DNA of 64,000 nt. Origin: Haliotis rufescens. Its lineage: Eukaryota. Positions 1-64,000 of this stretch are shown here, one piece after another. Below the pieces are notes generated by a model. That model did not search any database. It saw only the letters and a program-made list of their open reading frames with translations, and had not been told where the DNA came from. How positions within the stretch are numbered: position 1 is the first letter of the stretch; the number at the start of each line of letters is the position of its first letter. The DNA is taken from positions 21,452,001 through 21,516,000 of the forward strand of contig NW_025963780.1 in assembly GCF_023055435.1 (NCBI RefSeq), in the 5' to 3' direction. Made by a program: the position numbers and the translations under genes.

Positions 1-95
1 GCTTCACACATTGTACCCATGTGTGGAATGGAACCCGGGTCTTCGTCACGACGAGTCGAAGCTTTAACTACTTTTAACCACAACACCACCGACCC
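1..95 (-). mobile_element. tRNA(Asp)-derived SINE, 5' part (truncated by the window edge)
   Basis: Matches the complete copies at 11921-12090 and 48643-48834 (gcttcacacattgtacccatgt...gaacccgggtcttcg). Confidence 0.8.
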
Positions 96-159
96 CAATT
101 TTTATGAAAGCCGATGGTTGCCTTGATCAGTTGATTCTTCAGTACAATTTCAAACAAAT

Positions 160-3125
160 TTTCAACACTCGCTACCCCCTGCTCCAGCTCTCTGTCTGAA
201 TTTCTTCTCAACACCCCCTAACCCTCTGCTCAACCTCTATATCTGACTTTCTTCTCCATACCCGCTATCTCTGTGCTCCAACTCTCTATCTGACTTAACT
301 CTCAACACCCCCTACCCCCTGCTCCACCTCTATATCTGACTTTCTTCTCCACACCCCATACCCCTGTGCTCCAGCTCTCCGTCGGAATTTCTTCTCAACA
401 CCTCCTACTCCTCTGCTCCAGCTCTCTATCTGACTTTCTTCTCAACACTCGATACCCCCTGCTCCAGCTCTCTGTCTGAATTTCTTCTCAACACCCCCTA
501 CCCCCCTACTACAGCTCTCTATCTGACTTTCTTCTCAACACCCCTACTCCTCTGCTCAAGCTCTCTATCTGACTTTCTTCTCGACCCGCGCTACCCCTCT
601 GCTGCAGCTCTCTATCTGACTTTCTTCTCAACATGTACACCCGCTACCCCTCTGCTGCAGCTCTCTGTCTGACTTTCTTCTCAACACCCCCTAACCCTCT
701 GCTCCACCTCTATAAATGACTTTTTTCTCAACACTCGCTACCCCTGTGCTCCACCTCTATATCTGACTTTCTTCTCAACACCCGCTACCCCTCTGCTCCA
801 CCTATCTATCTGACTTTCTTCTCAACTCCTCTACTCCTCTTCTCCCGGTCTCCGTCTCAATTTCTTCTCAACACCCCCTACCCCTCTGCTCCAGCTGTCT
901 GTCTGAATTTCTTCTCAACACCCCCTACGCATCTGCTCAAGCTCTCTTTCTGACTTTCTTCGCAACACCCCCTACCCTCTGCTCCACCTCTATAACTGAC
1001 TTTCTTCTCAACACCACCTACCCTCTGCTCCACCTCTATAACTGACTTTCTTCTCAACACTCGCTACCCCTGTGCTCCACCTCTATATCTGACTTTCTTC
1101 TCAACACCCGCTACCCCTCTGCTCCACCTATCTATCTGACTTTCTTCTCAACTCCCCTACTCCTCTTCTCCCGGTCTCCGTCTGAATTTCTTCTCAACAC
1201 CCCCTACCCCTCTGCTCCAGCTGTCTGTCTGAATTTCTTCTCAACACCCCCTACCCCTCTGCTCAAGCTGTCTATCTGACTTTCTTCTCAACACCCGCTA
1301 CCCCCCTGCTCCAGCTTTCTGTCTGACATTCTTCTCAACACCCCCTATCCCCTGCTCCACCTCTATATGTGACTTTCTTCTCAACACCCCTACCCCTGTG
1401 CTCCATCTCTCTATCTGACTTTCTTCTCAACTCCCTCTACCCCTCTGCTCCAGGTCTCCGTCTGAATTTCTTCTCAACACCCCCTACTCCTCTGCTCCAG
1501 CTCTCTATCTGACTTTCTTCTCGATCCGCGCTACCCCTCTGCTAAAGCTCTTCTCAACATCCCCTACCCCTCTGCTGCAGCTCTCTATCTGACATTCTTC
1601 TCAACACCCCCTACCCCTCTGCTCCAGTTCTCTATCTGACTTTCTTCTCAACACTCGCTACCCCTGTGCTCCACCTCTATATCTGACTTTCTTCTCCACA
1701 CCCCCTACCCCTCTGCTCAAGCTGTCTATCTGACTTTCTTCTCAACACCCGCTAACCCCCTGCTCCAGCTTTCTGTCTGACATTCTTCTCAACACCCCCT
1801 ATCCCCTGCTCCACCTCTATATGTGACTTTCTTCTCAACACACCTACCCCTGTGCTCCATCTCTCTATCTGACTTTCTTCTCAACTCCCCTACCCCTCTG
1901 CTCAAGCTCTTTATCTGACTTTTATCTCAACACCCCCTACCAATCTGCTAAGCTCTCTTTCTGACATTCTTCTCGACCCGCGCTACCCCTCTGCTAAAGC
2001 TCTTCTCAACACCCCCTACCCCTCTGCTGCAGCTCTCTATCTGACTTTCTCCTCAACACCCCCTACCCATCTGCTCCAGTTCTCTATCTGACTTTCTTCT
2101 CCACACAGCCTACCCTTCTGCTCAAGCTCTCTATCTGACTTTTATCTCAACACTCCCTACCCATCTGCTAAGCTCTCTTTCTGACTTTCTTCTCCACCCG
2201 CGCTACCCCTCTGCTCAAGCTCTCTACCTGACTTTTATCTCAACACCCCCTACCCATCTGCTCCAGTTCTCTATCTGACTTTCTTCTCCACACAGCCTAC
2301 CCTTCTGCTCAAGCTCTCTATCTGACTTTTATCTCAACACTCCCTACCCATCTGCTAAGCTCTCTTTCTGACTTTCTTCTCCACCCGCGCTACCCCTCTG
2401 CTCAAGCTCTTCTCAACTCCCCTACCCCTCTGCTCCAGGTCTCCGTCTGAATTTCTTCACAACACCCCCAACTTCTCTGCTCCAGCTCTCTATCTGACTT
2501 TCTTCTCCACCCGCGGGACCCCTCTGCTCAAGCTCTCTACCTGACTTTTATCTCAACACCCCCTACCCATCTGCTCCAGTTCTCTATCTGACTTTCTTCT
2601 CCACACAGCCTACCCTTCTGCTCAAGCTCTCTTTCTGACTTTTATCTCAACACTCCCTACCCATCTGCTAAGCTCTCTTTCTGACTTTCTTCTCCACCCG
2701 CGCTACCCCTCTGCTCAAGCTCTTCTCAACTCCCCTACCTCTCTGCTCCAGGTCTCCGTCTGAATTTCTTCACAACACCCCCTACTTCTCTGCTCCAGCT
2801 CTCTATCTGACTTTCTTCTCCACCCGCGGGACCCCTCTGCTCAAGCTCTCTACCTGACTTTTATCTCAACATCCCCTACCCATCTGCTAAGCTCTCTTTC
2901 TGACTTTCTTCTCCACCCGCGCTACCCCTCTGCTCAAGCTCTTCTCAACACCCCCTACCCCTCTGCTGCAGCTCTCTATCTGACTTTCTTCTCAACACCC
3001 CCTACCCCTCTGCTCCAGTTCTCTATCTGACTTTCTTCTCAACACACCCTACCCCCTGCTCCACCTCTATATCTGACTTTCTTCTCAACACCCCCTACCC
3101 CTCTGCTCCAGCTCTCTATCTGATC
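160..3125. repeat. 47-bp pyrimidine-rich minisatellite, about 60 units
   Basis: Consensus acaccccctacccctctgctccagctctctatctgactttcttctca; period 47 (e.g. 3001 to 3048); variant units recur in blocks. Confidence 0.95.
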
Positions 3126-3134
3126 TCAATACCG

Positions 3135-3297
3135 GAAAATGGGCTTCACACATTGTACCCATGTGTGGAATGGAACCCGGGTCTTCGTCACGACGAGCCG
3201 AAACTTTAACTACTTTTAACCACAACACCACCGACCCCAATTTTTATGAAAGCCGATGGTTGCCTTGATCAGTTGATTCTTCAGTACAATTTCAAAC
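3135..3297 (-). repeat. SINE fragment plus unique flank; direct duplicate of 1-155
   Basis: 3143-3297 is nearly identical to 1-155. Confidence 0.9.
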
Positions 3298-3342
3298 GAG
3301 AGTTGTTGTTTTTAGAGTTAAGTCATTGTTACGAAAGCCTAA

Positions 3343-3878
3343 TGTTGCCACTTTGGCAGCATAAGTTAGCTTTTAAATCGAAATTTCGAGTATCTTTCTC
3401 ATTATTTCATCATTTAATATTCTTTTTCGAATTTCGAGATTTTCTCTCATTATTGCAAATTTCTTTTATTGAAATATCGAGTTTTTTCTCGTAATTTCAA
3501 TTAGTTTCTCGAAATTTGATTATTTTATCGAAATTCGTATTGTATATCTCCGTCGTTATTTCGATTACTTTCTCGACAATTCACGGGTTTTTTCTCGTTA
3601 TTTCAAAATTGTGTTAAGACCTATTTTATTTCTTCTATATTCTTGTAAATTTATGTTCAGTTCATCTTGATGCTTCGTTCAAAATGGTCACCAATAAGCG
3701 GTTAGAAAAAATCGAAATTTCGAAAACATACTAAATAATTGAAATAACGAAAAAATAATCGACAATTCGCATTAACGAAACAACTCTTAATTTCGAAAAA
3801 CTGAATAATTGAAACAACGAGAAAAATAAGCGAAAGATCGATTTACAAACAAATGATCATGCCAGCAAAGTGGCAAAA
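3343..3878. mobile_element. MITE/foldback-like element with degenerate long inverted arms
   Basis: ttgccactttg (3345-3355) and caaagtggcaa (3866-3876) are inverted; left arm is T-rich with tttcga/ttctcg motifs, right arm is A-rich with tcgaaa/cgagaa motifs. Confidence 0.55.
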
Positions 3879-5019
3879 ATCACAATTTGATAAATAAAAA
3901 CAGGTTGACGTTTATTTTTGCCCTTAATAATACATAAAGCACCAATTCGTACTGCGATAAAACAGTGGTGCTAATTAAATAGAGTAACTATGTTTAAGCA
4001 ACAAGTTTGAAACATGATAACTCACCCGCGCCACTGAAGAGAATGGTTAACTGTCAGAGCAAGAAAGAAAAACGTCCACAATCTCGCCATCCTCTTGTAC
4101 AATCACTGAACCGGTCAATCTGCTGGTATTTTATATGTGTAGCATGAAGGAAGGAAACATCATTGATGTCCATTGTAAATCTACAGAAAGTGTGTTCTGT
4201 GTTGTGATTGGCTGATTTGGGTCACATGACCAATTGCCAAAGGGTGAAAATAGGATTTGCATTCCCTGAAGCAAGCGACCGAATCACTGTGTAGGAAATA
4301 GATATTACTACATGAGTGTCTGTCAGATACACGCACGAGTGCAGTAATCTGTTTCTTACACCCCCCAAAATCGCACCTTTTTGGCATCGAACCGATGAAT
4401 TTGTCTATTCTCATGATTGCAGTAGCGCATTAATACATGACACCACTGTCATAAGTGACGTCATCCTATGTGCTGCTTACTACTCATAAATTATGTGACC
4501 CTACATAAAAAGGTTTCCGTCATATCTGGATTATCAAGGCTATGATGAAAATGCAAACTAGACAAAAACAAAGAACACGCGGGGTGCAAAGTTGAAAGTT
4601 TACACCTCAAATACACCTCCCATACCTTAACATGCATAGAATTACGACAGTCGTATCGCTAAGGTTGTTTTGTACAACATCTACCTGGACTGTCGCTGAG
4701 CGTTGAGTCAAACTAAACAATCTGCAGGCAACGAAATCGATGATCAGAATATACATGTATATTGCTGTCATCATAACTTGGTGCGCGTGGGTGAGCACGA
4801 GGTTCTCGGGCCCAACAATTCGCTGTAGGTTGCGTCTCTTTGCCAACAACGCTTGTGGTTGATTCGAAATCCCAGATTAGCCTCAATTATTATACTTGGT
4901 CTGTCAACACAATACCCGTGCTCGATGGTAAAGCAGTAAACGCAACAGGACGGCTTTCCGCCTACATGGAACTGTCATGTTGTGGTGTAACTGATTTACT
5001 GTTGAAAACAGCACCCCAA

Positions 5020-5240
5020 TGAAGATCAGGGTTAGAATTCAGCAACCCATGGTTGTCGTAAGTGGCTCGCTCACTTGGTACATGCACGTCATCATCATTT
5101 TCCAGTTGCATAGATAGATGCTCATAATGTCAGTCACGAGATTGTCCTGTTCATATTCGATTATTTACAGACCGCCGTCATATAGCGGGAATATTGCCGT
5201 GTGCGTTTCACACAACAAACACAGACAAACAAAACAACCG
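5020..5240 (+). mobile_element. Interspersed SINE-like repeat, family C (AAAC tail)
   Basis: Homologous to 7155-7435, 34700-34920 and 38375-38490 (gaagatc.gggttaga...gattatttacagaccgccg...aaac tail). Confidence 0.7.
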
Positions 5241-7154
5241 TAAAACAGAAAAAATCAAATCAACGAATAACATATAATTACTCGATAATACATTACGACA
5301 AGCGAAAAAGAGAAATGAATGAGCACGTAAGGTGTTGCGCCACATAATNNNNNNNNNNNNNNNNNNNNNNNNNNNNNNNNNNNNNNNNNNNNNNNNNNNN
5401 NNNNNNNNNNNNNNNNNNNNNNNNNNNNNNNNNNNNNNNNNNNNNNNNNNNNNNNNNNNNNNNNNNNNNNNNNNNNNNNNNNNNNNNNNNNNNNNNNNNN
5501 NNNNNNNNNNNNNNNNNNNNNNNNNNNNNNNNNNNNNNNNNNNNNNNNNNNNNNNNNNNNNNNNNNNNNNNNNNNNNNNNNNNNNNNNNNNNNNNNNNNN
5601 NNNNNNNNNNNNNNNNNNNNNNNNNNNNNNNNNNNNNNNNNNNNNNNNNNNNNNNNNNNNNNNNNNNNNNNNNNNNNNNNNNNNNNNNNNNNNNNNNNNN
5701 NNNNNNNNNNNNNNNNNNNNNNNNNNNNNNNNNNNNNNNNNNNNNNNNNNNNNNNNNNNNNNNNNNNNNNNNNNNNNNNNNNNNNNNNNNNNNNNNNNNN
5801 NNNNNNNNNNNNNNNNNNNNNNNNNNNNNNNNNNNNNNNNNNNNNNNNNNNNNNNNNNNNNNNNNNNNNNNNNNNNNNNNNNNNNNNNNNNNNNNNNNNN
5901 NNNNNNNNNNNNNNNNNNNNNNNNNNNNNNNNNNNCCGGTTATTGGAATACGTATTTCAACACAGTTCATGCATACAAAATCATGTGGGTAATTACTGTT
6001 TTCTATTCGTCATTGACGAATGTGTCATTTCCTGTCGTGACAACACCCCGGCTACACAACAGACAAAGGCGGCATCCAATAGCATGCATAAATGCAGATC
6101 CTCTTTCCAATAAATTTATATGAAACGGATCTACAGCGTCAGTGGCATCCCACACATCACCGGATATGTGAATCACTTCCCTCACATTGTTAGGATTTTT
6201 ATAGAACCTAGTCGTCTTCCTCATGACGTATGGTAGGTTCATACAGAAATTCGGACATGCTATTACACTTCCCTATCACAATCGATGTAACTATTATCAA
6301 CCAGTGTTTTTAAGCCAACTCATTGCTGAGTATTTTTTTATATTGACTAGTATTGTGCACAACCACCAGTAGCTAAAGTGATGACGTAAATCCTGCTGGG
6401 TATCATGCAGGAAGCAGAGGTACTGTCAGTCTCCATGATCCCCGGCGAGGTGGCCTAGCTGTGGTTCCTGGTGGCCAAAATATCCCGTGTTTTAAAACTG
6501 TATACATCATATTGTTTTGCTCAAATATGTTTCATGAACTGTTCTTAAATATAGTATGCTCAAATATGTATCACAACTTGTTTTTTAAATCAAACTTTGC
6601 ATATATAACTAAGTTGTAAATATATTAACTTGGTCTATATGCAATTTGGCTGAAACAGTGCCGATGCGACGTTGAATTTTAACTCACTCACTCACTATTA
6701 TACTTCCTATATATTTTATTCTGACATACTCTACAACGCAAAAGTTTGTTGTCGTGTAGAAAATATATGACTAATCCGCAGATATTCCGCGATAAGTCGC
6801 AAATAATTCGTGAATAATTTGCGAATAGTTTGCGAAAAATTCGCAAAAAACTATGAATAATTGTTTTATTACTTATTAAGAATTTTATTAGACTATCACG
6901 CCGTCAACGCGTGGCGGGCCAGGACAGTCGTATCCTCCCATTTGTTAGACAGCCCGTCACTTGTAGTGCATGTATTTGATTTTTCTTACATCATTATGTA
7001 GACGGTATGATGCACAATCTAATGGCCGAGTAAAGACAGTGAGAAAACTTAGTGCTATCGCGCTTGATTAATATTCCCTAAGGTCTGTATATGTAAAACC
7101 CCAAACGAATTTTAAAAGCATTAATGAGGAAGCTAATTGGGCATTACCACCAAC

Positions 7155-7435
7155 CGCGAAGATCCGGGTTAGAGTAGGTCTTGAGCAAACCATGCTTGCC
7201 GCAAAAGCCGATATGCTGGTCGAAAGAGGCGACTAACGGGATTGGGTGGTCAGGCTCGCTGACTTGGTTGATCCATGTCATCGTATCCCAATTGTGTGGA
7301 TCAATGCTCATGATGGATTGTCTGTTCCAAACTCGATTATTTACTGACCGCCGTCCTATAGCTGTAATATTGCTGAATGCAACAAACAAACAAACAAACA
7401 AATAAACACACAAACAAACAAACAAACAAACAAAC
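7155..7435 (+). mobile_element. Interspersed SINE-like repeat, family C, with (AAAC)n tail
   Basis: Most complete copy of a repeat seen many times in the window; simple-repeat tail at 7381-7435. Confidence 0.75.
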
Positions 7436-7982
7436 CAATAACCGGGTACGGAATATACGCGATCGCCTTGTGAGTTGAGGGGAGATCTGAGTTGTATATA
7501 TAATATATGTATGACGCCCTAAAACGATCATATCACATTCGAGAAATTGACGCAAAAAAGGATATATAAGCACGCCACTGTTGAATATCACACAATGGTC
7601 GTCAACGCATATGATTCAAGGACCGTCAGTTTTATCTTCCCGAAATACTCGATAAAAATATGATTTATGCACACACAAACATTGATGCAGGATCAGGATG
7701 TCCTGAAATTTAAATGTGTTGTGGGTTTAACAATAGCGATTGTCCGGATGAACACACGATGTGCGAACATCTATATTTGGAAACAACAGGCGCTGAAAGT
7801 GCAACGGAAGAACTCATTGCCACCGAACAGGGGCCTGTGGTATATAATACTAGTATATACACTGTATGCTTGAGGTCGCGAGCCTATTTTGTACTCGGAT
7901 TCTTAATATAGCTTCTTGGAATTCAAGTGAATAAATGTTGAAAATTCGAGAAACACAGACGAGCGCTAGAATTCAGTATGAT

Positions 7983-8170
7983 TTGTTTGTTTGTTGTTCA
8001 ATGCCGCACTCAGCCATATTCCTGCTGTATGCCAGCGGCTTATAAATAGCTAGTGATTGATATTGTGAACAATGATCCCTACCCCCGGAATTCGATGCCA
8101 CGCTATCATAATCGACGTGATCATCGCCTTTAACGACCAGCATAGGTTGCTCGGGACCTGTTCTAATCAT
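7983..8170 (-). mobile_element. Family C SINE-like repeat, degraded
   Basis: Reverse-complement similarity to 7155-7435, with a (TTTG)n tail. Confidence 0.6.
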
Positions 8171-8189
8171 GAATCCTCACGGAGCAGTA

Positions 8190-8345
8190 TGAGTGAGTGG
8201 GTGACTCCACTTTTAGCAAAATTCCAGCAATACCACGAAAGGGGGACACCAGACACTTCACAAATTGTACCCATGTCGGGAATCGAAGCCGGGTCTTCGG
8301 CGTGACGAGCGAACGCTTTAACCACTAGGCTACCTGACAGACCCC
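8190..8345 (-). mobile_element. tRNA(Asp)-derived SINE
   Basis: Same family as 11921-12090; (GAGT)n tail. Confidence 0.8.
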
Positions 8346-8971
8346 GGGCAGCATGAAGAGTGCGAGCAATCATATGACATATGCAACGCATTTAGTCAAC
8401 GTTTGTCTAAACCTCACTTTGTTTCTTTCGGACCTGGCTGAGCATATATGTACGTTGTACCGGAATCTGTGATCAAAAGTCATTACAACTGCATAGGATT
8501 CTCTGTGGGATTTATGGGTCTCATTCATACTTTAGGGCGGTGTTTGACAGCGGAAATCAGCGAATCTGCGGTCGCTGCTTACATTTACAAAGCGTAAATT
8601 GGACAAGAATCTTTTTAAATTCAAAAAGTCAACGCGAAAGAATAATCATCAACCGAAACGGCTTCCATTGGGCATAAATTGGCAAAACAGTGATCTCATG
8701 TATATAAATAGGTCACTTAAAATCAGTGATGACGCCAAACGGTAAGCATTTCCAAANNNNNNNNNNNNNNNNNNNNNNNNNNNNNNNNNNNNNNNNNNNN
8801 NNNNNNNNNNNNNNNNNNNNNNNNNNNNNNNNNNNNNNNNNNNNNNNNNNNNNNNNNNNNNNNNNNNNNNNNNNNNNNNNNNNNNNNNNNNNNNNNNNNN
8901 NNNNNNNNNNNNNNNNNNNNNNNNNNNNNNNNNNNNNNNNNNNNNNNNNNNNNNNNNNNNNNNNNNNNNNN

Positions 8972-10923
8972 NGTGTGTTACGTGTTGTGTGTTGTGTGAG
9001 TGAACGGGGTATGGGTGTTGGTGTCTGTATGTCTGTGTATGTGTGTGTGTGTTGAGGGATGGTGTGGGTGTTGGTGTCTGTATATTAGTGTGGAGGGAGT
9101 ATGGGTGTTGGTATCTGTTTGTGTGTGTGTGTGTGTGTTTGTGTGTGTTTGTGTGTGTGGAGAGGATGTTGGTGTTAGTGTTTGTCGGTGTCTGATTGTT
9201 TGTATGTGTGTGTGTATGTGTGAGTGTTTGTATTTGTGTGTGTGGTGGGGCATGTGTTGGTGTCTGTGTGTGTACCTGCGTGTTTGTATGTGTGTGAAGG
9301 GTAAGTGTGGGTGTTGGTTTGGTCTGTGTAATTGTATGTGTGTGTGGAGGACGGTATGGGTGTTGGTGTCTATGTGTGTGTGTGTTTGTATGTGTGTGTG
9401 TGGATGGGGTTATGGGTGTTGGTATCTGTCTATCTCTGTGTCTCTGTGTGTGTTTGTATGTGTGTGTGTGTGGATGGGGTTATGGGTGTTGGTATCTGTC
9501 TGTCTGTGTGTGTGTGTGTGTTTTTGTATGTGTGTCTGTGGACGGGGTATTTGTGTTGGTGTCTGTATGTCCCTGGGTGTTTGTTGGGTGGTGGTGTGGG
9601 TGTTGGTGCCTGTTTGTATGTCTGTGTGTGTGTTGAGGGGTGGTGTGGGTGTTGGTATCTGTCTGTTGGTGTGTCTGTGTGTGGAGGGAGTGTGGGTGTT
9701 GGTGTCTGTCTATGTGTGAGTGTTTGCATGTGCGTGTGGAAGGGAGTATGGGTGTTGGTGTCTGTCGATGTGTGAGTGTTTGTATGTGCGTGTGGAAGGG
9801 AGTATGGGTGTTGGTGTCTGTCGATGTGTGAGTGTTTGTATGTGCGTGTGGAAGGGAGTATGGGTGTTGGTGTCTGTCTATGTGTGAATGTTTGTATGTG
9901 CGTGTGGAGCGGGTGTGGGTGTTGGTGTCTGTCTATGTGTGAGTGTTTGTATGTGCGTGTGGAGGGAGTATGGGTGTTGGTGTCTGTCTATGTGTGAGTG
10001 TTTGTATGTGCGTGTGGAGCGGGTGTGGGAGTTGGTGTCTGTCTATGTGTGATTGTTTTTATGTGCGTGTGGAAGGGAGTATGGGTGTTGGTGTCTGTCG
10101 ATGTGTGGGTGTTTGTATGTGCGTGTGGAAGGGAGTATGGGTGTTGGTGTCTGTCGATGTGTGAGTGTTTGTATGTGCGTGTGGAAGGGAGTATGGGTGT
10201 AGGTGTCTGTCTATGTGTGAGTGTTTGTATGTGCGTGTGGAGCGGGTGTGGGTGTTGGTGTCTGTCTATGTGTGAGTGTTTGTATGTGCGTGTGGAGGGA
10301 GTGTGGGTGTTGGTGTCTGTCTATGTGTGAGTGTTTGTATGTGCGTGTGGAGCGGGTGTGAGTGTTGGTGTCTGTCTATGTGTGAGTGTTTGTATGTGCG
10401 TGTGGAGGGGAGTATGGGTGGTGGTGTCTGTCGATGTGTGAGTGTTTGTATGTGCGTGTGGAAGGGAGTATGGGTGTTGGTGTCTGTCTATGTGTGAGTG
10501 TTTGTATGTGCGTGTGGAAGGGAGTATGGGTGTCGGTGTCTGTCTATGTGTGAGTGTTTGTACGTGTGTGTGGTGGGGAGGAGGATGGGTGCTGGTGTCT
10601 GTCTATGCGTGTGTCTGCGAGTGTGTGTGTGGAGGGGGGTATGGGTGTTGATATCCGTCTGTGTTTGTGTGTGTGTGTCTGTGTGTGTATGTTTGTGTGA
10701 AGGACCGTGTGGCTGTTGGTGTGTGTGTGTGTCTGTATGTATGTGTCGAGGGGGTATGGTTGTGTGGTATATGTCTGTGTGTGGCTCCTTGTGTGTATGT
10801 GTGTGTGGAGGGGGTATGGGTGTTGGTGTTTGAGTGTTCGTATGTATGTGTGGAGGCGGTATGGGTGTTGGTGTCTGTGTGTTTGTATGTATGTGTCTGG
10901 AGAGGGGATGTGGGTGTTGGTAT
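8972..10923. repeat. GT-rich minisatellite: 55-56-bp unit in the core, degenerating to (GT)n-like edges; bounded by N gaps
   Basis: Core unit gtgtggaagggagtatgggtgttggtgtctgtcgatgtgtgagtgtttgtatgtgc repeated over about 9680-10560. Confidence 0.95.
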
Positions 10924-11496
10924 NNNNNNNNNNNNNNNNNNNNNNNNNNNNNNNNNNNNNNNNNNNNNNNNNNNNNNNNNNNNNNNNNNNNNNNNNNNNN
11001 NNNNNNNNNNNNNNNNNNNNNNNNNNNNNNNNNNNNNNNNNNNNNNNNNNNNNNAGACAACACGTACAAAGTATATGACACAGGACTAGTTACTGTCAGT
11101 TGCATATGATCATGTATATGAACCGCTATATTGGCTCAATATGTTTTCACAAAACCTATGATCTTACAATTAACGAAAAAAATTGTGGATAGTAAATGTT
11201 GACATATACAGACAGTTAACTACATGTAGGTCATCATTTGCGGCAAGATCAAAGGTACTGAAGGCGAAGAAGAAGAATCTTTATTCTCATGAAGCATTGA
11301 CACACAAATGTTATACATCAAACATAATTATTAAAGTACCCCAAAAAATTATAGCTAGGTGACATAAAATCATCTGTTGAATATTTCGACTGATATGCTG
11401 TTCAAAGGGCGATAAATCTAACTCACTTAAATCATCTACTGATGAGTATGCAACAGACTGTGATACACATCGCATGAACCTAACACTCGTTAGATA

Positions 11497-11630
11497 CCGC
11501 TTCCGTGGTCTAGTGGTAGAGCGTCCGCCCGGAGAGCGGAAGGTCAGGGTTTGATCCCCGGGCGCGTCATACCAAAAGACGTCCAAAGATGGTACTTGAG
11601 GTTACCCCGCCTAGCGCTCGGCTTGAAGGG
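11497..11630 (+). mobile_element. tRNA-derived SINE, family B (3'-truncated)
   Basis: A-box/B-box-like head (gtggtctagtgg...ggtttgatccc) followed by the core gtcataccaaaagacgt..aagatggtac shared with five other copies. Confidence 0.75.
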
Positions 11631-11920
11631 TCCAAAACACGATTTCTTTTATCAGATACAGGATGTTTTAGGCCATTGCTATAAAATATTTTCTCTGTGA
11701 AAGGATGCGCCGATAGATTTTATTTTTCATAGGTCATCCACACATTTTGGCGATTAAGTCCAGGGAAAGTGAATCTTTCCCAAAAAATTTTCCCGGAATA
11801 TGTTTTGATTCAAAAACCTCCCAGAAGCCCGCCTCACCGGTTCGTAATGCCGTTCGGACACCATGACATGTAACAAACCAGGAAAGAAACTGTGACCACC
11901 CGATATACTATGACATATGA

Positions 11921-12090
11921 GTGAGTGAGTGAGTGAGTATTATTTTACGCCGCTTTTAGCAATATTCCAGCAATATCACGGCGGGGGACACCAGAAATGG
12001 GCTTCACACATTGTACCCATGTCGGGAATCGAACCCGGGTCTTCGGCGTGACGATCCAACGCTTTAACCACTAGGCTACCCGACCGCCCC
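11921..12090 (-). mobile_element. Full-length tRNA(Asp)-derived SINE with 13-bp TSD
   Basis: TSD ctatgacatatga at 11908-11920 and 12091-12103; tRNA-Asp-like head (GTC loop, ggttcgattcc B-box); (ACTC)n tail. Confidence 0.9.
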
Positions 12091-12179
12091 CTATGACATA
12101 TGACAAGCCAGGAAAGACATTGTGGCCATCCGAGACACCATGAAACATAACAAGCCCAGGTAATACATTGTGACCAGCT

Positions 12180-12397
12180 GAGACACCAGGACGCAGTTTA
12201 ACATGAATACCCCACTCAGACACAGTATACCGACTCCGAGCAGACCAGTCCTTGTTTTAGCCCCTTAATGCCGAGCGCCAGACAGGGTAACAACAAGTAC
12301 CATCTTTTAACGTCTTTTGGTATGACGCGGCCGGGATTCGAACCCCGGACCTTCTGCTCTCCGGGCGGATGCTCTACCACAAGACCACGGAGGCGGT
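12180..12397 (-). mobile_element. tRNA-derived SINE, family B
   Basis: Near-identical to 47640-47862 and 59030-59240. Confidence 0.85.
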
Positions 12398-12419
12398 TGA
12401 AAAGTACTGGAGTCTAAAC

Positions 12420-12800
12420 GTGCCTGCATGCGATATCGGGTCAATGGGATGCGAATGCATGCCCTCCGTGACCGGAGGCTAGCCACGGAGACGACTGTAT
12501 GGGAATTGCTTTGACTCTCAGACATCGACAAGCCTTTTCGACGTTGGCAACAACGTCAATGGCAGCGTGTTCTGTTCAAGGACGAAAGTCGATTCTCACT
12601 CCACCATGCTGATGGAAGAATCCGTGGTTACAAAAGCAGAGGCGAGCGACTGGCCCCTGTGTGCATCCTAGAGTACCACCCACATGGACGTGGTTGTTAT
12701 ATTGTATGGGGAGGAATTTGCGATGATAAAAAAAACCAGCCTAGTGGTCATAAATGGTAACCTAAATGTACAAAGATATGGAGGCGAGGTTCTACATGCT
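12420..12800 (+). mobile_element. Degraded Tc1/mariner transposase fragment
   Basis: Frameshifted translation gives VLFKDESRF...DGRIR...RGERLAP, VWGGI and LVVINGNLNVQRY, typical of the Tc1 DDE region. Confidence 0.7.
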
Positions 12801-12839
12801 TATTTAAATGTACGTCAGCTTACTTGTGGAATTATGTGT

Positions 12840-13191
12840 ATGTTAGGTATATGTGTAAATATTGTTTTAATTTTGAGTATGTGGGCAAAATGTTGTATTT
12901 GGCGGGAAATTGTCTCCCTTGGCATGACAACATGTGTCATCACTAATGGATAAATTTGTAACAATTTACAATGTGTTATGAGATACCATAGTATCAATAT
13001 ATTCTTTATATAATCTACTTGTGATATGTATGTATTACTGATATAATGTATGGCCGTTTCTATTCTGTTGTAATTGTTTCAGGGCCAAATTTTCCATTTC
13101 TCCATTTCGTTATTTCTACGTTTATTCATCTGAATAAAACCGATCACAACCTCACAACCAGTCATGTCTTGGTGTCTAACCAGCTGTAACA
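12840..13191 (+). mobile_element. Displaced 3' portion of the Gypsy LTR (ends TGTAACA, followed by TSD GTAA)
   Basis: Highly similar to 15716-16057 of the 5' LTR; followed by gtaa and the satellite in register. Confidence 0.9.
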
Positions 13192-15075
13192 GTAAGGCCC
13201 GATGGGAGAGAAGTGAGGGAAAGTAAGACACAAGGGGAGAGCTGCAAGGAGAAGTAAGGCCCGATGGGCGGGAAGTGAGGGAAAGTAAGACACAAGGGGA
13301 GAGCGGCAAGGAGAAGTAAGGCCCGATGGGCGAGAAGTGAGGGAAAGTAAGACACAAGGGGAGAGCGGCAAGGAGAAGTAAGGCCCGATGAGAGAGAAGT
13401 GAGGGAAAGTAAGACACAAGGGGAGTACGGCAAGGAGAAGTAAGGCCCGATGGGCGAGAAGTGAGGGAAAGTAAGACACAAGGGGAGAGCGGCAAGGAGA
13501 AGTAAGGCCCGATGAGAGAGAAGTGAGGGAAAGTAAGACACAAGGGGAGAGCGGCAAGGAGAAGTAAGGCCCGATGGGCCAGAAGTGAGGGAAAGTAAGA
13601 CACAAGGGGAGAGCGGCAAGGAGAAGTAAGGCCCGATGGGCGAGAAGTGAGGGAAAGTAAGACACAAGGGGAGAGCGGCAAGGAGAAGTAAGGCCCGATG
13701 GGCGAGAAGTGAGGGAAAGTAAGACACAAGGGTAGAGCGGCAAGGAGAAGTAAGGCCCGATCGGAGAGAAGTGAGGGAAAGTAAGACACAAGGGGAGTAC
13801 GGCAAGGAGAAGTAAGGCCCGATGGGCGAGAAGTGAGGGAAAGTAAGACACAAGGGGAGAGCGGCAAGGAGAAGTAAGGCCCGATGGGAGAGAAGTGAGG
13901 GAAAGTAAGACACAAGGGGAGAGCTGCAAGGAGAAGTAAGGCCCGATGGGCGGGAAGTGAGGGAAAGTAAGACACAAGGGGAGAGCGGCAAGGAGAAGTA
14001 AGGCCCGATGGGCGAGAAGTGAGGGAAAGTAAGACACAAGGGGAGAGCGGCAAGGAGAAGTAAGGCCCGATGAGAGAGAAGTGAGGGAAAGTAAGACACA
14101 AGGGGAGTACGGCAAGGAGAAGTAAGGCCCGATGGGCGAGAAGTGAGGGAAAGTAAGACACAAGGGGAGAGCGGCAAGGAGAAGTAAGGCCCGATGAGAG
14201 AGAAGTGAGGGAAAGTAAGACACAAGGGGAGAGCGGCAAGGAGAAGTAAGGCCCGATGGGCCAGAAGTGAGGGAAAGTAAGACACAAGGGGAGAGCGGCA
14301 AGGAGAAGTAAGGCCCGATGGGCGAGAAGTGAGGGAAAGTAAGACACAAGGGGAGAGCGGCAAGGAGAAGTAAGGCCCGATGGGCGAGAAGTGAGGGAAA
14401 GTAAGACACAAGGGTAGAGCGGCAAGGAGAAGTAAGGCCCGATCGGAGAGAAGTGAGGGAAAGTAAGACACAAGGGGAGTACGGCAAGGAGAAGTAAGGC
14501 CCGATGGGCGAGAAGTGAGGGAAAGTAAGACACAAGGGGAGAGCGGCAAGGAGAAGTAAGGCCCGATGGGCGAGAAGTGAGGGAAAGTAAGACACAAGGG
14601 GAGAGCGGCAAGGAGAAGTAAGGCCCGATGGGCGAGAAGTGAGGGAAAGTAAGACACAAGGGGAGAGCGGCAAGGAGAAGTAAGGCCCGATGGGCGAGAA
14701 GTGAGGGAAAGTAAGACACAAGGGGAGAGCGGCAAGGAGAAGTAAGGCCCGATGGGCGAGAAGTGAGGGAAAGTAAGACACAAGGGGAGAGCGGCAAGGA
14801 GAAGTAAGGCCCGATGGGAGAGAATTGAGGGAAAGTCAGACACAAGGGGAGAGCGGCAAGGAGAAGTAAGGCCCGATGAAAGGGAAGTGAGGGAAAGTAA
14901 GACACAAGGGGAGAGCGGCAAGGAGAAGTGAGGGAAAGTAAGACACAAGGGGATAGCGGCAAGGAGAAGTAAGCCCCGATGGGTGAGAAGTGAGGGAAAG
15001 TAAGACACAAGGGGAGAGTGGCAAGGAGAAGTAAGGAAAAGTAAAACACATGGGGAGAGCGGCAAGGAGAAGTAA
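13192..15075. repeat. 62-bp purine-rich satellite (dimer of related 31-mers) with a 682-bp higher-order repeat
   Basis: Unit gtaaggcccgatgggcgagaagtgagggaaagtaagacacaaggggagagcggcaaggagaa; diagnostic variants recur at +682 (gctgc at 13241 and 13923). Confidence 0.97.
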
Positions 15076-16057
15076 TGTAGGCGTGACATTTTGAGGGTAT
15101 TTTAATGTCATAATTCGGTTCCTTTGTATATATCTATTTTACAATGATTGGATGTAACATGGTGTTTTATATTTTATGGTTTAAAGGTAAAATAAGAATA
15201 AAAATAATGTATAAGTCATAAAAAGGTTGTTAAAAATATTGATGGTTGGTGGCAGTATTCTAATGTTTGTGGTTTTAAGTGAATGTCAATTAGATTGACA
15301 TTTGGTTTTGTTTATCTCTTAGTTCCTATGAATTTCATTTATCTGAATGGTTATGACATCAGAGTTATGTAAAGTATAATGCTGGATCAAGGGTATTGCC
15401 TCATTTTGGATCCAGGATGAAAGTTGTTTATCACCTGACCCTAATTCTTAACTTCTCATCTGTGAATTTAAAAAACTAAGAAAGTCTTCTTTGCACCAAT
15501 CTAACCAACTCACAATCACAGCACCGCACAGGCAACAGCAAGGTGGCAGTAGGATTTAACAGGTCAGTTAAATACTTAAACACTAAATTATGTTTAGATT
15601 TATTATGTCTTTTACATGTTCATTTAGTATGTTGTTTCATAGAAATTAATGTCATTTTGTATCTTGTTAAAAATGATAAGGTTAAAAAAAGGTATTTAAG
15701 TATCTAAAGTATCTGATGTTAGGTATATGTGTAAATATTGTTTTAATTTTGAGTATGTGGGCAAAATGTTGTATTTGGCGGGAAATTGTCTCCCTTGGCA
15801 TGACAACATGTGTCATCACTAATGGATAAACTTGTAACAATTTACAATGTGTTATGAGATCAATATATTCTTTATATAAGCTACTTGTGATATGTATGTA
15901 TAACTGATATAATGTATGGCCGTTTCTATTCTGTTGTAATTGTTTCAGGGCCAAATTTTCCATTTCTCCATTTCGTCATTTCTACGTTTATTCATCTGAA
16001 TAAAACCGATCACAACCCCACAGCGAGTCATGTCTTGGCGTCTAACCAGCTGTAACA
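15076..16057 (+). repeat. Gypsy 5' LTR (982 bp)
   Basis: Starts TGTAGG and ends TAACA; matches 27999-28648 plus 12840-13191. Confidence 0.93.
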
Positions 16058-16059
16058 TT

Positions 16060-16077
16060 TGGAGCCCCCAGTGAGGA
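16060..16077 (+). promoter_or_regulatory. Primer-binding site, probably tRNA-Thr
   Basis: TGGAGCCCCCAGTGAGGA lies 2 nt after the LTR; TGG pairs with tRNA CCA; from memory it resembles the complement of tRNA-Thr(TGT) 3' ends. Confidence 0.75.
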
Positions 16078-17333
16078 ATTATTCAGATAGGATCTTCACT
16101 TGATGGTGACTTGAAGTTGATCTGATGTTGACCGGAAGTTGATCTGATGTTGACCGGATGTTGATCTGATGGTGACCGGAAGTTGACTTGTTTACATCCT
16201 GTTATCTGCCTTGCTGTGAGTTACATGTCTTTGCCTTGTGACATCTATTTTGCCTGTTTTAATTAGCTGCTGTGATAATGCTTCTTTGCTGAACTCACCA
16301 TGAACACTGGATCTATAGATTGTTTATACAATCATGTGAACATTTTACAGCATTGAACTTTTAATGTACAGCAGGGATCCAGTGAACATTACAGATTGAC
16401 ATGGTGTATTGGACATTTACTGAATCTGTGATATTTTATATTGTCTGACTTTTATATATACTTACGTGTATCTGAACACTGTGATATTTGTGTATATACG
16501 GGTTGCGAAACAAAAATGAATTTAGTAGTTGCCCGGATTGACCTCTTATTGCCCATTTTATAGGCTCATTTTTTGCCTTTGTTATGTGTGGTATGCATAT
16601 GGTTACATTGTGACATGTGTGATTGAATGATGAATTTGGTCACTAGTACATTGTATGTAGTCCCTGTGTTGTGTTAGGTCTTAGTCAGTTATTTAGTTAC
16701 AGATAGGTACACTTTAATTACCCTTTAATTAGTATATCAAAACAAACTTGGTTTTATATTAACTAAATTACCTAAATAGTACTTAGTCAATTTAATTATT
16801 TATTCAATCTCAACTAGGTAATAATACAGTTTATGTTCAGACTACCTCAGATGAAAAGATTAACAAACAATGATGTTTTGTGGGATATAATGGGCAGAGT
16901 GTGGATGATGCAGTCGGGGGCGATAAGCAAGGTCCTACCGCGGACTAGAAATCGCATACAGACCCTATCGCGGGTCAAGTTGTCCCTCCACCGTGCTTGG
17001 CAGACAGGACCCACAGCAAAGATACTGTCACTCCCCCCGCGGAAACAGCGGGCAGAAGAATTTGGGCTCCCGCTGTAATTAGCAGGCAACCAGAGTATCA
17101 TACACCCACCAGCATGGTGTTAAACCAAATCCCCCGACTGCACCATGCCAAACAGCGGGGTGCAAAATGTATAAATACACTATGCACACCGCTGACATCC
17201 ACACATTATATTAAATTTGGATTAAATTATGATGTGGAAGGGAGATGGGGAGTGGATAAGGGACTGGGAAGGAAAAGAAAATTATGCGCCTCCCCCCAAA
17301 GTGAAGTTATACATACTTACCCGAACGGTACCT

Positions 17334-17866
17334 TTACTCATCACTAAACAATGTCCTGCGTACATTTGATTTAAAATGGGCCATGCCCGACCGGTTTAAA
17401 TGAACTCCCCGAGGAGTATAAAATGGAGCATCATGTTTGATCTGAGGGTGGGTATACCTTAGACCCCCCTCTTCCCTGATCACTCCCGCAATCCGCCTAT
17501 TAAGCGATTTTCTTTTCAGTTCAATCCTTTTAACATGGCTGGCTCCTCGCCAGGTTTGTCGAGGCAACATGTCAGACCATACCAATTTGGTATTCGGGAG
17601 TTTAAGCTGAGCGTATGTTATGTCCAGATACATGTTGTCGTAAAGTTCCTTTGTCCCCTTTGTACACAGATCGTTTGATCCAAGGTGGATAACCAGAAAC
17701 TTCGGCTGGGGATGGCGGGCAACAAGTGTATCCACTGCCTTGCGGAATTCCCCCCACTTCATTCCGCCCTTTGCATGCCAGCGGGTACCCGTCAGTAGGG
17801 AGTCCGATGTAGTGGCCAGATGGTCGTGGAATCGGACCATATAACTGGACCCGATACACCATACAT
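17334..17866 (-). CDS. SGNH/GDSL-like hydrolase of Ngaro copy 1 (probably a spliced exon)
   Basis: Blocks VWCIGSS, KGG, HLGSND and RGVHL; the catalytic GSS lies upstream of the first in-frame Met (17840), directly after a tttcag acceptor. Confidence 0.8.
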
Positions 17867-17972
17867 CTGAAACTTAAAACACACTAGCAGCATCTTTGTT
17901 ATAATAACATCTGCTTTAAACTTACCTATTAATTTATTGATGGTATTTATTGATGGTATTTATTGATGGTAT

Positions 17973-18007
<35 letters not shown>

Positions 18008-18120
18008 TTCTGTATATTATTAGAGTTAGTGAAAAAGTGCGTATTATCCCGTTACCCCCGTGGAAACGCAACAGGCAGGAACGGGTGGTGAGTCTGTGTT
18101 TGTTTCTGCTAGGTATACTG

Positions 18121-19050
18121 CTAAGTGGTGAGTTGAGTAATGCGGATATATTTGCTGTAACAGTTTGATTTCCAACGCCCATATTCCTGAATCTGCTTGG
18201 AACTAACCCGATTAATTGCTGCTGTGGTAGCCGCTCCAATGCGAAAAGAGTGTGACGAAAACAAATGAAGATTGAGGTGTGGTAAGGAAAATGACAGGGC
18301 CTTTCTTTACATTGACTGAAATTGGAATCTAGTTAAAGGACGTCCATCAAAATGGACGAACATATGACCGTGCACTGGTGGTCTGATGGAAAGAAACTGT
18401 TGCATTGCTCTGACAGGACACAGTCTAGAGTGAGGGATAGCTGTTATTTTTATTTGCACACCTCTGCCGCCCTGATCCGTTTTGGATGAGCGTAAACATA
18501 TCGTTATGTGACTTATATCTGCTGCCACATGAATATCAGACAAAAGACACGCCCTATGCGAGAAATCCTTGCCTGACCCTGCCACCAGCTCACTGATTCT
18601 AAAAAATCCAAAAAATGCAAGCAGGTATGCAGCTGTGAAAAGAGACGTTTCGTAAGTTGAAGCACAAACTACCGGTAATGCTGTCACAATAACAGACAAT
18701 AAGTCAACTGTAATTGGGAGTCGAGTGTCAGCCTTCTGTTTCTGTCTGACAAATCCAATCAAGGCTTTCTGAATAAGAAAATGGGATGTTAGGTCATGCA
18801 TACCATGTACCTTTTGCCATGTTGTTAATGCTGATATATACGACTTTGCCGTGCGAGGAGATTTTCCTGTTAAGGAGAGATGAGCGATAAAATGCATAAG
18901 GTGATCAACCGGGGCGGGCCAAATGTGTGGCAGGCTGAAAGAGATGCGGAAAACATTAAATGCCTTTTGTGCAGACTCATACAGGTTCCATGTGTTGAGT
19001 GCTAGAGAAGACTGCACTAGACGTTGCACCTCTGTCGTCAGATCTGCCAT
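18121..19050 (-). CDS. Tyrosine recombinase of Ngaro copy 1, one in-frame stop (18307-18309)
   Basis: FFGFFRISEL and SKTDQ, then past the TAA in the same frame [14 protein letters not shown] and KYIR (R-K-H-R-W-Y catalytic set). Confidence 0.9.
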
Positions 19051-20960
19051 ATGTCCTGTGGTATGTGTGCTGGTATCTCGTCTGCCCGCGGTGCTGCTTC
19101 TTTGAACCTGGACCACTGAAATCTCGAAAGTGCATCAGCTATAACGTTTGCATGCGTAGGAATATACGATGCTTTGAACAAGATATTATGTTGTAAACAG
19201 AGGAGTATCAGGCGCCTAAGCAACGACATAACTCGTGGTGGTTTAGCTGTTTGTTTATTGATAATTGCTACCACTGCTTGGTTGTCACAAACAAACAACA
19301 CTCGCTTGTTTCGTAGATGTCTACCCCACAGTCTTACTGCCAGTACAATTGGAAAAAGCTCTAGCATAGTGATGTCCTTAGTCCATCCATTCTGCACCCA
19401 CTCGTTAGGCCATCTGCCATTGGCCCATCTACCCATGAAAAAGGCTCCGAAACCATGGTTACCTGACGCGTCGGTAAACAAATGTGTATCCGATGAATTG
19501 ATCCACTCTGAATCTATAAATGCAGTAGTGCCATTGTGGTTTTGAAGAAATTGCCGCCATAAATTGAGGTCCTCGCGTATGCCTTGTGTTATCCTTATTC
19601 TGTGGTGAGGTTTTGACCCTCCGCGCTGTGCGTCAATGAGGCGTCTTAAAAAGGCGCGACCAATCGGAATTGCCCTACATACAAAGTTAAGTTTCCCCAC
19701 CAAGGACTGCAAGTAGTGTAATGTTGTTTTCTTCTTAAAAGGTGATAAAAGAGTATCTATTTCCTGAGTAAGCGGCACTACCTTATCCATCGGTATGCTA
19801 ATTTGCGCTTTGACTGTGTCTATTGTGATACCCAGGAACGTCATGTTTGTTGTAGGTATAACCGTTTTGTCCTTTGCGACGGGAACACCCATGTTTTGTA
19901 ATAACTCCAGGGAGGACTCGAGAGTTTGTTGACACTTATTAGAGGCTAGTGCTGCCAATGCAAAATCATCCAAATAGTGTTGTATGTTATCATTTTTGGT
20001 GTATTTCCTGAGTACCCACTGCAAAAATGTGCTAAATTTTTCAAATGTTGCACATGATATGGAACAGCCAAATGGAAGACATTTGTCAAAGTAGATATTA
20101 TGTTTGAATTGTATTCCCAGAAATTTAAAGTCATCTGGTCGTATAGGTATGAGGCGAAATGCAGACTTAATATCAAATTTTGCCATGTATGCACCCTTGC
20201 CTAATCCTTGTATCGCGGATAGCACCTGGTCAAAGCTAGTGCACTTGACTGTTGACACCTCGTGAGATATGTAGTCGTTTACAGACTCTCCCTCAGGGTA
20301 TGACAGATGGTGAATAAGTCTGAACGTTTGCTGAACTTGTTGATTATTGTGATTTGACTTCTTCGGAACGAGACCGATTGGAGAAACTATCATATCTTGA
20401 AATGGTGGTGCTGTAAATGGACCTGCAATTCTACCTAGATCAACTTCTTTTTGTAGCATTGTTGCCACCATGTTTGGATGTTGTTGGGCGGATTTTAAAT
20501 TGTAAGCCATTCTAGGACCCGGTGGACCCGTGTACTGTAGTGGAAAACCTTGAGAAAAACCTTCCGATAAAAACATAGCATCTGATGCGTAGAAGGGGGT
20601 GTAAATACTGAGCCAATGTGACAATACACGCATACTAATGGGTGTTGGTGCTAGGCCTTGAGTTGGTATTGTTTGCGTTGGGTTTTGTTTGAGTACGGGG
20701 GGTTGTAACGCCCCCTTTTTGACGAAAGCATGTGTGTGCGTCGTGTGCAGTGCTGTCACATGTGATGCATTTGTGTGCATATCGGCAGAAAGACCTTGTA
20801 CATCCGAATTTGTTAAAATCCCAGCAAAACTTTGGGATGCTACCTGTATTTTCGCTACCCGCGTTGAGATTGCTGCGGTTGGTGGTAGTGGTGTTGTTTG
20901 TGACGCGCGCGTGTGCCGCTTGTTGATTTGGAAGCATATGTTGTAACCATAAATGGCCAT
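19038..20960 (-). CDS. Reverse transcriptase-RNase H of Ngaro copy 1 (intact ORF; true start uncertain)
   Basis: [35 protein letters not shown]; RNase H FTDASG, LELFPI, CDNQAVV, ADALSR. Confidence 0.95.
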   Translation of the reverse strand: MAIYGYNICFQINKRHTRASQTTPLPPTAAISTRVAKIQVASQSFAGILTNSDVQGLSADMHTNASHVTALHTTHTHAFVKKGALQPPVLKQNPTQTIPTQGLAPTPISMRVLSHWLSIYTPFYASDAMFLSEGFSQGFPLQYTGPPGPRMAYNLKSAQQHPNMVATMLQKEVDLGRIAGPFTAPPFQDMIVSPIGLVPKKSNHNNQQVQQTFRLIHHLSYPEGESVNDYISHEVSTVKCTSFDQVLSAIQGLGKGAYMAKFDIKSAFRLIPIRPDDFKFLGIQFKHNIYFDKCLPFGCSISCATFEKFSTFLQWVLRKYTKNDNIQHYLDDFALAALASNKCQQTLESSLELLQNMGVPVAKDKTVIPTTNMTFLGITIDTVKAQISIPMDKVVPLTQEIDTLLSPFKKKTTLHYLQSLVGKLNFVCRAIPIGRAFLRRLIDAQRGGSKPHHRIRITQGIREDLNLWRQFLQNHNGTTAFIDSEWINSSDTHLFTDASGNHGFGAFFMGRWANGRWPNEWVQNGWTKDITMLELFPIVLAVRLWGRHLRNKRVLFVCDNQAVVAIINKQTAKPPRVMSLLRRLILLCLQHNILFKASYIPTHANVIADALSRFQWSRFKEAAPRADEIPAHIPQDIWQI

Positions 20961-21744
20961 CTATTGCCCACCAGGAGCGAGACGGGTCGCGCTGCATCCT
21001 TTGTCTGAAACTACGGTCATATTGCAACCATGAATCTCCGCCGAACCTAATAGCAGCTCCCCTGATTGTTTCGATGTAGGTAAGCAGATCCTGTATCTTA
21101 TCCGGGTGTTTTTCTATGTATACACTCATGTAGACGTTAAACGCCGATGTCCATGCGCCAATGCCTAATGGACGCGTTTGTTGTTGTTTGGGTTTAAAAA
21201 TAATCTGACCTGTGGCGTCGAGTGCCAATGTAAATGCCGACATCTCTTGGGGTGTCTGATTTTGGGCTGCTATGAGTTGTTTTAGCTCAATGAATTCGCC
21301 GTTGTGTATTTTTTCCCGTAGTTGTTGGGAAACATGTGATCCGATGTGTTCCGCTCTGACGTTTAACTGTAGACAGGGTGTATTCGTCGCGGGTATGCCA
21401 AACATGGTTGGATCGTTTAAATTCATAGTTGCGAAAGGATTGAGTGTTTGTGTTTGTTGTTGGGACGGATGCGTGTTATGTGCGTTTTCGCGTGCTAATG
21501 TACTAATGTTTATGTGCCCTTCATTGTTTGAAGACCTATCCCCAGTCGGCATCTGCGTGTCCCCGTTTGTGAGCGTGCTGTTTGCAAGCATTGCCGTATT
21601 TGTAGGAAGCACTGTGGTAGCCGAGTTTGCATTATGCAAAATATTGCTCGAATTAATACAAGAGGTGAAATGCAAACCGCCGGACGCGTTGTGTTGTGTT
21701 GTTAGAATGACTTGACAGTTGGGGAGTAAAAGTAGTGACGTCAC
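20635..21744 (-). CDS. Gag-like ORF1 of Ngaro copy 1 (5' end possibly deleted)
   Basis: KIHNGEFIELKQL, WTSAFNVY, WLQYDRSFR, and a C-terminal Cys/His cluster CWDFNKFGC..C..HKC..C..H....C; homologous to 52219-53307. Confidence 0.85.
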   Translation of the reverse strand: MTSLLLLPNCQVILTTQHNASGGLHFTSCINSSNILHNANSATTVLPTNTAMLANSTLTNGDTQMPTGDRSSNNEGHINISTLARENAHNTHPSQQQTQTLNPFATMNLNDPTMFGIPATNTPCLQLNVRAEHIGSHVSQQLREKIHNGEFIELKQLIAAQNQTPQEMSAFTLALDATGQIIFKPKQQQTRPLGIGAWTSAFNVYMSVYIEKHPDKIQDLLTYIETIRGAAIRFGGDSWLQYDRSFRQRMQRDPSRSWWAIDGHLWLQHMLPNQQAAHARVTNNTTTTNRSNLNAGSENTGSIPKFCWDFNKFGCTRSFCRYAHKCITCDSTAHDAHTCFRQKGGVTTPRTQTKPNANNTNSRPSTNTH

Positions 21745-22199
21745 GAGACCACGTGTAGTGACGTCATGGGAGAAATGACGTATGTTGCCATGGGGAGTAT
21801 TTTTGCGGGTCTTGTGAGAGGAGAATGTTTGTAAACAAATGGTGGAAAATGATAAATGGGAATAGTTACTAGTATTGGTTATGCGGAGCTGACCATAAAC
21901 CGATTTAGCTAAATAATGCTAAATCATATTAGTTTCAAGGCACCCAATATTATACTTGTTGTTGCCCGTGTACTCTTCTTGTTTAGGCACTCATCACTCA
22001 ACTAACCCTTTAGTTGGTACAGTACCTCTACTAAGTTTTAAGTTAACTCCCCTGCAGCATTTGTTCTGCTTTGTAGACGGCTTTTAGTGGTGTTTGGATT
22101 AGTGTACTGGTACTTAGTTTTGTAGTTGGGCAGTTAGGTCTATAAGCCAAGGAGGGATTTGCAGGTATCAAAGAGGAGGAGCAACCAGGGTCTGATATC

Positions 22200-23430
22200 A
22201 TGCCAGCCTTAGAGTCAGATGTAGGCGATCTTAGTCTCACTGGACTTAGTGATACTTTGAAGCAGATGGGTGTAGTACCTGTGGAAGATAGCCCTGAGCA
22301 TTTTCAGGATTGGATGGTTTCCTATTTGCAGTCGGTAGGGTAGTTGCCCGGTGGTATCTTGGCTGATTCTGAAGGTACATGGGGTAACAAAGGCTCTGTG
22401 GTTACTCAGGCTTTTCAATCAGATGCTAAACCATTAGAGAGTAAAGGTCCTCAGTTTACTCCTGTTACTCAGACAGACCTTAATAAAACTGTAGTCACCT
22501 TAAGTCAGACTCCTAAGTTGTCATCTTTCTTTGGTGAAGCTAGTAAGGGTGAGGCTTCTTATGATTTATGGCGCTATGAGGTAGAGTGTCTCTTGGCTGA
22601 GAGTGCTTATCCTAAGCATGTCATATTTGAGGCTGTTAGGCGCTCTCTGAAGGGTAAAGCTGGTAAAGCTGCTTCACTTTTAGGTCCGCAGTCTACCCTT
22701 GATTCCGTGTTAGCTAAACTTACAAGTGTTTATGGCAGCTGTGAGGAAAGTGAATCCCTGATTGCAAGGTTTTATAGTGCCAAACAGACGGCAGAAGAAG
22801 ATGTTTCTTCTTGGGGTTGCAGACTTGAAGATCTATATGCTAAGGCTAGACAGAGTAGTAAGTCATCACCTAGTGAGACTAACCAAGCCCTCAGGAGTGT
22901 TTTCTGGCAATGTCTTAAACCAAATTTGAAGGATGTATCTGGCCACAAGTACGATGCTATTGAGGACTTTGATAAGTTGCGTGTAGCGATTAGAAGGATT
23001 GAATTTGAGTTGAATCAGAGGAAGCCCCTAGAGTCTTCAAAGAAGCCAATTCCCTCTAAAATGGCTGCTAAATCTGACAGTGATTACCAGGAATTGAAGG
23101 GTATGGTTCAACAATTAACAGCAGAGTTTGGTGCCATTAAAAGGCAATTAGCTGACATTCCCACTCTCACTCCCACTCCCACGCCATCTCCTTCAGGATC
23201 TAGAGGAAGAGGCCGATCTGATCGTGGCTCATTTTCTATTCGTGGCAGATCTAATATGTCGCATTGGAACAATAATGGACGGGGTCAGTTCAGCGCTAGA
23301 GGTCATCCTACATATGGTCCTTCACACTTACCTTATCAGGGAGCTGTTCCTCCAGATGGTAGGCAGGGTATTGTCTGTTAGAAATGTGGACAGATAGGTC
23401 ATTTGTGGCGTGGATGTAGGGTTATCATGG
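22200..23430 (+). pseudogene. Gypsy gag (PNMA-like capsid plus CCHC knuckle), with nonsense mutations
   Basis: ATG 22200 is in frame with ORF 22344-23381, with a stop at 22341; the zinc knuckle C*KCGQIGHLWRGC is interrupted by TAG at 23379. Confidence 0.85.
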
Positions 23431-23437
23431 ACAACAA

Positions 23438-26400
23438 ATGGTCTTTAAACATGCACGGGCCCATGGAGACAGGCGATTCATGGGCCAATCCACAAGCAAA
23501 CCAGAGACAACGCCTACCACAACTCCAGAAGGATTGATCGGGAAAGCAAATGAAGCCAGTGTCACAGTGGGAGGTAAAGTATGCACAGCTTTACTTGATA
23601 CAGGTTCCACAGTGTCTACTGTTAGTGAATCATTCTACAGGCATCAATTATCTCATCTTCCAATGCATCAACTTGACCGTATTTTGGACATAGAGTGCGC
23701 AGATGGTGGAACATTGCCATACCTAGGGTATATTGAGAGTGAGTTGTTAGCCCCAGGCCTTGAATCAATGGACACTTTGCCTTGTTTACTACTAGTTGTT
23801 GCAGACAGTAGGTATAACTTGTCAGTGCCAATCTTGCTGGGTACTAATATCTTGTCATCTTTGATGGAAAGATGTAAGGCAACAGTGGGTACTAGATTTC
23901 TTCAGAAAACATCACTTCATACCCCATGGTATTTGACATTTAGGAATATGGTCATTAGTGAGAAGGAGTTAGCGAAGAATGATTGGAGGTTAGGACTTGT
24001 CAAGAATATTGAAGACAGGAACATAGTTATTCCACCAAATCCACAAGTCATTATCCAGGGTTATGTTGACAAGGAAATCAGTTATCCTCAAGCTCTTGGT
24101 ACACTACAGTCATGTCAGAGTTCAACTATTCCATCAGACATAGATGTTTCTCCTTCACTTATGTTGTACAAGTATAGGAAGCAGGATCCAATCCAGGTAC
24201 ACTTGTCAAATGTTACCACTCGTACTGTTGTTATTCCACCCAAGCTGTACTCTGTGAAATTCAACCAGTATCTGTAGAAGAGTCCAAGCTGAGTCAGTCA
24301 TCCAATACTGAATCTATTTTGAGCCTTATTGATGTCAATGATAAAGGACTTACCCCCGAAGAACTAGATAAAGGTGTTAAACTTATCTCAAAGTACATTG
24401 ATGTCTTTTCAAGTGGGGAATTAGATCTTGGTCATTCAACTGCAGTACAACTCCTTTTAAACAAAGGCATCGATGTATTCCCCCAGCCATGTTTCAAGAG
24501 GTAAAAGATCATCTTAGACAGTTGCTAGCATGTGGAGTTATACGTAGATCACATAGTCCTTGGGCTTCTAACATTGTCCTGTGTAGGAAGAAGAATGGAA
24601 AACTTAGAATGTGCGTGGACTTCAGACAACTAAACAATTCCACTATTAAGGATAGAGGAAATTTTAGATTGTCTAGCTGGCAGTAAGTTTTACTCTAAGT
24701 TGGACATGAAGTCTGGATATTACCAAGTCGAACTTGCAGAAGAACATAAGGAGCGCACTGCTTTTACAGTTGGCCCTTTAGGTTTCTTTGAGTATAATAG
24801 GCTTCCGTTTGGACTTTGCGACAGTCCGGCGACATTTCAGGGTCTCATGCAAGATTGTCTTGGAGATTTGCCTTTATCAATCAGTGTGATATACATTGAT
24901 GATCTTATCATATTTGCTGATAGCTATGAGGAACACTTCGAACGTCTCACCAAAGTTTTTGACCGCCTGCGCCAATGCAACTGAAAACTGGCTCCAGATA
25001 AGTGTGAATTCTTCAAAGAGAAAGTTGCCTATGTTGGACACGTCATTTCCAAGGACGGAGTTGAACCAGATCCTACAAAAGTAGAAGCCATCAGAAATTG
25101 ACCACGGCCTACCAACCCTTTTGATGTAAGGAAGTTTTTAGGTTTTGCAGGATACTACAGACGGTTTGTAGAGAATTTCTCCAAGATATCTAAGCCTCTA
25201 TCCCAAATAATGCCTAGCCCGAACGACAAGAAAGGAAAATCTACAGTGAACTAGTTTTGGGGAGATCCTCAGGAAGCAGCATTCCAGGAGTTGAAGGATA
25301 GACTTTCATCGCCGCCAGTACTAGGTTACTGTGATTACTCAATCCCATTTGAACTCCATACCGATGCCAGTCAATGTGGCCTAGGTGCTGTACTATACCA
25401 GAATCAAGGCGGGAAGCAGAGAGTCATTGCCTATGCCAGCCGAGGATTGTCAAAGTCAGAGCAGAACTACTCAGCCCACAAACTGGAATTTCTTGCATTG
25501 AAATGGTCAATCACTGAGAAGTTCCATGATTACCTCTTTGGCAATCAATTCACTGCATATACAGATAACAACCCACTGACATATATTCTGACTACCGCAA
25601 AGTTCGACGCAACTGGCCACAGATGGCTAGCTGCCTTGTCAGCTTACAATTTTGATGTCAAATACCGACCTGGAAAATCGAATATTGATGCAGATGTGCT
25701 GTCGCGGATTCCAGGAGATCATACAACAGAGCCTGCAGATAATCAGATTTCCTCAGAATCTGTCAAGGCTATCTGTCAGTCTGTTTCTGCACCCAATTAT
25801 GTTGAGTGTTTAAGCATGTGCTCGGAGTTGGTAGATGTTCTGATACAGGCCATGACCTGAAGAGCTTGTCTCCAAAGGATTGAAGACGTGAACAGTCTTG
25901 TGATCCGACACTTGCAGATGTCATCAAATGGGTCAGAACAGGACAAAAGCCAAGACATGATTACATGCAATCCAGTGAATTTACATCCCTTTCTCGCAGA
26001 TTTGACAACCTTAAACTCAAGCAAGGTGTGTTATACAGAGTGACTACCATGGATGATGAACTTGCAGAACAGTTGGTACTTCCTTATCATCTCCGTGCTC
26101 AAGTTCTTAAGAGTCTTCATGACGATATTGGTCATTTAGGACGGGATAGAACATTGGCTTTGGTAAGAGAGCGATTCTACTGGCCTGGAATGGCAAGTCA
26201 AGTTGAGAAGTGGGTGAAGGAATGCCAGAGATGTTTACGCCGAAAGTCAGCAACAAATACCAGAGCTCCCTTCGTGAATATCGAGACCACATATCCATTG
26301 GAGTTAGTTGCTATGGACTTTATTACCTTGGAACCTTCGAAGGGGAACTATCAGCATATCCTTGTAATTACTGATCACTTCACTTAGTATTCTCAGGCTG

Positions 26401-27959
26401 TTCCAACAAGAAATATGACAGCCCGTACGACAGCAGAAGCATTTCTTAACCACTTCGTAGTCCATTATGGTTTACCAGCCCGAATCCATTCAGACCAAGG
26501 TGCAAACTTCGAAAGTCGTCTGATTGAGGAGCTGTGTACAATTACCGGAATGAAGAAGTCGAGGACAACACCGTACCATCCTATGGGTAACGGCCAGACA
26601 GAGCGCTTCAACAGAACACTTTTGAACATGCTTGGCACACTTGAACCTGATCAAAAGAAGGATTGGAAGATGCATGTTTCTCCTCTAGTTTATGCCTACA
26701 ACTGTACCAAACATGAAACTACTGGTCATTCTCCCTTTTATTTAATGTTTGGACGTCATCCAAGATTGCCGATAGACCTTGCATTTGGAATTGACAGAGA
26801 CCATGCCAACCAGTCGTTACAATCATACACAAAGTCTCTGCGTGACAGACTAAAGAAATCATATGAATTGGCCTCTAACATCACCAGGAAGTCTAAAAGA
26901 AAGCAAAAGCAGAACTATGATCAGCGACCAAGAGGAGAAGCGGTCCATGTTGGTGATAGAGTACTGGTAAAAGCTCTTGCCTTCGAAGGTAAACATAAAC
27001 TAGCAGACCGGTGGGAGGATGATGCATATATTGTCAAAGGACACCCAAACCCCACTATACCCGAGTTTGTAGTGGAACCAGAGAATGGAGATGGTCGAAT
27101 AAGAACTTTGCATGGGAATCATCTCCTCCATATTGGAAGTGTTGCTACGGAAACCGTAAGACCTAAACCAAAACCAAGAAAGAGAACGAGGATTTAAACT
27201 GTGACAAACAAACCAGATGACATACTGGAACAGGATGATGACCATGACAAGGTTATTTTGTCAGTTTCATCTACTCCTCATATTGATTCTGTCTCTTCAG
27301 CCAGTGATACATCCACAGGTAACATGGTTGGTGCTGAAGTTCAACTGACGGAAATGAAGCAACAGGATGAAGGTGATTTAATCCTTGTTGAAGATGTTGT
27401 ACAAGATCGAACTGAGGTAGAAACTGAATCAGTGGAAGTTGACCGTATTGGTGATTCTCCATCAGAATCAGAGTCCACATCGGTCACTAAAGATCAAGAT
27501 GTCATGGATGTTAAGGTCGTTTCGGATCTTGCTAATATCACCCATGTCTCCGATGCTGCCAATGGCATTGCAAAGTATGGTGCTCATGTCACAGATCTTG
27601 CCACTGTCCCGGATGTTGCTGACATAGACCACGTCAGTGATGTTGCAAGTGTCACGAACGTCATGCCAGAAAATCTTGAAACAGAGACTAAAAGTAGTCC
27701 CGAGACATCTGGACTGAACGACGCAAGGACTCGAGCTCCTGTGCAACCTATTCCGCCAGGTCGGCACAGACGATCAGACAGAGTTACAAGGAAACCTGCA
27801 TGGCAAACTAGTGGTGAGTTTGTAATGTCACAAATAGGTCGACCACCAGACTGGCTGGAGAAAGCAAGATTTCTAGAACATCTGGCAACCAGTGGAACTT
27901 TTGACACATTGCCTTCTAAGGTATCAGATGTTCTATTATCCGTCATCAAAGATAAATGA
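23438..27959 (+). pseudogene. Gypsy pol (protease-RT-RNaseH-integrase plus acidic tail), fragmented
   Basis: LLDTGS; SPWASNIV, RMCVDFR, LPFGL, YIDD; HTDAS, TDNNPL; HDDIGH..CQRC, MDF, SDQG, ERFNRTL; multiple stops and frameshifts. Confidence 0.93.
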
Positions 27960-27986
27960 TAGATGACGGGGACTTCATTTATTGAT

Positions 27987-27996
27987 AGGGGGGTAG
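27987..27996 (+). promoter_or_regulatory. Polypurine tract
   Basis: aggggggtag lies immediately before the 3' LTR. Confidence 0.75.
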
Positions 27997-27998
27997 TG

Positions 27999-28648
27999 CG
28001 TAGCCGTGACATTTTGAGGGTATTTTAATGTCATAATTCGGTTCCTTTGTATATATCTATTTTACAATGGTTGGATGTAACATGGTGTTTTATATTTTAT
28101 GGTTTAAAGGTAAAATAAGAATAAAAATAATGTATAAGTCATAAAATGGTTGTAACAAATATTGATGGTTGGTGGCAGTATTCTAATGTTTGTGGTTTTA
28201 AGTGAATGTCAATTAGATTGACATTTGGTTTTGTTTATCTCTTAGTTCCTATGAATTTCATTTATCTGAATGGTTATGACATCAGAGTTATGTAAAGTAT
28301 AATGCTGGATCAAGAGTATTGCCTCATTCTGGATCCAGGATGAAAGTTGTTTATCACCTGACCCTAATTCTTAACTTCTCATTGGCTAATGTAAAAAACT
28401 AAGATAGTCTTCTTTGCACCAATCTAACCAACTCACAATCACAGCACCGCACAGGCAACAGCAAGGTGGCAGTAGGATTTAACAGGTCAGTTAAATACTT
28501 AAACACTAAATTATGTTTAGATTTATTATGTCTTTTACATGTTCATTAAGTATGTTGTTTCTTAGAAATTAATGTCATTTTGTATCTTGTTAAAAATGAT
28601 AAGGTTAAAAAAGGTATTTAATTATAAGTATCTAAAGTACCCGATGTT
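27999..28648 (+). repeat. Gypsy 3' LTR, 5' two-thirds only
   Basis: Matches 15076-15720 with scattered substitutions; stops at ATGTT. Confidence 0.92.
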
Positions 28649-28655
28649 TTGTCAA

Positions 28656-29122
28656 CGGCAAGGAGAAGTAAGGCCCGATGGGAGAGAAGTGAGGGAAAGT
28701 AAGAGACAAGGGGAGAGCGGCAAGGAGAAGTAAGGCCCGATGGGCGAGAAGTGAGGGAAAGTAAGACACAAAGGGAGAGCGGCAAGGAGAAGTAAGGCCC
28801 GATGGGCGAGAAGTGAGGGAAAGTAAGACACAAGGGGAGAGCGGCAAGGAGAAGTAAGGCCCGATGGGCGAGAAGTGAGGGAAAGTAAGAGACAAGGGGA
28901 GAGCGGCAAGGAGAAGTAAGGCCCGATGGGAGAGAAGTGTTGGAAAGTAAGACACAAGGGGAGAGCGGCAAGGAGAAGTAAGGCCCGATGAGAGAGAAGT
29001 GAGGGAAAGTAAGACACAAGGGGAGAGCGGCAAGGAGAAGTAAGGCCCGATGGGCGAGAAGTGAGGGAAAGAAAGACACAAGGGGAGAGCGGCAAGGAGA
29101 AGTAAGGCCCGATCGGAGAGAG
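28656..29122. repeat. 62-bp satellite (same family as 13192-15075)
   Basis: Same consensus unit. Confidence 0.95.
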
Positions 29123-29129
29123 CCTTTCG

Positions 29130-29832
29130 AAATTAAGACCCAAGGCGGCAGAGGCCAGGGAAAGTAAAACCCAAGGGGAGAAGGACTAGGGAAAGTAAGA
29201 CCAAAGGGGAGAAGGACTAGGGAAAGTAAAACCCAAGGGGAGAAGGAGTAGGGAAAGTAAGACCCAAGGGGAGAAGGACTAGGGAAAGTAAGACCAAAGG
29301 GGAGAAGGACTAGGGAAAGTAAGACCCAAGGGGAGAAGGAGTAGGGAAAGTAAGACCCAAGGGGAGAAGGACTAGGGAAAGTAAGACTCAAGGGGAGAAG
29401 GACAAGGGAAAGTAAGACCAAAGGGGAGAAGGACTAGGGAAAGTAAGACCCAAGGGGAGAAGGAGTAGGGAAAGTAAGACCCAAGGGGAGAAGGACTAGG
29501 GAAAGTAAGACCCAAGGGGAGAAGGACTAGGGAAAGTAAGACCCAAGGGGAGAAGGAGTAGGGAAAGTAAGACCCAAGGGGAGAAGGACTAGGGAAAGTA
29601 AGACTCAAGGGGAGAAGGACAAGGGAAAGTAAAACCCAAGGGGAGAAGGACAAGGGAAAGTAAAACCCAAGGGGAGAAGGACTAGGGAAAGTAAAACCCA
29701 AGGGGAGAAGGACAAGGGAAAGTAAAACCCAAGGGGAGAAGGAGTAGGGAAAGTAAAACCCAAGGGGAGAAGGACTAGGGAAAGTAAGACCCAAGGGGAG
29801 AAGGACTAGGGAAAGTAAGACCCAAGGGGAGA
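29130..29832. repeat. 31-bp satellite monomer array
   Basis: Unit aagtaagacccaaggggagaaggactaggga. Confidence 0.95.
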
Positions 29833-30399
29833 AAATAAGTGGCACCAATAGCAGACATCCAATTGCAGCAATGGAGGGGAACAAAACAGTACTAATTGTC
29901 AAAAGGCTGAACAGTTTCAAAAAGTTACTTCAGACACTGTATGTGGATGTATTCAGACAACAAACAAACATTTGAAAATAATTGTCTTACTCCTTACTTG
30001 TGATGAATTAAAGCAGGCAATATCCAATTAAAAATACATCTCACCTCTGTAATGAAATTTTAGACATATGCCATCCTCTGGTGGTTGGTTACCTGCCAAC
30101 GTCTGAATGTTGGTCTTCAGGAACATAACAAAATCCATGGAAACATGTGTTGGTTATTCCTGTCCCCAGACTTCATACAGACAGATACTTATAACATCTA
30201 CCTGTGGAAATTCATGGACAAAATAGTCATATGCCGGCTGAAACTTCTTGAAAGCAGTATGTTCTAAAACACAACCAGGTGTTAAGAAAAGACGATAGAA
30301 TAGAACAACAAGTATGTTTGCAATCTGAAGTACTTTGAAATACATTGGCAGTCAGGAACGTATGTTAAGTGTATTCCTTTACATTGAAAGGCGTAACAT

Positions 30400-31000
30400 A
30401 TGCTTTGTAGACGAATATTACTTTTTAAGGGACTCCAACTTGGTGTGAAATGTAATGTTTCGTCGGATTTGTTCGTTTCTATCAAACAAGTAAGGGCATT
30501 TAAAAAATGGCAACACGAAGGACGTATTATAAGTCCTGAACTATGTTTATCCATGATTGATGATTTCAAAATTAGTAGCTCTGTTCTTACAAGAGTTAAG
30601 ATCACACAAGGTATTAAATTCAATCTTGCGCCTGATCCAATTTTCTATATCTGAACTCAAGTTTTTCAGAGGCTAACATGGTTCAAACACATTGTACAGA
30701 CAGCTGCTAAATATAACCAAATGATACATCTCCTTAAATCTGTATCTAAGACAAAAATAAGTCCTCCATGTCGCATATATATAAGTCACTGAGGTTACCA
30801 AGGTTGGACTATGGTTACCATGTCTTTTTATGAATGCCTCAAAGTTTTGCTTGATGTTATCCAGTCAAAAGTATTGAGACAATAGCCTTTGGAAGTTGAA
30901 TGTTCCATAATACCGCAATGTCTTCTCCGTCAGGTGTTATCTTTGAGATATATCTCAAGCTGAAATCTGCCAGTTTTCAAGCAATCCGCTAGTGATGCCT
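30400..31000 (+). mobile_element. Old non-LTR (LINE) reverse-transcriptase fragment
   Basis: Broken translation gives EGRIISPELCLSMIDD (PQGS..SP motif), LTWFKHI, IYKSLRLPRLDYG and LLDVIQSKVLR. Confidence 0.6.
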
Positions 31001-31846
31001 TGAATGGTTTTCTCATGGTGTCTTCGTAAACAAGAACCTGTGCCAATGTGGTTAAACTTGTAGCACATGACTATTCCTAAAAACTAGGACGATCAAACGC
31101 ATATTTTCATTGATGCGTCTAATGTTGTCCACAGGCAGTCAAGCTCCTGTAAGATTGTCGTAAAAAACATCGGTCGACCCATTATAGAGTATCCAGGGGA
31201 AGTAACTCTTCAATATCCGGAAACTTGCTGTTTTCGGGACAACGGTCCCCACACAAATCCACAAATACAGGACTCAGTCAGTGCATGTTGTATCTATATA
31301 AAAAATGCCAGCAATTAATTGAGTTATAACTTTTTTAATACGTCGACATGATCTGTATACTTCAAAGGGTGGGGGTAGGAACGCACTTTAAAGGTTGACT
31401 CATTTCATGAATTCTGTTTCCTTGTACTGACAGATTTCAAAGTTTCCTAGTGAGTTCATACATCCACGCTTGCATGGACAAACAAACTAGTGTTTACTGT
31501 GTACATAAACTGACGACTTGGAAATGCATGTGCCGTGCTTTTATTAAAGCGTGATTTATTATCCCTTATCTTAAGGTTTGTTTACTTAAAAGTTATTCTT
31601 CCTGATCATGAGTTAGTGAGTCGGGTTTTGTGCTGCTTGTTGCAACATTTCAGCAATAACATTGTGCGTAATTACCCAGTGTATCCTTTTCAACTTGCAC
31701 ACCTGAATGTCTTTACATATATTATTTACTGATAGCATGCACCTTTTCATGGACTTTATTGCAGTTAACACTGGAAAACAGTTCTGTGTCTCGTTTATTG
31801 TAAATTAGACATGTTCTGTTGCGATATGTGACTTGGGTTATCACAT

Positions 31847-31908
31847 GGACCCGGGTCTTCGGCGTGACGAGCGAACGCTTTAACCACTAGGCTACCCGAC
31901 CGCCCCCT
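31847..31908 (-). mobile_element. tRNA(Asp)-derived SINE head
   Basis: Near-identical to the head of 11921-12090. Confidence 0.8.
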
Positions 31909-32899
31909 CATATTGTATGTACATCACATGTTAATATTATTGCTCTATAACACAGAGACACATGCTCATTGGTTTCACAAAACGTCTAAGCCCATGATCA
32001 CGTCATTGAATTATTGTTGAACTAGGTGTTAAAACAAGCTCGCTTACCTGCTCTACTTAAAAAAACGAATATGAATATTGTTTGTTGACCTACATACTCG
32101 AAAATAACTTCAGATTACCTGAAAGTTAGACAAGTGGGGTCGGGCATACAATGAAGAATTCGATAGTCACCAATAAATAAATATTCTCTTCCAAACCGCT
32201 AATGCCTCATCTCGCACTATTCAATCACTCTTGAAGGCAAAACCCCCAAACACCCCGGGCACACTCTCTGCTTAGCGAAAAGGCCTCCCCTGACTCATAG
32301 TTTAGCGTGTGCGCAGAAATCCAAACAGGTTGTACAAACATTCCCAACCCTCAGACTGGTGAAACTAGTTCTGATTAGAGAGCTCAATGTTAAATATTCT
32401 AATTGTTATTTGTAGGTGAACCTTTTTCATTCTTCTCATCAACAAAACATAGTGCGGTTAAAACATTCTCATTTTGTCTTTCGCTGGTGGAATCCAAAAA
32501 TTGAACAATTTCAAATTCAAATTCAAATTACTGATTAGTAATTACTGAATTAGGTAACACTACCATTTGCCATTACTGAAAAAGACAACAGTAAGATTAC
32601 ACATTTCTGAAAAAAGAGGACTAACATTTGCCATCACTTAGAACAACAGCACTAACATTTGACATTAGAAAGAATTGTAGCACTAACGTTTGTCATTATT
32701 GAAAAAGGTAGCACGGATTGACCTTTGTTATTACTGAAAAGGTAGCATAATCTTGCCGTCTTAAGCAAATATTCGGGGGCACAACGTCTCAGTGTTATCA
32801 AACATGACCCTGACGTTCTGCAGATATCAACTGCTTTCTTACTTCCTTATTCAACACTATATAACACGGCCAACCTACCCATTCTCTTGCACCACAAGG

Positions 32900-32967
32900 A
32901 TGGATGCAAAATTATATGTAGTTTTGCTATTATCTGTTTCTGTTCCTTATTCTTTGCAATGGACCGG
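32900..32967 (+). CDS. RTK-like exon 1: signal peptide
   Basis: [22 protein letters not shown], then GG|gtaagt (phase 2, matching the next exon). Confidence 0.7.
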
Positions 32968-35900
32968 GTAAGTTCTTTGATTTGATTTGATATGATTTTG
33001 CGCAAGTTTGTTCGAAGGATATATATATCATTGCACATTTATACAAATTTTCAAACTAGTACCGACATCGTAACCATTTGTTAAAAGTTAACAGTTATTG
33101 TGCAAAACCTCTTTTCAATCATCATGTCAATCCTCTATTCAATCTTTATGTCAATCCTCTATTCAATCTTTATGTCAATCCCTATTCAATCTTTATGTCA
33201 ATCCTCTGTTCAATCTTTATGTCAATCCTCTTTTCAATCTTTATGTCAATCCTCTATTTAATCTTTGTCAATCCTCTGTTCAATCTTTATGTCAATCCTC
33301 TTTTCAATCTTTATGTCAATCCTCTTTTAAATCCATATGTCAATCCTCTATTCAATCTTTATATCAATCCTCTTTTCAATCTTTATGTCAATTCTCTTTT
33401 CAATCTTTATGTCAAACCTCTATTCAATCTTTATGTCAAACCTCTATTCAATCTTTGTCATTCTAATGGTTGCATGTCTTTCTATCACACTCTGTTTGAA
33501 ATGGTAATTAATAACGAGTCGCCATTCCATTCATCTAGCACAAGAAAGGTTTCATAATCAGTGTTATACAATATATGAGCATAAATTGTAATGCAGTTGC
33601 TTAAAAGCAGCTTGATATCGCAGGCAGATGGTCGCGTTGCAACCTACCTGGACTGAATGTTTGAACAGCTTATTATCAATTCATTTTCCATTGTTTTTCC
33701 CACATTTGAACTTATCTAACTTTAACTTGATACATTTCTATAAGATATCTATTACTTTCGGGTGATGTATGATATAGATAACGCTGCTAAATTTAAAAAC
33801 AAAATTGGTGATGTATGCTGTATTTATTGTCTCCGTTATTGCATATATTTGTTTGTCATGTAGCTTTACTTAGTTTGTACATCCACCGAGTATCTTCCTT
33901 AACGAGCATACATCTGTTAGGTATTATAATTACTCTTTAACAAATGTTAGTGTAATCATATCAAAGTATATATCGATATGTGCTTTTAATAAGATTGAAC
34001 AGGTAATTACTTTGGCTGCAGATGGACCTGTATACATTCTTAACATTGTTATTTTGTTAATTGAATATATGTTTATTTATATTCAAACTAGGGGGAGTGA
34101 CATACGCTTCCCTTTGAATTAAGATACAAAATTTAAGAAATTGGATACAGCGGTATCTTTTGATTCTAAGCAATAATTCGTTACTTTCAGACACGTGTGT
34201 CCATACCAGACGGTGTACTACGTGAGCACAACAATCTGCACGTACCATTGTTGGTGGCAGTAAGTCGTTTCCTAAACTTTACTTAACATCACTAAATATT
34301 GACAGCCGCACGTTGCATAACATATATTTTGCATGGCTATTAGAACAGTAATACCATATGTTTGTTTTCTATTCAATGCCGGACTTACCAAGGCCCAGTC
34401 ACGTGACGTCAGTCTGGATTAGATAATCCGGTGACTGACAAAATGTGCACTGACAAATGCAATTGGGATACGATAACTTGCAAACAACCAAGTCACTGAG
34501 CCTGACTACCTGTTCTTTCAGTCACCTCCTACGACAAGCGAGGGTTCCTGTGGACCTCTATATATTACTAGGAATCCCCACGGGTCCTATGATGAAACAA
34601 TACACCTGATCTACAATGTATCCCTGGCATGGGTTTTTGGAAGAAAACCTCTGACATAGGGCAGGTAACCTCCAGTGCTCGTCATCTGACCCCACTTGGA
34701 AATCCGGGTTACTATTGGTCACCCACAACTTGTATTATGCATGTACGACGCGACTGAATGGATCGGGTAGTCAGGAGCGGTGACTTGGTTGATGACGTGT
34801 CATCCTTCCCCGACCACATGGCTCAAACGTGGCTCATAATATCACTCAATGGATTGTCTGGTGCAGAAGGGATTATTTCCGCGCGACCATTTTAAAGAGG
34901 GATATTGGTGAGGTTCCTGTTGAAATATGAGGTCTTGAACGGATAAACAGTGGATGTTCTCGTACGTTGCTTGTAAGAGAAGATACAAAGTAGTTAATAG
35001 TAGTAGTAAATTTATACCAATCTGGTCTTATTTGTTACAGTTGCTGTGATCATGAAGTTATCCAAACACCAATTATAACCACGGCGCATAAGTGTTGTCC
35101 TGGTTGGAGTCACAACGGCGATCACAACTGTAATATTGGTGAGGTTACGTAACTGTGATTGATACTGTTCACATCTACTCTACAGTGAATCCACAAGTTC
35201 ATACGTGACTATCGTCAGCCAATAGTCCCATCATTTATGTAGGCGATTACCTATCCAGCACAGACCGATCTCTAACAAAATCCTTGTTATACCCTACAAC
35301 TCTATTTGTGTTACCGGGAAAGGTGGAGTAATGTATTAATGCATACATATATCAAGATATATGTATATTTATGTTTTGTTCATGGTATATATATATATGA
35401 ATATAATCGCGATGAGCTAAATAATCGATACGTTTTTGTTTGGTTTAGTTTTATAACGCCGCACTCAGCAAAATTCAAGCTCTATCACAGTGGCCTGTAA
35501 ATGATAGCATTGAAGAGACAAACCGGTCACTGACGTTGTGGTTTGTTGCTCATATATCAATCACTGGATTGTCTGGTCCAGATTCGAGTATTTACAGGCC
35601 GCGAGTGTGGCGTTGAACAACAAATTCACAAACATAACACCAATTGTTTGACTTTTTCGATGTCGATTTACTTGTCCAGATCTGGACATGTACTATTCCG
35701 TCCTCGCCAATCATAAATTGATCTCATGTGTTGATACATTTTACATGTTTTACAGCTCAATGCTACCCAGGGTGTGCTAATGGCGGTACCTGCATCTCCC
35801 CCGGCAGGTGTAGCTGTAGGGCAGGATATACTGGCGACACATGTACTGGAGGTAGGTTCAATGTATAAAGTTGGAAGATCGATATAAGAGATCACATTGC

Positions 35901-38900
35901 GCACAACACATTTAGTTATAGTCGGTTGGTGTAGGGTTTGTGTCATAAGATGTGAAGGTAATGGATAGTTCATCCTGTCTGCATGGACTCTCGACCTTCA
36001 CCAGGAACTAATTTTAGTAATCTTTTCACTCCACCAATACCAGATTCTGTTATCTGCGCATGCCAATCAGAATATTTTGTTATCATTTACGAGGCATTCT
36101 GGCCTCATTTACGACATATTCTGTTATCTTTTACGGGTAATTTTGTTGACATTAACGGGATATTTTGTTACCAGTTACGGAATATTTTGCTATCATTTAC
36201 AGGGGGTACATTCTGTCATCATTTATGGGAATATTCAGTTGCCAGAGTACGATGTTAAAGAATAAAAATAAACATACAAAAAAATAAAAAAATAAAAAAT
36301 CTGTGATAACAATGCAAGGGCCAAATCTTTCGAGACGGAAATTCACATATAGCATTATCTAGCATATATCGGATCCGGACAGAAAGATCTCCGGATTTGT
36401 AGACCATTTGGACATGATTTAAAAGAGACTAGTTTTATTAATTATCATACAATGCCTTGATCTGGCATCTGAAACGAATTACGTGGCTGGGTTAAGAGAA
36501 AGGGGACATGCATATTGACTGTTGAGATACACTATTGGTGGTATGATCCTGAATTGATAATACAAAGTAGACTTCGACCCCTGTCCCTGTGCAAGAGCGT
36601 GGGTCTTCTTATCAGTAATATTTGTATATGTCAGAAATAGCGATATGTCAGGCTTATTAGAAATCTAGTCATGTGACATTACTCTGCATTCAACGAACCC
36701 TACATTTTCTTTAGAGACCATTGACTCAATGTGAAACTCGTTTAAAGGACTACACCTCCGTTGTTTAGTTGCAAGAGCTCTGGCCTGGAGAGCGGAAGCT
36801 CGTAGGTTCGATCACCGGCCGCGTCACACCAAAATAAGTTAAAAAGATGGTGCTTGGTTTTATCTAGCCTCGCGGTCGCCATTAACGGGATTAAACAAGG
36901 ACTGGTCGGCTCTGAGTCAGTATGTTGGTATCTCAGAGGGCTAGTACTTTAAAACCGGCATTAGTCCAGTCTAGCACGCGCACGCACGCACGCGCACGCA
37001 AACACGCACGCACGCGCACGCACGCACACACACACATTTACGGGAAATATAGCTGTCAGTTTTCATGTATGGGACGTACTGTAATTCGAAGGGTTGCTGA
37101 AAAACTAGTAATTTTGTGTTTTCAAATAAATGCTATCTATCAATTACCAGTACAAGTGTACACAATTATCAGTACAAGATATGTACAGATTACCAGTACA
37201 AATTGTACAAAATTACCCGTAACGGAGTACACAATTACCAGTACCAGGTGCACACAATTACCCGTAACGGTGTACACAATTACCTGTACCCTTTGTACAC
37301 AGTTACCATTACCAGGTGCACACAATTACCGGTAACCGCATGCACAATTACCTGTACCAGGTGCACACAATTACCAGTATAGGTGTACACTATTACCAGT
37401 ACAAGATGTACAAAATTACCCGTAACGGTGCACAGAATTACAAGTACCAGGTGTACACAGTTACCATTACCAGGTGCACACAATTACCGGTAACCGCATG
37501 GACAATTACCTGTACCAGGTGCACACAATTACCGGTATAGGTGTACACTATTACCAGTACAAGATGTACAAAATTACCCGTAACGGTGCACAGAATTACA
37601 AGTACCAGGTGTACACAATTACCTGTACCCTTTGTACACAGTTACCATTACCAGGTGCACACAATTACCGGTAACCGCATGCAAAATTACCTGTACCAGG
37701 TGCACACAATTACCAGTATAGGTGTACACTCTTACCAATACAAGATGTATAAAATTACCCGTAACGGTGCACAGAATTACAAGTACCAGGTGTACACAAT
37801 TACCAGTACAATATTACACATTTACCCGTAACGGTGCGCACAATTACAAGTGCCAGGTGCACACAATTACCAGTACAAGAATACATAATTACCCGTACAT
37901 ATGCACACAATTACAAGTACCAGGTGCACACAATTACCAGTACAATATTGCACAATTACCCGTAACGGTGCACACAATTACAAGTGACAGGTGTGCACAA
38001 TTACCAGTACAAGATTACACAGTTACCCGTACAGATATACCAATTACAAGTACCAGGTGTGCACAATTACCAGTACAAGATTACACAGATACCTGTAACG
38101 GTGCGCACAATTGCAGGTACCAGGTGTACACAATTACCAGTAAAAGATTACACAATTACCCGTACAGATGTACACAATTACAAGTACCAGGTGTACACAA
38201 TTACCCGTACAGATGTACACAATTACCATTAACATGTGTACATGTATCTTCAGTAACATACCCGTAATGGCTCAACGCACCCCTTGTCCTAATAATGTGC
38301 CACTGAATATGACATAAAGACCGGTTCGTTTTTTAACAAAGCACCTTCATACTCTTTGGTAACGACCCATTGTGATTCCGGGTAAACTTACAGGTCCCCA
38401 GCAACTTTTGCTTGTCGAAGGCGGGTTAAACGGACTGTGTTGTCAGGCTCGATTATTTACAGATTGACTTCATATAACTGAGTATTCTTTCGTGCAAATG
38501 TATGTTGATATCAACACGAAAGACCTCTGTATTTTAAGATCATTTGAACATTATTAAATAGAGACTAATATTATTAATTATCATACAGTGCCTTCATCTT
38601 GATTCTGAAACGAATTTAGACCTCTTCAAGAATCACGAGGCTGGGGCTAAGGGAAGGGGCCATGTACATGATATTGACTGATGTGAAATACTTTTGGTGG
38701 TATGATCCTGACTTAATGGCCAAAAGTAGACATCGACCCCTGTCCCTATGCAAGCGCATTCGTCTTCTTATCTGACGTTTATGTATGTCAGAAATAGAGG
38801 CATGTCACTCTGACCTTAAAACTGGTCCTGTTACATTCCTCTGCATTCAACTGGCCCTAAATTTACTGTCGTTATTTTTAAAGACTCATTGTGTAACTCG

Positions 38901-41900
38901 TTTAAAAGAGACGTCCCGTGATCTAGTGTATAGAGCGTCTGCTTGGAGAGCGTAAGGCCGGTGGTTCGATCCTCGGCCTGGTCATACCAAAATTATTTAA
39001 ATGATTGTACTCGCTGTTACCCTGCCTGGCACTCGGCATTAAGGGAATAAACAAAAACTGACCGGTTACTGTTCAGTGTACTGTGTCTGAGTTAAACATG
39101 GTATCTCAGTCGGATGCACTATAAAACTGGCATTAGTCCGGACTAATCTAATCTTTATTTCACATACTGAAGAGGCCACAGGCCTATAGTACAATTTGAA
39201 GAATATACAATTTTATACAATTTATGTACATATCTCACCAGATCACCTCACGTCATTCCACCGTCATCTCAAAGCAGTCACATAATTTCACACATACAGT
39301 ACAATACCATACCCTGTAATTTCAAAATTTCTATATTACCATATCACAACTTGTTATATCATACCACATATTCTATAACATCATATCATATTGTACCATT
39401 ATTATAAGATCATACTATAAAGTATAATTTCATATACCATTATCATATCATAACATACCATACATACCATCGTACCATATATCACACCTATATTATATCA
39501 CATTTCAACATGTCATATCACACAACACATTAGCAATTTCATAGCTTGCCCAATCATATCTTATCATATCATACTATATAATGCCATGTCATTCCATGCC
39601 AATTTATTTCATATCAATCAATCAATATTTATTCAACACTGGAAGACCGCAAGCCATATAATATGTACACTAAAAAACAGTATTTACACAATTTCTATAA
39701 TACACATAACATATTGCATCATATCCCCTCATGTATCATATCACACGACAACACCTATCATATCATATCACATCATGTCATGTCACATCATATCATTTCA
39801 TATACATATAACTATACTAAACCATTTGTAATATCACGTCCCACAATATCATATGACCGCCTAGTAGTTTAATACCATTTCTAACTCTTTTGTTTGTAGT
39901 TTATTCAGATGGCAAATATCTATAAATATGTACTTAATGTATATACACAATAGTTTCCTAATACCAAGCAGCTAAGATTATTTTTTCATAAGGTTCTGTC
40001 GGTATAAAGAGGCATAATATATGTACATGGAAACATTTTGTAAGATACTTCTTTTTGTGTTTGACAGCAGTGTAACAAATTTAATAATATTAGGGTACCT
40101 GTAATAATAAGCTTGCAGGTATTTTCCCCTAAGGTGTAAATACACTGGACATACAAGTAAGAAATGAAATTCATCTTCTACTGAGTTTAAACTACATAGA
40201 TTACATATTCTTTCTTCACGAGGAATGTTTACATAGCGCCCTGTTTCTATTAAAAGGTCGTGAGAAGAACATCTAAAAAGTCCGGACTATTGCATGCGGC
40301 CATTCACACGCAAGCACATTCACACGTACATGAACGCAAACACATGCCGGTCGCTCTATGATACAATAATCTTTCACGTTAAACCCCATTTTAGCTGATT
40401 ACCTCAGAGTTTAAAGGAACACTGTACTCATCTACTGCGTATATCTATCATATTGATGAGAATGCTGTTGGCACACCGACATGTCTTCAAAATACTGAAG
40501 ACAACACATATCTTAAAATAACACCCTTTAAACAAGTATCACTACTTTGGGTATTGAAGTCACCACAACGTTTCATTTATACAGGGACTTAGTTGGCTTT
40601 ATCAACCCTCTTGAACACTTTTTTTGTTACATCACATCTTCCAAAAGATTGACACGTTTCTATATGTTATTATATATACATGTATGTAATAGTATTGGTT
40701 AAATTGATTTCCCTTTCTTTGTTGTTTAACACCAGTTAACGATATTCTAGCACATAAATAAGTGAGTCTAGACAAGGAAAGGCATTGACTCATATTATCA
40801 ACAACGTCCAATGCCGTTGGAATAGTGTGACACACAAATAACCATGTTGTCGAGCCTGACCAGCCGGCAATCATATTGTTACTTCACAACTATTCAAGCC
40901 TAAGATCAAACAGAGGCTACCTTTTGATGTTGTGTATTTATTTCAGAGGACTGTAACCACGAACGTCCATGTTTTCCTGGGCAATGCACAGGTAACGGCG
41001 CCAAGGTTGTCTGCAACTGCATGGACGACTTCACTGGATCATCTTGCAAGACGTGTAAGTGAAGATGAGTCATAAGGATTGTGTGTACATAATATCGATG
41101 AATTTCTCGATAAGTCTTCACCATAAACATTTCCAAAAGAATTATCTGGTATTCATGACCAGTGACAAATGATACTGAATTTCATGTTGACTATGTTTCC
41201 TCTTAGGATCAGGTGTGTACTTCTCGAAATGCTTTTGTTTATTCTATTGAGGCATGTTGACACACTGCATGAGTTACCACTATTTGATCACACTGATGTG
41301 TAATTTCAATTTGTATGTTTCTATGTAGTGAAAGCTGTACAGGCACCTAAGGTGACACAGCTGCAGGCCAGCTTTTCCTACAACAAGGGACAGGAGGAAA
41401 TCTATGGCGTCATAGCGGACAGTTCTGGGAAGCCAGAACACGCCACCATCTGGACAAACCTAGACAGGCTGAATAACCTTACTGTGACTGCAAGTGCGAT
41501 GTCCGAATGTAGAGAACTTCCAGCACCCCCTTCTTACATCAGGGGATCACGTCTTGGAATTACCAGAGCCTATGTTAGATTAAGTGAGCAATGACATGGA
41601 TGTCCACTTCCATGAAACTTCAAGTCGCACTTCTTGTATAAAAACACCAGTGCTATGCACAAAGTAAAGATCTTTATTTCAGTTGCAGCTTTGCTGACTG
41701 TCAGATCTATGTCTCTATGATATAACGTTGTAAACTCGTGTCCCTAATTACTCCATCCAAAGACTAGACTTACTCGCTGAAAGTGTAGGAATGAAAAACT
41801 ATGGATAATTATGATATCAGATGAAAAGGAATACTCTTCATTAATTATTTAACTACAATTTAACTCCTTAAGTTTGCGTTGGCGTTCTATGTCCCACTCC

Positions 41901-44900
41901 GTCAAAAATGGAACAAATCTTCAACTACGCTAAATGTGTTAAATGTCTAAAGTGTTTGTAATAGGAAAATATGTAGTAAATTAAATGTTAGTGTTAATAT
42001 TCCTTTGTTTGCATGTTGTATGGACAGTGTTACTCTCAATTTAAGATGTTGTTTTATGTTCTGCCCTACCTAGGTGGACCCGTGGTAACATCTGCCTCCT
42101 CCGACCACACGTGTGATAATACCGTCAGTTCCCAGGACCCTAAAGATATAATTACATGCTCCGTCAAAACACAGTACACCAAACGTTTAAATGATGGTGA
42201 CAAGTAAGTTAAAGTATGATAACACATCTGATTGTTTGAGTACTGTATTATACACGCTATTGTGTGTGATTACAAATCAAAAGAATATTATTTTCAGATA
42301 TGGTCGAAAGTTTTTGACTATCATTTGATGAATACATTTTGAATAAACATACTTTTAAAATTATCCAAACAAAGTGTTCCAAAACGACTGATATAGCATG
42401 TCAGGTATCTGTTTTGAAAATTGATATTTTCAAAGTGACATTGGTACAGTTCTGTATTCACACATCATGAGAACCATGTATATACACTTTATGGCTCAAC
42501 TGTGGACTTGATCTTATTGTTATCAATAGAAGAACATAACTTTCAATGATTTAGACCATTCTGGGTTTAGGCATTACCAGGGTTAGAAGGATCCCACATG
42601 TGTTCAAAGATGTTTTTCTCCAAAATATCGTAATAATTATGGTATTTTTAAAATTTCAAATTTACTTTCTACCGAGTGATTTTGTGATGTTTCAGTGCAG
42701 TGGTTTATCTACTCAAATCTCTATCACGTACTTATTGCAGATCTCCCCAAACCCTCACTCACTCATACAGTAAAAACCCACGAATCCAGAAACACAACTG
42801 TCCAGGCGATTACTGTTAGAAATGTCTACATGCAGTCAGTAAAAATGTTTAATTAATTACGAAATATGAACATCCCTCACAGGGCAACTTAACTCAGAAT
42901 GCTACCTCCCTGATTACTAGAGTTCCACAGCACCTACATGTCCTACTGCACAATCTGAACACATAACGTTACTATCTAGGTTGACGATGACATTCCGGGT
43001 GTCAAGTGGTGGCTACCGGGAATTGTACGACACCGGAAGTAGACGCGTGACAGCTCATGAGAATTACACAGGGCAAGAGACAGTCACTTCTGTGGCCTTT
43101 AACATTGACTTGGTGGAGCCTATTTACAACGACCCCGACCCTGCGTTTCGTATTACTCCCGAATTTACAAAGGTAACATAATTAATAGTAGATATCTGAT
43201 CTGTAATTCTAAATAACACTGACTACTTAGTTATGTCATTTTGGAAACACAGAAGGAATGTTTTCTTGGATGTCAATGTCTACTTTGTTCTCATTAGTAC
43301 CAAAAGCAACATAGTGAAACTGTTTGGTCGTTGAAATGATATGCTATATATTTACAGCTCAAACGACGCCAGCTGGCACATAAGACAGTTCTACCAGGTT
43401 TTAGACTATCTTCCTTTGTGGACTAAAAACTGTTTAGTGATTGTCGTTTCTAGCATATTTCCTGCTGTCGAGAATCTTATATTATGTCAGTAAAGAAAAC
43501 AACTTCGAATTTCCATCATAGGTTAAATTAGAATGGACGTAAAGTTTGGCTTTCATTTTTCCTTCTTTAAAACAAACAATTGAAACATATTTTCATTACG
43601 ATTACTGACACGACTGAGTTGTATACGAGTCATACGAGAAAAGGGAAAAACAAGATTACAACATCCATCATCTTGATCATCGTCTTCTATCATGTGAAGC
43701 AAATGCCCCTAGAATCTGATGGAAACGACTCACGTGTTATTCTTTGTTATCACAGGTTGACATCACTTTGAGTTGGCGAGGCTGGACTGATGCTAACTCT
43801 GGAATGAACAAATACAAATGGGAAGTCTTCAAACTCCAACCTAGTACTGGAGGAGCGCTGTCGGAGCTGACAGGACCTGTAAACCATGGAGAAGTGAAAC
43901 ACACCTCTCCTATCTCCTTCCCTGTGCCCTTTCTTCCAGAAAAACCAGGGATGTATTCCTTCATCCTTGAAGCTGTTGACAAGGCCAATAACTCTGTATA
44001 CATGAGACGGTTTGCCCTGTGTGACAAAGAGTCATCTGTTACTACTGACCCAAAGTACGCCGTGTTCATATCAACTGCTGTACAAGACCAGGGCTTCCAG
44101 TGGATGACTGATGCCTCCAAGCCACTTGTCATCATCTGGCAAAACCATTTTCGCAACTATGTTCACGAAAATGGTAAATATCTCAACAAAATCCTGCCCC
44201 TCAAAAAACAGATCGTGAAAGACCCGCCAATATACAAGCAAGTGATCCAAAGGAATGATGATAAGTATGGTAGAAGAACCACAGCGGCCATCCCCAATTT
44301 GAGAGGTGTCGTGAGGTTTGAGTGGACCCATGCTGTCAACAAGACAGGAGGTAGAACACAACAGACGCCTCCCAACTGGGATGATATATCCGGATTGAAC
44401 ACTACTTTACACTTACCTCAAGGTAAAATGTCAAGCCTCTGTGGTATAATAACAAATATGTTATGTAGCATCGCAACATCGAGTAAATATCTTGACATCA
44501 CTTGATCCATTGCCAGAACATAATTCCACATGTTAACATAAATCTACTGACAAATATTTTGAAATTAAATTTATTGTCATATTTGGCATCCTGTAAATTC
44601 AAAAGAAACCTTTATGAAAATAAAATAAATCATACCGATTTAATAGCTCCGAAGACATCAAAACTTACTCGAGGAATAATATGCTTACTGTTTTCAGAGA
44701 AGAATTGGTTTTTCTGAAAACTAGTGAATAGAATTGTCACAGTATAATATTCGTTGTTAATGTTCGACTGACACCATCAGCTTCAGAACATTCAAGCTCC
44801 AAAACTAAATGAGTATAAAGAATATCTCAAGTTTTATCGTTGGGTTTCAGAAAACGTTACCAGCGGGAGCACTGTTACGATTTGGGTGAGAGCCAGGGAC

Positions 44901-47900
44901 ATTCTGGACAACAAGAAAGTGGACTCGACAAGTGTCACCTATGACTTCACGGAGCCACAGTTCAGTAAGATGACATTCCTTCGAAACGAGATATCAAACA
45001 TCCCCTTCAGTTCAGGGTAAGCATAATGATGAGACAATGTTTACAAGCACTTTTTATTTACCCTTAGACTTATTGCACTAATGCAGCTACCAAACATGTC
45101 CCATTAACTGCAAATGCGTATCTGTTAAGGGAACACTTGCCATAATTGTACCATACTTGTTAGTGAGTGAGTGAGTATGGTCTTACGCCGCTTTTAACAA
45201 TATTCCACCAATATGTAATTGCGGAGGACACCATGAATGGACTTCACACATTGTATCCATGAGGGGAATCGAAACCGGACCTTCGGCATGACAAGCGTAA
45301 GCTTTAACTACCAGGCTACACTACCGCCTCACCATGCTTGAGAATATTTCATAAACAACAATTGTTCATGCTTGTAAATATGACATATTTACAACAATTA
45401 TTCATGCTTGTAAATATTTAGTAGCAGCAATTTTTTTATTATTTTAGACTTGTCATATTTAGAACAGTTATTCATGCTTATAAGGACCATATTTGCAAAC
45501 ATTTTTACAATTTTGTGAGTAAAGGTATGCATTTCAAAATATTTCATGTTTTACGTGCAAATCGGATTCGTTGAATGTTTGACTCATATGGAAAAAAAGG
45601 TTTAATACCGTCCGTGCTGTTGCAAATGAACGTGGCGTTTGTTCGATAGATAAACGGTTTCGTCATTCTGAGAGTTATTGTGGTAGATTTATGTTATGTT
45701 ATGTATTATATGTTTCAGATTAGAATTGACGGTACAGGACCTTGAGAGCGGCATTGAACACGCCGAGGTCAAGGTCACGCAGATGGATGATGGTCACGTA
45801 ATGACGAACAGGACCCTGACCCTGCCCCTGCCATCAGTTTCTGTACGTACTTATATTTTCTATCAACATTGGAAATATGCATACACCCTACAGTCAGTAC
45901 AGCCGTGATATAATCACTGGATATTGCTAAACATCTAATTGCTTAAAGTGGCAACGTTCACTCAGGACCAGGTTCTTATACATTCCGTGATATTTCGTTG
46001 ACTGTACCATTGCTAGTAAAATCGGAAAAAAGAATTTGAAAAGATATCCTGGATTAATGAACAAGTTAATCGGCTGGAAGTTGGGGGTCTGGAATAGTGT
46101 ACATGTGGACCGGACTCGGTTTCATAGTACATCATAGCAAAAGTAGGCATCAATATCTTAAAGTGGATGTTTTTGGCATTTTGGTAGCCTGGTGGTAAAA
46201 GTGTTCTATTCTTAACATGTGTGAAATGTCTGAAACCCATTTTGTATGTGATATTGAGTCGTGCTGGAAGCGTCGTGAAACCTTTCTCAATCACCGTAAA
46301 GACATTACTATAGGAACTTTAGTATCAATGAAGACATGCAGTACATGATAGACTATGGATTCAAGCTTAGTTACAATCCCCGTTACAGTAGTAGTATATG
46401 TACCGAACCATCTTTGTGGAAGTAGCAAATCAACCATGTCTCAACCATGTGTACATTTTGCAGAATGGACACATCTTGTGTAAAGACTTTAGGTTATGTG
46501 ATGCGGGAAATGTACATAAACTTAATCGGCTAAATTATCTCCTTTTACGTCCTTGATAATATCAGTGTGTAAAACTGTCCTTCTGTTATTCTTATATTAT
46601 CATCACTCTTTTTCCACTGAACCGGATTTGTTCAACTGTTTATAATGAATCTCTGTGGTATTCATGAACAAATTTGATGTTTCAGATGTATGCATGTTTA
46701 AACAAACCATCTAGCTGCTACTGTCCAAAAGCCCTGAACGTGTGTTACAAACGAGTGTACAAACTGTACATCAGCAACTGCTGGCTGATGGTGGCCAAGG
46801 AGGATCTTGAGTCAGCTCACGTTAAGCTGGAGGTGGACGTAGTCAACAGGGCGGGGCTGAAGACATCCATCCCCAGAGTGCACGTGGTGAGTAACTGTTA
46901 AAAGCATATGTGAAATTTCGAGTAGCGATAGATGTAATTAATCAACTCCATGTAAATGTCGACTCTTCTAAATCATGCGGCGCTTTGACATCTCAGAGAT
47001 ATCATATCATGTATAGCACCTTTACAGCATTGTCCATTCATGTCAAGGGTCCAAGTAAAACGAGTTCATTGCATGTAGTGTTTATATTATTTGCATACTT
47101 ATGTGTGACAAGTGTAGGCCAGTCCTATTATATCAGAGGTAGGTTTAGTTTACCAATTTTCACTTTGTGGCATACACCGTTTCGTGTTTGAAACCATGCG
47201 ATACCTTGGCATCTTGGCACATTGATATGTCATCCTCAAGATAAGTGGCTTGAAAAAATTGCTTTGCCAGAAGTGAAGGTTTTGAAAGGGAAGTGCATGG
47301 AACTTTCTTATTAATGTGGCTAGAGACGTGGGACTGCATAGAGCAAATATGATTGAACCATGCGTGTCAAGTGAATATCAATGTAGCCAGAGACATGGGA
47401 CTTTCTGATTCAAAGATATCTTGCATAAGCAGGTGTTTTATCAAACCGGAAGTGGTGTTGTTAAAACCGGAAGTAAAAATATTATTAAGGGAGCTGGAGG
47501 CTTTTCGTGTCATAGTTGTGCAGCATTGGGTATGTGTCCTACCAAAACAGAAGTGATGCAACCATGCACGTGTGTGTGTGTGTGAGCGCGCGCGTGTGTG
47601 TGGTTGCTTGTACTAGTCGATGTTTTAGTGTTATGCCACTGAGATACCATGCTGCAGTTTAACAGGAATACCCCACTCAGACACAGTTTATTGACTCCGT
47701 GCCGACCAGTCCTTGTTTTAGCCCCTTAATGCCGAGCGCCAGACAGGGCAACAACAAGTACCATCTTTTAACGTCTTTTGGTATGACGCGTCCGGGTATC
47801 AAAAACCGGACCTTCCGCTCTCCGGACGGACTCTCTACCACTAGACCACCACGGAGGCGGTCAGAAACTATAGTGAGTGTGGAGTATGGTTTTACGCCGC

Positions 47901-50900
47901 TTTACGAGACATAAATTCCCCATGCTAGCAAATCAACAAAAAGTGTCAGTTTTCGATATGAGGTAAGTAGGGTCAAACGGATGGGGTTGCACTGAGACCT
48001 CGGGGTGAAACCTAGACATGATCGCCTCGTAACATTAATTGCACTATGCAATATATTCATATCTGCTCCTGGTATCAATAGAGAAATACAATAACAGGAA
48101 GGCGAATTTCAACATCTACCGTTAAAAAGCCTGTAAGCAAGCCGTCCCGTGAAGGGTATGATCCTAACAGTTTACCACCCGCGGCAAAGATTTGGGTGGA
48201 CTAGGCAACACCAGGGACGGGCTTTGTGGCCTTTCACCATGTTTCACGGTTTTACCTCCGATTCATAAATGACAGTAAACCTTTTGGCGACGTAGGTAGC
48301 GGCGAGCGGTGTGTAAGGTTGACAATTCTTGACCATGATCGCTATGGGGGCGGTGTCATGGTGTGTGGTGGTATCACACATGATAGACAAACTTATTCAG
48401 TTATTGTGAAAGGGCATTTGACAGTCCAGCGGTATGTTGACAAAAATTTTCGTCCTTTCTTTGTTCCTTTCGTCGGAATTATCGGTGGACATTTTGAAGT
48501 GCAAGATGGCAATGCCAGACTACATAATGCCTAGGTCATCACCGATGATCCCAACTAGAAAACATACGGCCATTGCACTGGCATGGTACGACCCTTAACA
48601 TGACCCCAACAGAGCATGTGTGACAAGTTCTTGGGCGGAGAGGGGCGGTCGGGTAGCCTGGTGGTTAAAGCGTTAGCTCGTCACGCCGAAGACCCGGGTT
48701 CGATTCCTGACATGGGTACAATGTGTGAAGGCCATTTCTGGTGTCCCCCGCCGTGATATTGCTGGAATATTGCTAAAGCGGCGTAAAACCATACTCACTC
48801 ACTCACTCACTCACTCACTCACTCACTCACTCACTCTTGGGCGGAGAGTGTGCGCCAGGGACCCAGCACCCGCCACCACCCACCCAGCTTGGGGTAGCTC
48901 TTTTGTCGGAATGGCGGACAATACCAAGGGCAATCATGCGCATGTTATTAAACGGAATGCCAGCAAGGTGTCGTGCATGTATCACCCAACATTGAGGACA
49001 CAACAGATATTGATCTACAGGCCCCAATTTATCGATTGCTATTACACATTAACTATTATTTTATCAATTCCCTTAGTTTTTGTCTATGTCATTTAGTTGC
49101 AAATATATAATGATTTATAATGCAAGCTCATATTGGTTTAGTTTGCATTCTCAGCTCGTGTTGGAGTATCCACGAACATGGCGACGAAAGGTACTTTCAA
49201 GTCATATTTCTGTTCATAGGTGAAGGACCTTATGGTTATTAATGGGACATCAGCATGTAAGTTAATTAATGTAGTTGGGTTTTGATTTTAGTAAATCACA
49301 GGGAGTTTTTTATTTGACGAATGGTTGAAAATGAAGTTCTCGAAACCGTTCCAGTGACTGATAGCTAGGGTGTTTCATTTTACAATGTTTTCAAATCGAG
49401 TTTTTTAACTAATGTTTTCAAATCGAGTTTTTTTACTAATTAAGTAATGTCAGACCATTTACTCTGACACGATGACTCTCTGCGTGCAAAGCTGACCACA
49501 CCTCCACAGGAATATGAATCTTCTGATCAGCCAATTAGGTTTCTAAATTCGCGGTCCAATTGAGCAAACAAGCATGTCTGACTTCTGTAATTTGAAACCG
49601 AAGTTTAAACGCTCAAGTCCAAATGTAAATAATTCATGCCGCGCTTGTATATCGTTATGAATAGTCCATAACCCTGTCGTTTCTGAGCTCCATGTCACCT
49701 CCACCCAGTTGCGAGGAATATTTGGTTTTGATGTTGGTTTTCCTTCTGTAAAACTCGAAATTCCGATTCAAGATGGTAAATAAGTCTGAGCAGAATTGTT
49801 TTAGAAAGCTGACGTCCGATTATCTCAACAACCTGGCCATCTTTCATCTTTTGTAAAAACATTTTACAGTCACTTCACATAATTCTTTACCAGTCGCGAT
49901 GACGTCTCCCTTCGTGTTGGTGCAAGACCATGCCACATAACCCAGCAGTGTCACTCAGAACAACTGCGCTTTTGTATACATGAGAACAACACAATTTGTT
50001 CAACATTTGTTCATTGTTTATCAGATTTTGGACCAGTGAACGTGAATGTTGAAAAGTTGACTGACACGACGGCCAATGTGTCGTGGACACACGCCCCCAG
50101 CTGCCATGACCGCACATTTATATCGGTCACATATCAGCTCGATTCAGGCAAGCCAGAGACGATCAAACTGTACAAAGGTAAGAACTCCTAGAGGATCCGG
50201 ATCAAAAACTAAACTGTGTGTGGGTGTGTGGGGGGTGTGTGTGTGTGTGGTAGGGGGGGGGGGGGGGGGGGGGGGGGTGGTCACGGGTGGCCCAGTCGTC
50301 TAAGCCGCCGCGATTCGCTGTGCAGAGTTGCGTCCCTTGGGCACGCCAGAAACCTATGGTTGTGGGTTCGAATCCCGGTTCAACCCAATTATGTTTCTAG
50401 CTTTCTACCCGTGCTCGTGGGTTTCACCGAAGTGGTAAACGTCGGAGACCTGCATCACTTCGGGCTTTCCTCCCACATTAAGCTGAAACGCCGTGATATA
50501 ACTGGAATACTGTTAAAAGCGGCGTTACACCCAATTTACTCACTCACTCACTCACTAAACTGTGGAAGGGATGTGTGAAGAAAGCTTATTTTAGAGGTTT
50601 CCATGAAGCGTGTTTTGACCAAAGCTGATCATATTCAAAGGAGACGTACATAAAACAGTGCAAAGATATCTTTGGTCACAGACTTAATATATTCACACAA
50701 AATCATTTGAAATTCTAACAATCCGCCTCTTTCACTCATTTTGTCTATCTTTGTATATTTGACCATGTCAGACGTTCAAAACTTGCACGCGTAAGAACGA
50801 AAGAAAGGTAGTCGCCAGTCATTTGAACGCGTCTTGTAACTGTCATATCAATGTGTCAATTTAAAGTATTCATGAGGGCCAACAATATCCGCATTCTACC

Positions 50901-53900
50901 TTCCCCTCCTTTCATCTTGCATTTCTATAAAGTCCCCTTGCGATGATATATGATTGGATTTCTTCAGAACCACCAATTATGTCATCAATAATAAATCGCA
51001 ATTTGATCAAAGGTTCATCTATGTTCTGACAATTTATGCTTGTAACTATGTCAGTAAATATTGCTTGAAGTCGCATTTAGAAGTATTGCAGCAAATTGCA
51101 GGTGACAATTACGTTGCCAGTTTTGAAACTACATGTATCAACATGACTTATCATGTAGGAATTTTACATGTGTAAATTGATGTTGCAATGTACAAACTAT
51201 ATATTGGCCTTCGTACAAATGAACTTTGACCTTGACTTTGAATTCTTCAAAGACGCTACATTCCAACTCCTCAAGGGCCTTGAACCTGGCAAAAAGTACA
51301 AGGTCATGGTCACAGCAGACTATGGGGACATCAAGAGTAAACCTAGAAATGCCTCTTTTACAATGGGTAAGTCAAATGTTGTGCATGTCAGTTATATTTG
51401 ACATAAAGTTATATATTGCTTTACAAATTACACACTTTTGGATATCATATTAATTATTCAAATAACTTCTTTACTAATTATCTTCACAGCTTTTTCAGGG
51501 GACACCTCAGGTTTAGGTGCTGGAGACATAGCGGGTATGGTTGTAGGTAGGTGTAATGTTTTTCATTCATTAGAAGTCTAAGTCCCTAGGAATATCGAAT
51601 ATCAGTTCATCCGTTTTGTCGATATTAATATTGTGACGAGTAGAATTATGCCAGGACTATAAAGTAAAAAAAAGAAGTCTAAATGATATGTCGAGTCAAA
51701 AGATTTCGAGTTTACGAGGTTAACCTGCATCCTGTTAGTTGTTTTAAGAAATTACATTTAGTACTAACTACTAAATGACTTTATCGCGCGTATCAAAACC
51801 ATTGGCTAATTACGTCCGTAACACAATCACCCCTCGTAACTCAATCACCCCCGGTCACCACTCTGCACCGTGCCAGGGGAATATTCCCGCGCGAGCATCA
51901 TCCCGCCTTTTGTTAGTCCATCATTCGCGGACATTCCTTCTTCAAGTACACACGCGTTCACTGTATCTAATCGCTTTCGCTTTGTACGTTTCCTTTGTAC
52001 CCAGTCGCGACCGTTTTGCCGATTACGCTTTGAATACCATCTATTCAAACACTCGCCAAATCGCATTTACACAATCGCGACCGTTTCGTCGATTACGCTT
52101 TGAATACCACCTATTTCAGCACTCGCCGTATCGCATTTATTCCGTTCTACTCCCGAACTTCATCCTCGGGACATTTTTACACTTGTGGAGTACCAACTAA
52201 CCACCTCGACCTTTCGTGATGCCTCCCAAGAGAAGAGCAGCCGTCAACCACAAGCTTGTGAGGGGAGCCAAGCAGGCCAGGACAACCAGAAGACAAACCT
52301 CGGGAGTACACATTATGCAGGAGGCAACAGCTGATGGTGAGTCTTCCAATTACGGAAATATCCAAGGTGGCAACAGAATTAACGTGCAATCGGCGCAGCT
52401 TGTAAATGCCGCGCAGGCTGCCAACTCGGCTACCCAGGTAAACGAGCAACTGGAAAAAATACTCCAGTTGCTGGAACATTCAGCGCCCAGCCCGGTTAGC
52501 GCAAACCAACAGGTAAGGCTTGGTTTTAGTTCTCACGCCATTTCGCCCAACATAGGGAGAATCCCCGATGCGCACAACGAGGCCGACGGTGACGCGGCTT
52601 GGCCAGCCAATCAGAACGCAGGATACGGGGATTCCCTATCCTTCCGTGCGGATGGAATAGACGCGCACGTCAAACAACAGGTGAGGGAAAAATTCTGGCG
52701 TGGCGAGTTTGTCGACCTCGGCACAATCCTACCAAACACCTAGGGAAGTCACAAGGACGGTACGATTACCATGGCGTACGACTCCTCAGGTAAGATAATT
52801 TTTAAACCAATAAAGCAGCAACCAAAGCGCCTGTACCTGGCAAGCTGGACTTCAGCTTTCCACATTTTCATGTATATCTATGTTAGTAGGCACTCCGAGG
52901 TCCGCACAACCCAGGGGTTGCTGTCCTACATGGAAACCATAAGAACGGCGGCTCTTCGATTCGGGTGGGAAGCCTGGTCAATCTACGACCAACAATTCCG
53001 ACACAGAATGTCAAGGGACCCCTCACGACGCTGGGACAACATTGACGGGGAGTTGTGGCTGAAGTACATGGTCACACAGCCGGTACGACAACCAGAATCA
53101 GGCGGACGGGGCGCAATGACACGCGTACAGGGGGACATCGCTAGTCAGGTATGCTGGGATTTCAATAAACTTGGTTGTAGCAGGGTCAACTGCAAGTACA
53201 CTCACAAATGCGGTAAGTGTGGCAAACATTCCCACAGCTCTAGGACCTGCTTTCGATGGGAATGGGGTCCAACCGACCCCATACAAGCCCAATCAGCCTT
53301 TCCCTAACAGAAAACCAGCCGTCAAGGCAGGTAATTTCAATGGCCCCTTCCCCCGTGGATCTCAATGAAATAGCACCCTGGTTACGCCAATATGCTAGGG
53401 TCAATTACAGAGATGCAAATTATTTATGGGTAGGTTTTAGCTTTGGCTTTAAGCTCGAGTTCCAGGGCAGCTGCATGGGTCGCCTGGCACGAAACTTGCG
53501 ATCAGCCACGCACCAAGACACGGCATGCTACGTGAAACAAAAACTACAAAAGGAAGTCGACCTTGGCGGGATGGTGGGCCCCTTCAAGGACACCCCCCTG
53601 GACAACCTCCAAGTATCCCCAATAGGCCTGGTGCCCAAGAAGCAGCCAGGCTATGGTCAGCATCTGGGTAAGCATGCGGAGGAATTCCGTCTAATTCACC
53701 ATCTATCCTATCCCAGGGGTAAATCTATAAATGACTTCATAGACACAGAGGCCTGCTCCGTTGTGTATGCCAGATTTGATGAAGCTACGCATATGGTTCA
53801 ACAACTGGGAAAGGAAGCACTACTAGCAAAATTCGACATTCAGTCGGCCTTTAGAATTATACCAGTCCACCCATCCGATTTCGAGCTACTAGGCATCAGA

Positions 53901-56900
53901 TTCGAAGGTGAGTTCTATTTCGATAAATGCTTACCATTTGGCTGCTCCATATCTTGCGTCATATTTGAAACGTTTAGTACCTTCTTGCAATGGTGCATGC
54001 AATTACATCTTCCAACGTGTCAGATCATGCATTACCTGGATGACTTCCTAACTGGGGGCACAGCAGGCACCAGCTACTGCTCAGACAACCTCAACGGATG
54101 CGTGAATACACTGGAACAGCTTGGGGTCCCTATTGGGCACGACAAGACGGTGGGCCCCACGACCAAACTGACATTCTTAGGGCTGGAAATCGACACCAAT
54201 GCAATGCAGATCAGAATCCCAGAGTCGAAGATCAAGGAGGCGACAAGGGAAATCCAAGACATCCTGTCAACAGGTAACATCAAGGTCACAAAAAGGGCCC
54301 TTCAGTCCCTCATAGGCAAGCTTAACTTTATGTGCAGGGCTATACCAATGGCAAGGGCATTCAGCCGAAGGCTAATCGATCTGCTTAGCAAAGGTAAGCA
54401 ACCATTTCACCATTAGGATTACCAGCTGGGTCAAGGAAGACCTACAAATGTGGTTAACATTTCTTACGAGTTATAACGGCATTTCAGTGTTTCAGGACCA
54501 ACTATGGGTAGACAGCGATTTCCTCCAGCTGTTTTCAGACGCAGCGGGTGGTGCCAGCTTTGGGGCCTACATGCAGGGCAAATGGTTTAACGGCGCATGG
54601 CCAACCCAGTGGGTGACGGATGGAACTACATGGGACTTGACGCTCCTGGAGCTGTTCCCCATCACACTGGCAATCCAACTTTGGGGCAAGCAACTCGCAA
54701 ACAAAAAGGTCCTCTTTTACTGCGACAACCAAGCCGTCTTAGCAATAATCAACAAACAGTCGACCAAGGCCCCCAGAGTGATGAGCCTACTCCGTCGCCT
54801 AATCCTGCAGTGCCTCCGATATAATATTATGTTTAAGGCAAAGTATGTATGTTCCACTGCTAACACTATTGCCGATGCTCTCTCGAGGTTTCAGCTCAAA
54901 TGCTTCCGAGAGGGAGCACCAGCCGCGGACCATAACCCCACACCTATCCTGTGCAACATATGGCGGATCTGAGGCAGGAAGCCGGCAGACTCCTTCAACA
55001 ATCTCTGTCTACAAATACATGGACCACTTACCAAACAGGCATCAATGCCTTGCACCAGTTCCGGTCCACACACCAGCTACAAGAGGTGTGGCCAGTCCGG
55101 CTGGATCAGGTCGTAAACTTTATTGCTTATCTGTCAGTCACTCACCACTCCCCTAACACAGTCAAGACTTACATTCACACCACAAATTCCACGGGCTCAC
55201 CGACTGTACAAACCATTTCCTGGCAGGCAAGATTTTAACAGGCCTACACAAATCAGCGGGCCGACCAGACACCAGAAAACCGATCACTGCAGAACTGCTG
55301 CAGGTAGTAACCAACAATCTGCCTCACGTATGCTCATCAGCATATGAAGCCAGACTGTTCAAGGCAGTCTACTGCACAGCCTTCTTCGGCTTCTTTAGGG
55401 TTAGCGAACTGGTCCAAACTGGACCCTCAAAAACAGGTTGCGCCATCCAGAATTTAAGCTTCTTGGGCAACCCCCAGCAGCTTTCAATCCATTTACCACA
55501 CTCAAAGTCTGATCAGTACAGGATGGGGATAACAGTTACAATGTCATCGATACCAGGTAATCCGCTATGTCCGGTAGTCACCATCAAGCACTCCTTCCGC
55601 ATTGGGGCAGCCACATCAGCAGCCATGAACGGGGTGCCCGAACACCTCATACAACAATACGGCAGGTGGAAATCAGATTGCTACAATGCTCACATACGCT
55701 TACCAACAAATTCAATGTTACACAATTAATTCAAATAGTCTTTCATGGTACTTACTACACTTCTTATTGTTTACAGTTTCGATGGTGGGATCCAGCTACA
55801 TGGCCAGGGCACGGCAGTACTTGCTCCTGAAGGGCACCAGTCCAAACCAACCGAGGATGCTATGGCTGGCACGAGGGGGGATGATGTGGAAGGAGCTGGA
55901 CACCATTCTGGATGCACAGGTCAAGGCGACACGGCGCACCCCTAGAGCCCTAATCATTCACCGGGGCTCCAACGACCTGTGCTCGGTCAAGGGCAGCCAA
56001 CTCTACCTTGACATGGTGGCATCAATCCTTAGGATACAACTCCAGCTTCCTGGCACCAGGATCATTGTATCCTCAATTCTGCCCAGGCGCTACTGGCACG
56101 ATGCCAGGGATCCACTAAAGATCGAGGGGATGCGGAAGAATATCAACCGCTGACTGGCCAACCGAGACAAAGAGCTCGGCGGTACAATGGTGCCACATCC
56201 CCAGATCCTGGCATCAGACAAGACATGGCACCACAGTGACAAAGGATTGTGTGTGTTTACGGACAATTTATTGCATGCCCTGGCGCTTGTTTTGTGCCAG
56301 TAAGGATGTTATCTCCACAGGTTAGTTAGTGTTTCTTTTCAGTACATAGGCAAGCGGGACAAAAATGCTATCTCCACGTATCGCGTGGCCGTGGGTGTGG
56401 GGTAGCACTCTGGTGCTTTGTGGCGGGGTTCTTGTGGGCTACACTGCTAGTGACGAATTAACTTGCTTCCAAATTAATACTCGTGCTTAAGGCTACCTGC
56501 TTTTCAGGGGGAACCTTGTCTTCCCCGACTTTTCCTGCCGGGGAATCGTAAAATAACATACGTTGGGGCAAACAATTGCCACGTATATGGGCCTGGCGGC
56601 GGAAGTCGTCTTGTCAAGCGCTAGCTGACAGTTGGGTCCGCGGCGGTAGTCGCACAATGGTTTTTCTAATGGGGCCAGGCAGTGGAATCGCCGTTGGCCA
56701 CGCTAGTGGCCATTGCAACGGTAGCATTTTGGTATACACAATTAGCAGCTTAGTAGCCCACTAGTACCTGCACACCCTCGGCCTTAAAACCCAATCTCAT
56801 CTTCTGTTTTTATTATAGGCACGGGCATCCACGGCTCGGTGGCCCGTGCCTCTCCTTGGCATATCGTGGGATAATTACATTAAGTACTAACTACTAAATG

Positions 56901-59900
56901 ACTTTATCGCGCGTATCCAAACCATTGGCTAATTACATCCGTAACCCAATCACCCCTCGTAACCCAATCACCCCTCGTAACTCAATCACCCCCGGTCACC
57001 ACTCTGCACCGTGCCAGGGGAATATTCCCGCGCGAGCATCATCCCGCCTTTTGTTAGTCCATCATTCCCTGACAGTCCTTCTTCAAGTACACACGCGTTC
57101 ACTGTATCTAATCGCTTTCCCACCCACCCACGCAGCTTCCCACTCCTTTTCTTTCCTTTTCAGCCTGATGTGTCCTCTTCACCTGGAATGCTAATCACTT
57201 CTTTTCTTCAGCGTTTATTCAATTACAGGTACCAGCAGAGCAGATTGTATATATGTAAATAACCTGTACATATGTAAAATAGGTTTTCAGGGCGCTTGTA
57301 TATATGTACATACCTTTTAAACGATTCTGATATATGTTAAAAAACATGACTTATAAATAGCTGTATATATGTATATATGCGAATACCTGTCTCAACAATA
57401 AACTATGTCGAGGTGTGCGGGGTTCTTGTGGGCTACACTGCTAGTAACGAATTAACTTGCTTCCAAATTAATACTCGTGCTTAAGGCTACCTGCTTTTCA
57501 GCTGGAACCTTTCCGGGGTTACCTGCTTCTCAGTGGGAACCTTGTCTTTCCCGACATTTCAGCCGGGGAATCGTAAAATAACATACGTTGGGGCAAACAA
57601 TTGCCACGTATATGGGCCCGGCGGCGGAAGTCGTCTTGTCAAGCGCTAGATGACAGTTGGGTCCGCGGCGGTAGTCGCACAATGGTTTTGCTAATGGGGC
57701 CAGGCAGTGGGATCTGCTTTGGTCTACTACCTGGGGCCGGGCAGCGGTAGTCTGACTTAGGCCAGCAGTGGGGAGCTGCTTTTGGCAGCGTGGGAGTTGC
57801 CAAGCAATGGTAGGGTTTGAATATGCTACCGTGGGGGCCGGACAGCGGTAGCAGTCTCAGGCCAGCAGCGCTAACTGCGAATCGCCGTTGGCCACGCTAG
57901 TGGCCATTGCAACGGTAGCATTTTGGTATACACAATTAGCAGCTTAGTAGCCCACTGGTACCTGCACCCTCGACCATTTAACCCAATCTCATCTTCTGTT
58001 TTTATTATAGGCACAGGCATCCACGGCTCGGTGGCCTGTGCCTCTCCTTGGCATATCGTGGGATAACTATGTATTATGTTATTTCTATAATATCACAATC
58101 ACGTGGGGATTCCGGATTAGAATGGGATGAGTGAGTAAGTGAGCATGGTTTTCGCCGGTTTTAGCAGTATTCCAGCAAGATATAGGCTTCACACATTGTA
58201 CTCTTGTGGGGAATAAAACCCAGGTCTTCAGCGTGACGAGCGAACGCTTTAACCACTAGGCTACCCAATCGCCCCGGATTAGAATTGGTCCTCTGCAGCC
58301 TGTTGTAAGAGGCGAATAAATAAATCCCTTTTACTGAAATTCCAAAGACACCTTCCTTCAAAGAAAGCCAGACGACTCTTGCAGAAATGTTTTTGGATCA
58401 GAATAAATACCAAGGCCTTAGTAAGCTTTCCCTTGTTGGTATGGTAGACATGTGGAGGACATTTCCAGCTATGACGCATCAATGAATGCACCGTGAATAT
58501 TGGAATATTGCTGACTTCGGCGTTCAACAAAACAATTATGATAGCACTATAAAACTATAATAGGATACTGTAATTATTGCTTTAAAATATCAACACCTCA
58601 AACATGTACGAACCTTGATCATTTTTCTTTTCTTACCATTGGTGATATTAATCCTAGCTGTCCTTGTCATTGGCCTGTTTATGTGGAGGACGGGCAAGAT
58701 GGTGGCGTTGATCAATCGACGTCAGAGCAGACACAAAGGACGTCAGAATCCCAACACTCAGAAAATCTACAATAACCTTCAGAGACCTCGGAAGGGCACA
58801 GTGTCCTATCATGTAGGTTTCTTCAGTCACAGGCATGGACGTTAGACAAACGAATGTTTCACAGGGAGAGTTTGTAAGGTTTAACGCTGTTTGGAAAGTA
58901 TCTCGTACTTACGTTATATCACGTCCAAGATTATTGCACTTATATAGCACGTGCATGCACGTGTGTGTGTGTACGTGTGTGGCTGCTTGTACTAGTCCGG
59001 ACTGATGCCAATTTATAGTGCTAGCACACTGAGATACCATGCTGCAGTTTAACATGAATACCCCACTCAGACACAGTATACTGACTCCGAGCCGACCAGT
59101 CCTTGTTTTAGCCCCTTAGTGCCGAGCGCCAGACAGGGTAACAACAAGTACCATCTTTTAACGTTTTTTGGTATGACGCGGCCGGCCGGGATCGAACCCC
59201 GGACCTTCCGCTCTACCACTAGACCACCACGGAGGCGGTCTCACGTGACTGCTAAATACTGGAAAAGGTGATGTACGTCCCAGACGTTTACCCAAAACAC
59301 GGACATGCTGCTGACAAAATTAGAATAAAAGACAGGCAAATCTGGGATTCGAACCTATGGCCAGCAGTAAAACGACTCATGACAGGATGTGGTTAATTCT
59401 AATAGGGAATGTGATTGTAACATTTACAAGTATATAAACCATGACATGAAAGAGCCAAACAGCGGCTGTTTGTCTGGCAGCCATAATCATAGATAATGTA
59501 TCATTATACTCCGACGTGGGACGTTGTTTATTATGTCAATCGCTGGTTTGTCTGGTCCAGACCCAAACAAAGGCTAAACTCGCTTTGTAAAAGAAGGCTG
59601 TGGTCTTAAAACATGGATCCTCGATAGCGAGATGTAACATTCAAATAAGCAATATACTAGCTGAATACAAAAACGGGAACGAACTGCACGTATGTCACCT
59701 ATATTCCATTCATTATGTGTACTATTATGTGTACTATTTATTATGTGTACTGTTATGTGTACTATTTATTATGTGTACTTTAACATTGATGTGTACTATA
59801 TGGTGTACTATTATGTTTACTATTCATTATGTGTACTATTATGTGTACTATTTTTATGTGTACTATCATGTGTATTATTTATTATGTGTACTTTAAATTT

Positions 59901-62900
59901 ATGTGTACTATTATGTGTACTGTTATGTTACTATTTAGGAAGTGTACTTTATGTGTACTATTATGTGTACTATTATGTGTACTATTTAGGAAGTGTGCTA
60001 TTTATTATGTGTACTATTACGTGTACTATTTATTGTGTGTACTATTATGTTTACTATTATGTGTGATATTATTTAACATCGGCAAGTGAAATTTGTTTCT
60101 TACTCAATTTGTGACTACATGTTTATTTTCTCTTCAGAACAAAACATATGAAGTTGACGACGACATCTATGTGTACGGCAGCATGTCGTTCACGGCGGAG
60201 CAGCCTTGGTATATCCCCAAGGACAATCTGACGTTGATGGAGGAGATTCACACTGGCAGATTTGCACGGATTTACAAGGCGTCTCACAAGACTGGCAAAA
60301 CATCGAGCGAGATGGCAGCCAAAGTGTTGAAAAGTGAGACATGCAAACACTGTCTGGATGGTTGTTCAGATAAAGGATTTTGGTGGTTGTGCAGTTGGAC
60401 TGTTGTTGTTCTTCTTATTTGTTTCTTGTTCTTTTGTTTGTTGTTGTTTTTTAGAGGTTTCTATGGGGCCGTCGTGAACAACAAGAAACTGGAGGTTTCA
60501 TCTCGGTAGCCCTGGGTGTTTGCGTTTGAGTTTCGCCTTTTAGTCGTGCCAGGATCCACTGACCATGGGTCTAAACTGTTCTAAATCTAATTCTTGCTTT
60601 TTAACTCCATTCGCCTGCCTTTCACCAAAACTGTAGATATTTGAGACCTGAGCGAAACGTAAATCATTTGCTTTTTGATCATCACTATAGTGCAACGCCA
60701 ATGCTCAAGGGCTGTTCATTTTCGATTTTTTGTGATTGTAAGAAAAGGGACACGGAACAAAACAGAAGAGAAGATACAATTGTACACCCACGAAGCCTCG
60801 TTAAGTTACACTGATAACATCGATTGTGCAGCCAGTGAGCATGTCGGAGGCTGCTGTCGTGAAGGTCACTATCACCATAGCCTTAGAACCCGTACCACGA
60901 CATAGCAGGACCATTTGAGACATGAAATAGGCTTGTGACAGGCTCCTAGCGATGAATCATTAGACACACATTTTTATCACAGAAACACCAGATGAAGAAA
61001 ACAGTTTACTGATGATGGCCAAAATCAACTTTGCTGCAACACAGGTCGGGGAACATCGCAACGTTCTGGGATTTCGGGGCGCTATTCTCAACAACGATGC
61101 TCGTAAGTGAAAACGTAAACGACTAACACCTCTCCATAAGTACCAACGGTAACATGGAATATATACTGGTAAAACCAACTGAGGGATCAACAGCATATTA
61201 CAACCTGATCGCCCTGATTGTTTCTAGGCGATAGTACACTTTTGGGTGTAGATGGCAAAAAAAGAAATGGGCGGAACAGGCCCATTAACTTCGTTTTCAA
61301 GATAGAAAAATTGGAAATGATGGCCTGATCATGCTTCCTTTATTTATAATCGTCGAAATTGGTTGGCGTGAAAGTTAACGTGACGTGACATCCTTTCTGC
61401 GACCAATGCAGAGAAGTGTGTATCGGAGTGAAATATTTGATTGTAATTAGATTGTAGCTTTATTCTCTTCCAGTGGGACCTGTGCTGGTGTTAGAGTACT
61501 GCGAGAACGGACAAATGGACAAATGGCTGAGAGACCACAGAGACAATGTCAACGTGGACACCTTGGAGAGGATTCAGAGCTTTGGATTGGGTATTGCCAG
61601 AGGAATGGAATACCTGGCCATTAAAGGGATATGTCACGGCGCGTGCTGATCTCCTGAATAAGCTTGCTAAATGTGCAATTTGTATCATGATCGTAGGTTT
61701 CCATTTTGAACGTCCAAGGCCTGAATCCCTTCCACAAGCTGAGCCTTGATATAATCGAGAAGTTGAAATCGTGTTGAAATCTGCATTAAAGCCCCATTGT
61801 GATATGTCTGGTCTCTCCTAGCGCCATCAACCCTCCGAATGATTGAGTCTGGCCAATGTTAACAAGGGTAGCTGACTATAAATTGTCAACCCGAAAGCGA
61901 AACGATAAGATGGCGCGTACCTTCCTCACCATTCGCAGCTGCCCTTAACCTACAAGAAGACCCCTACCGATCAATGTAATCTGCGAAAACCAAGCCGAAT
62001 ACCTTAATCATAGGTATTTATATGTACAAACGCAAGAAAAGTGTGCATCTTAAGTGACAGTCACAATTGTTTCACGATACTGAATAACACGTGGATGTAA
62101 AACGTTTTAAATAAATACATGTAAAGATACGTGTACGTGTAGTACAACAGGTTGACCTCTACTTTTTGAAATGCCTGTTTGCGTGGAGACCGGCTCAAAA
62201 TGAAAAATATTTGCCACGTGAGGGTCCACGTAAGAGGGTCCGTTTTATGTTCATGATCACGAATCATGGCGAGTGTCGTTTATTAAGAGTTGCTGAGCTA
62301 TTTAAACAATTCATGTATAACAATATAATCTTAATTGTATTTTTTTCGGGGTGGGGGTGGGGGTGGGGGGTGGGGGGGGGGGGGGGGGGGGTGGGTCTTT
62401 TGCTTTTACACACTGAAAGAAATATTACAGAGCTTTATCACGACATCCTTGAAATAATATTGGCCAAACAAAGCAGTGGTTGATTGCAAAAACATCACCC
62501 CTCGCCGTCTGGCTTAGATACAAGCAGCCAAGTCAGAGAGCTTGACCACCCGATCCTCGTCTCTGCTATTCTGGCCTGAAATCTCCACAGATTAACAAGC
62601 TAGTTGTGTCACAATCATATGTATTTCAATAAGAATGCGAAATATTGATGCCATACGTCTATAACAGGATACAACTTTAACTGTCTAAATTAAAACATTT
62701 TTAGGATCGAATCCCTGTGAAGTGGACGGCTCCATAGTGTCTTCAGTCTCTGAAGGTAGCCAACGAGAAGAGTGACATCTGGTCCTTTGGCATCACTATG
62801 TGGGAGATCTTCAGCATGGGTAGGTTTCTAAATCTGAAAATGCCCTTCTCGTCTTTTCAAAAGTTTTGTTTCTTGTAATGATTTGTTTGTTGACACCGCA

Positions 62901-63387
62901 ATATTTCGGCTGTATGAGGGCGGCCTGAAAAAAATTATATGCCAGTGATTTATTTTATGAGCAACGACCCCAATTCATTATGTCGCCTCTTGCTAGGGAT
63001 CTATATATTCTATTTTGAAAAGTGACTTAAGGATTTCAGTGGAATGGACAAACTGTTGCATTTGTACATATATACATGTTGAGTTTACTGAACGAACGTC
63101 AGTAACGTTCTTCATTTCCCGGTTTTGGTATTCAGTCAAAAGCTGATTACGAATACATCACCAGGTCCTGATACTGTGTGACGTACATGTATATGTACTC
63201 AGTAATCAGTATGTGGGTACCATATTATATTCTCTATGTACATTTTGCATTGTGCTCGAATGACTAAGACACGCCCATCTACATACTGCACAGGCAAGGC
63301 GCCCTACTCAGACATCCGTAGCAGAGATCTCGCTGTCAAAATCAGGAATGGTTTCCGGCTCCAGAGACCGGAATACGCCGAGGATAT
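32900..63387 (+). CDS. Multi-exon receptor tyrosine kinase-like gene (signal peptide, EMI-like, EGF, EGF, beta-sandwich region, FN3, TM, degenerate tyrosine kinase); 3' part disrupted; may continue beyond the window
   Basis: 22 exons with consistent phases: 32900-32967, 34191-34259, 35041-35138, 35756-35851, 40947-41054, 41329-41583, 42074-42203, 42980-43172, 43756-44422, 44851-45016, 45719-45842, 46686-46886, 49220-49256, 50025-50177, 51253-51366, 51490-51546, 58637/58658-58812, 60138-60333, 60983-61102, 61474-61628, 62705-62819, 63294-63387. The first 16 exons total 2536 nt and are open. Confidence 0.85.
33105..33460. repeat. 24-bp minisatellite (intronic)
   Basis: Unit tcaatcctctattcaatctttatg. 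Confidence 0.9.
34191..34259 (+). CDS. RTK-like exon 2: EMI-like N-half
   Basis: tttcag|[25 protein letters not shown]|gtaagt. Confidence 0.75.
35041..35138 (+). CDS. RTK-like exon 3: EMI-like C-half
   Basis: ttacag| [32 protein letters not shown] |gtgagg; the CCPGW motif. Confidence 0.8.
35756..35851 (+). CDS. RTK-like exon 4: EGF-like domain
   Basis: Phase 1-1 exon [28 protein letters not shown]. Confidence 0.88.
36401..36973 (+). repeat. Copy 1 of an about 570-bp local direct duplication (includes a family B SINE)
   Basis: Colinear with 38537-39145. Confidence 0.85.
37135..38265. repeat. Compound ~20-21-bp minisatellite (intronic)
   Basis: Alternating units such as cacaattaccagtaccaggtg and cacaattacccgtaacggtg. 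Confidence 0.92.
38537..39145 (+). repeat. Copy 2 of the local direct duplication
   Basis: Colinear with 36401-36973. Confidence 0.85.
39290..39860. repeat. Degenerate (CATAT)n-like low-complexity tract
   Basis: Recurrent catat/atcac pentamers; G-poor. Confidence 0.7.
40947..41054 (+). CDS. RTK-like exon 5: EGF-like domain
   Basis: Phase 1-1 exon [35 protein letters not shown]. Confidence 0.88.
41329..41583 (+). CDS. RTK-like exon 6
   Basis: atgtag| open frame |gtgagc; phase 1-1. Confidence 0.8.
42074..42203 (+). CDS. RTK-like exon 7
   Basis: cctag| ... |gtaagt; phase 1-2. Confidence 0.8.
42980..43172 (+). CDS. RTK-like exon 8
   Basis: tctag| ... |gtaaca; phase 2-0. Confidence 0.8.
43756..44422 (+). 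CDS. RTK-like exon 9 (beta-sandwich-like)
   Basis: 667-nt open exon containing [15 protein letters not shown] and [13 protein letters not shown]; phase 0-1. Confidence 0.88.
44851..45016 (+). CDS. RTK-like exon 10
   Basis: tttcag| ..[14 protein letters not shown].. |gtaagc; phase 1-2. Confidence 0.82.
45163..45330 (-). mobile_element. tRNA(Asp)-derived SINE
   Basis: Family similarity; (GAGT)n tail. Confidence 0.8.
45719..45842 (+). CDS. RTK-like exon 11
   Basis: tttcag| [12 protein letters not shown].. |gtacgt; phase 2-0. Confidence 0.8.
46686..46886 (+). CDS. RTK-like exon 12
   Basis: tttcag| MYAC..CYCP..C..VVNRAGL.. |gtgagt; phase 0-0. Confidence 0.82.
47565..47862 (-). mobile_element. 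tRNA-derived SINE, family B, full length with (CA)n tail
   Basis: Matches 58950-59240. Confidence 0.85.
47950..49140 (+). mobile_element. Degraded Tc1/mariner transposon
   Basis: [10 protein letters not shown]...GHLTVQRY...VQDGNARLH and a later PTEHV (NPIEH-like) motif; ends are approximate. Confidence 0.75.
48643..48834 (+). mobile_element. Full-length tRNA(Asp)-derived SINE nested in the Tc1 remnant, 14-bp TSD
   Basis: TSD tcttgggcggagag at 48629-48642 and 48835-48848; (ACTC)n tail. Confidence 0.92.
49220..49256 (+). CDS. RTK-like exon 13 (37-nt mini-exon)
   Basis: catag|[13 protein letters not shown]|gtaagt; supplies the required phase 0-to-1 bridge. Confidence 0.7.
50025..50177 (+). 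CDS. RTK-like exon 14: FN3 N-half
   Basis: [19 protein letters not shown]; phase 1-1. Confidence 0.85.
50275..50556 (+). mobile_element. tRNA-derived SINE sharing the (ACTC)n 3' tail of the Asp-SINE
   Basis: gtggcccagtcgtctaag...gggttcgaatccc head; tail cgccgtgatata.ctggaata.tg.taaaagcggcgt. Confidence 0.7.
51253..51366 (+). CDS. RTK-like exon 15: FN3 C-half
   Basis: [16 protein letters not shown]; phase 1-1. Confidence 0.88.
51490..51546 (+). CDS. RTK-like exon 16: juxtamembrane and start of TM
   Basis: cacag| [19 protein letters not shown]|gtaggt; phase 1-1. Confidence 0.8.
52219..53307 (+). pseudogene. Ngaro copy 2 gag-like ORF1 (in-frame TAG at 52741)
   Basis: MPPKRR N-terminus; [24 protein letters not shown]; C-terminal Cys/His cluster. 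Confidence 0.88.
53256..54972 (+). pseudogene. Ngaro copy 2 RT-RNase H (frameshift near 54415)
   Basis: [19 protein letters not shown]; FSDAAG, CDNQAV, ADALSR. Confidence 0.92.
54960..55729 (+). pseudogene. Ngaro copy 2 tyrosine recombinase (frameshifts, internal deletion, catalytic Tyr to His)
   Basis: [29 protein letters not shown]; AHIR where copy 1 has KYIR. Confidence 0.88.
55777..56300 (+). pseudogene. Ngaro copy 2 SGNH hydrolase (stop at 56151)
   Basis: tttacag| SMVGSS, RGG, HRGSND; homologous to 17334-17866. Confidence 0.8.
58128..58275 (-). mobile_element. tRNA(Asp)-derived SINE, internally deleted
   Basis: Family similarity. Confidence 0.75.
58637..58812 (+). CDS. RTK-like exon 17: TM and juxtamembrane (acceptor uncertain: 58637 lacks AG, 58658 has AG)
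   Basis: [16 protein letters not shown] followed by the basic RTGK..RRQSRHK; donor gtaggt, phase 0. Confidence 0.75.
58950..59240 (-). mobile_element. tRNA-derived SINE, family B
   Basis: Matches 47565-47862. Confidence 0.85.
59700..60062. repeat. ~13-bp AT-rich minisatellite
   Basis: Unit ttatgtgtacta(t). Confidence 0.9.
60138..60333 (+). CDS. RTK-like exon 18: kinase subdomains I-II
   Basis: [25 protein letters not shown]...MAAKVLK. Confidence 0.88.
60983..61102 (+). CDS. RTK-like exon 19: kinase subdomains III-IV
   Basis: LMMAKINF...[12 protein letters not shown]; phase 1-1. Confidence 0.85.
61474..61628 (+). CDS. RTK-like exon 20: kinase subdomains V-VIa (donor reads ATATGT)
   Basis: [18 protein letters not shown]...[13 protein letters not shown]. 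Confidence 0.88.
62705..62819 (+). pseudogene. RTK-like kinase exon, subdomains VIII-IX, with a nonsense codon in the APE motif
   Basis: [11 protein letters not shown]...[18 protein letters not shown]; TAG at 62735-62737. Confidence 0.9.
63294..63387 (+). CDS. RTK-like kinase exon, subdomain X
   Basis: GKAPYSDI...[14 protein letters not shown] |gtgagt. Confidence 0.88.
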
Positions 63388-64000
63388 GTGAGTTGTTTTC
63401 TTCCGGTATCAGTCGGAGTTTAATATTGCCATTACCCAACGTTCTTGTACAGTGATATTTAGTGTGGCTAGTTACAGTAGGTAGAGGCTTTGACCCATTG
63501 GCAGTTACAGAAAGTTTGTTTCAAGTTAAAATACGGCTTTGGTTACATAAATGCCCAAATTTGATAATGCTTAACATAATGTCCTTAATCATACAGAGGC
63601 AAAGATTCCGCTTGAAACATGTAACTTTTCAAAATGTGTAGATCTGGACTTGAAATGGGTAAGGGACTGTTGAGTTCCTCGTATATTCTCCTGATTCTGG
63701 TCATTGATCTGGATCAGTAAAAGAATTGAAACGGACCAAATAACCGAAAAACTCATTTATAGACATCTTTTATTTTGAATTAAATAAGTGAATTGATGAC
63801 GTTTAGTGATTGAATATATTTGGGGAAAGTTGGCCTTTTTAAAAAGCAAGATGGCCGCCAAAGTGGCCTTTTAAAACGGGACCAATGGCTTTCTTGAGTA
63901 CCGAGAACATAATAATCACAACAAATCAAACTTGAGCAGAAAGTCCAACAAAATGTCCAACTATAGTGTAATGACACTGAGGCTGATTAAAATTATCATT

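Follow-up and report, generated by a model that had tools for sequence, protein, structure and literature searches.

We have analysed a window of 64,000 nucleotides from Haliotis rufescens, in which a Gypsy retrotransposon lies within a 62-bp minisatellite and an LTR end piece is found upstream of its 5' LTR. The true left junction of the permuted block is, to within a few bases, at 12791/12792, and 12792–12839 is LTR DNA of the same family. The motif ATGTT, at which both LTR pieces stop matching the 5' LTR, is most plausibly the microhomology used by a deletion in the 5' LTR and not the cut site of a circle; that such a deletion took place between two ATGTT copies is, by itself, very probable. 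The event is of a known kind and is probably an ordinary local rearrangement. We tentatively prefer a lossy local block swap, for which no free circle is needed.

Layout of the element and its arrays

The features are given below in window coordinates; segment c denotes the LTR segment absent from the 5' LTR.

12400–12791 (+), remnant of a decayed Tc1/mariner-like transposase, ending abruptly at the junction (reading frames, weak transposase match)
12792–12839 (+), family LTR DNA, 48 bp, end of segment c, absent from the 5' LTR (repeat-depth contigs)
12840–13191 (+), LTR end piece, equal to LTR positions 641–982, with terminal CA
13192–13195 (+), GTAA, right copy of the 4-bp target duplication (satellite phase; zero-difference contigs 13122–13195 in runs X1 and X7)
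13192–14803 (+), regular 62-bp minisatellite, 26 units
14804–15075 (+), irregular satellite units adjoining the 5' LTR, last bases GTAA (15072–15075)
15076–16057 (+), 5' LTR, 982 bp, TG..CA
16900–21950 (–), approximate ends, nested Ngaro-like (tyrosine-recombinase order) retroelement (RT frame, homology to second copy)
22146–27959 (+), broken Gypsy gag-protease-RT-RNase H-integrase region (PNMA, Asp_protease_2 below cut-off, RVT_1, RT_RNaseH, Integrase_H2C2, rve)
27987–27996 (+), polypurine tract (read from the sequence)
27997–28648 (+), first part of the 3' LTR, from 28000 equal to LTR positions 2–645, ATGTT at 28644–28648
28649–28655 (+), seven non-satellite bases, predicted start of segment c or filler, before the probable right junction 28655/28656
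28656–29833 (+), right array, a 62-mer portion of about 7.5 units followed by a related 31-bp array

The block order in the assembly is LTR end, GTAA, satellite, GTAA, element start. The 3' LTR (28000–28648) aligns with positions 2–645 of the 5' LTR with 17 mismatches in 643, and its match ends at ATGTT, as a first-pass annotation of this DNA had stated. The upstream piece (12840–13191) aligns with positions 641–982 with eight mismatches in 342, a count that omits a gapped nine-base extension (12830–12838) with two more mismatches; it too stops matching the 5' LTR at ATGTT. Relative to the 5' LTR this piece has 10 extra bp, also present in a family-depth contig (X7, 12843–13087, gap-free). The similar divergence expected of two parts of one LTR is seen (2.6% for the 3' LTR part and 2.3% for the end piece, Fisher p 0.83), but the comparison is non-discriminating because the family copies are all similar. 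The GTAA previously noted before the 5' LTR and at 13192–13195, with the satellite in register, is present at both places; both copies are in phase with the 62-bp unit, on swapped sides of the element. Seven non-satellite bases separate the ATGTT of the 3' LTR from the resumed satellite.

The element has the characters of Ty3/Gypsy: the domain order gag, protease, RT, RNase H, integrase; TG..CA LTRs, a primer-like site after the 5' LTR (TGG at 16060) and a purine tract before the 3' LTR; and the short target-site duplication GTAA, in unit phase though its sides are swapped. In LTRs, primer site, purine tract and gag-PR-RT-RH-INT order it resembles the molluscan Ty3/Gypsy elements described in the excerpted text of PMC6238403, from which it differs in being broken, with unequal and truncated LTRs and a nested element inside. 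Its frames are interrupted by stops and shifts. The best integrase relatives are 55–66% identical, and the best-scoring named ones are molluscan. Neither the LTR, the left piece, the satellite nor the right junction had a DNA match at any of 62 loci related by integrase, and metagenome contigs searched with a 25-base LTR pattern gave no match.

The nested element contains a 640-aa RT/RH frame (RVT_1, E 1.5e-17), an SGNH hydrolase-like frame (Lipase_GDSL_2, E 2.3e-4, 22 bits, below the 32.9 cut-off) and a recombinase-like frame that shares 40% identity over 149 aa with its counterpart in a second copy and has no recombinase match in Pfam or NCBIfam. That second copy, at 51750–58069, is homologous to the nested one and has split direct repeats. 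The minus-strand frame order (gag-like, RT/RH, recombinase-like, SGNH-hydrolase-like) is that of the Ngaro-like elements in the excerpted PMC9210276, but split direct repeats are absent from the nested copy, the self-matches in 16058–22300 amounting to a 22-bp tandem repeat at most; it is thus a truncated passenger. The LTR pieces themselves are not Ngaro split repeats, the purine tract and primer site bounding a true LTR.

Within the regular array there is an exact 682-bp (11-unit) duplication, with 697 identical bases at period 682. The irregular units carry 14 substitutions in 272 bases and the regular ones 15 in 930, with the duplication counted once (Fisher p 0.002), and a satellite-to-satellite join is probably hidden near 14800, to judge by this change of unit type. 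The change is compatible with the closing join of a circle and also with the rival explanations. The right array does not repeat the unit-variant order of the left array (longest exact match 118 bp), a comparison of little power. The scaffold has three N gaps, beside other arrays, and the element block 15076–28655 begins and ends in satellite. On the left, the flanking remnant matches Sleeping Beauty transposase weakly (E 0.024) and has no Pfam or NCBIfam match.

The left junction in public sequencing contigs

Contigs from four public runs (X1, X5, X7 and X16, from four studies) were compared with the window. Contigs identical to the window cross 12839/12840 at about 5–16 times single-copy depth: 12792–12872 in X16 (depth 338, single-copy 21), 12792–12863 in X7 (179, single-copy 24) and 12797–12863 in X1 (53, single-copy 11); X5 has no such contig among the pieces listed. 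Under a bridging rule of 31 letters on each side, 12839/12840 is bridged in X16 alone (two contigs), the X1 and X7 contigs reaching 24 letters to its right, and each left position is passed by one of the four runs, X16 at 12839/12840 and X1 at 12791/12792. Single-copy contigs running from 12448 to 12821 or 12826 stop 30–35 letters after 12791 in all four runs, repeat-depth contigs begin at 12792–12797 and continue into 12840 and beyond, and at loose ends before 12792/12794 (X1, X5, X16) other copies carry on with non-flank sequence. Because repeat-depth contigs lie over 12839/12840 and single-copy contigs end just past 12791, 12792–12839 is family LTR DNA without a counterpart in the 5' LTR. 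It has no match elsewhere in the window, and the at least 30 bp that family copies carry upstream of 12792 have none in the window either (best score 26 of 60).

The upstream LTR fragment therefore runs to CA and then GTAA, as first described, but starts at about 12792 instead of 12840. The earlier proposal called for reads across 12839/12840; contigs do cross it, but at repeat depth, and it is not a unique breakpoint. Since multi-copy contigs pass through this position, ATGTT is not the left breakpoint, and the idea that a circle was opened there with a 5-bp overlap is lost, the site lying inside multi-copy LTR sequence. Joining 28648 to 12840, which was said to restore a complete element, drops 12792–12839, 28649–28655 and at least 30 more bases; with the true junctions elsewhere and at least 30 bp of LTR missing between them, no complete element results. 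On the right we place the junction, probably, at 28655/28656, from the resumption of satellite there.

The unique left join is present in all four runs, including a differently labelled organism with seven differences in 374 bp. The LTR-end/GTAA join was found in two of the four runs, among the contigs listed. Contig depth gives approximate values, no single contig phases the Tc1 junction with the LTR-end junction, and none of the contigs listed spans the whole tested left stretch. By depth, the family comprises several to about 20 similar copies. One X5 contig with a 195-bp LTR skip (short side 28 letters) represents a deleted LTR variant in the family. In X1 another contig has its join at 12841, and the sequence joined there bears a weak resemblance to the end of segment c (shuffle p 0.012; for the two a-ends the same comparison gives 0.30 and 0.056). 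The LTR-end/GTAA contigs are at 1.5 and 2.2 times single-copy depth, values that could hint at a second such join and are too noisy to count.

Routes to the swapped order

The assembly does contain the swapped order, which is consistent with a single insertion rearranged later; this is the part of the earlier permuted-insertion reading that stands, its circle-opening argument having failed. Read from the sequence, the order and the in-phase GTAA favour one insertion rearranged locally. A single Gypsy copy would have inserted into the 62-bp minisatellite with duplication of GTAA, the phase being observed and the single origin deduced. The 5' LTR would then have lost segment c between two ATGTT copies, after which the match of any undeleted LTR piece breaks off at ATGTT, whichever side it comes from. 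The 5' LTR appears to carry this deletion at ATGTT 15716–15720, plus small losses of 6 and 10 bp; it lacks the 10 bp that the family-depth contig has. One such deletion would account for both ATGTT stops and for the seven odd bases at 28649–28655, although these could be filler instead of the start of segment c. By chance, the 3' LTR would stop on the same 5 of 982 bases with a probability of about 0.005.

In a later local break-and-rejoin the 3' LTR may have been severed within segment c, at least 30 bp being lost. The short distal block (the LTR end preceded by 48 bp of segment c, and followed by GTAA and part of the right array) would have moved upstream, its left end being joined to the broken Tc1-like remnant by non-homologous or microhomology joining and its right end to the left array through satellite homology, and the 3' LTR stub would have been joined to the rest of the right array. 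On this route the long element could have stayed in the chromosome throughout. The two breakpoints lie within one short LTR segment, correctly ordered and not overlapping, as a single break would explain, though this near-complementarity is weak if segment c is long. The in-phase GTAA, the equal divergences and the meeting of regular and irregular units near 14800 also count for the swap; the exact 682-bp duplication within the 1.9-kb array and the three N gaps count against it. The mechanism is deduced, and contig support is confined to the left junction and the LTR-end/GTAA junction. A change from X-A-B-Y to X-B-A-Y is symmetrical, and movement of a block of about 2 kb explains it as well as movement of the 14-kb element, which removes the ground for the previously suggested mobilisation of the element with its Ngaro cargo.

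A less likely course, still to be taken seriously, is unequal crossover between the flanking arrays, giving a tandem duplicate, followed by two deletions, one of which spared nothing of the left copy but the final 400 bp of its 3' LTR, while the other took the 3' LTR end of the right copy. It accounts equally for the in-phase GTAA and the divergences, suits the non-flush ends once ATGTT is discounted, and draws on processes in evidence here, the exact 682-bp duplication attesting unequal exchange or slippage and the X5 skip attesting deleted LTR variants. However, it requires three events, and both deletion ends must hit one short LTR segment in an element of 13 kb, a coincidence that we estimate at a few percent if segment c is some hundreds of bases; nor is the left array's unit-variant order repeated in the right array, within the little power of that 118-bp match.

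It is doubtful that satellite recombination excised an extrachromosomal circle with the element, which broke in segment c with loss of bases and re-integrated at the same locus. Such a circle predicts the observed order, the in-phase GTAA and a hidden array join; circular-intermediate permutations are documented (excerpts of PMC7450558 and PMC7188851), and for the spread of satellites a route through circles of tandem repeats has been postulated (excerpted PMC5615363). Against this, the 5-bp overlap is not the opening point, the at least 30 bp lost exceed the 1–27 bp of the resolved human cases (excerpted PMC7450558), and no donor copy or empty allele was seen in the four runs. The circle would also have had to re-enter precisely where it was excised, while the remainder of the Tc1-like remnant and the left edge of the array were lost, which calls for coupling or coincidence. 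We correspondingly think it improbable that a germ-line minisatellite circle moved the 13-kb Gypsy element and its passenger and re-entered its own locus soon after insertion; equally improbable is the corollary, a satellite-driven, integrase-independent movement whose product is now common to two related organisms. The swap and a transient circle are inseparable by sequence alone.

It is quite unlikely that two members of the family inserted independently at one and the same unit position and were each truncated later: with several to about 20 similar copies, equal divergence is no proof of one origin, but the same phase and orientation would arise about once in 124 without target preference (none is evident), and the truncations would both have to lie in segment c. 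There is a similarly small chance that the junctions are real and the order is an assembly join across satellite, or that the right junction arose as an artefact; the scaffold's N gaps beside other arrays, the exact 682-bp repeat, the satellite-bounded block 15076–28655 and the lack of a spanning contig among those listed speak for it, and against it are the unique left junction in four of four runs, the LTR-end/GTAA join in two of four among contigs listed, and the inability of repeat collapse to invent non-repeat junctions.

Two further candidates were discarded. ATGTT as a target duplication or as the recombinase core of circle and target fails on the multi-copy LTR DNA to its left, and 12841–13191 as a stand-alone short LTR (5-bp inverted ends) fails because its left side has neither a primer site nor a purine tract nor a duplication to match. 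The transposition through reversed transposon ends that is known from maize is less attractive here, neither flank having a terminal inverted repeat by eye.

Comparison with circular intermediates

In the excerpted text of PMC7450558, human cSDPs have an intact donor, a distant acceptor and losses of 1–27 bp; eccDNA-mediated duplication is treated in that of PMC7188851, where cattle and yeast cases are cited. The present locus shares with these the permuted block order, seen relative to a normal element, and the lack of long homology at the outer ends. It differs in being a local event with no donor seen, in the loss of at least 30 bp and in a closing join that would hide in satellite. The outer ends are not adjacent in a donor, either flush or within a loss of about 27 bp, the left end being at 12792 with at least 30 bp absent. 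The flank runs into LTR DNA in all four runs; their contigs contain no unpermuted allele, and the loose ends listed no empty one. With unequal crossing-over and circle excision in tandem repeats, as excerpted from the review PMC5615363, the locus shares homogeneous arrays on both sides and a recent multi-unit duplication; the excerpted review treats the spread of satellite units, the embedded retrotransposon being a feature of the present locus. Among literature titles, mostly outside subscription journals, none dealt with this locus or with satellite-mediated permutation of LTR elements.

The movement of retrotransposons through satellite recombination is often postulated and rarely resolved; proof of the circle route would make this locus a natural example of it from the germ line of an invertebrate, at nucleotide level. 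No gene is affected, and the present data do not single out one route. For annotation, the locus demonstrates that, with a deleted 5' LTR as the reference, two LTR pieces truncated independently of each other appear to be perfect complements, and that the microhomology of a deletion can pose as a cut-site overlap.

The three LTR pieces and the element between them

Comparison of the window with itself revealed one LTR present as three pieces (15076-16057, 28000-28648 and 12840-13191), and the LTR, ATGTT and GTAA coordinates of the first-pass annotation were right by self-comparison and alignment. Relative to the 982-bp 5' LTR (15076-16057), the right piece (28000-28648) corresponds to LTR positions 2-645 and mismatches at 17 of 643; the left piece (12840-13191), which corresponds to positions 641-982, mismatches at 8 of 342, a figure that omits a gapped 9-base extension (12830-12838) carrying 2 more. 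The two pieces do not differ in divergence from the 5' LTR (p 0.83), and both stop at ATGTT. GTAA lies directly after the left piece and directly before the 5' LTR, and its two copies share one position within the 62-bp satellite unit. The assembly thus runs from an LTR end with GTAA through satellite to a second GTAA, then into the element and an LTR stub, and back into satellite. The following lie between the LTRs:

Gypsy gag-pol, broken (gag, protease, RT, RNase H and integrase, in that order)
27987-27996, purine tract
Ngaro-like passenger, minus strand, without terminal repeats

The best-scoring named relatives of the integrase are molluscan; among the LTR elements of molluscs, Gypsy is the commonest type (excerpts from PMC6238403). 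The proposed dead Gypsy element holds, its gag-pol being broken; of its supposed Ngaro cargo, judged by the defining features excerpted from PMC9210276, the likeness extends only to reading frames and homology to a copy at 51750-58069, the split repeats being absent. The RT frame of the passenger (19041-20960, minus strand) is uninterrupted over 640 codons, whereas the host pol is broken at many sites, and the passenger may therefore be younger than its host.

The second Ngaro-like element (51750-58069, plus strand) has split direct repeats: 51750-51978 pairs with 56873-57119, and 56423-56877 pairs, as a match in two parts, with 57417-58069. Additional sequence separates the second A repeat from the second B repeat.

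The left junction and the ATGTT stop

A search of public sequencing runs for 12400-13191 gave a list of 24 from seven studies, 19 of them with part of the stretch. Four runs from four studies, X1, X5 and X7 for organism A and X16 for organism C, were compared with 12400-13195 as contigs rather than raw reads, one run being possibly the source of the window sequence. Each of the four yielded one single-copy flank contig. In X1 it spans 12448-12826 at depth 11 with no differences; in X5, X7 and X16 it spans 12448-12821 at depths 38, 24 and 21, with 0, 3 and 7 differences. All end 30-35 letters past 12791, as expected of a unique path meeting a repeat in a 31-letter-word graph, and from 12792 on the depth is at repeat level. 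Window-identical contigs cross 12839/12840 in X16 (12792-12872 at depth 338, with a variant at depth 75 over 12794-12879), X7 (12792-12863, depth 179) and X1 (12797-12863, depth 53); among the pieces listed for X5, none crosses. When 31 letters are required to either side of a join, 12839/12840 is bridged only in X16 and 12791/12792 only in X1, the remaining runs falling 1-7 letters short. Among those listed, loose ends before 12792-12794 in X1, X5 and X16 carry a common upstream sequence unlike the flank, showing that other copies continue upstream; 30 letters of it have no match in the window. In X1 and X7, contigs over 13122-13195 include the end of the LTR with GTAA, show no differences and extend 25 letters further. 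One X5 contig omits 195 bp of LTR (window 12933-13129; short side 28 letters) and is another deleted LTR variant of the family.

Thus, although both pieces stop at ATGTT against the 5' LTR, this is not the left junction, because repeat-depth contigs cross it. The bases to its left (12792-12839) are family LTR DNA, the end of a segment, c, that is missing from the window's 5' LTR, which also lacks 10 bp present in a family-depth contig and, relative to the 3' LTR, 6 bp. Both stops are most simply explained by one deletion that removed 5' LTR sequence between two ATGTT pentamers. An undeleted piece would then part from the 5' LTR at position 645 rightward and 641 leftward, and the microhomology of the deletion would appear as a 5-bp overlap. 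By chance, a stop would fall on these 5 of the 982 bases with a probability of ~0.005. Seven non-satellite bases (28649-28655) between ATGTT and the right array are the predicted start of c if this deletion occurred, and another contig of X1, with a join at 12841, weakly resembles the end of c (p 0.012; a-ends 0.30, 0.056), no more than a hint. The left junction then falls at 12791/12792 and the right one probably at 28655/28656, at least 30 bp of LTR having been lost in between, and joining 28648 to 12840 therefore does not restore a complete element. The striking 5-bp overlap, previously taken as the opening point of a 15.8-kb circle, is most likely a scar left by a deletion in the reference LTR.

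Block order and its possible origins

The swapped order stands, and the rearrangement is real but ordinary-looking, a local change in a dead element. That GTAA sits in phase at each LTR end speaks for one insertion. Both junctions lie within a single short segment of the LTR and keep their order with no overlap, as one lossy break would explain. The change from X-A-B-Y to X-B-A-Y, with A and B adjacent blocks between flanks, is symmetrical. We tentatively prefer a lossy swap in which the short block B (~2 kb; LTR end, GTAA and satellite) was relocated upstream. It would have joined a broken Tc1-like remnant (a weak match, E 0.024) on one side and used satellite homology on the other, with no need of the 15.8-kb circle. 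A hidden satellite join would fall near 14800, where regular units (13192-14803; 15 substitutions in 930) meet irregular ones (14804-15075; 14 in 272; p 0.002).

A tandem duplication plus two deletions would be a possible but rather unlikely route to this order. Improbable, in our estimation, is a free circle re-entering its own locus. Circle excision and reinsertion have been postulated for satellite spread (excerpts from PMC5615363), and permuted blocks in human segmental duplications arose via circular intermediates with losses of 1-27 bp (excerpts from PMC7450558), such permutations being defined against an intact donor (excerpts from PMC7188851). Here the ends are not flush, no unpermuted allele appeared in the four runs and no empty allele among the loose ends listed; we therefore do not class the locus with these permutations, although it may have such an origin. 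Mis-ordering across the array keeps a slight probability because the array contains an exact 682-bp duplication and the scaffold three N gaps. Two insertions are equally doubtful, since random insertions would share the GTAA phase in only ~1 in 124 cases by our own arithmetic.

Timing and neighbouring repeats

Organism C, which could be a hybrid or a close relative, has the left junction in common with the window, and its flank there differs at 7 of 374 positions (95% interval 0.8-3.8%). This is similar to the 2.3-2.6% between the LTRs, so the rearrangement probably took place soon after insertion, with a wide error.

The 682-bp duplication (11 units, 13192-14555; 697 identical bases) stems either from unequal exchange in the very recent past or from an artefact of assembly. 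At 28656-29833 the 62-bp satellite passes gradually into a related 31-bp array, and the 62-mer has the look of a 31-mer dimer that has diverged. The N gaps, of unequal sizes (5349-5935, 8757-8972 and 10924-11054), show that the assembly is scaffolded; two of them flank a GT-rich array (8973-10921). A direct repeat of at least 155 bp, cut by the window start (1-155 and 3143-3297; 98.7% identity), lies on both sides of a 3-kb array with a 47-bp unit and represents either a long duplication from insertion of the array or an overlap in the assembly. Two families of short dispersed repeats, which may be SINE-like, cluster at 11496-12397, with copies at 45159, 47639, 48642, 58128 and 59029.

Follow-up and report, generated by a model that had tools for sequence, protein, structure and literature searches.

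The question raised by this locus was whether a GC-rich, apparently folded region just downstream of the SGNH hydrolase reading frame of a retrotransposon is a conserved element, and, if so, what it does in the replication of that retrotransposon. The locus (copy 1) occupies the minus strand of the window, i.e., the whole stretch of 64,000 nucleotides of Haliotis rufescens DNA that was analysed, and a second, divergent copy (copy 2) occupies the plus strand. The first-pass annotation, made from the letters alone, had placed a closed, multi-branched fold at 16899-17204 and had proposed that divergent Ngaro families keep a folded domain at their 3' end whose structure, rather than sequence, is conserved.

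Materials and Methods

The family set was assembled from two protein searches of the host genome (best 150 candidates each) plus 60 loci, and comprised 15 families; a metagenome contig (L113) provided the sixteenth, and L089 and L119 were excluded as deletion derivatives. Boundaries in F8, F11, F13, F14 and L113, whose sequences in the set did not include B2, were anchored on the UGGC motif itself. The families are related, so that counts across families are not independent. The SGNH tree separated them into two groups, clade I and clade II, without full support.

Results

Element Layout

Copy 1 is a Ngaro retrotransposon with ORFs in the order gag-like, RT/RNase H, tyrosine recombinase (YR) and SGNH (Table 1). 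The C-terminus of the gag-like ORF was zinc-knuckle-like on inspection by eye. The truncated YR ORF matched no YR family in Pfam and was assigned by motifs, with the HSFRIGAAT motif located past the premature stop. Pfam detected no methyltransferase domain in the copy 1 ORFs, and the locus was absent among the PF05869 matches listed for the genome. Only repeats A1 and B1 were present, and A2, the spacer and B2 were missing; the split direct repeats A1-ORFs-B1-A2-B2 were complete in the sisters L101 and L102 (99% identity to copy 1), which set the A1 and A2 limits of this family. Both element junctions carried a TAA trinucleotide core, with no longer target duplication. The same gag, RT/RH, YR, SGNH order, and the A1-ORFs-B1-A2-B2 arrangement of the sister copies, characterize the SGNH-bearing Ngaro elements of the DIRS order, such as Xenopus DIRS-53_XT, in the available text of PMC9210276 and PMC8547959.

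Copy 1 was upstream of a Gypsy-like element with ORFs for PNMA-like gag and aspartyl protease (22344-28650, plus strand) and in the orientation opposite to it, and 15500-15720 (within 15500-16057) matched 28423-28648. In most families A began with an inverted repeat straight after the TAA core (21900-21931, minus strand, in the window; B|A junctions of 12 complete copies), which may be a folded site for the recombinase. The A repeats of F1, F3 and F9 contained TGACGTCA or CACGTG motifs in pairs, which are likely promoter elements.

Table 1. Positions of the element parts and of the junction fold in the window
Feature	Position	Strand	Remarks
Copy 1, repeat A1	21660..21931	-	Begins with TAA core and hairpin; matches A2 of complete sisters L002/L003
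Copy 1, gag-like ORF overlapping RT/RNase H ORF	19038..21918	-	RT/RNase H 19038-20960; RVT_1 E 1.5e-17
Copy 1, YR ORF	18150..19134	-	Premature stop; lower limit approximate
Copy 1, SGNH/GDSL hydrolase ORF	17334..17873	-	Lipase_GDSL_2 E 2e-4, under curated cut-off; alignment support
Copy 1, P1 5' arm	17196..17211	-	Unique to B1 context; near-duplicate of B start
Copy 1, P2 hairpin directly before B1	17153..17194	-	-23.1 kcal/mol; mean pair probability 0.99
Copy 1, invariant UGGC	17147..17150	-	B boundary at UG^GC
Copy 1, repeat B1	16831..17149	-	Ends in TAA at 16833-16831
Copy 1, P3 5' arm, start of B1	17131..17146	-	Fold and family comparison
Copy 1, P4 bulged hairpin	17065..17091	-	Sequence conserved in 7 clade-I families; 90% of cells paired, little covariation
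Copy 1, P5 hairpin	17031..17055	-	Clade-I comparison and fold; limits approximate
Copy 1, shared 3' strand of P3 and P1	16885..16920	-	Pairs with either UGG or the upstream arm
Copy 2, P1 arm, P2 and UGGC	56385..56424	+	P2 56404-56417; UGGC 56421-56424
Copy 2, B1-A2 block	56423..57119	+	B1 56423-56877; A2 56873-57119
Copy 2, C-rich tract at A2 3' edge	57120..57131	+	
Copy 2, AATAAA then B2	57397..58069	+	AATAAA 57397-57402; 14 nt on, B2 57417-58069

Fold of Copy 1

All stems named in the first-pass annotation were found at their positions, with 9 of 9 Watson-Crick pairs in the outer stem, 12 of 12 in the 12-bp stem and 11 of 12 in the hairpin, and the region was a GC-rich island as described (GC 0.54 vs. 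0.29 and 0.40 in the flanks). The minimum-energy fold of the sense (minus-strand) RNA of 16895-17210 was -142 kcal/mol. The region folded better than random sequence on the sense (z -5.8) and the antisense strand (z -6.0; 0 of 100 shuffles each). The 12-bp stem was present but weak evidence alone, with 141 of 2000 shuffles (7%) containing one. Of the inner helices proposed, gcgata/tatcgc and gggtc/gaccc had sense-strand mean pair probabilities of 0.45 and 0.48, and cagcggg/cccgctg, with 0.02, was confined to the antisense fold; comparison among families favoured two other inner hairpins, P4 and P5. The outer stem had two registers: the one annotated was that of the minimum-energy fold of 16895-17210, but its probability was about 0 when 16880-17215 was folded and the slid register won.

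The three-way junction withstood the comparison, and consisted of the upstream arm of P1, the hairpin P2, UGGC, and the stem P3 enclosing most of B1. It straddled the B1 boundary: half of the fold lay outside B, since the P1 arm and P2 are unique sequence (17150-17211); B starts with P3 and has the 3' strands of both P3 and P1 close to its end. Rfam 15 had no family at gathering score in this region (best E 0.64) or in 16 loci of the other families.

Copy 2 folded similarly (z -4.05), as had been claimed, but the accompanying statement that the two copies had no obvious nucleotide similarity was overstated: UGGC, the letters of the P2 stem and the bulged P4 hairpin were common to both.

Conservation across Families

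Structure was conserved across divergent Ngaro families as proposed, together with short sequence motifs; the conserved part was the junction, which is placed at the B1 boundary and carries the invariant UGGC. The length of the domain interior ranged from about 190 to 560 nt among families. With a sequence-only alignment of 7 clade-I families, RNAalifold recovered P1, P2, P3 and three inner hairpins; the alignment was 87% paired (39-48% in slid controls). Compensatory changes occurred at 14 of 50 pairs, a covariation that 0 of 500 shuffles reached and that is inflated by relatedness and by derivation of the structure from the same alignment. RNAalifold gave no consensus for the 9 clade-II sequences, the 3' arms of which misalign; F10 and L113, the sole alignable clade-II pair, kept P1-P3 with compensatory changes.

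The P3 5' arms of the 16 families had a mean identity of 45%, and paired at 15 of 18 positions with their own 3' strand vs. 12.3 of 18 with the strands of others, a difference somewhat inflated by own windows having been picked from own duplexes. When strands were swapped among families, P3 ranked first with its own family in 12 of 16. P1, with hand-set anchors, ranked first in 9 of 16 and second behind the nearest relative in 2; it was weak or not family-specific in F7, F8, F9, F12 and L113, with a poor swap rank in F7, F8, F12 and L113. Domain z ranged from -8.0 to -1.0 in 9 families and from -2.5 to +3.0 in 17 ORF control windows (14 shuffles each), and in 3 of the 9 families whole-domain z was only -1.0 to -2.8. 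The sense strand folded better than the antisense in 15 of 16 families, in a test that favours G/U-rich strands, and the junction cores contained 75 G-U pairs vs. 1 A-C mismatch.

UGGC was invariant and the helices surrounding it all varied; the motif was predicted to be unpaired in some families only. P4 was present in all 7 clade-I families, and clade II had GGUUACCC-like repeats, i.e., repeated bulged hairpins within B. In other hosts, the search matched 5 metagenome contigs and 1 prokaryote contig, and three scans of viral contigs for the element gave 0 matches. Among the 5 metagenome contigs compared, the motif was clear in 2 (L113, L114), degraded in L111 and absent in L115, and L112 was too short.

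Boundary of Repeat B

Repeat B started at UG^GC in all 11 host-genome families having both B copies. B2 shared just 0-4 nt upstream of GC, with TG missing from B2 in 7 of the 11 families, and the base preceding GC differed among F5 subfamilies. Of 16 families, 14 satisfied a fixed hairpin rule ahead of B1 (among the 11 with an independent boundary, 9 did), 3 of the 14 by pairing other than P2, and the rule missed F10 and F12 despite a visible hairpin. None of 11 families satisfied it ahead of B2, which had no P2 hairpin; of 204 coding TGGC sites, 37 did.

B1 and B2 were homogenised up to the motif, with 1 repeat-specific site (near the B end) over 12 pairwise comparisons in 5 families; L076 and L124 of F5 differed at 25 element-specific sites, including positions +3 and +4. 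B1 and B2 of one element share their variants, so one B is made anew from the other as far as the motif, and it is B1 that carries the landmark.

AATAAA was located 12-15 nt ahead of B2 in 5 of 5 clade-I families and in 0 of 6 of clade II, which had an AATAAA-like hexamer within B just 3' of the junction strand; B of copy 1 contained no hexamer. In the 5 clade-I families, predicted pairing of the last 14 nt of the spacer with the 3' strand of P1 was better than that of 110-112 among 112 other 14-mers from the spacer; composition accounts for part of this (shuffle p 0.01-0.35), and 6 clade-II families did not show it. The strand immediately 3' of P3 can pair either with the B start or with the upstream arm, two sequences that resemble each other. 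The folding models are consistent with a switch, in which B1 can form P1, in some families freeing UGGC, and B2 can close only on itself.

Contigs of presumed RNA runs (X2, X7) bridged UG^GC and extended at least 30 nt into B2, so that a part of the molecules is intact at this site and continues past the start of B2. In run X1, a 700-nt A-spacer-B-A contig (L101:6028-6571 plus 514-669) had a depth of 119 vs. 12-20 on the ORFs; it may reflect collapse during assembly or an abundant species that is short or circular.

Edge of Repeat A2 and Aberrant Copies

A C-rich tract directly followed A2 in 10 of 13 copies and A1 in 0 of 13; in the three exceptions A1 was shortened and the tract was about 20 nt further on. 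The tract was G-quadruplex-like on the cDNA strand. A single copy, L194, was an isolated B1-A2 block extending from the G of UG^GC to 2 nt short of the C-tract. This block (L194:6349-7424, oriented) was joined upstream to scrambled antisense pieces, namely 47 nt from SGNH in antisense and 255 nt from the B end, inverted.

Among 36 internal deletions in 64 mapped copies (about 28 events by the authors' count when shared deletions are merged), 4 started within 12 nt of the edge of A, 3 of them within 1 nt (tail 4e-5), in a post hoc test that had been prompted by 3 of the 4 matches, with only L218 new. A further deletion, in L083, joined a complete A to an internal site. None of the 36 resumed within 6 nt of UG^GC. 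Extra tandem A-spacer-B units were also found, with at least 3 spacer-B units in L195 and 2 in L124.

Copies without A2-B2 were older than the others (median 2.0% vs. 0.6% from the nearest sister; 22 vs. 25 copies; p 0.0007), so that the missing end of the window copy is most simply explained by later recombination. Read-through by RT was considered as the origin of such copies; their age leans instead to later recombination between B1 and B2, although these copies are also dead ends. Six young F2 copies (L195, L201-L203, L205 and L208) had one common 1.35-kb deletion of the RT end, YR and part of SGNH, and constitute a spreading non-autonomous subfamily; F7 likewise looked internally deleted.

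Discussion

Proposed Role of the Junction

The junction is a real, conserved cis-element in a known family, and apparently an undescribed one. Neither the fold, nor the motif, nor a landmark at the repeat boundary is described for SGNH-bearing Ngaro in the available portions of PMC9210276 and PMC8547959. No description of the junction fold was found in the accessible text of the literature searched, including PMC6681497 and PMC4157794; a review, supplements or the 2004 model could mention it.

The sequence comparisons point, with a probability of about 0.6, to the junction at the B1 start acting as the stop and hand-over point for reverse transcription of B1-A2 as a unit, by which B2 would be rebuilt. 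Judging from the repeat layout, one B|A junction is present in the RNA and two are required in the integrating circle, so that B1-A2 would have to serve as template twice. The additional copy would begin at the C-tract edge, run through A2 and then B1, and halt at UG^GC against P2 and P1. The halted strand would then move to the 3' end of the spacer, next to the poly(A) signal in clade I, and be joined there, rebuilding B2; synthesis would go on to cover the entire element, and the 3' end, once complete, would be linked to the fixed start at the edge of A.

The data place a fixed end at each side of the B1-A2 block. As to order, L194 fits copying of the block first, and copying of the block last also fits most data; the former is slightly favoured. 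The model of Goodwin and Poulter (2004) is said to have the block copied last. Two processes speak against the stop and hand-over role: the similarity of B1 and B2 could equally come from gene conversion, and units could be gained or lost through unequal recombination.

A more complete scheme would combine an internal, tRNA-independent start of RT at the A2/C-tract edge, a B1-A2 strong-stop cDNA ending at the UG^GC switch, a jump to the docked RNA 3' end, a copy of the whole element and closure of the circle at the strand's own fixed start; the invariant G might serve as a chemical anchor. That such a scheme operates, and is undescribed for any retroelement, is a tentative and rather doubtful proposition.

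Alternative Explanations

The junction could itself prime cDNA, with the stop following from a primer located there: the G of UG^GC would provide a 2'-OH branch or a nicked 3'-OH, as in retrons or DGRs, or UGGC would bind the GCCA end of a host tRNA. The invariance of UGGC amid varying helices and a boundary falling inside the motif with single-base precision agree with this, as does the predicted competition of P1 and UGG for a single strand, through which the motif would be exposed in B1 alone; there are also precedents in the DGR RT, which nicks its template and primes from it (PMC5703328, in part), and in retrons, which prime from a branching G (PMC8632793, in part). However, pairing to any single tRNA would be limited to 4-5 nt because the sequence after TGGC differs among families, and a pattern for a tRNA matching copy 1 gave 0 matches. 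The contigs cross the site uncut, the deletions and L194 point to the edge of A, not UG^GC, as the fixed start, and the internal region of DIRS-1 is reported in the accessible part of PMC7192593 to be dispensable for initiation. Priming at the junction is considered unlikely.

Other forms of priming were also considered. An LTR-type tRNA primer-binding site of at least 10 nt, conserved across families, was unsupported, the sequence after TGGC being variable among families (tRNA genes compared were Thr and Asp); a match particular to one family may exist. In self-priming of the Tf1 type, the 5' region of the RNA is complementary to the priming site; pairing of the A repeat with the junction ranked 2-9 of 9 in swaps, never first, and this candidate was rejected. 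Pairing of the P1 arm with the C-tract, with ranks 2-9 of 9, was rejected as a specific interaction. A pseudoknot between UGGC and a downstream GCC(C)A is impossible in F3, F4 and F14 (GACC), and in clade I this motif is the distal part of P1.

A domain functioning chiefly in packaging or dimerisation through Gag binding, with B being simply the region containing it, is improbable as a full account. Repeated bulged hairpins of conserved sequence inside B would suit such a signal, and Ty1 uses structured regions of this kind (PMC3681743, in the text available), but the boundary at UG^GC, the position of P2 outside the repeat and the L194 block would be left unexplained. Packaging may hold for the interior alongside the stop and hand-over function. 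Control of 3'-end processing or stability, with P1 forming only in B1 and hiding or exposing the poly(A) signal, is quite improbable: it would draw on the hexamer position in clade II and on the impossibility of P1 in B2, but in clade I, copy 1 among them, the hexamer precedes B2, it is in several clade-II families that P1 is weakest, and the junction lacks a U-rich internal loop. Folding by chance of a GC-rich repeat whose boundaries gene conversion maintains would accommodate the frequency of a lone 12-bp stem in shuffles and the weak z of 3 of 9 families. It is very hard to reconcile with a topology and motif shared by 15 families of this host and by a second host, with the covariation, and with the z of ORF windows, and is largely refuted by the boundary, hairpin-rule and covariation results.

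Comparison with Known Systems

The B1-A2 block is analogous to Dictyostelium DIRS-1's internal complementary region (ICR), likewise an internal copy of the end-to-start junction. According to the part of PMC7192593 available, the ICR is essential after first-strand synthesis and was proposed as a template for restoring the ends, with the primer left open. The DIRS-1 ICR is short and inverted, whereas B1-A2 is a direct repeat 500-900 nt long that has landmarks at both edges. In Ty1, the long-range CYC5/CYC3 pairing and a 5' pseudoknot provide another case of RNA structure needed for reverse transcription, and bring the RNA 3' end to the transfer site (PMC3681743, available sections); Ty1 is primed by a tRNA at a 10-nt site near the 5' end, whereas the Ngaro structure is internal, near the 3' end, and has no such site.

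In retron msr/msd and DGR template RNAs a structured RNA frame also bounds the copied segment, with a closing stem and an invariant G nearby, as far as the portions of PMC8632793 and PMC5703328 available describe them. The retron ncRNA has complementary ends closing the RNA and stem-loops, as the junction has P1, P2 and P3, which is a resemblance only; the retron template is a single long hairpin copied by a retron-type RT, and the Ngaro interior is multibranched and its RT, of a different class, is coupled to RNase H and encoded by a YR element. The PAT-like elements of this genome also have split direct repeats and a YR, with AATAAA before B2 in 2 of 3 families, but their B is only 76-93 nt and they carry a methyltransferase domain (L148-L163). 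The P2-UGGC-P3 junction was absent in 7 PAT-like copies, and the C-tract after A2 in 4.

Implications

In copies without A2-B2, UG^GC provides annotators with a rule for the B boundary; in one census, such copies made up 25 of the 44 that had a recognisable B end. The start of reverse transcription and the rebuilding of the ends are open questions for the DIRS order, including the primer, in the account given by the available part of PMC7192593. The junction and the A2/C-tract edge offer two single-base landmarks at which cDNA ends and junctions could be sought, and a short RNA on which RT could be assayed.

Follow-up and report, generated by a model that had tools for sequence, protein, structure and literature searches.

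How is the SGNH hydrolase ORF expressed that Ngaro retrotransposons can carry beyond their recombinase gene, and what protein does it yield? The question is raised by a stretch of 64,000 nucleotides of the Haliotis rufescens genome (referred to here as the window), in which two retroelements each carry, in the same order, gag, RT/RNase H, a tyrosine recombinase and an SGNH-like ORF. The succession of RT/RNase H and tyrosine recombinase is documented by RVT_1 and RNase H matches, recombinase motifs and tblastn. A hydrolase ORF of Ngaro elements has been described without a proven function in the portions available to us of three earlier sources (bioRxiv 10.1101/2021.08.05.455354, PMC7192593 and PMC6681497).

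The first of the two elements (element 1, about 16850-21900, minus strand) is nested in a Gypsy-type element (15077..28648, plus strand; repeats 15077-15720 and 28000-28648, 96% identical) of opposite strand, at a position upstream of the Gypsy gag frame; the Gypsy terminal repeats are themselves interleaved with a 31/62-nt satellite array (window 12830-16057 and 28000-29930). On the minus strand, element 1 comprises a Gag-like frame (20635..21918, stop to stop, first in-frame ATG at 21591), an RT/RNase H ORF (19038..20960, open from stop to stop; RVT_1 E 1.5e-17) and a tyrosine recombinase ORF (18118..19050) that is interrupted by a stop at 18307-18309, past which the motifs HSFRIGAAT and GRWKS are found. 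No terminal or split direct repeats were found between the ends of element 1, and for this reason it is called Ngaro-like only; their absence might mean that the element is truncated or that it is of a type without repeats, as DIRS-54_XT is. In element 2 (51750-58069, plus strand) the split direct repeats follow the Ngaro layout, A1...B1-A2-B2, with A1 at 51750..51978 (90% identical to A2) and the remaining repeats within 56423..58069 (B1 56423-56877, A2 56873-57119, B2 57417-58069). The recombinase is broken in both elements. They represent different families, and an origin as copies of one element was ruled out, their SGNH proteins being only 41% identical. In gene order, including the SGNH ORF past the recombinase, both resemble the Xenopus Ngaro elements DIRS-53_XT and DIRS-54_XT, and the likeness to that group extends to the split direct repeats of element 2 and to the lack of a methyltransferase after RNase H in the RT ORF of element 1, where no Pfam match to such a domain was obtained at E 0.05. 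Element 2 lies in sense just 3' of host exons of a probable receptor gene (window 51240-51546, plus strand), and the host donor at 51546/7 looks by eye to be of phase 1, so that a splice from the host gene to the SGNH ORF would be in frame.

The putative SGNH exon of element 1 (17334..17866, minus strand, phase 1) is open to the stop at 17334-17336 and contains the blocks GSS, GG, GSND and GVH, in which the catalytic Ser (the nucleophile, at 17846-17844), Gly, Asn and His are kept; these four are invariant or nearly so across the SGNH alignment. The usual triad Asp before the catalytic His, which is present in most relatives, is replaced by Arg in element 1 and in the database protein P0001. 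The match of element 1 to PF13472 (E 2.3e-4, 22.2 bits) falls under the curated cut-off of 32.9, and a profile of the SGNH family finds as its best match among solved structures the esterase of the ZfL2-1 ORF1p (PDB 4c1b, E 3.6e-14), as well as a match to PAF-AH. The corresponding exon of element 2 (55777..56304, plus strand, phase 1) contains a stop at 56151-56153 that is missing from most contigs of its family, one of which has 18 additional nucleotides near 56228. A HMMER search gave 2372 relatives at E 0.001; 150 of these are listed, one being the protein P0012 discussed below.

The earlier note on this DNA had claimed that a 3' splice site in the same phase stands just before the GSS motif in both elements, and this is what we find. 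On the minus strand, element 1 reads gttttaagtttcag up to the end of the predicted intron and ATGTATGGTGTATCGGGTCCAGT from the first exon base, 17866; on the plus strand, element 2 reads cttattgtttacag followed by TTTCGATGGTGGGATCCAGC from the first exon base, 55777. Each site is a T-rich YAG at the boundary of the SGNH domain and of phase 1, with 14 nt between acceptor and the Gly of GSS in element 1 (site 17867..17886, a T-rich tract plus CAG; 7.4 bits, own-locus p 0.015) and 11 nt in element 2 (site 55757..55776; 9.6 bits, own-locus p 0.012). The splice matrices are built from generic frequencies, so that all scores are approximate; acceptor scores use the intron side only, and the own-locus p comes from a sliding-window null on the same locus. 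By this approximate matrix the acceptors rank 7th of 257 AG in element 1 and 10th of 354 AG in element 2. Taken alone, then, the two are only moderately unusual, good within their own elements and not the best, and the 9.6 bits of element 2 equal the score of a host acceptor at 51489 for which two sequencing runs (X2 and X7) show splicing. The note's further claim, that in element 1 the first in-frame Met comes after the nucleophile Ser, is borne out by the position of the ATG at 17840, two codons past that Ser, and upstream the SGNH frame of this element extends no farther than a stop 7 codons above the Gly. The note had made no mention of two ATGs in the SGNH frame of element 2, which stand 2 and 34 codons above the Gly.

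Sites of such rank might be explained trivially, the AG being a by-product of a T-rich spacer followed by codons that start with G (Val, Asp, Gly) at the beginning of the domain. Codons of this kind do favour an AG in phase 1, and other acceptors in the two window elements score higher than these sites. A comparison across families bears on this explanation. Scans with the SGNH alignment yielded 3 loci from genome bins and 34 from metagenomes, the latter through a single scan with one peptide motif, so that only proteins containing it are sampled. In 31 of these 37 loci the GxS start could be placed, for five of them by hand, and the six loci in which it is missing or broken (L024, L025, L026, L029, L031 and L037) were dropped; together with the two window elements, the 31 form 21 families at 72% DNA identity. 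Two of the loci from bacterial genome bins (L035 and L036) contain gag, RT, recombinase and SGNH sequences of animal Ngaro type together with splice acceptors, and are probably host DNA in the bins.

The earlier note had proposed conservation of the AG and its phase across Ngaro families as a check, and both are kept in 19 of the 21 families, in which the best AG 9-45 nt above the GxS Gly is of phase 1. The proportion is 17 of 19 when the window elements are left out and 14 of 15 among families with a recombinase upstream. The 9-45 nt interval was chosen after viewing the loci, and common descent links the families; the p-values therefore overstate independence, and the binomial value of 8e-8 is to be read as a measure of conservation, probably from one origin. 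The by-product explanation is contradicted by several features of this comparison. With the intron side alone scored, the best AG beats the sliding null of its own locus (p < 0.05) in 17 of the 21 families; the phase stays constant over AG-to-Gly distances of 11 to 41 nt; and acceptors of at least 5 bits occur in phase 0 in no family, in phase 1 in 17 and in phase 2 in one, whereas a control anchor, a conserved Gly inside the exon, gives 3, 1 and 1 for the three phases in the same 21 families, without a phase-1 excess.

It might also be supposed that the SGNH ORF is translated from unspliced RNA, beginning at its own ATG or at a non-AUG codon, or by reinitiation past the stop of the recombinase. 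In PMC9210276 (bioRxiv 2021.08.05.455354), as far as the accessible text goes, the SGNH sequence is treated as a fourth overlapping ORF, and in-frame ATGs do occur on the intron side, above the GxS motif, in 7 of the 21 representatives, element 2 included. Their distances are unrelated, however, in contrast to the conserved phase of the AG, and 11 of the 21 families have no in-frame ATG above the motif at all, one further family having one only at -1. The types that do appear to rely on an ATG, L030 and L032-34, have it 7 codons above the Gly without a phase-1 AG, and they constitute a separate, long-branched side of the SGNH tree. The splice-acceptor rule is therefore not universal, in that these two divergent families use their own ATG. 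In the L032-34 loci, a CCAAT-like motif stands upstream of the SGNH ORF and a recombinase is missing from the vicinity.

Onto the region of element 2 (51000-56870) we mapped contigs from one large run and from three that probably represent RNA. Those of runs X2 and X7 join the host intron 51365 to 51489 (GT..AG), from which it follows that these runs hold spliced RNA. The element 2 family is covered end to end by run contigs; those of X1 and X2 bridge the element 2 acceptor unspliced, at depths of 29 and 64.5, and one X2 contig extends 14 nt past the element 2 donor described below. The unspliced form is plainly present, a point in favor of unspliced expression, and such contigs would fit full-length RNA, intronic RNA or DNA. 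No joint between gag and SGNH was found among the 15 of 86 joints listed, all of them from assembled contigs, which drop rare forms, and three scans of viral contigs found nothing. On balance we consider unspliced expression of the ORF in the main clade to be very unlikely.

Evidence on the 5' partner comes in the first place from element 2 and an annotated protein. The earlier note had named three phase-1 donor candidates in the gag of this element, at 52336/7, 52789/90 and 53212/3; all three exist and all are of phase 1, but only 52336/7 is supported. This donor (ATG/gtgagt, the slash marking the junction) is the first strong one past the gag ATG, and the coding part of the exon that it would close (52219..52336, plus strand) specifies Gag residues 1-39, a basic sequence MPPKRR...ATAD, plus one base. 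We infer a GT-AG intron of 3440 nt (52337..55776, plus strand), comprising the Gag core, RT/RNase H and recombinase, all broken, because P0012, a protein predicted for Haliotis cracherodii in RefSeq under three accessions on three contigs, joins a matching Gag start to a matching SGNH domain. Residues 1-42 of P0012 align to residues 1-39 of the element 2 Gag (60%, E 7e-12), the alignment ending at the codon before the donor; from residue 43 onward P0012 aligns from the acceptor codon (56%), and the two SGNH domains are sisters in the tree (99/98). By these alignments, the predicted protein P0012 is the product expected of 52336 joined to 55777 in the sister family of element 2. With residues 1-42 as the query, a search returned P0012 only and no Gag ORF of its family.

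Predicted RefSeq models with a basic leader ahead of the SGNH domain come from five other mollusc species (P0021, P0032, P0065, P0087 and P0110) and, as a partial sequence, from a sixth (P0141); models with a basic leader of low complexity are found for Haliotis rufescens, Mytilus, Crassostrea, Mercenaria and Saccostrea. A 13-residue cassette directly before the SGNH domain distinguishes two isoforms of Mytilus trossulus. Since a Gag-core profile matches only 2 of 179 proteins, the fusions are without a Gag core, and the later donors at 52789/90 and 53212/3 are therefore unsupported. A shared second intron starting from donors just past the SGNH stop (17320 and 56321) was rejected as a general feature, as these donors are not kept across families. 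Ten further models (P0028, P0031, P0039, P0056, P0068, P0077, P0105, P0111, P0116 and P0118), among them two named frog proteins, share an N-terminal helix-like motif that is followed by a long low-complexity stretch and then the SGNH domain. This motif is likely to be the Gag start of amphibian elements; an Atlas search with the N-terminus of a frog model gave no usable match, and the frog leaders would be identified as Gag by position and likeness only.

The joined form is also encountered as DNA. In two contigs, L028 and L015, the SGNH sequence stands in frame after a basic leader that opens MPGRGR, and the 5' order is TGACGTCA, then a TATA-like box and then, after some 95 nt, an ATG. Their comparison partners are full-length relatives with a recombinase upstream. 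Above the AG, L028 matches L017 and L016 at 10-11 of 46 positions, which is the background level, and below it at 51-53 of 54; L015 matches L022 and L021 at 10-11 of 46 above, again background, and at 51 and 43 of 54 below. Each joined copy breaks within 1-3 nt of the AG of its relatives. L028 and L017 share 1225 nt at 95% up to a common 3' end and then diverge, and the two joined copies belong to different families, each being nested with its full-length kin in the tree. The simplest reading is that L028 and L015 represent spliced RNA that was copied back into DNA with its promoter kept; their first exon is identified as Gag by likeness only. No second copy of the 5' repeat was seen in either. 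Instead of long split repeats, the ends of L028 (1-40 and 1670-1706) have short motifs in common, namely an inverted match of 11 nt and a core resembling TGACGTCA, possibly another terminal design. Unspliced expression of the SGNH ORF leaves joined copies that are broken at the AG unexplained. If the AG were a by-product of base composition, they would have to be chance deletions, and the gene models ab initio joins; given that two separate copies break so close to the AG, we regard that explanation as exceedingly improbable.

A different question is whether the acceptor is always joined to the Gag start. It might be used together with a 5' partner that is often something else, such as a local mini-exon, an exon of the recombinase or a separate leader that starts at a promoter inside the element, so that Gag fusions would arise in some families only. 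Element 1 is one reason for considering this. Its gag lacks an in-frame basic start and, early on, any strong donor of phase 1, the best phase-1 donor (21209, 7.7 bits) being moderate and deep in gag and the others weaker. Two promoter-like TGACGTCA sequences, at 21766 and 21743 on the minus strand, are followed by a first ATG that is out of frame with the Gag core. The locus L003 (190-360) resembles element 1 (window 21766-21632, minus strand) in having two close TGACGTCA and a first ATG out of the Gag-core frame, and six codons past that ATG it has a phase-1 CAG/gtgtct. Element 1 has, on the other hand, a strong local donor that the earlier note did not mention, TAG/gtaagt (17920..17928, minus strand; first intron base 17925), which at 10.9 bits outscores the donor deep in gag and sits 59 nt above the acceptor; the in-frame stops above it argue against a coding mini-exon. 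Between recombinase and SGNH, the same element contains an AATAAA-rich (AATA)n run (17926..18030, minus strand), known from its sequence only, with a branch-point-like CACTAAC before it, a CAG near 18010 and the donor at 17925 after it; if included in a message it brings in-frame stops, and it is possibly a poison exon or a polyadenylation array.

Some database models (P0024, P0047, P0054 and P0074) join parts of the recombinase to the SGNH domain. In the DNA of most loci, stops separate the recombinase and SGNH frames, for which reason these models may be artefacts of prediction. The Gag-like identity of the first exons of L015 and L028 would also leave room for other partners, whereas the leader of P0012 is demonstrably the Gag start of the element 2 lineage. 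We consider it unlikely that partners other than the Gag start are the common case.

The proposal of the earlier note, that a spliced mRNA gives rise to a fusion of the Gag N-terminus with the esterase, is supported by the acceptors of 19 of the 21 families, by the P0012 model and by the joined copies. We are accordingly fairly confident that the main clade of animal Ngaro elements with an esterase carries its SGNH ORF as a last exon of phase 1, which lacks its own start and is spliced to a donor early in gag. That the two decayed copies in the window make such an RNA is inferred, and element 1 might use its gag donor at 21209, the local one at 17925 or another. One promoter in A1 would give rise to both a full-length RNA and a spliced RNA, the former serving as the template for Gag, RT/RNase H and recombinase as well as for copying, and the latter being made by joining the donor early in gag to the acceptor just 3' of the recombinase. 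The predicted product of the spliced RNA would consist of the basic, low-complexity N-terminus of Gag (39 residues in element 2) and the putative esterase, without the Gag core, zinc finger, RT or recombinase, and the split codon would specify the first esterase residue. In the commonest case, with the AG 14 nt above the Gly, the alignment places this codon opposite the residue with which the isolated ZfL2-1 esterase domain begins, as given in the available part of PMC3905857.

The same part of that source reports activity of the ZfL2-1 esterase and its binding to acidic phospholipids, and places the domain after an arginine-rich motif. By analogy, the basic leader of the Ngaro fusion might tie the enzyme to RNA or to a particle, and the esterase might bind or trim membrane lipids during particle assembly or transport; that the fusion helps to attach particles to membranes has, by this analogy, about an even chance of being correct. 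Once spliced, the Ngaro product would resemble the ORF1p esterases of CR1, L2 and RTEX elements (ZfL2-1, PDB 4c1b) in having a basic region followed by an SGNH domain, but the ZfL2-1 protein is encoded by a single unspliced 5' ORF and has a coiled coil, whereas here the two parts would be brought together by splicing across about 3.4 kb. A second parallel is with the LTR retrotransposons, whose ORF3s typically come from spliced messages and include GDSL ORF3s in the rotifer Vesta elements (PMC5408684); DIRS and Ngaro are not mentioned in the portion of that article available to us. As in the spliced ORF3 or env of LTR elements and retroviruses, a 3' accessory ORF would be placed on a spliced subgenomic message, and the features by which env-type splicing is recognized, a 5' donor and a conserved, phase-matched acceptor before the 3' ORF, are both found, the donor in element 2 only. 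Those elements have the LTR order with an integrase, in contrast to the tyrosine recombinase here, and the product predicted here differs from env in that it keeps a basic Gag leader and is not an envelope glycoprotein.

What would be new is the spliced, env-style expression of an already known Ngaro SGNH ORF. In contrast to the ORF reported from amphibians in bioRxiv 10.1101/2021.08.05.455354, in the accessible text of which 'splic' and 'intron' are absent, the sequence described here is a startless phase-1 exon that occurs in molluscs and other animals and would be fused to the N-terminal part of Gag. Neither in full-text literature searches, outside the scope of which two key reviews lay, nor in the parts seen of PMC9341512, PMC4157794, PMC8547959, PMC3783388, PMC7599744 and PMC4021074 did we find a Gag-esterase protein of DIRS or Ngaro elements described as a product of splicing; and no prior account of how the Ngaro hydrolase ORF is expressed was found in the papers covered.

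The SGNH domain of Ngaro type also appears at the ends of host proteins (P0162-P0164, P0194-P0195, P0167, P0169, P0171, P0172 and P0078), which include CIR1 in Mytilus, UEVLD in alligator, cold-shock-domain proteins in fishes and one VGLL4 model; the whole CIR1-SGNH ORF of Mytilus is also found on contigs of 2.2-2.7 kb. From their sequences, these proteins are candidate exon captures. At L006 (4036-4680), a phase-1 acceptor stands where the match to P0072 begins (86% to P0072) and no recombinase is nearby, and this sequence is probably the exon of a host gene and not an element. The texim genes of platyfish were set aside as possible relatives, as the paper that describes them makes, in the part available, no link to DIRS. 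A broader reading, which we put forward tentatively and are slightly inclined to doubt, is that of a two-RNA programme, in which the spliced RNA itself has been copied into L028 and L015 and the exon has been captured repeatedly by CIR1, UEVLD and cold-shock-domain genes; as part of that reading, L028 and L015 would be esterase-only non-autonomous elements made by the element's own machinery.

If splicing of the SGNH exon to the start of gag is confirmed, the real protein would be a Gag leader plus an esterase and not the bare ORF, and both the junction to look for and a fusion whose expression, localisation and activity are directly testable would be defined. Env-style subgenomic splicing would then extend to the tyrosine-recombinase retrotransposons, and the layout of the product would converge on that of the CR1/L2 ORF1p esterases. 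Splicing of this kind would also account for many SGNH gene models of molluscs, frogs and lizards that are labelled 'uncharacterized', and would suggest a route by which the SGNH domain is captured by hosts.

Follow-up and report, generated by a model that had tools for sequence, protein, structure and literature searches.

A sense-strand Ngaro retrotransposon in a probably decaying allele of a predicted receptor pseudokinase of Haliotis rufescens

Ngaro retrotransposons with an SGNH ORF have been described from Xenopus as DIRS-53_XT and DIRS-54_XT (bioRxiv 10.1101/2021.08.05.455354). The layout given in that preprint, A1 - gag, RT/RH, YR, SGNH - B1 A2 B2 with split direct repeats, is matched by the copy considered here, in which the ORF after YR is SGNH-like. 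The abalone copy differs in its mollusc host, its decayed state and the position of its SGNH-like ORF behind a conserved phase-1 acceptor; the strings 'splic' and 'intron' have no occurrences in the preprint's main text. Host genes altered by other transposons offer a second comparison. In CD274-L2A, a soluble PD-L1, an intronic retroelement lies before the transmembrane (TM) exon and a TM-less receptor/ligand form is made; a transcript, hominid conservation and antagonist activity are reported for it, with the full-length isoform persisting (PMC6877088). In the IFNAR2-S decoy an Alu exon substitutes for the signalling part of the receptor, and that preprint reports high expression, primate-wide occurrence and a tested function (bioRxiv 10.1101/2023.09.11.557241). 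The abalone gene analysed here, W, likewise carries a 6.3-kb Ngaro insertion in intron 16, just before the membrane-anchor exon. In contrast to CD274-L2A, its allele is absent from four of four animals, its 3' exons are dead and its TM-less form is predicted from sequence; in contrast to IFNAR2-S, W is known from sequence alone. Literature searches found no paper on Ngaro gene traps or Ngaro-made soluble receptors.

The window, 64,000 nucleotides of the H. rufescens contig NW_025963780.1 (assembly GCF_023055435.1, positions 21,452,001 to 21,516,000, forward strand), contains W, which from its predicted product is an EGF/FN3 receptor-kinase gene within a large abalone receptor gene cluster. Its upstream part comprises the following features.

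32900-32967, 34191-34259, 35041-35138, 35756-35851, 40947-41054 (+): W exons 1-5
41329-41583, 42074-42203, 42980-43172, 43756-44422, 44851-45016 (+): W exons 6-10
45719-45842, 46686-46886, 49220-49256, 50025-50177, 51253-51366, 51490-51546 (+): W exons 11-16
51547..51548 (+): exon 16 donor GT, phase 1

Joining exons 1-16 (32900..51546, +) gives an open frame of 845 codons, each intron being bounded by GT..AG, which bears out an earlier sequence-only reading that had counted 16 stop-free upstream exons with canonical splice sites. The product has a predicted signal peptide, EGF-like repeats, a long unnamed region and an FN3 domain (Pfam EGF_2 and fn3 matches were found on full-length relatives of W), and 30 of 30 cysteines are retained. 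The same exon set occurs in paralogues A and C, and exon 9 is 96% identical to cluster protein P0001. Exon 11 of W is marked by a diagnostic insertion of 6 nt. A candidate exon at 42741-42834 was dropped; it breaks the frame and is unused in the paralogue proteins.

W is a damaged member of a group of Haliotis proteins annotated as 'angiopoietin-1 receptor-like' (XP_048244071.1, XP_071102796.1), a label assigned automatically. Tie/angiopoietin receptors combine Ig domains, EGF repeats and three FN3 domains. Pfam finds EGF-like domains, a single FN3 and a tyrosine-kinase-like domain in the abalone family and no Ig, an architecture that departs from the Tie type. The kinase motif HRK was present in 25 of 25 proteins in which it was located, out of 29 fetched, and GFG in 24, the remaining proteins being fragments or without a pattern match. 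Even intact copies lack both the catalytic Asp of HRD and the Asp of DFG, and intact members are predicted to be pseudokinases. The only intact sister copy, paralogue A, equals cluster protein P0013 (XP_048244071.1) and shows no error in 3.5 kb of coding sequence or at any splice site. Three of the four close sister copies of W are damaged without a Ngaro: B is a fragment with frameshifts, C has a dead donor after the TM exon with its ectodomain intact, and D has lost exons and gained a frameshift and a stop. By sequence comparison the sister copies are patchworks. Birth-and-death evolution of tandem families yields young duplicates, several of them pseudogenised, with patchwork ancestry. The W locus fits this pattern, its sole oddity being that all its lesions lie on the 3' side; on present evidence W is an ordinary damaged duplicate.

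The insertion itself has the following parts.

51752..58066 (+, sense to W): Ngaro tyrosine-recombinase retrotransposon, decayed
51752..51978 (+): first copy (A1) of split repeat A; A2, at ~56871-57119, differs by 7 mismatches in 226
52219..53307 (+): gag-like ORF with a weak CCCH-finger match and an internal stop at 52741
53244..54972 (+): RT/RNase H, frameshifted
54936..55729 (+): tyrosine recombinase (YR), frameshifted, with an internal deletion of ~140 bp
55750..55776 (+): element-borne polypyrimidine-AG acceptor, phase 1
55777..56304 (+): SGNH-like exon with a stop at 56151-56153 and an 18-nt deletion at 56229
56423..56870 (+): first copy (B1) of split repeat B; B2, at 57417-58066, differs by 15 mismatches in 445 and 4 gaps
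57397..57402 (+): AATAAA directly before B2

The split direct repeats (A1...B1 A2 B2), the order of the gag-like, RT/RH and YR ORFs, and an empty insertion site in paralogues A, C and D, where a 2-bp core is all that is shared and the target is not duplicated, establish the sense-strand Ngaro that the sequence-only reading had placed between the ectodomain and the TM/kinase exons. Pfam matches were RVT_1 (7e-15), Phage_int_SAM (1e-4) and weak RT_RNaseH and CCCH; neither the catalytic half of the YR nor the SGNH-like ORF gave a Pfam match, although a similar ORF in the window's second element matched Lipase_GDSL_2 below the curated cut-off. Methyltransferase was absent among the matches listed, in a scan not aimed at that domain. 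Stops, frameshifts and deletions affect gag, RT/RH, YR and SGNH. The insertion is old: in 5,731 columns aligned with 15 other copies it has 89 substitutions (1.55%, or ~1.5% private change) and 9 indels of its own. Its B1/B2 divergence compares with 4-7 differences of ~646 in four other copies, those of the 15 in which both B repeats fell within the fetched stretch.

Truncation of W transcripts by the element is plausible because its phase-1 acceptor and its AATAAA are conserved within the element family: the acceptor AG is retained in 29 of 29 other copies, and the AATAAA before B2 is identical in all four copies with both B repeats located (15 fetched). Besides this AATAAA, which the sequence-only reading had correctly reported, two that it missed lie earlier in the element, at 52809 and 53164; there are also several additional acceptor-like sites and, inside the gag-like ORF, a phase-1 donor-like GT at 52337. 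The W donor at 51547 and the acceptor at 55777 are both phase 1, and the in-frame fusion proposed earlier (51546 to 55777) joins as claimed, reading GMVV-V-SMVGSS and stopping at 56151; its predicted product is 970 aa, including 125 element-derived residues. The stop used is present in 2 of 29 other copies. Reading through the exon 16 donor would instead end at a stop at 51579 after ~856 aa. With maximum hydropathies of 1.30 and 0.92 against 3.49 in A, both trapped tails are predicted to be without a TM segment.

Downstream of the element W is damaged at four places.

58638..58639 (+): lesion 1, TM-exon acceptor AT, not AG (AG in A, C and D)
58640..61628 (+): exons 17-20 for the TM, the juxtamembrane part and the pseudokinase N-lobe, with intact coding sequence
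58656..58657 (+): in-frame AG, the first to follow, 18 nt downstream of the lost TM acceptor
61629..61630 (+): lesion 2, donor AT, not GT (GT in A, C and D)
62324..62400 (+): approximate site of lesion 3, a deletion of ~350-380 bp that took the catalytic-loop exon with it
62735..62737 (+): lesion 4, APE motif with TAG in place of the GAG of A, C and D; exon 62705-62819
63294..63387 (+): following kinase exon, undamaged; the last W exon is outside the window

All four lesions are confined to 4.7 kb 3' of the element, each where the sequence-only reading had located it. They are specific to W relative to three insertion-free sister copies, none being common to B, C or D. The catalytic-loop exon occurs at 20 places in the genome and not at W. 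The lesions fit neutral decay over the element's age (4 observed against 2.4 expected). Their exclusively 3' placement has a probability of 0.008 if the whole of W decays as one unit and of 0.17-0.28 if linkage to the insertion is limited to its 4-5 nearest exons. Likewise, a frozen dead haplotype should carry 5.65 ectodomain lesions where none was found (P = 0.0035), so that the asymmetry exceeds chance on that assumption; if linkage extends no further than exons 12-16 or 13-16, the probability of no ectodomain lesion is 0.26-0.40.

The haplotype history was assessed in four DNA runs from four studies and four animals, as contigs and possibly from other populations. The insertion was judged from nine listed element positions, at all of which W's letter was without depth in all four runs, and this Ngaro copy is absent from all four animals. 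Whether insertion-free alleles carry the lesions, a point raised by the sequence-only reading, was judged in these animals from 61629, where all four have G and lesion 2 is absent; the sister copies without the insertion lack all four. Single-copy-depth contigs from runs X10 and X14 show no difference from W over 41013-41351, 42236-42528 and 45249-45629 (1,013 bp). The tracts include 27 sites at which W departs from every sister copy, and ageing alongside the element would have left an expected 15.7 differences in them. W is therefore not a frozen haplotype, since animals lacking the insertion carry identical upstream sequence. Against a decaying, recombining allele stand the mostly intronic nature of these tracts, which make up ~1 kb of the 6.1 kb compared, and the many positions between 41 and 46 kb, some of them in exon 9, where W has letters that the resequenced animals lack. 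On the other side of the element, 603 bp between lesions 1 and 2 are identical to W in X2, X10 and X14, so that the 3' side has not decayed as a single uninterrupted block. Recombination reaches this side as well, yet its lesions have persisted, an observation that runs against a decaying allele.

The dN/dS comparison with paralogues that the sequence-only reading had proposed does not set the W ectodomain apart. The W ectodomain has N/S counts of 27/14 (ratio 0.55), which separate it neither from neutral sites (P = 0.09) nor from sister copies A (0.94) and C (0.74; P = 0.41 against A+C), on a branch confounded by old allele segments: 8 of 27 W-specific ectodomain residues are common to another Haliotis species and therefore represent old allele states, not change after the insertion. 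Changes at otherwise invariant ectodomain sites number 9 in W, 10 in A and 9 in C. The 3' exons of W (9/3) give no signal of constraint. That the W ectodomain ratio lies below those of A and C, if not significantly, is again an observation against decay, as is the retention of all 30 cysteines.

Taken together, W is probably a rare allele in decay. The copy is redundant within a tandem cluster whose members are predicted to be receptor pseudokinases, and its Ngaro would probably shorten transcripts with no selected product. W would first have become null or dispensable, and sequence linked to the insertion would then have decayed; coding sequence near the insertion amounts to 361-562 nt of ectodomain within ~5 kb upstream versus ~1,100 nt of TM/kinase downstream. 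Distal ectodomain exons would have been refreshed from working alleles, by crossover and gene conversion. Because zero ectodomain lesions would be improbable in a frozen allele, this reading needs recombination, and recombination can explain the intact 5' region because identical tracts occur in animals without this element copy.

An alternative, which we regard as unlikely, is that trapped splicing or polyadenylation yields a selected, secreted decoy: a TM-less ectodomain of 856 aa, or of 970 aa with an inert SGNH tail, is selected and the 3' exons decay. The one-sided lesions (P = 0.008), the conserved acceptor and AATAAA, the predicted tails without TM, an upstream 1.5 kb of W alignable to A, and the CD274-L2A precedent (PMC6877088) all speak for it. 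However, the insertion is old and yet missing in four of four animals, hence neither fixed nor common in the sample, and 5' tracts are common to insertion-free animals. No ectodomain-only or fusion protein is annotated among 7 cluster members, none of which contains W exons 9-16, and the H. cracherodii relative P0014 (XP_071102796.1), compared as protein only, is full-length. Nor is an ectodomain-only layout found among 11 more distant cluster genes by tblastn, a screen in which exon-edge stops were discounted, first exons were often missed and splice sites lay outside the scope; of two gaps inspected there, one was an in-frame deletion and the other the loss of half an FN3 exon. With the W dN/dS not distinct either, the gene-trap proposal of the sequence-only reading stands for the sense element, its conserved acceptor and poly(A) site and the lesions absent from insertion-free sisters, but not for an ectodomain selected as decoy or chimera.

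It is also rather improbable that W is a chance mosaic, with the Ngaro tolerated as a passenger in the intron and the 3' lesions derived from a separate pseudogene haplotype through unequal crossover or conversion. The 603-bp tract identical to other animals' alleles, the 3' lesions of C and D without an element and the patchwork sister copies are consistent with such an origin. Against it, W's four lesions are not in B, C or D, lesion 2 is missing in four of four animals, and the lesion number matches the expectation from the element's age.

Lower still we place a membrane-tethered truncated receptor of ~1,060 aa, made by splicing out the element and using the AG at 58656-58657, which the sequence-only reading had overlooked. 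Its use could restore a membrane anchor, with a shorter TM (maximum hydropathy 2.22, against 3.49 in A) and the pseudokinase N-lobe; the coding sequence of exons 17-20 is intact, and lesions 2 to 4 all lie at 61629 or farther on. Reading through the lesion 2 donor gives a stop in intron 20 after ICHGAC, and the NCBI annotation treats exons 17-20 as a protein in its own right, of 207 aa (P0018), ending at the same stop. Stops with downstream introns normally lead to nonsense-mediated decay, which would be expected here, and the element's acceptor and poly(A) site would compete; the allele is missing in four of four animals, and the 3' N/S counts show no constraint.

An assembly artefact, in which lesions or junctions are consensus errors or misjoined near-identical copies, is very improbable: the region is a multi-copy cluster and the best of 24 listed runs shares only 0.42 of sequence words, but the neighbouring copy A is error-free, the junctions are clean against the empty site, the lesions are of four different kinds without homopolymer slip, the repeat pairs show real ageing, and 1.6 kb is exactly matched in other animals. 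A functional chimera of secreted receptor domain and active SGNH esterase is extremely unlikely and, on the predicted sequence, largely refuted by truncation, the in-frame phase-1 join notwithstanding: the fusion ends ~35 residues before the GVHL-type block with the predicted catalytic His (by comparison with the window's second element), W lacks 18 nt in the His-block region (a deletion absent from 15 of 15 copies), and private change in SGNH (1.7%) is no lower than in the rest of the element.

The host family is a cluster with at least 15 members, predicted receptor pseudokinases whose ectodomain alleles form patchworks across Haliotis species; literature searches found no paper dedicated to it. 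There is a small chance that a polymorphic Ngaro, through its own esterase-exon acceptor and poly(A) site, turned one allele into a selected secreted ectodomain over the insertion's life while the TM/signalling exons rotted, SGNH-bearing Ngaro elements being natural phase-1 gene traps. If so, W would be an invertebrate transposon-made soluble receptor, still segregating and testable in populations. More generally, the acceptor and poly(A) signal conserved in SGNH-bearing Ngaro elements could lead to truncation of whichever host gene such an element enters in sense.

The receptor-kinase gene W is probably a rare allele, now decaying, of a duplicate that is redundant; the sense Ngaro element in its intron 16 likely truncates it, and recombination would have refreshed its distal ectodomain. 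Rebuilt from the window, its ectodomain comprises 16 exons (32900–51546) with 845 open codons and canonical splice sites at every intron. The nearest matches among database proteins carry the label Haliotis, and exon 9 finds 36 matches in its own genome, including four copies at 94–97% and eleven at 67–72% identity. In the NCBI models, exons 17–20 form a separate 207-aa protein, and exons 1–8 occur only in isoforms running on into sister copy C; three isoforms (P0015, P0016, P0017) link the first 2–8 exons of W with copy C at a distance of about 200 kb and are likely annotation chimeras arising from mosaic alleles. A neighbouring family gene, with its first coding exon at ~4000 on the minus strand, stands head-to-head with W over ~29 kb of repeats. 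Also present are a decayed Ty3/gypsy-like element (~22300–28000, plus strand; matches to PNMA-type gag, protease, RNase H and integrase) and long open frames across a tandem repeat (13079–15133, minus strand; Cohesin_HEAT match in low-complexity sequence), probably a satellite.

Lying between exon 16 and the transmembrane (TM) exon, the Ngaro element has split repeats A1, B1, A2, B2, and its reading frames are gag-like, RT/RH, recombinase and SGNH-like; the same layout is set out for Ngaro in a Xenopus preprint (10.1101/2021.08.05.455354). The empty site in three close copies (A, C and D) bounds it at 51752–58066 with a 2-bp shared core. Its acceptor at 55777 retains AG in 29 of 29 other copies, AATAAA lies immediately 5' of B2 in all four copies with both B repeats located, and the first ORF carries a donor-like phase 1 site at 52337. 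The conserved acceptor and AATAAA probably serve to process the element's own transcripts, and a host transcript that runs into the element in sense could exploit them. Compared with 15 copies, the element has 89 substitutions of its own over 5,731 columns (1.55%), and 9 indels are likewise private to it; the members of its repeat pairs are ~3% apart, those of the B pair in four other copies ~1% or less. A second, different Ngaro-like element (~16900–22000, minus strand) has RT/RH and an open SGNH frame that retains a GVHL block, with AG at the equivalent place directly 5' of it.

The four 3' lesions noted in the sequence-only reading are real and copy-specific, occurring in W alone when set against the insertion-free copies A, C and D:

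58638–58639, AT for AG at the TM-exon acceptor
61629, AT for GT
deletion of ~350–380 bp, catalytic-loop exon removed
TAG within the APE motif

Copy A is open throughout. In C, the donor that follows the TM exon is dead; D is missing exons and also contains one frameshift and one stop; B amounts to a fragment with frameshifts. Damage thus affects four of the five close copies, and in three of these Ngaro is absent. Copy D is a dispersed pseudogene on another large contig (C556, ~16.13–16.15 Mb), the fetched region lacking exons 1–4 and 14 and having exon 15 duplicated. Fetched stretches of 11 more distant cluster genes contained no member of the element's family, and a coarse tblastn screen of these genes revealed one lost ectodomain half-exon and one deletion that keeps the frame, with no clear decay at the 3' end.

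A selected secreted decoy is doubtful, although the strongest result favouring the sequence-only reading bears on it: applying the element's private substitution and indel rates to a haplotype frozen and dead since insertion, 5.65 ectodomain lesions are expected and none is seen (P = 0.0035), and 2.44 are expected in the 3' exons, where four are seen. However, the W haplotype is not frozen but a patchwork. Among resequencing DNA runs of four animals from four studies (X1, X2, X10, X14), single-copy contigs of X10 and X14 match W without a difference across 1,013 bp within 41013–45629, covering 27 sites that separate W from every aligned sister copy, and X2, X10 and X14 are identical to it for up to 603 bp in 59824–60632; ageing at the element's pace would be expected to leave 15.7 and 9.4 differences in these tracts. 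W letters are missing from those animals, notably near exon 9, and 8 of 27 W-specific ectodomain residues recur in another Haliotis species, so some private tracts represent old allele types. If the insertion is linked only to exons 12–16 or 13–16, the probability of all four lesions lying 3' rises from 0.008 to 0.17–0.28. A weakness of this argument is that the identical tracts are mostly intronic and that recombination has touched the 3' side as well. Within the depth counted (for X1, 88% of reads), W's letter had no depth at nine listed element positions in the four runs, 61629 is G in all four, and the best word share among 24 listed runs was 0.42. Known transposon-made decoys, human CD274-L2A (PMC6877088) and IFNAR2-S (10.1101/2023.09.11.557241), resemble W in layout, but W lacks the one feature of such decoys that could be assessed here, an insertion that is common or conserved.

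Three tests of selection on these changes gave no significant result (P = 0.09, 0.41, 0.69). Replacement/silent changes were 27/14 on the W branch, 33/10 for A and 36/14 for C in the ectodomain, and 9/3, 4/2 and 6/4 in the 3' exons; changes at otherwise invariant sites numbered 9, 10 and 9. The W ectodomain looks like an ordinary allele, as predicted under both main readings. Compared with A, C, P0014, P0002 and P0003, exons 6–8 (41329–43172) are divergent types shuffled among copies and common to several species, exon 7 of A and exon 8 of C resembling H. cracherodii; such shuffling may be likened to that in receptors under balancing selection. The intron tract at 60303–60632, which differs by ~12% from A, C and D but is identical in three other animals, is an old, common allele segment.

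That W is a chance mosaic carrying a separate pseudogene 3' half is as doubtful as the decoy. Splicing into the element is predicted to give 970 aa and read-through ~856 aa, both without TM; an in-frame AG 18 nt 3' of the lost acceptor could restore a shorter TM in a predicted tethered protein of ~1,060 aa, and a truncated receptor of this kind is unlikely. Among the NCBI models of seven cluster members, none is a fusion protein or consists of an ectodomain alone. The 841-aa P0006, a relative in H. rubra, stops short of the TM; it could be either a fragmentary annotation or a form that lacks the TM. That the lesions or junctions are assembly artefacts is quite improbable. An active hydrolase chimera is very unlikely since its SGNH part stops at 56151, ~35 residues before a His block placed from the second element.

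The host family, common to four Haliotis species, is a cluster in which at least 15 predicted receptor pseudokinases stand in tandem (contig C2, ~20.73–21.73 Mb; P0001–P0029), with further copies near 39.4–39.6 and 45.6–46.0 Mb and a tyrosine-rich C-terminal tail bearing YYY in most. An oppositely oriented gene pair recurs four times at ~185 kb (20844k/20886k, 21029k/21068k, 21215k/21255k, 21397k/21439k), either a recent segmental duplication or uncollapsed assembly. Intact relatives in the four species carry HRK in place of HRD and GFG in place of DFG, which predicts a catalytically dead family; the 3' exons lost by W would then have coded a scaffold-type domain rather than an active enzyme.

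What the first reader, a model, noticed from the sequence alone, without database searches (positions are those of the whole stretch)
56423..58066. The B repeats of Ngaro copy 2 look like a large, closed, multi-branched structured RNA/ssDNA domain
Seen: the B repeat begins at the 5' arm of a long-range stem. GTGGGCTAC pairs perfectly with GTAGCCCAC (56434-56442 with 56753-56761 in B1; 57428-57436 with 57947-57955 in B2). The stem extends with G-U pairs on both sides (gcggggt/acctgc, ctgctagt/attagcag). Inside are serial hairpins: ttccccg..cggggaa, atacgt.ggcaa..ttgcc.acgtat, ggcggc-GGAA-gtcgtc (GNRA tetraloop), tgtca..tgaca, gcggc-GGTA-gtcgc and ccgttg.gccac-GCTA-gtggc..caacgg. The many G-U-compatible pairs favour folding of the sense strand as RNA. 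Established: Ngaro/DIRS elements have no tRNA primer-binding site and their priming and circularisation mechanism is poorly understood. Inference: this is a cis-acting RNA module for RT binding, self-priming, template switching or packaging, or possibly a ribozyme. I know of no description of it.
Basis: partly seen in the sequence, partly recalled or inferred. Interest (0 to 1): 0.85.

Follow-up and report, generated by a model that had tools for sequence, protein, structure and literature searches.

The report
Conserved folded RNA domain in Ngaro repeats
The non-coding "B" repeat of an abalone Ngaro retrotransposon is a hairpin-rich domain closed by a long-range stem, and six diverged families in this genome keep the fold through compensating base changes, so it is probably a working RNA part of a poorly understood class of mobile DNA.

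Summary
The exact domain folds better than all shuffles (B1 z -4.65, B2 z -3.85).

The stronger evidence is comparative. Six Ngaro families, with hydrolase identity of 45-94% and including "copy 1" of this window, share one architecture:
- a 14-33 bp closing helix;
- two conserved module hairpins and a GGCAAC-type hairpin;
- a conserved linker;
- a subterminal hairpin whose sequence differs between families.

Compensatory changes exceed both the shuffled and the slid controls. In the consensus helices there are 35 G-U cells and no A-C cells, which points to the sense strand, most simply RNA.

A new point is that AATAAA lies 11-14 nt before B2 in all four families where B2 was seen. It is the only such signal downstream of the ORFs. 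The genomic RNA therefore probably carries only B1, as a 3'UTR domain.

What the domain does is unresolved. Packaging or RT recruitment is my preferred reading. There is no Rfam match, so no known ribozyme, and almost no small RNAs map here. I found no description in the open literature.

The parts
51750..51978 (+). A1 repeat (5' terminal repeat of the element). It begins with the palindrome CATTTAGT-N7-ACTAAATG at 51755-51777, whose last three bases are the ATG of the first ORF.
   Evidence: Direct repeat with 56873-57119. Palindrome read. ORF 51775..52200.
53256..56153 (+). Degenerate coding region: reverse transcriptase, RNase H-like segment, tyrosine recombinase ([13 protein letters not shown]) and SGNH hydrolase ORF (55686-56153).
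   Evidence: Pfam RVT_1 E 7e-15. Translations. Hydrolase homologues carry PF13472.
56404..56417 (+). Small hairpin AGCAC-TCTG-GTGCT just upstream of B1. It is not part of the repeat and is kept in four families.
   Evidence: Sequences upstream of B1 in W, L037, L046 and L047.
56423..56877 (+). B1 repeat, a short form with private deletions of 32 nt and about 166 nt.
56423..56771 (+). Closed multi-hairpin domain of B1. 5' arm 56423-56452 and 3' arm 56742-56771. Inside are module hairpin M1 (56491-56515), M2 (56521-56545), the GGCAA hairpin with outer stem (56558-56586) and further hairpins.
   Evidence: MFE and z-score. Consensus fold and pair counts across families.
56772..56817 (+). Conserved linker (CACACCCTCGGCC.. 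type) followed by a pyrimidine-rich tract.
   Evidence: Fuzzy motif hits in W, L033, L037, L043, L045/46. Alignments.
56818..56850 (+). Subterminal hairpin of B1 (GGCACGGGC..GCCCGTGCC), about 27 nt before the B|A junction.
   Evidence: 78 genomic copies. Same position with unrelated sequence in other families.
56873..57119 (+). A2 repeat.
57120..57416 (+). Unique AT-rich spacer X between A2 and B2. It ends with AATAAA at 57397-57402, 14 nt before B2.
   Evidence: No other copy in the window. This is the only + strand AWTAAA between 53164 and 58212. Conserved in 7/7 B2 contexts of the family and in three other families.
57417..58069 (+). B2 repeat (long form, typical of the family). Closed domain 57417-57965, 5' arm 57417-57446, 3' arm 57936-57965.
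58010..58042 (+). Subterminal hairpin of B2. It carries an A-T pair where B1 and 74 other copies have G-C.
16899..17204 (-). Homologous closed domain of the distant Ngaro 'copy 1', just downstream of its hydrolase.
   Evidence: z -5.45, 0/100 shuffles. Shares the CCUGCU..AGCGGG hairpin and the CCACAC.. linker.

Best explanation
The B repeat is a cis-acting structured domain of the element's sense-strand RNA. A long-range helix closes off an expandable array of short hairpins. It is followed by a conserved single-stranded linker and a subterminal hairpin.

A conserved AATAAA sits 11-14 nt before B2. The genomic RNA therefore most likely ends where B2 begins and contains only B1, as a 3'UTR domain about 0.4-0.55 kb upstream of the poly(A) site. 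B2 would then be a DNA copy regenerated from B1 at each cycle. This matches the usual reading of split direct repeats as one intact and one split LTR-like unit, B-A.

Shown here:
- the fold;
- its conservation with compensatory changes;
- the bias to the sense strand;
- the position of the poly(A) signal.

Inferred:
- The domain is a recognition platform for the element's own proteins, either Gag-like packaging or recruitment of RT.
- The closing helix insulates the variable hairpin array and brings the 5' boundary of B next to the B|A junction.
- The GU-rich 5' arm doubles as the downstream element of the poly(A) site in B2.
For: 1. Energy. The exact domains beat all shuffles in W, L037 (z -7.5), L046 (z -9.3) and copy 1 (z -5.45).

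2. Conservation. The closing helix is present in W, L037, L046, L047, L048 and copy 1, with 14-33 pairs.

3. Pair counts on 14 sequences:
- 84% of cells paired;
- 7 of 16 pairs with changes on both sides, against 4.4 +/- 1.0 in shuffles (2/500);
- covariation score 0.228 against 0.132 (0/500), with slid controls at most 0.111.

4. Independent consensus fold. RNAalifold on three short families recovers the closing helix and the inner hairpins. That structure gives 94.6% paired cells and 8 pairs with double changes against 3.3 +/- 1.2 (0/500), with slid controls at most 2.

5. Strand. Cells in the consensus helices are 263 Watson-Crick, 35 G-U, 0 A-C and 17 other. At position 15 of the closing helix, A-U, G-U and G-C are all seen.

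6. Subterminal hairpin. It keeps its position with unrelated sequences in five families, and three of them carry one U-G each.

7. Poly(A) signal. AATAAA lies just before B2 in 4/4 families and 7/7 family copies. It never precedes B1, and it is the only such signal after the ORFs.

8. Shared internal deletions remove whole hairpins or their distal parts and leave the frame intact.
Against: - No direct evidence that B is transcribed or folded in vivo. The runs that hold it are only guessed to be RNA, and they are contigs.
- Both strands, and DNA parameters, give significant z-scores.
- A strand-blind count of wobble sites in single-sequence folds is only mildly asymmetric: 17 G-U to 4 A-C on the plus fold, against 12 to 8 on the minus fold.
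- Within the young W family, variation looks neutral: 33 G-U events against 28 A-C events.
- RNAalifold accepts G-U but not A-C, which biases which columns enter the consensus helices.
- All families come from one genome.
- Function is not tested at all.
- The poly(A) site is inferred from a hexamer, not mapped.
Confidence: 0.6

Rival explanations
1. The fold works at the DNA level. Either single-stranded cDNA (shown for DIRS-1) or extruded palindromes in duplex DNA would serve the tyrosine recombinase, end joining or second-strand synthesis, in the manner of folded integron attC sites.
For: - DNA-parameter folds are significant on both strands.
- DIRS-1 cDNA is mainly linear and single-stranded (PMC7192593).
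- The subterminal hairpin lies about 27 nt from the B|A junction, where recombination is expected.
- A sequence-conserved palindrome, CATTTAGT-N7-ACTAAATG, starts A.
Against: - First-strand cDNA is antisense. The 35 G-U cells of the sense strand would be A-C mismatches there, and no A-C cells occur on the sense strand.
- Arms 300-550 nt apart do not look like a recombinase core site.
- The subterminal hairpin has spacers of 3-6 nt, and the element ends do not map inside it.
Confidence: 0.17
2. The B domain is the initiation site for reverse transcription, by self-priming or primer-independent entry of RT, or it guides the template jump that rebuilds B2.
For: - Priming in DIRS and Ngaro elements is unknown, and a 3' hairpin was proposed as a self-primer for DIRS-1.
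- B must be copied twice if only B1 is in the RNA.
- The last bases before B2 can pair with the linker next to the 3' arm (GTCGAGG/CCTCGAC in the window, GCGGAT/ATCCGC in L046).
Against: - The subterminal hairpin of B1 is about 540 nt from the probable RNA end.
- Snap-back priming from the RNA end onto the 3' arm would give an inverted copy of B, not the direct copy seen (my reasoning).
- I found no credible tRNA-type primer site by eye.
Confidence: 0.12
3. The structure has no function of its own. On this view it is a GC-rich, hairpin-forming minisatellite that hitch-hikes in a non-coding repeat, or a trigger or substrate for host small-RNA silencing.
For: - The interior is plastic. There are duplications, deletions, a 103-nt tandem repeat in L037 and (GCT)n runs in F47 and F48.
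- Sliding windows are not extreme.
- Within-family variation is neutral.
Against: - The frame is kept between families with 45-55% hydrolase identity through double substitutions.
- A small-RNA library of the same species label gave only 11 laid reads out of 21.6 million read.
Confidence: 0.07
4. The domain is, or contains, a self-cleaving ribozyme.
For: Other retroelements carry ribozymes in their repeats, for example Penelope-like elements, retrozymes and R2 (from my own knowledge). The domain is a closed multi-helix junction.
Against: No hit to any of the 4227 Rfam models at E up to 0.5-1 in any of the five families scanned (W, F37, F46, F47, F48) or in copy 1. The interior varies in helix number, which is unlike a catalytic core.
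Confidence: 0.03

Closest known systems
Retroviral packaging regions closed by a long-range interaction (FIV, MPMV, HIV-1 U5-AUG)
   Same: A long-range helix closes a set of short stem-loops in a non-coding part of the genomic RNA. Hairpin number and sequence vary while the frame is kept. The titles seen (PMC2987497, PMC12150112) describe such domains.
   Different: Those lie in the 5' leader or gag and are bound by nucleocapsid. Here the domain is in the 3'UTR of a tyrosine-recombinase retrotransposon, and no protein binding is shown.
DIRS-1 internal complementary region and proposed 3' self-priming hairpin
   Same: It belongs to the same order of elements. It is a non-coding repeat needed to rebuild missing termini. 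The transcript lacks nearly all of the right terminal repeat, as inferred here for B2 (PMC7192593).
   Different: The ICR works through complementarity to the termini, not through a closed multi-hairpin fold. The DIRS-1 hairpin sits at the RNA 3' end, whereas the Ngaro hairpin does not.
3'UTR stem-loops of stringent-type LINEs and the R2 3'UTR, recognised by their RT
   Same: A structured 3'UTR element of a retroelement RNA that could recruit its own RT (PMC5135761 abstract).
   Different: Those lie directly at the 3' end, next to the tail where priming occurs. B1 is 0.4-0.55 kb upstream of the AATAAA.
U3 region of LTR retrotransposons
   Same: If B-A is read as a permuted LTR, B is the part present once, near the 3' end of the RNA, and duplicated during DNA synthesis. 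This is my inference. 'Isolated AB repeats reminiscent of solo LTRs' are reported in PMC8547959.
   Different: U3 is known as a promoter region, not as a conserved RNA fold. In the integrated Ngaro no B lies upstream of A1.
Integron attC sites (folded single-stranded recombination sites of a tyrosine recombinase)
   Same: An imperfect palindrome whose structure, not sequence, is conserved, in an element that uses a tyrosine recombinase (from my own knowledge).
   Different: attC sites are 60-140 nt single hairpins and fold on one DNA strand. Here the domain is 300-550 nt and the wobble pattern favours the sense strand, most simply RNA.

Membership tests
Ngaro (tyrosine-recombinase retrotransposon with split direct repeats) | Reverse transcriptase / RNase H coding region | tested here: met
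   Pfam RVT_1 E 7.1e-15, plus a weak RT_RNaseH match.
Ngaro (tyrosine-recombinase retrotransposon with split direct repeats) | Tyrosine recombinase downstream of RT | tested here: met
   Translation shows [30 protein letters not shown], the H-x-x-R ... Y box, in a frame-shifted copy. No Pfam hit was obtained for the fragments.
Ngaro (tyrosine-recombinase retrotransposon with split direct repeats) | A1-[ORFs]-B1-A2-B2 repeat order | tested here: met
   A1 51750-51978 matches A2 56873-57119. B1 56423-56877 matches B2 57417-58069. The same B-A-B spacing occurs in other copies.
Ngaro (tyrosine-recombinase retrotransposon with split direct repeats) | Optional SGNH hydrolase ORF after the recombinase | tested here: met
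   ORF 55686-56153 is 88-93% identical to Haliotis rufescens proteins carrying PF13472.
Any described RNA family (Rfam 15: hammerhead, HDV-like, twister, histone stem-loop, tRNA-like and others) | Match to the family covariance model | tested here: not met
   No match inside B at E up to 1 (window 51000-59000) or up to 0.5 (L037, L046, L047, L048 and copy 1). The only hits were a weak snoRNA-like match in spacer X and a tRNA-like match in a flank of L046.
Retroviral-type packaging signal | Long-range helix closing several stem-loops in the genomic RNA | tested here: met
Retroviral-type packaging signal | Location in the 5' leader; binding by Gag/nucleocapsid; needed for encapsidation | not testable with these tools
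   The location is the 3'UTR, not the 5' leader. Binding and encapsidation need experiments.
LINE-type 3' end recognition stem-loop / DIRS-1 self-priming 3' hairpin | Hairpin at the very 3' end of the transcript | tested here: not met
   The only AATAAA after the ORFs is at 57397-57402, 520 nt beyond the end of B1 and 14 nt before B2. The RNA end itself was not mapped.
Small-RNA precursor (miRNA-like or hairpin siRNA locus) | Abundant small RNAs from the hairpin arms | tested here: not met
   11 reads laid out of 21.6 million read from one size-fractionated small-RNA run, with none stacked on B hairpins. This is one library only.
Folded single-stranded DNA recombination site (attC-like) | Structure conserved on the recombined DNA strand | tested here: inconclusive
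   DNA folds are significant on both strands. The wobble pattern favours the sense strand, which is not the first cDNA strand.

The most novel reading that the evidence does not exclude
The B domain is the missing initiation and transfer platform of tyrosine-recombinase retrotransposons. RT would be recruited to this 3'UTR fold. The closing helix would place the 5' boundary of B beside the B|A junction, so that B is copied twice and the X|B2 joint (the RNA 3' end joined to the start of B) is made. This would explain how split direct repeats are rebuilt without a tRNA primer.
Probability: 0.15. Interest if true: 0.85.

Novelty: new variant of a known kind. Interest (0 to 1): 0.62.

Why it matters
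The cis-acting requirements for replication of DIRS and Ngaro elements are largely unknown. The primer is unknown, and so is the way the terminal repeats are rebuilt (PMC7192593). A conserved, covarying RNA domain in the B repeat gives concrete, mutable targets. A conserved poly(A) signal that excludes B2 from the RNA adds a definite transcript model, which can be tested by RNA-end mapping and chemical probing. The result also shows that the repeats of these elements carry selected structure, not just redundancy. That point matters for how such repeats are annotated and aligned in mollusc genomes.

Tried and rejected
1. I first took 15707-16057 and 12830-13191 for the B repeats of copy 1 and found no excess folding (z -0.30 and +0.56). 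That was the wrong object, a neighbouring satellite and LTR-like block. The true copy-1 domain, 16899-17204 on the minus strand, folds at z -5.45.

2. A within-family test on 27 W copies compared shared with singleton substitutions. It was uninformative because the copies are young and decay neutrally: 33 G-U against 28 A-C events, with paired columns 2.2% variable against 2.9% for unpaired.

3. Sliding 300-nt z-scores do not single out B.

4. A strand-blind wobble count on single-sequence folds is only weakly asymmetric.

5. Sequencing runs. The holders are contigs of runs only guessed to be RNA, so they show no strand and no ends. The small-RNA run is nearly empty.

All comparative evidence comes from one genome.

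7. Literature. The open-access papers I searched for Ngaro with 'hairpin' or 'split direct repeats', and those I read in part, do not describe a fold in the B repeat. One search was too unspecific to use. The original Ngaro paper is not held.

8. A tRNA primer site in the B tail (TGGCATATCGCGGGAT) was rejected by eye, because no register fits a tRNA 3' end with C61 and N-CCA.

9. The histone stem-loop resembles the module hairpin (..CU-UUUC-AG..). I rejected it because there is no Rfam match and the loop varies (TTAC, CATC, CTTC).

10. The A-T pair in the subterminal hairpin of B2 is unique among 78 copies: 74 G-C, 3 G-T, 0 A-C. It is a double CpG transition, so it is suggestive but not proof of selection.


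Full report
WHAT IS THERE

The window holds a degenerate Ngaro element on the + strand. Its layout is A1 51750-51978, then frame-shifted ORFs, then B1 56423-56877, A2 56873-57119, a unique AT-rich spacer X 57120-57416, and B2 57417-58069. The ORFs encode a reverse transcriptase (Pfam RVT_1), a tyrosine recombinase box and an SGNH hydrolase.

The contig lengths of the window's genome equal those recorded for three Haliotis rufescens proteins that match the hydrolase at 88-93%. The host is therefore red abalone.

THE OBSERVATION

The exact closed domain beats all 100 dinucleotide shuffles:
- B1 + strand z -4.65, - strand z -5.61.
- B2 z -3.85 (+) and -4.45 (-).
- B1 core with DNA parameters z -3.53 (+) and -4.77 (-).

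Thermodynamics therefore confirm a non-random fold but cannot choose a strand or choose between RNA and DNA. Arbitrary 300-nt windows over B are unremarkable (z -0.65 to -2.0). In this copy the excess stability is thus largely the closing helix, about -38 kcal/mol as a duplex.

Two details need correcting. Only GGAA is a GNRA loop. B1 of this copy is also a privately deleted form: the genome holds at least 79 matches, most of them the roughly 653-nt form of B2 at 92-95% identity.

COMPARATIVE EVIDENCE

Copies of the same family are too young to help. Their differences look like neutral decay, with 33 G-U-making against 28 A-C-making events.

I therefore used the hydrolase to find diverged Ngaro families in the same genome and fetched the DNA downstream of it. 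Five families have a B repeat built the same way:
- W, the window's family (hydrolase 87-94% identical to P0001);
- F37 (52-55%);
- F46 (about 49-50%);
- F47 (about 49-50%);
- F48 (45-47%).

The shared parts are a 14-33 bp closing helix, an AT-rich hairpin, one to three module hairpins of the type GGYUACCYGCU-NNNC-AGCRGGAACC, a second module, GGCAAC-NNAA-GUUGCC-type hairpins, a conserved linker (CACACCCUCGGCCAUUU.. type), a pyrimidine-rich tract, a subterminal hairpin and a short tail ending ..AUAAU. The larger families fold even further below shuffles: L037 z -7.5 and L046 z -9.3.

I had first folded the wrong repeats, which belong to a neighbouring satellite and LTR-like block (z about 0). 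The real domain lies just downstream of copy 1's hydrolase, at 17204-16899 on the minus strand. It folds at z -5.45. It contains the CCUGCU..AGCGGG hairpin and the CCACAC.. linker. Copy 1 is therefore a sixth, much more distant family, with RT DNA only 65-69% identical.

COVARIATION

RNAalifold on three short families (A3) independently predicts the closing helix and the inner hairpins. Counted on that alignment:
- 94.6% of cells pair;
- 8 of 45 pairs change on both sides, against 3.3 +/- 1.2 in shuffles (0/500 reach the observed value);
- versions with the 3' partner slid by 1-3 columns give at most 2.

For the 16 core pairs of the closing helix on 14 sequences from six families (A4):
- 84% of cells pair;
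- 7 pairs change on both sides, against 4.4 +/- 1.0 (2/500);
- the covariation score is 0.228 against 0.132 (0/500), with slid controls at most 0.111.

Examples: G-C becomes A-U at position 12 in F46. A-U becomes G-U and then G-C at position 15 within F46. G-C becomes A-U at position 1 in F47. A U-U mismatch of W is G-C in F46 and U-A in F47 and F48.

MAFFT put copy 1's 3' arm about two columns out of register. In its own fold GCAGUCGGGGG pairs with CCCCCGACUGC. By my hand alignment this differs from W by several further double changes.

The subterminal hairpin keeps its place while its sequence is unrelated between families. Stems of 11-14 bp occur in W, F37, F46 and F48, and a two-tier stem in F47.

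These counts rest on few independent lineages, all from one genome. The A3 structure was also derived from the alignment it was scored on.

WHICH STRAND

In the consensus helices of A3 the cells are 263 Watson-Crick, 35 G-U, 0 A-C and 17 other mismatches. Under strand-symmetric mutation, transitions from a Watson-Crick pair give G-U and A-C equally often. The absence of A-C therefore points to selection on the sense strand, most simply as RNA.

Three things temper this conclusion:
- RNAalifold favours G-U columns.
- A strand-blind count on single-sequence folds is weaker: 17 to 4 on the plus fold, 12 to 8 on the minus fold.
- For one pair of the subterminal hairpin, the 78 otherwise identical copies of the 33-nt hairpin in the genome read 74 G-C, 3 G-T, 1 A-T and 0 A-C. 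The A-T is the window's B2, already noted in s1-811242.

WHERE B SITS IN THE RNA

In all four families for which B2 was in hand, AATAAA lies 11-14 nt before the first base of B2. The surrounding sequence is otherwise unalignable. In the W family 7 of 7 B2 contexts have it and none of the B1 contexts do. In the window it is the only AWTAAA on the + strand between 53164 and 58212.

The 5' arm of B that follows is GU-rich, as a downstream element of a poly(A) site would be (my reading).

The simplest inference is that the genomic RNA ends at the start of B2 and contains only B1. This is as reported for DIRS-1, whose transcript lacks almost the whole right terminal repeat (PMC7192593). B would then be the "U3-like" part of a permuted LTR-like unit B-A, copied twice during DNA synthesis. 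The X|B2 joint would be the place where the RNA 3' end meets the start of B. This last step is inference.

WHAT IT DOES

I commit to a cis-acting sense-RNA domain in the 3'UTR that the element's own proteins recognise, for packaging or for recruiting RT. The closing helix would insulate an evolvable hairpin array. The interior is clearly plastic. Hairpin modules are duplicated or deleted, sometimes in several copies at once, while the frame is kept.

Against the other roles:
- A ribozyme has no support from Rfam.
- Small-RNA production has no support. One small-RNA run laid 11 reads out of 21.6 million read.
- Self-priming by the subterminal hairpin does not fit a poly(A) site 520 nt further on.
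- Snap-back priming from the RNA end onto the 3' arm would give an inverted B, not the direct B that is seen.
- A DNA-level role remains possible, as single-stranded cDNA or as recombinase substrate, but the wobble pattern disfavours it.

LIMITS

There is no direct proof of transcription, ends or folding. The motifs quoted are from individual natural copies.

NOVELTY

The open-access papers found by the Ngaro searches, and those read in part, describe the split direct repeats only as repeats. None mentions a conserved fold, and the original description is not held. I rate this as a new variant of a known kind, namely a structured cis-element of a retroelement RNA.

Noticed in passing
window 57397-57402; L037, L046, L047, L054 (oriented copies, just upstream of B2): AATAAA lies 11-14 nt before the first base of B2 in four diverged Ngaro families and in 7/7 B2 contexts of the window's family. 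The boundary of the B repeat therefore coincides with a probable poly(A) site.
   Followed up: partly
window 51755-51777 (A1) and 56878-56900 (A2); same place in L037, L046, L047: A starts, 3-5 nt after the B|A junction, with a sequence-conserved palindrome CATTTAGT-N7-ACTAAATG. Its last three bases are the ATG of the first ORF. It looks like a recombinase core site (8-bp inverted arms, 7-nt spacer).
   Followed up: partly
G000:C79:23463368-23467555 (L021-L024): Behind one hydrolase ORF, the B repeat with its A-X spacer is repeated at least four times head to tail with a period of 1178 nt. The element therefore has extra repeat units, arising from unequal recombination or from multimeric DNA intermediates.
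   Followed up: no
window 56800-56819 and 57992-58011: A pyrimidine tract ending ..TTTTTATTATAG lies just before the subterminal hairpin. It resembles both a 3' splice site and a TATA-like box about 60-75 nt before A. F37 and F46 also have a pyrimidine tract ending in AG there. F47 does not.
   Followed up: no
window 12830-16057 and 28000-29835: A 31/62-nt satellite (13067-15075 and 28656-29835) is flanked by repeats 12830-13191/15707-16057 and 15077-15720/28000-28648. I first mistook these for the repeats of Ngaro copy 1.
   Followed up: partly
L047, L054, L048, L049, L057 (interior of B): (GCT)n / (CTG)n microsatellite runs of 12-45 nt sit inside the closed domain of families F47 and F48, at the place where W and F46 have arrays of GGCAGC/GCUGCC-type hairpins.
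   Followed up: no
window 50230-50278 and 62348-62396: Two long G runs with GT repeats lie 12.1 kb apart on the same strand, on either side of the element.
   Followed up: no
window 58200-58285: Just downstream of B2 there is a stretch that reads like the 3' half of a tRNA-derived SINE (..GCGAACGCTTTAACCACTAGGCTACCCAATCGCCCC..). A tRNA-like Rfam hit also lies in a flank of L046.
   Followed up: no
L037 (oriented 861-1172 and 1926-2237): The interior of the F37 B repeat contains a 103-nt tandem repeat (three units, 90-95% alike), each unit itself folding into hairpins.
   Followed up: no
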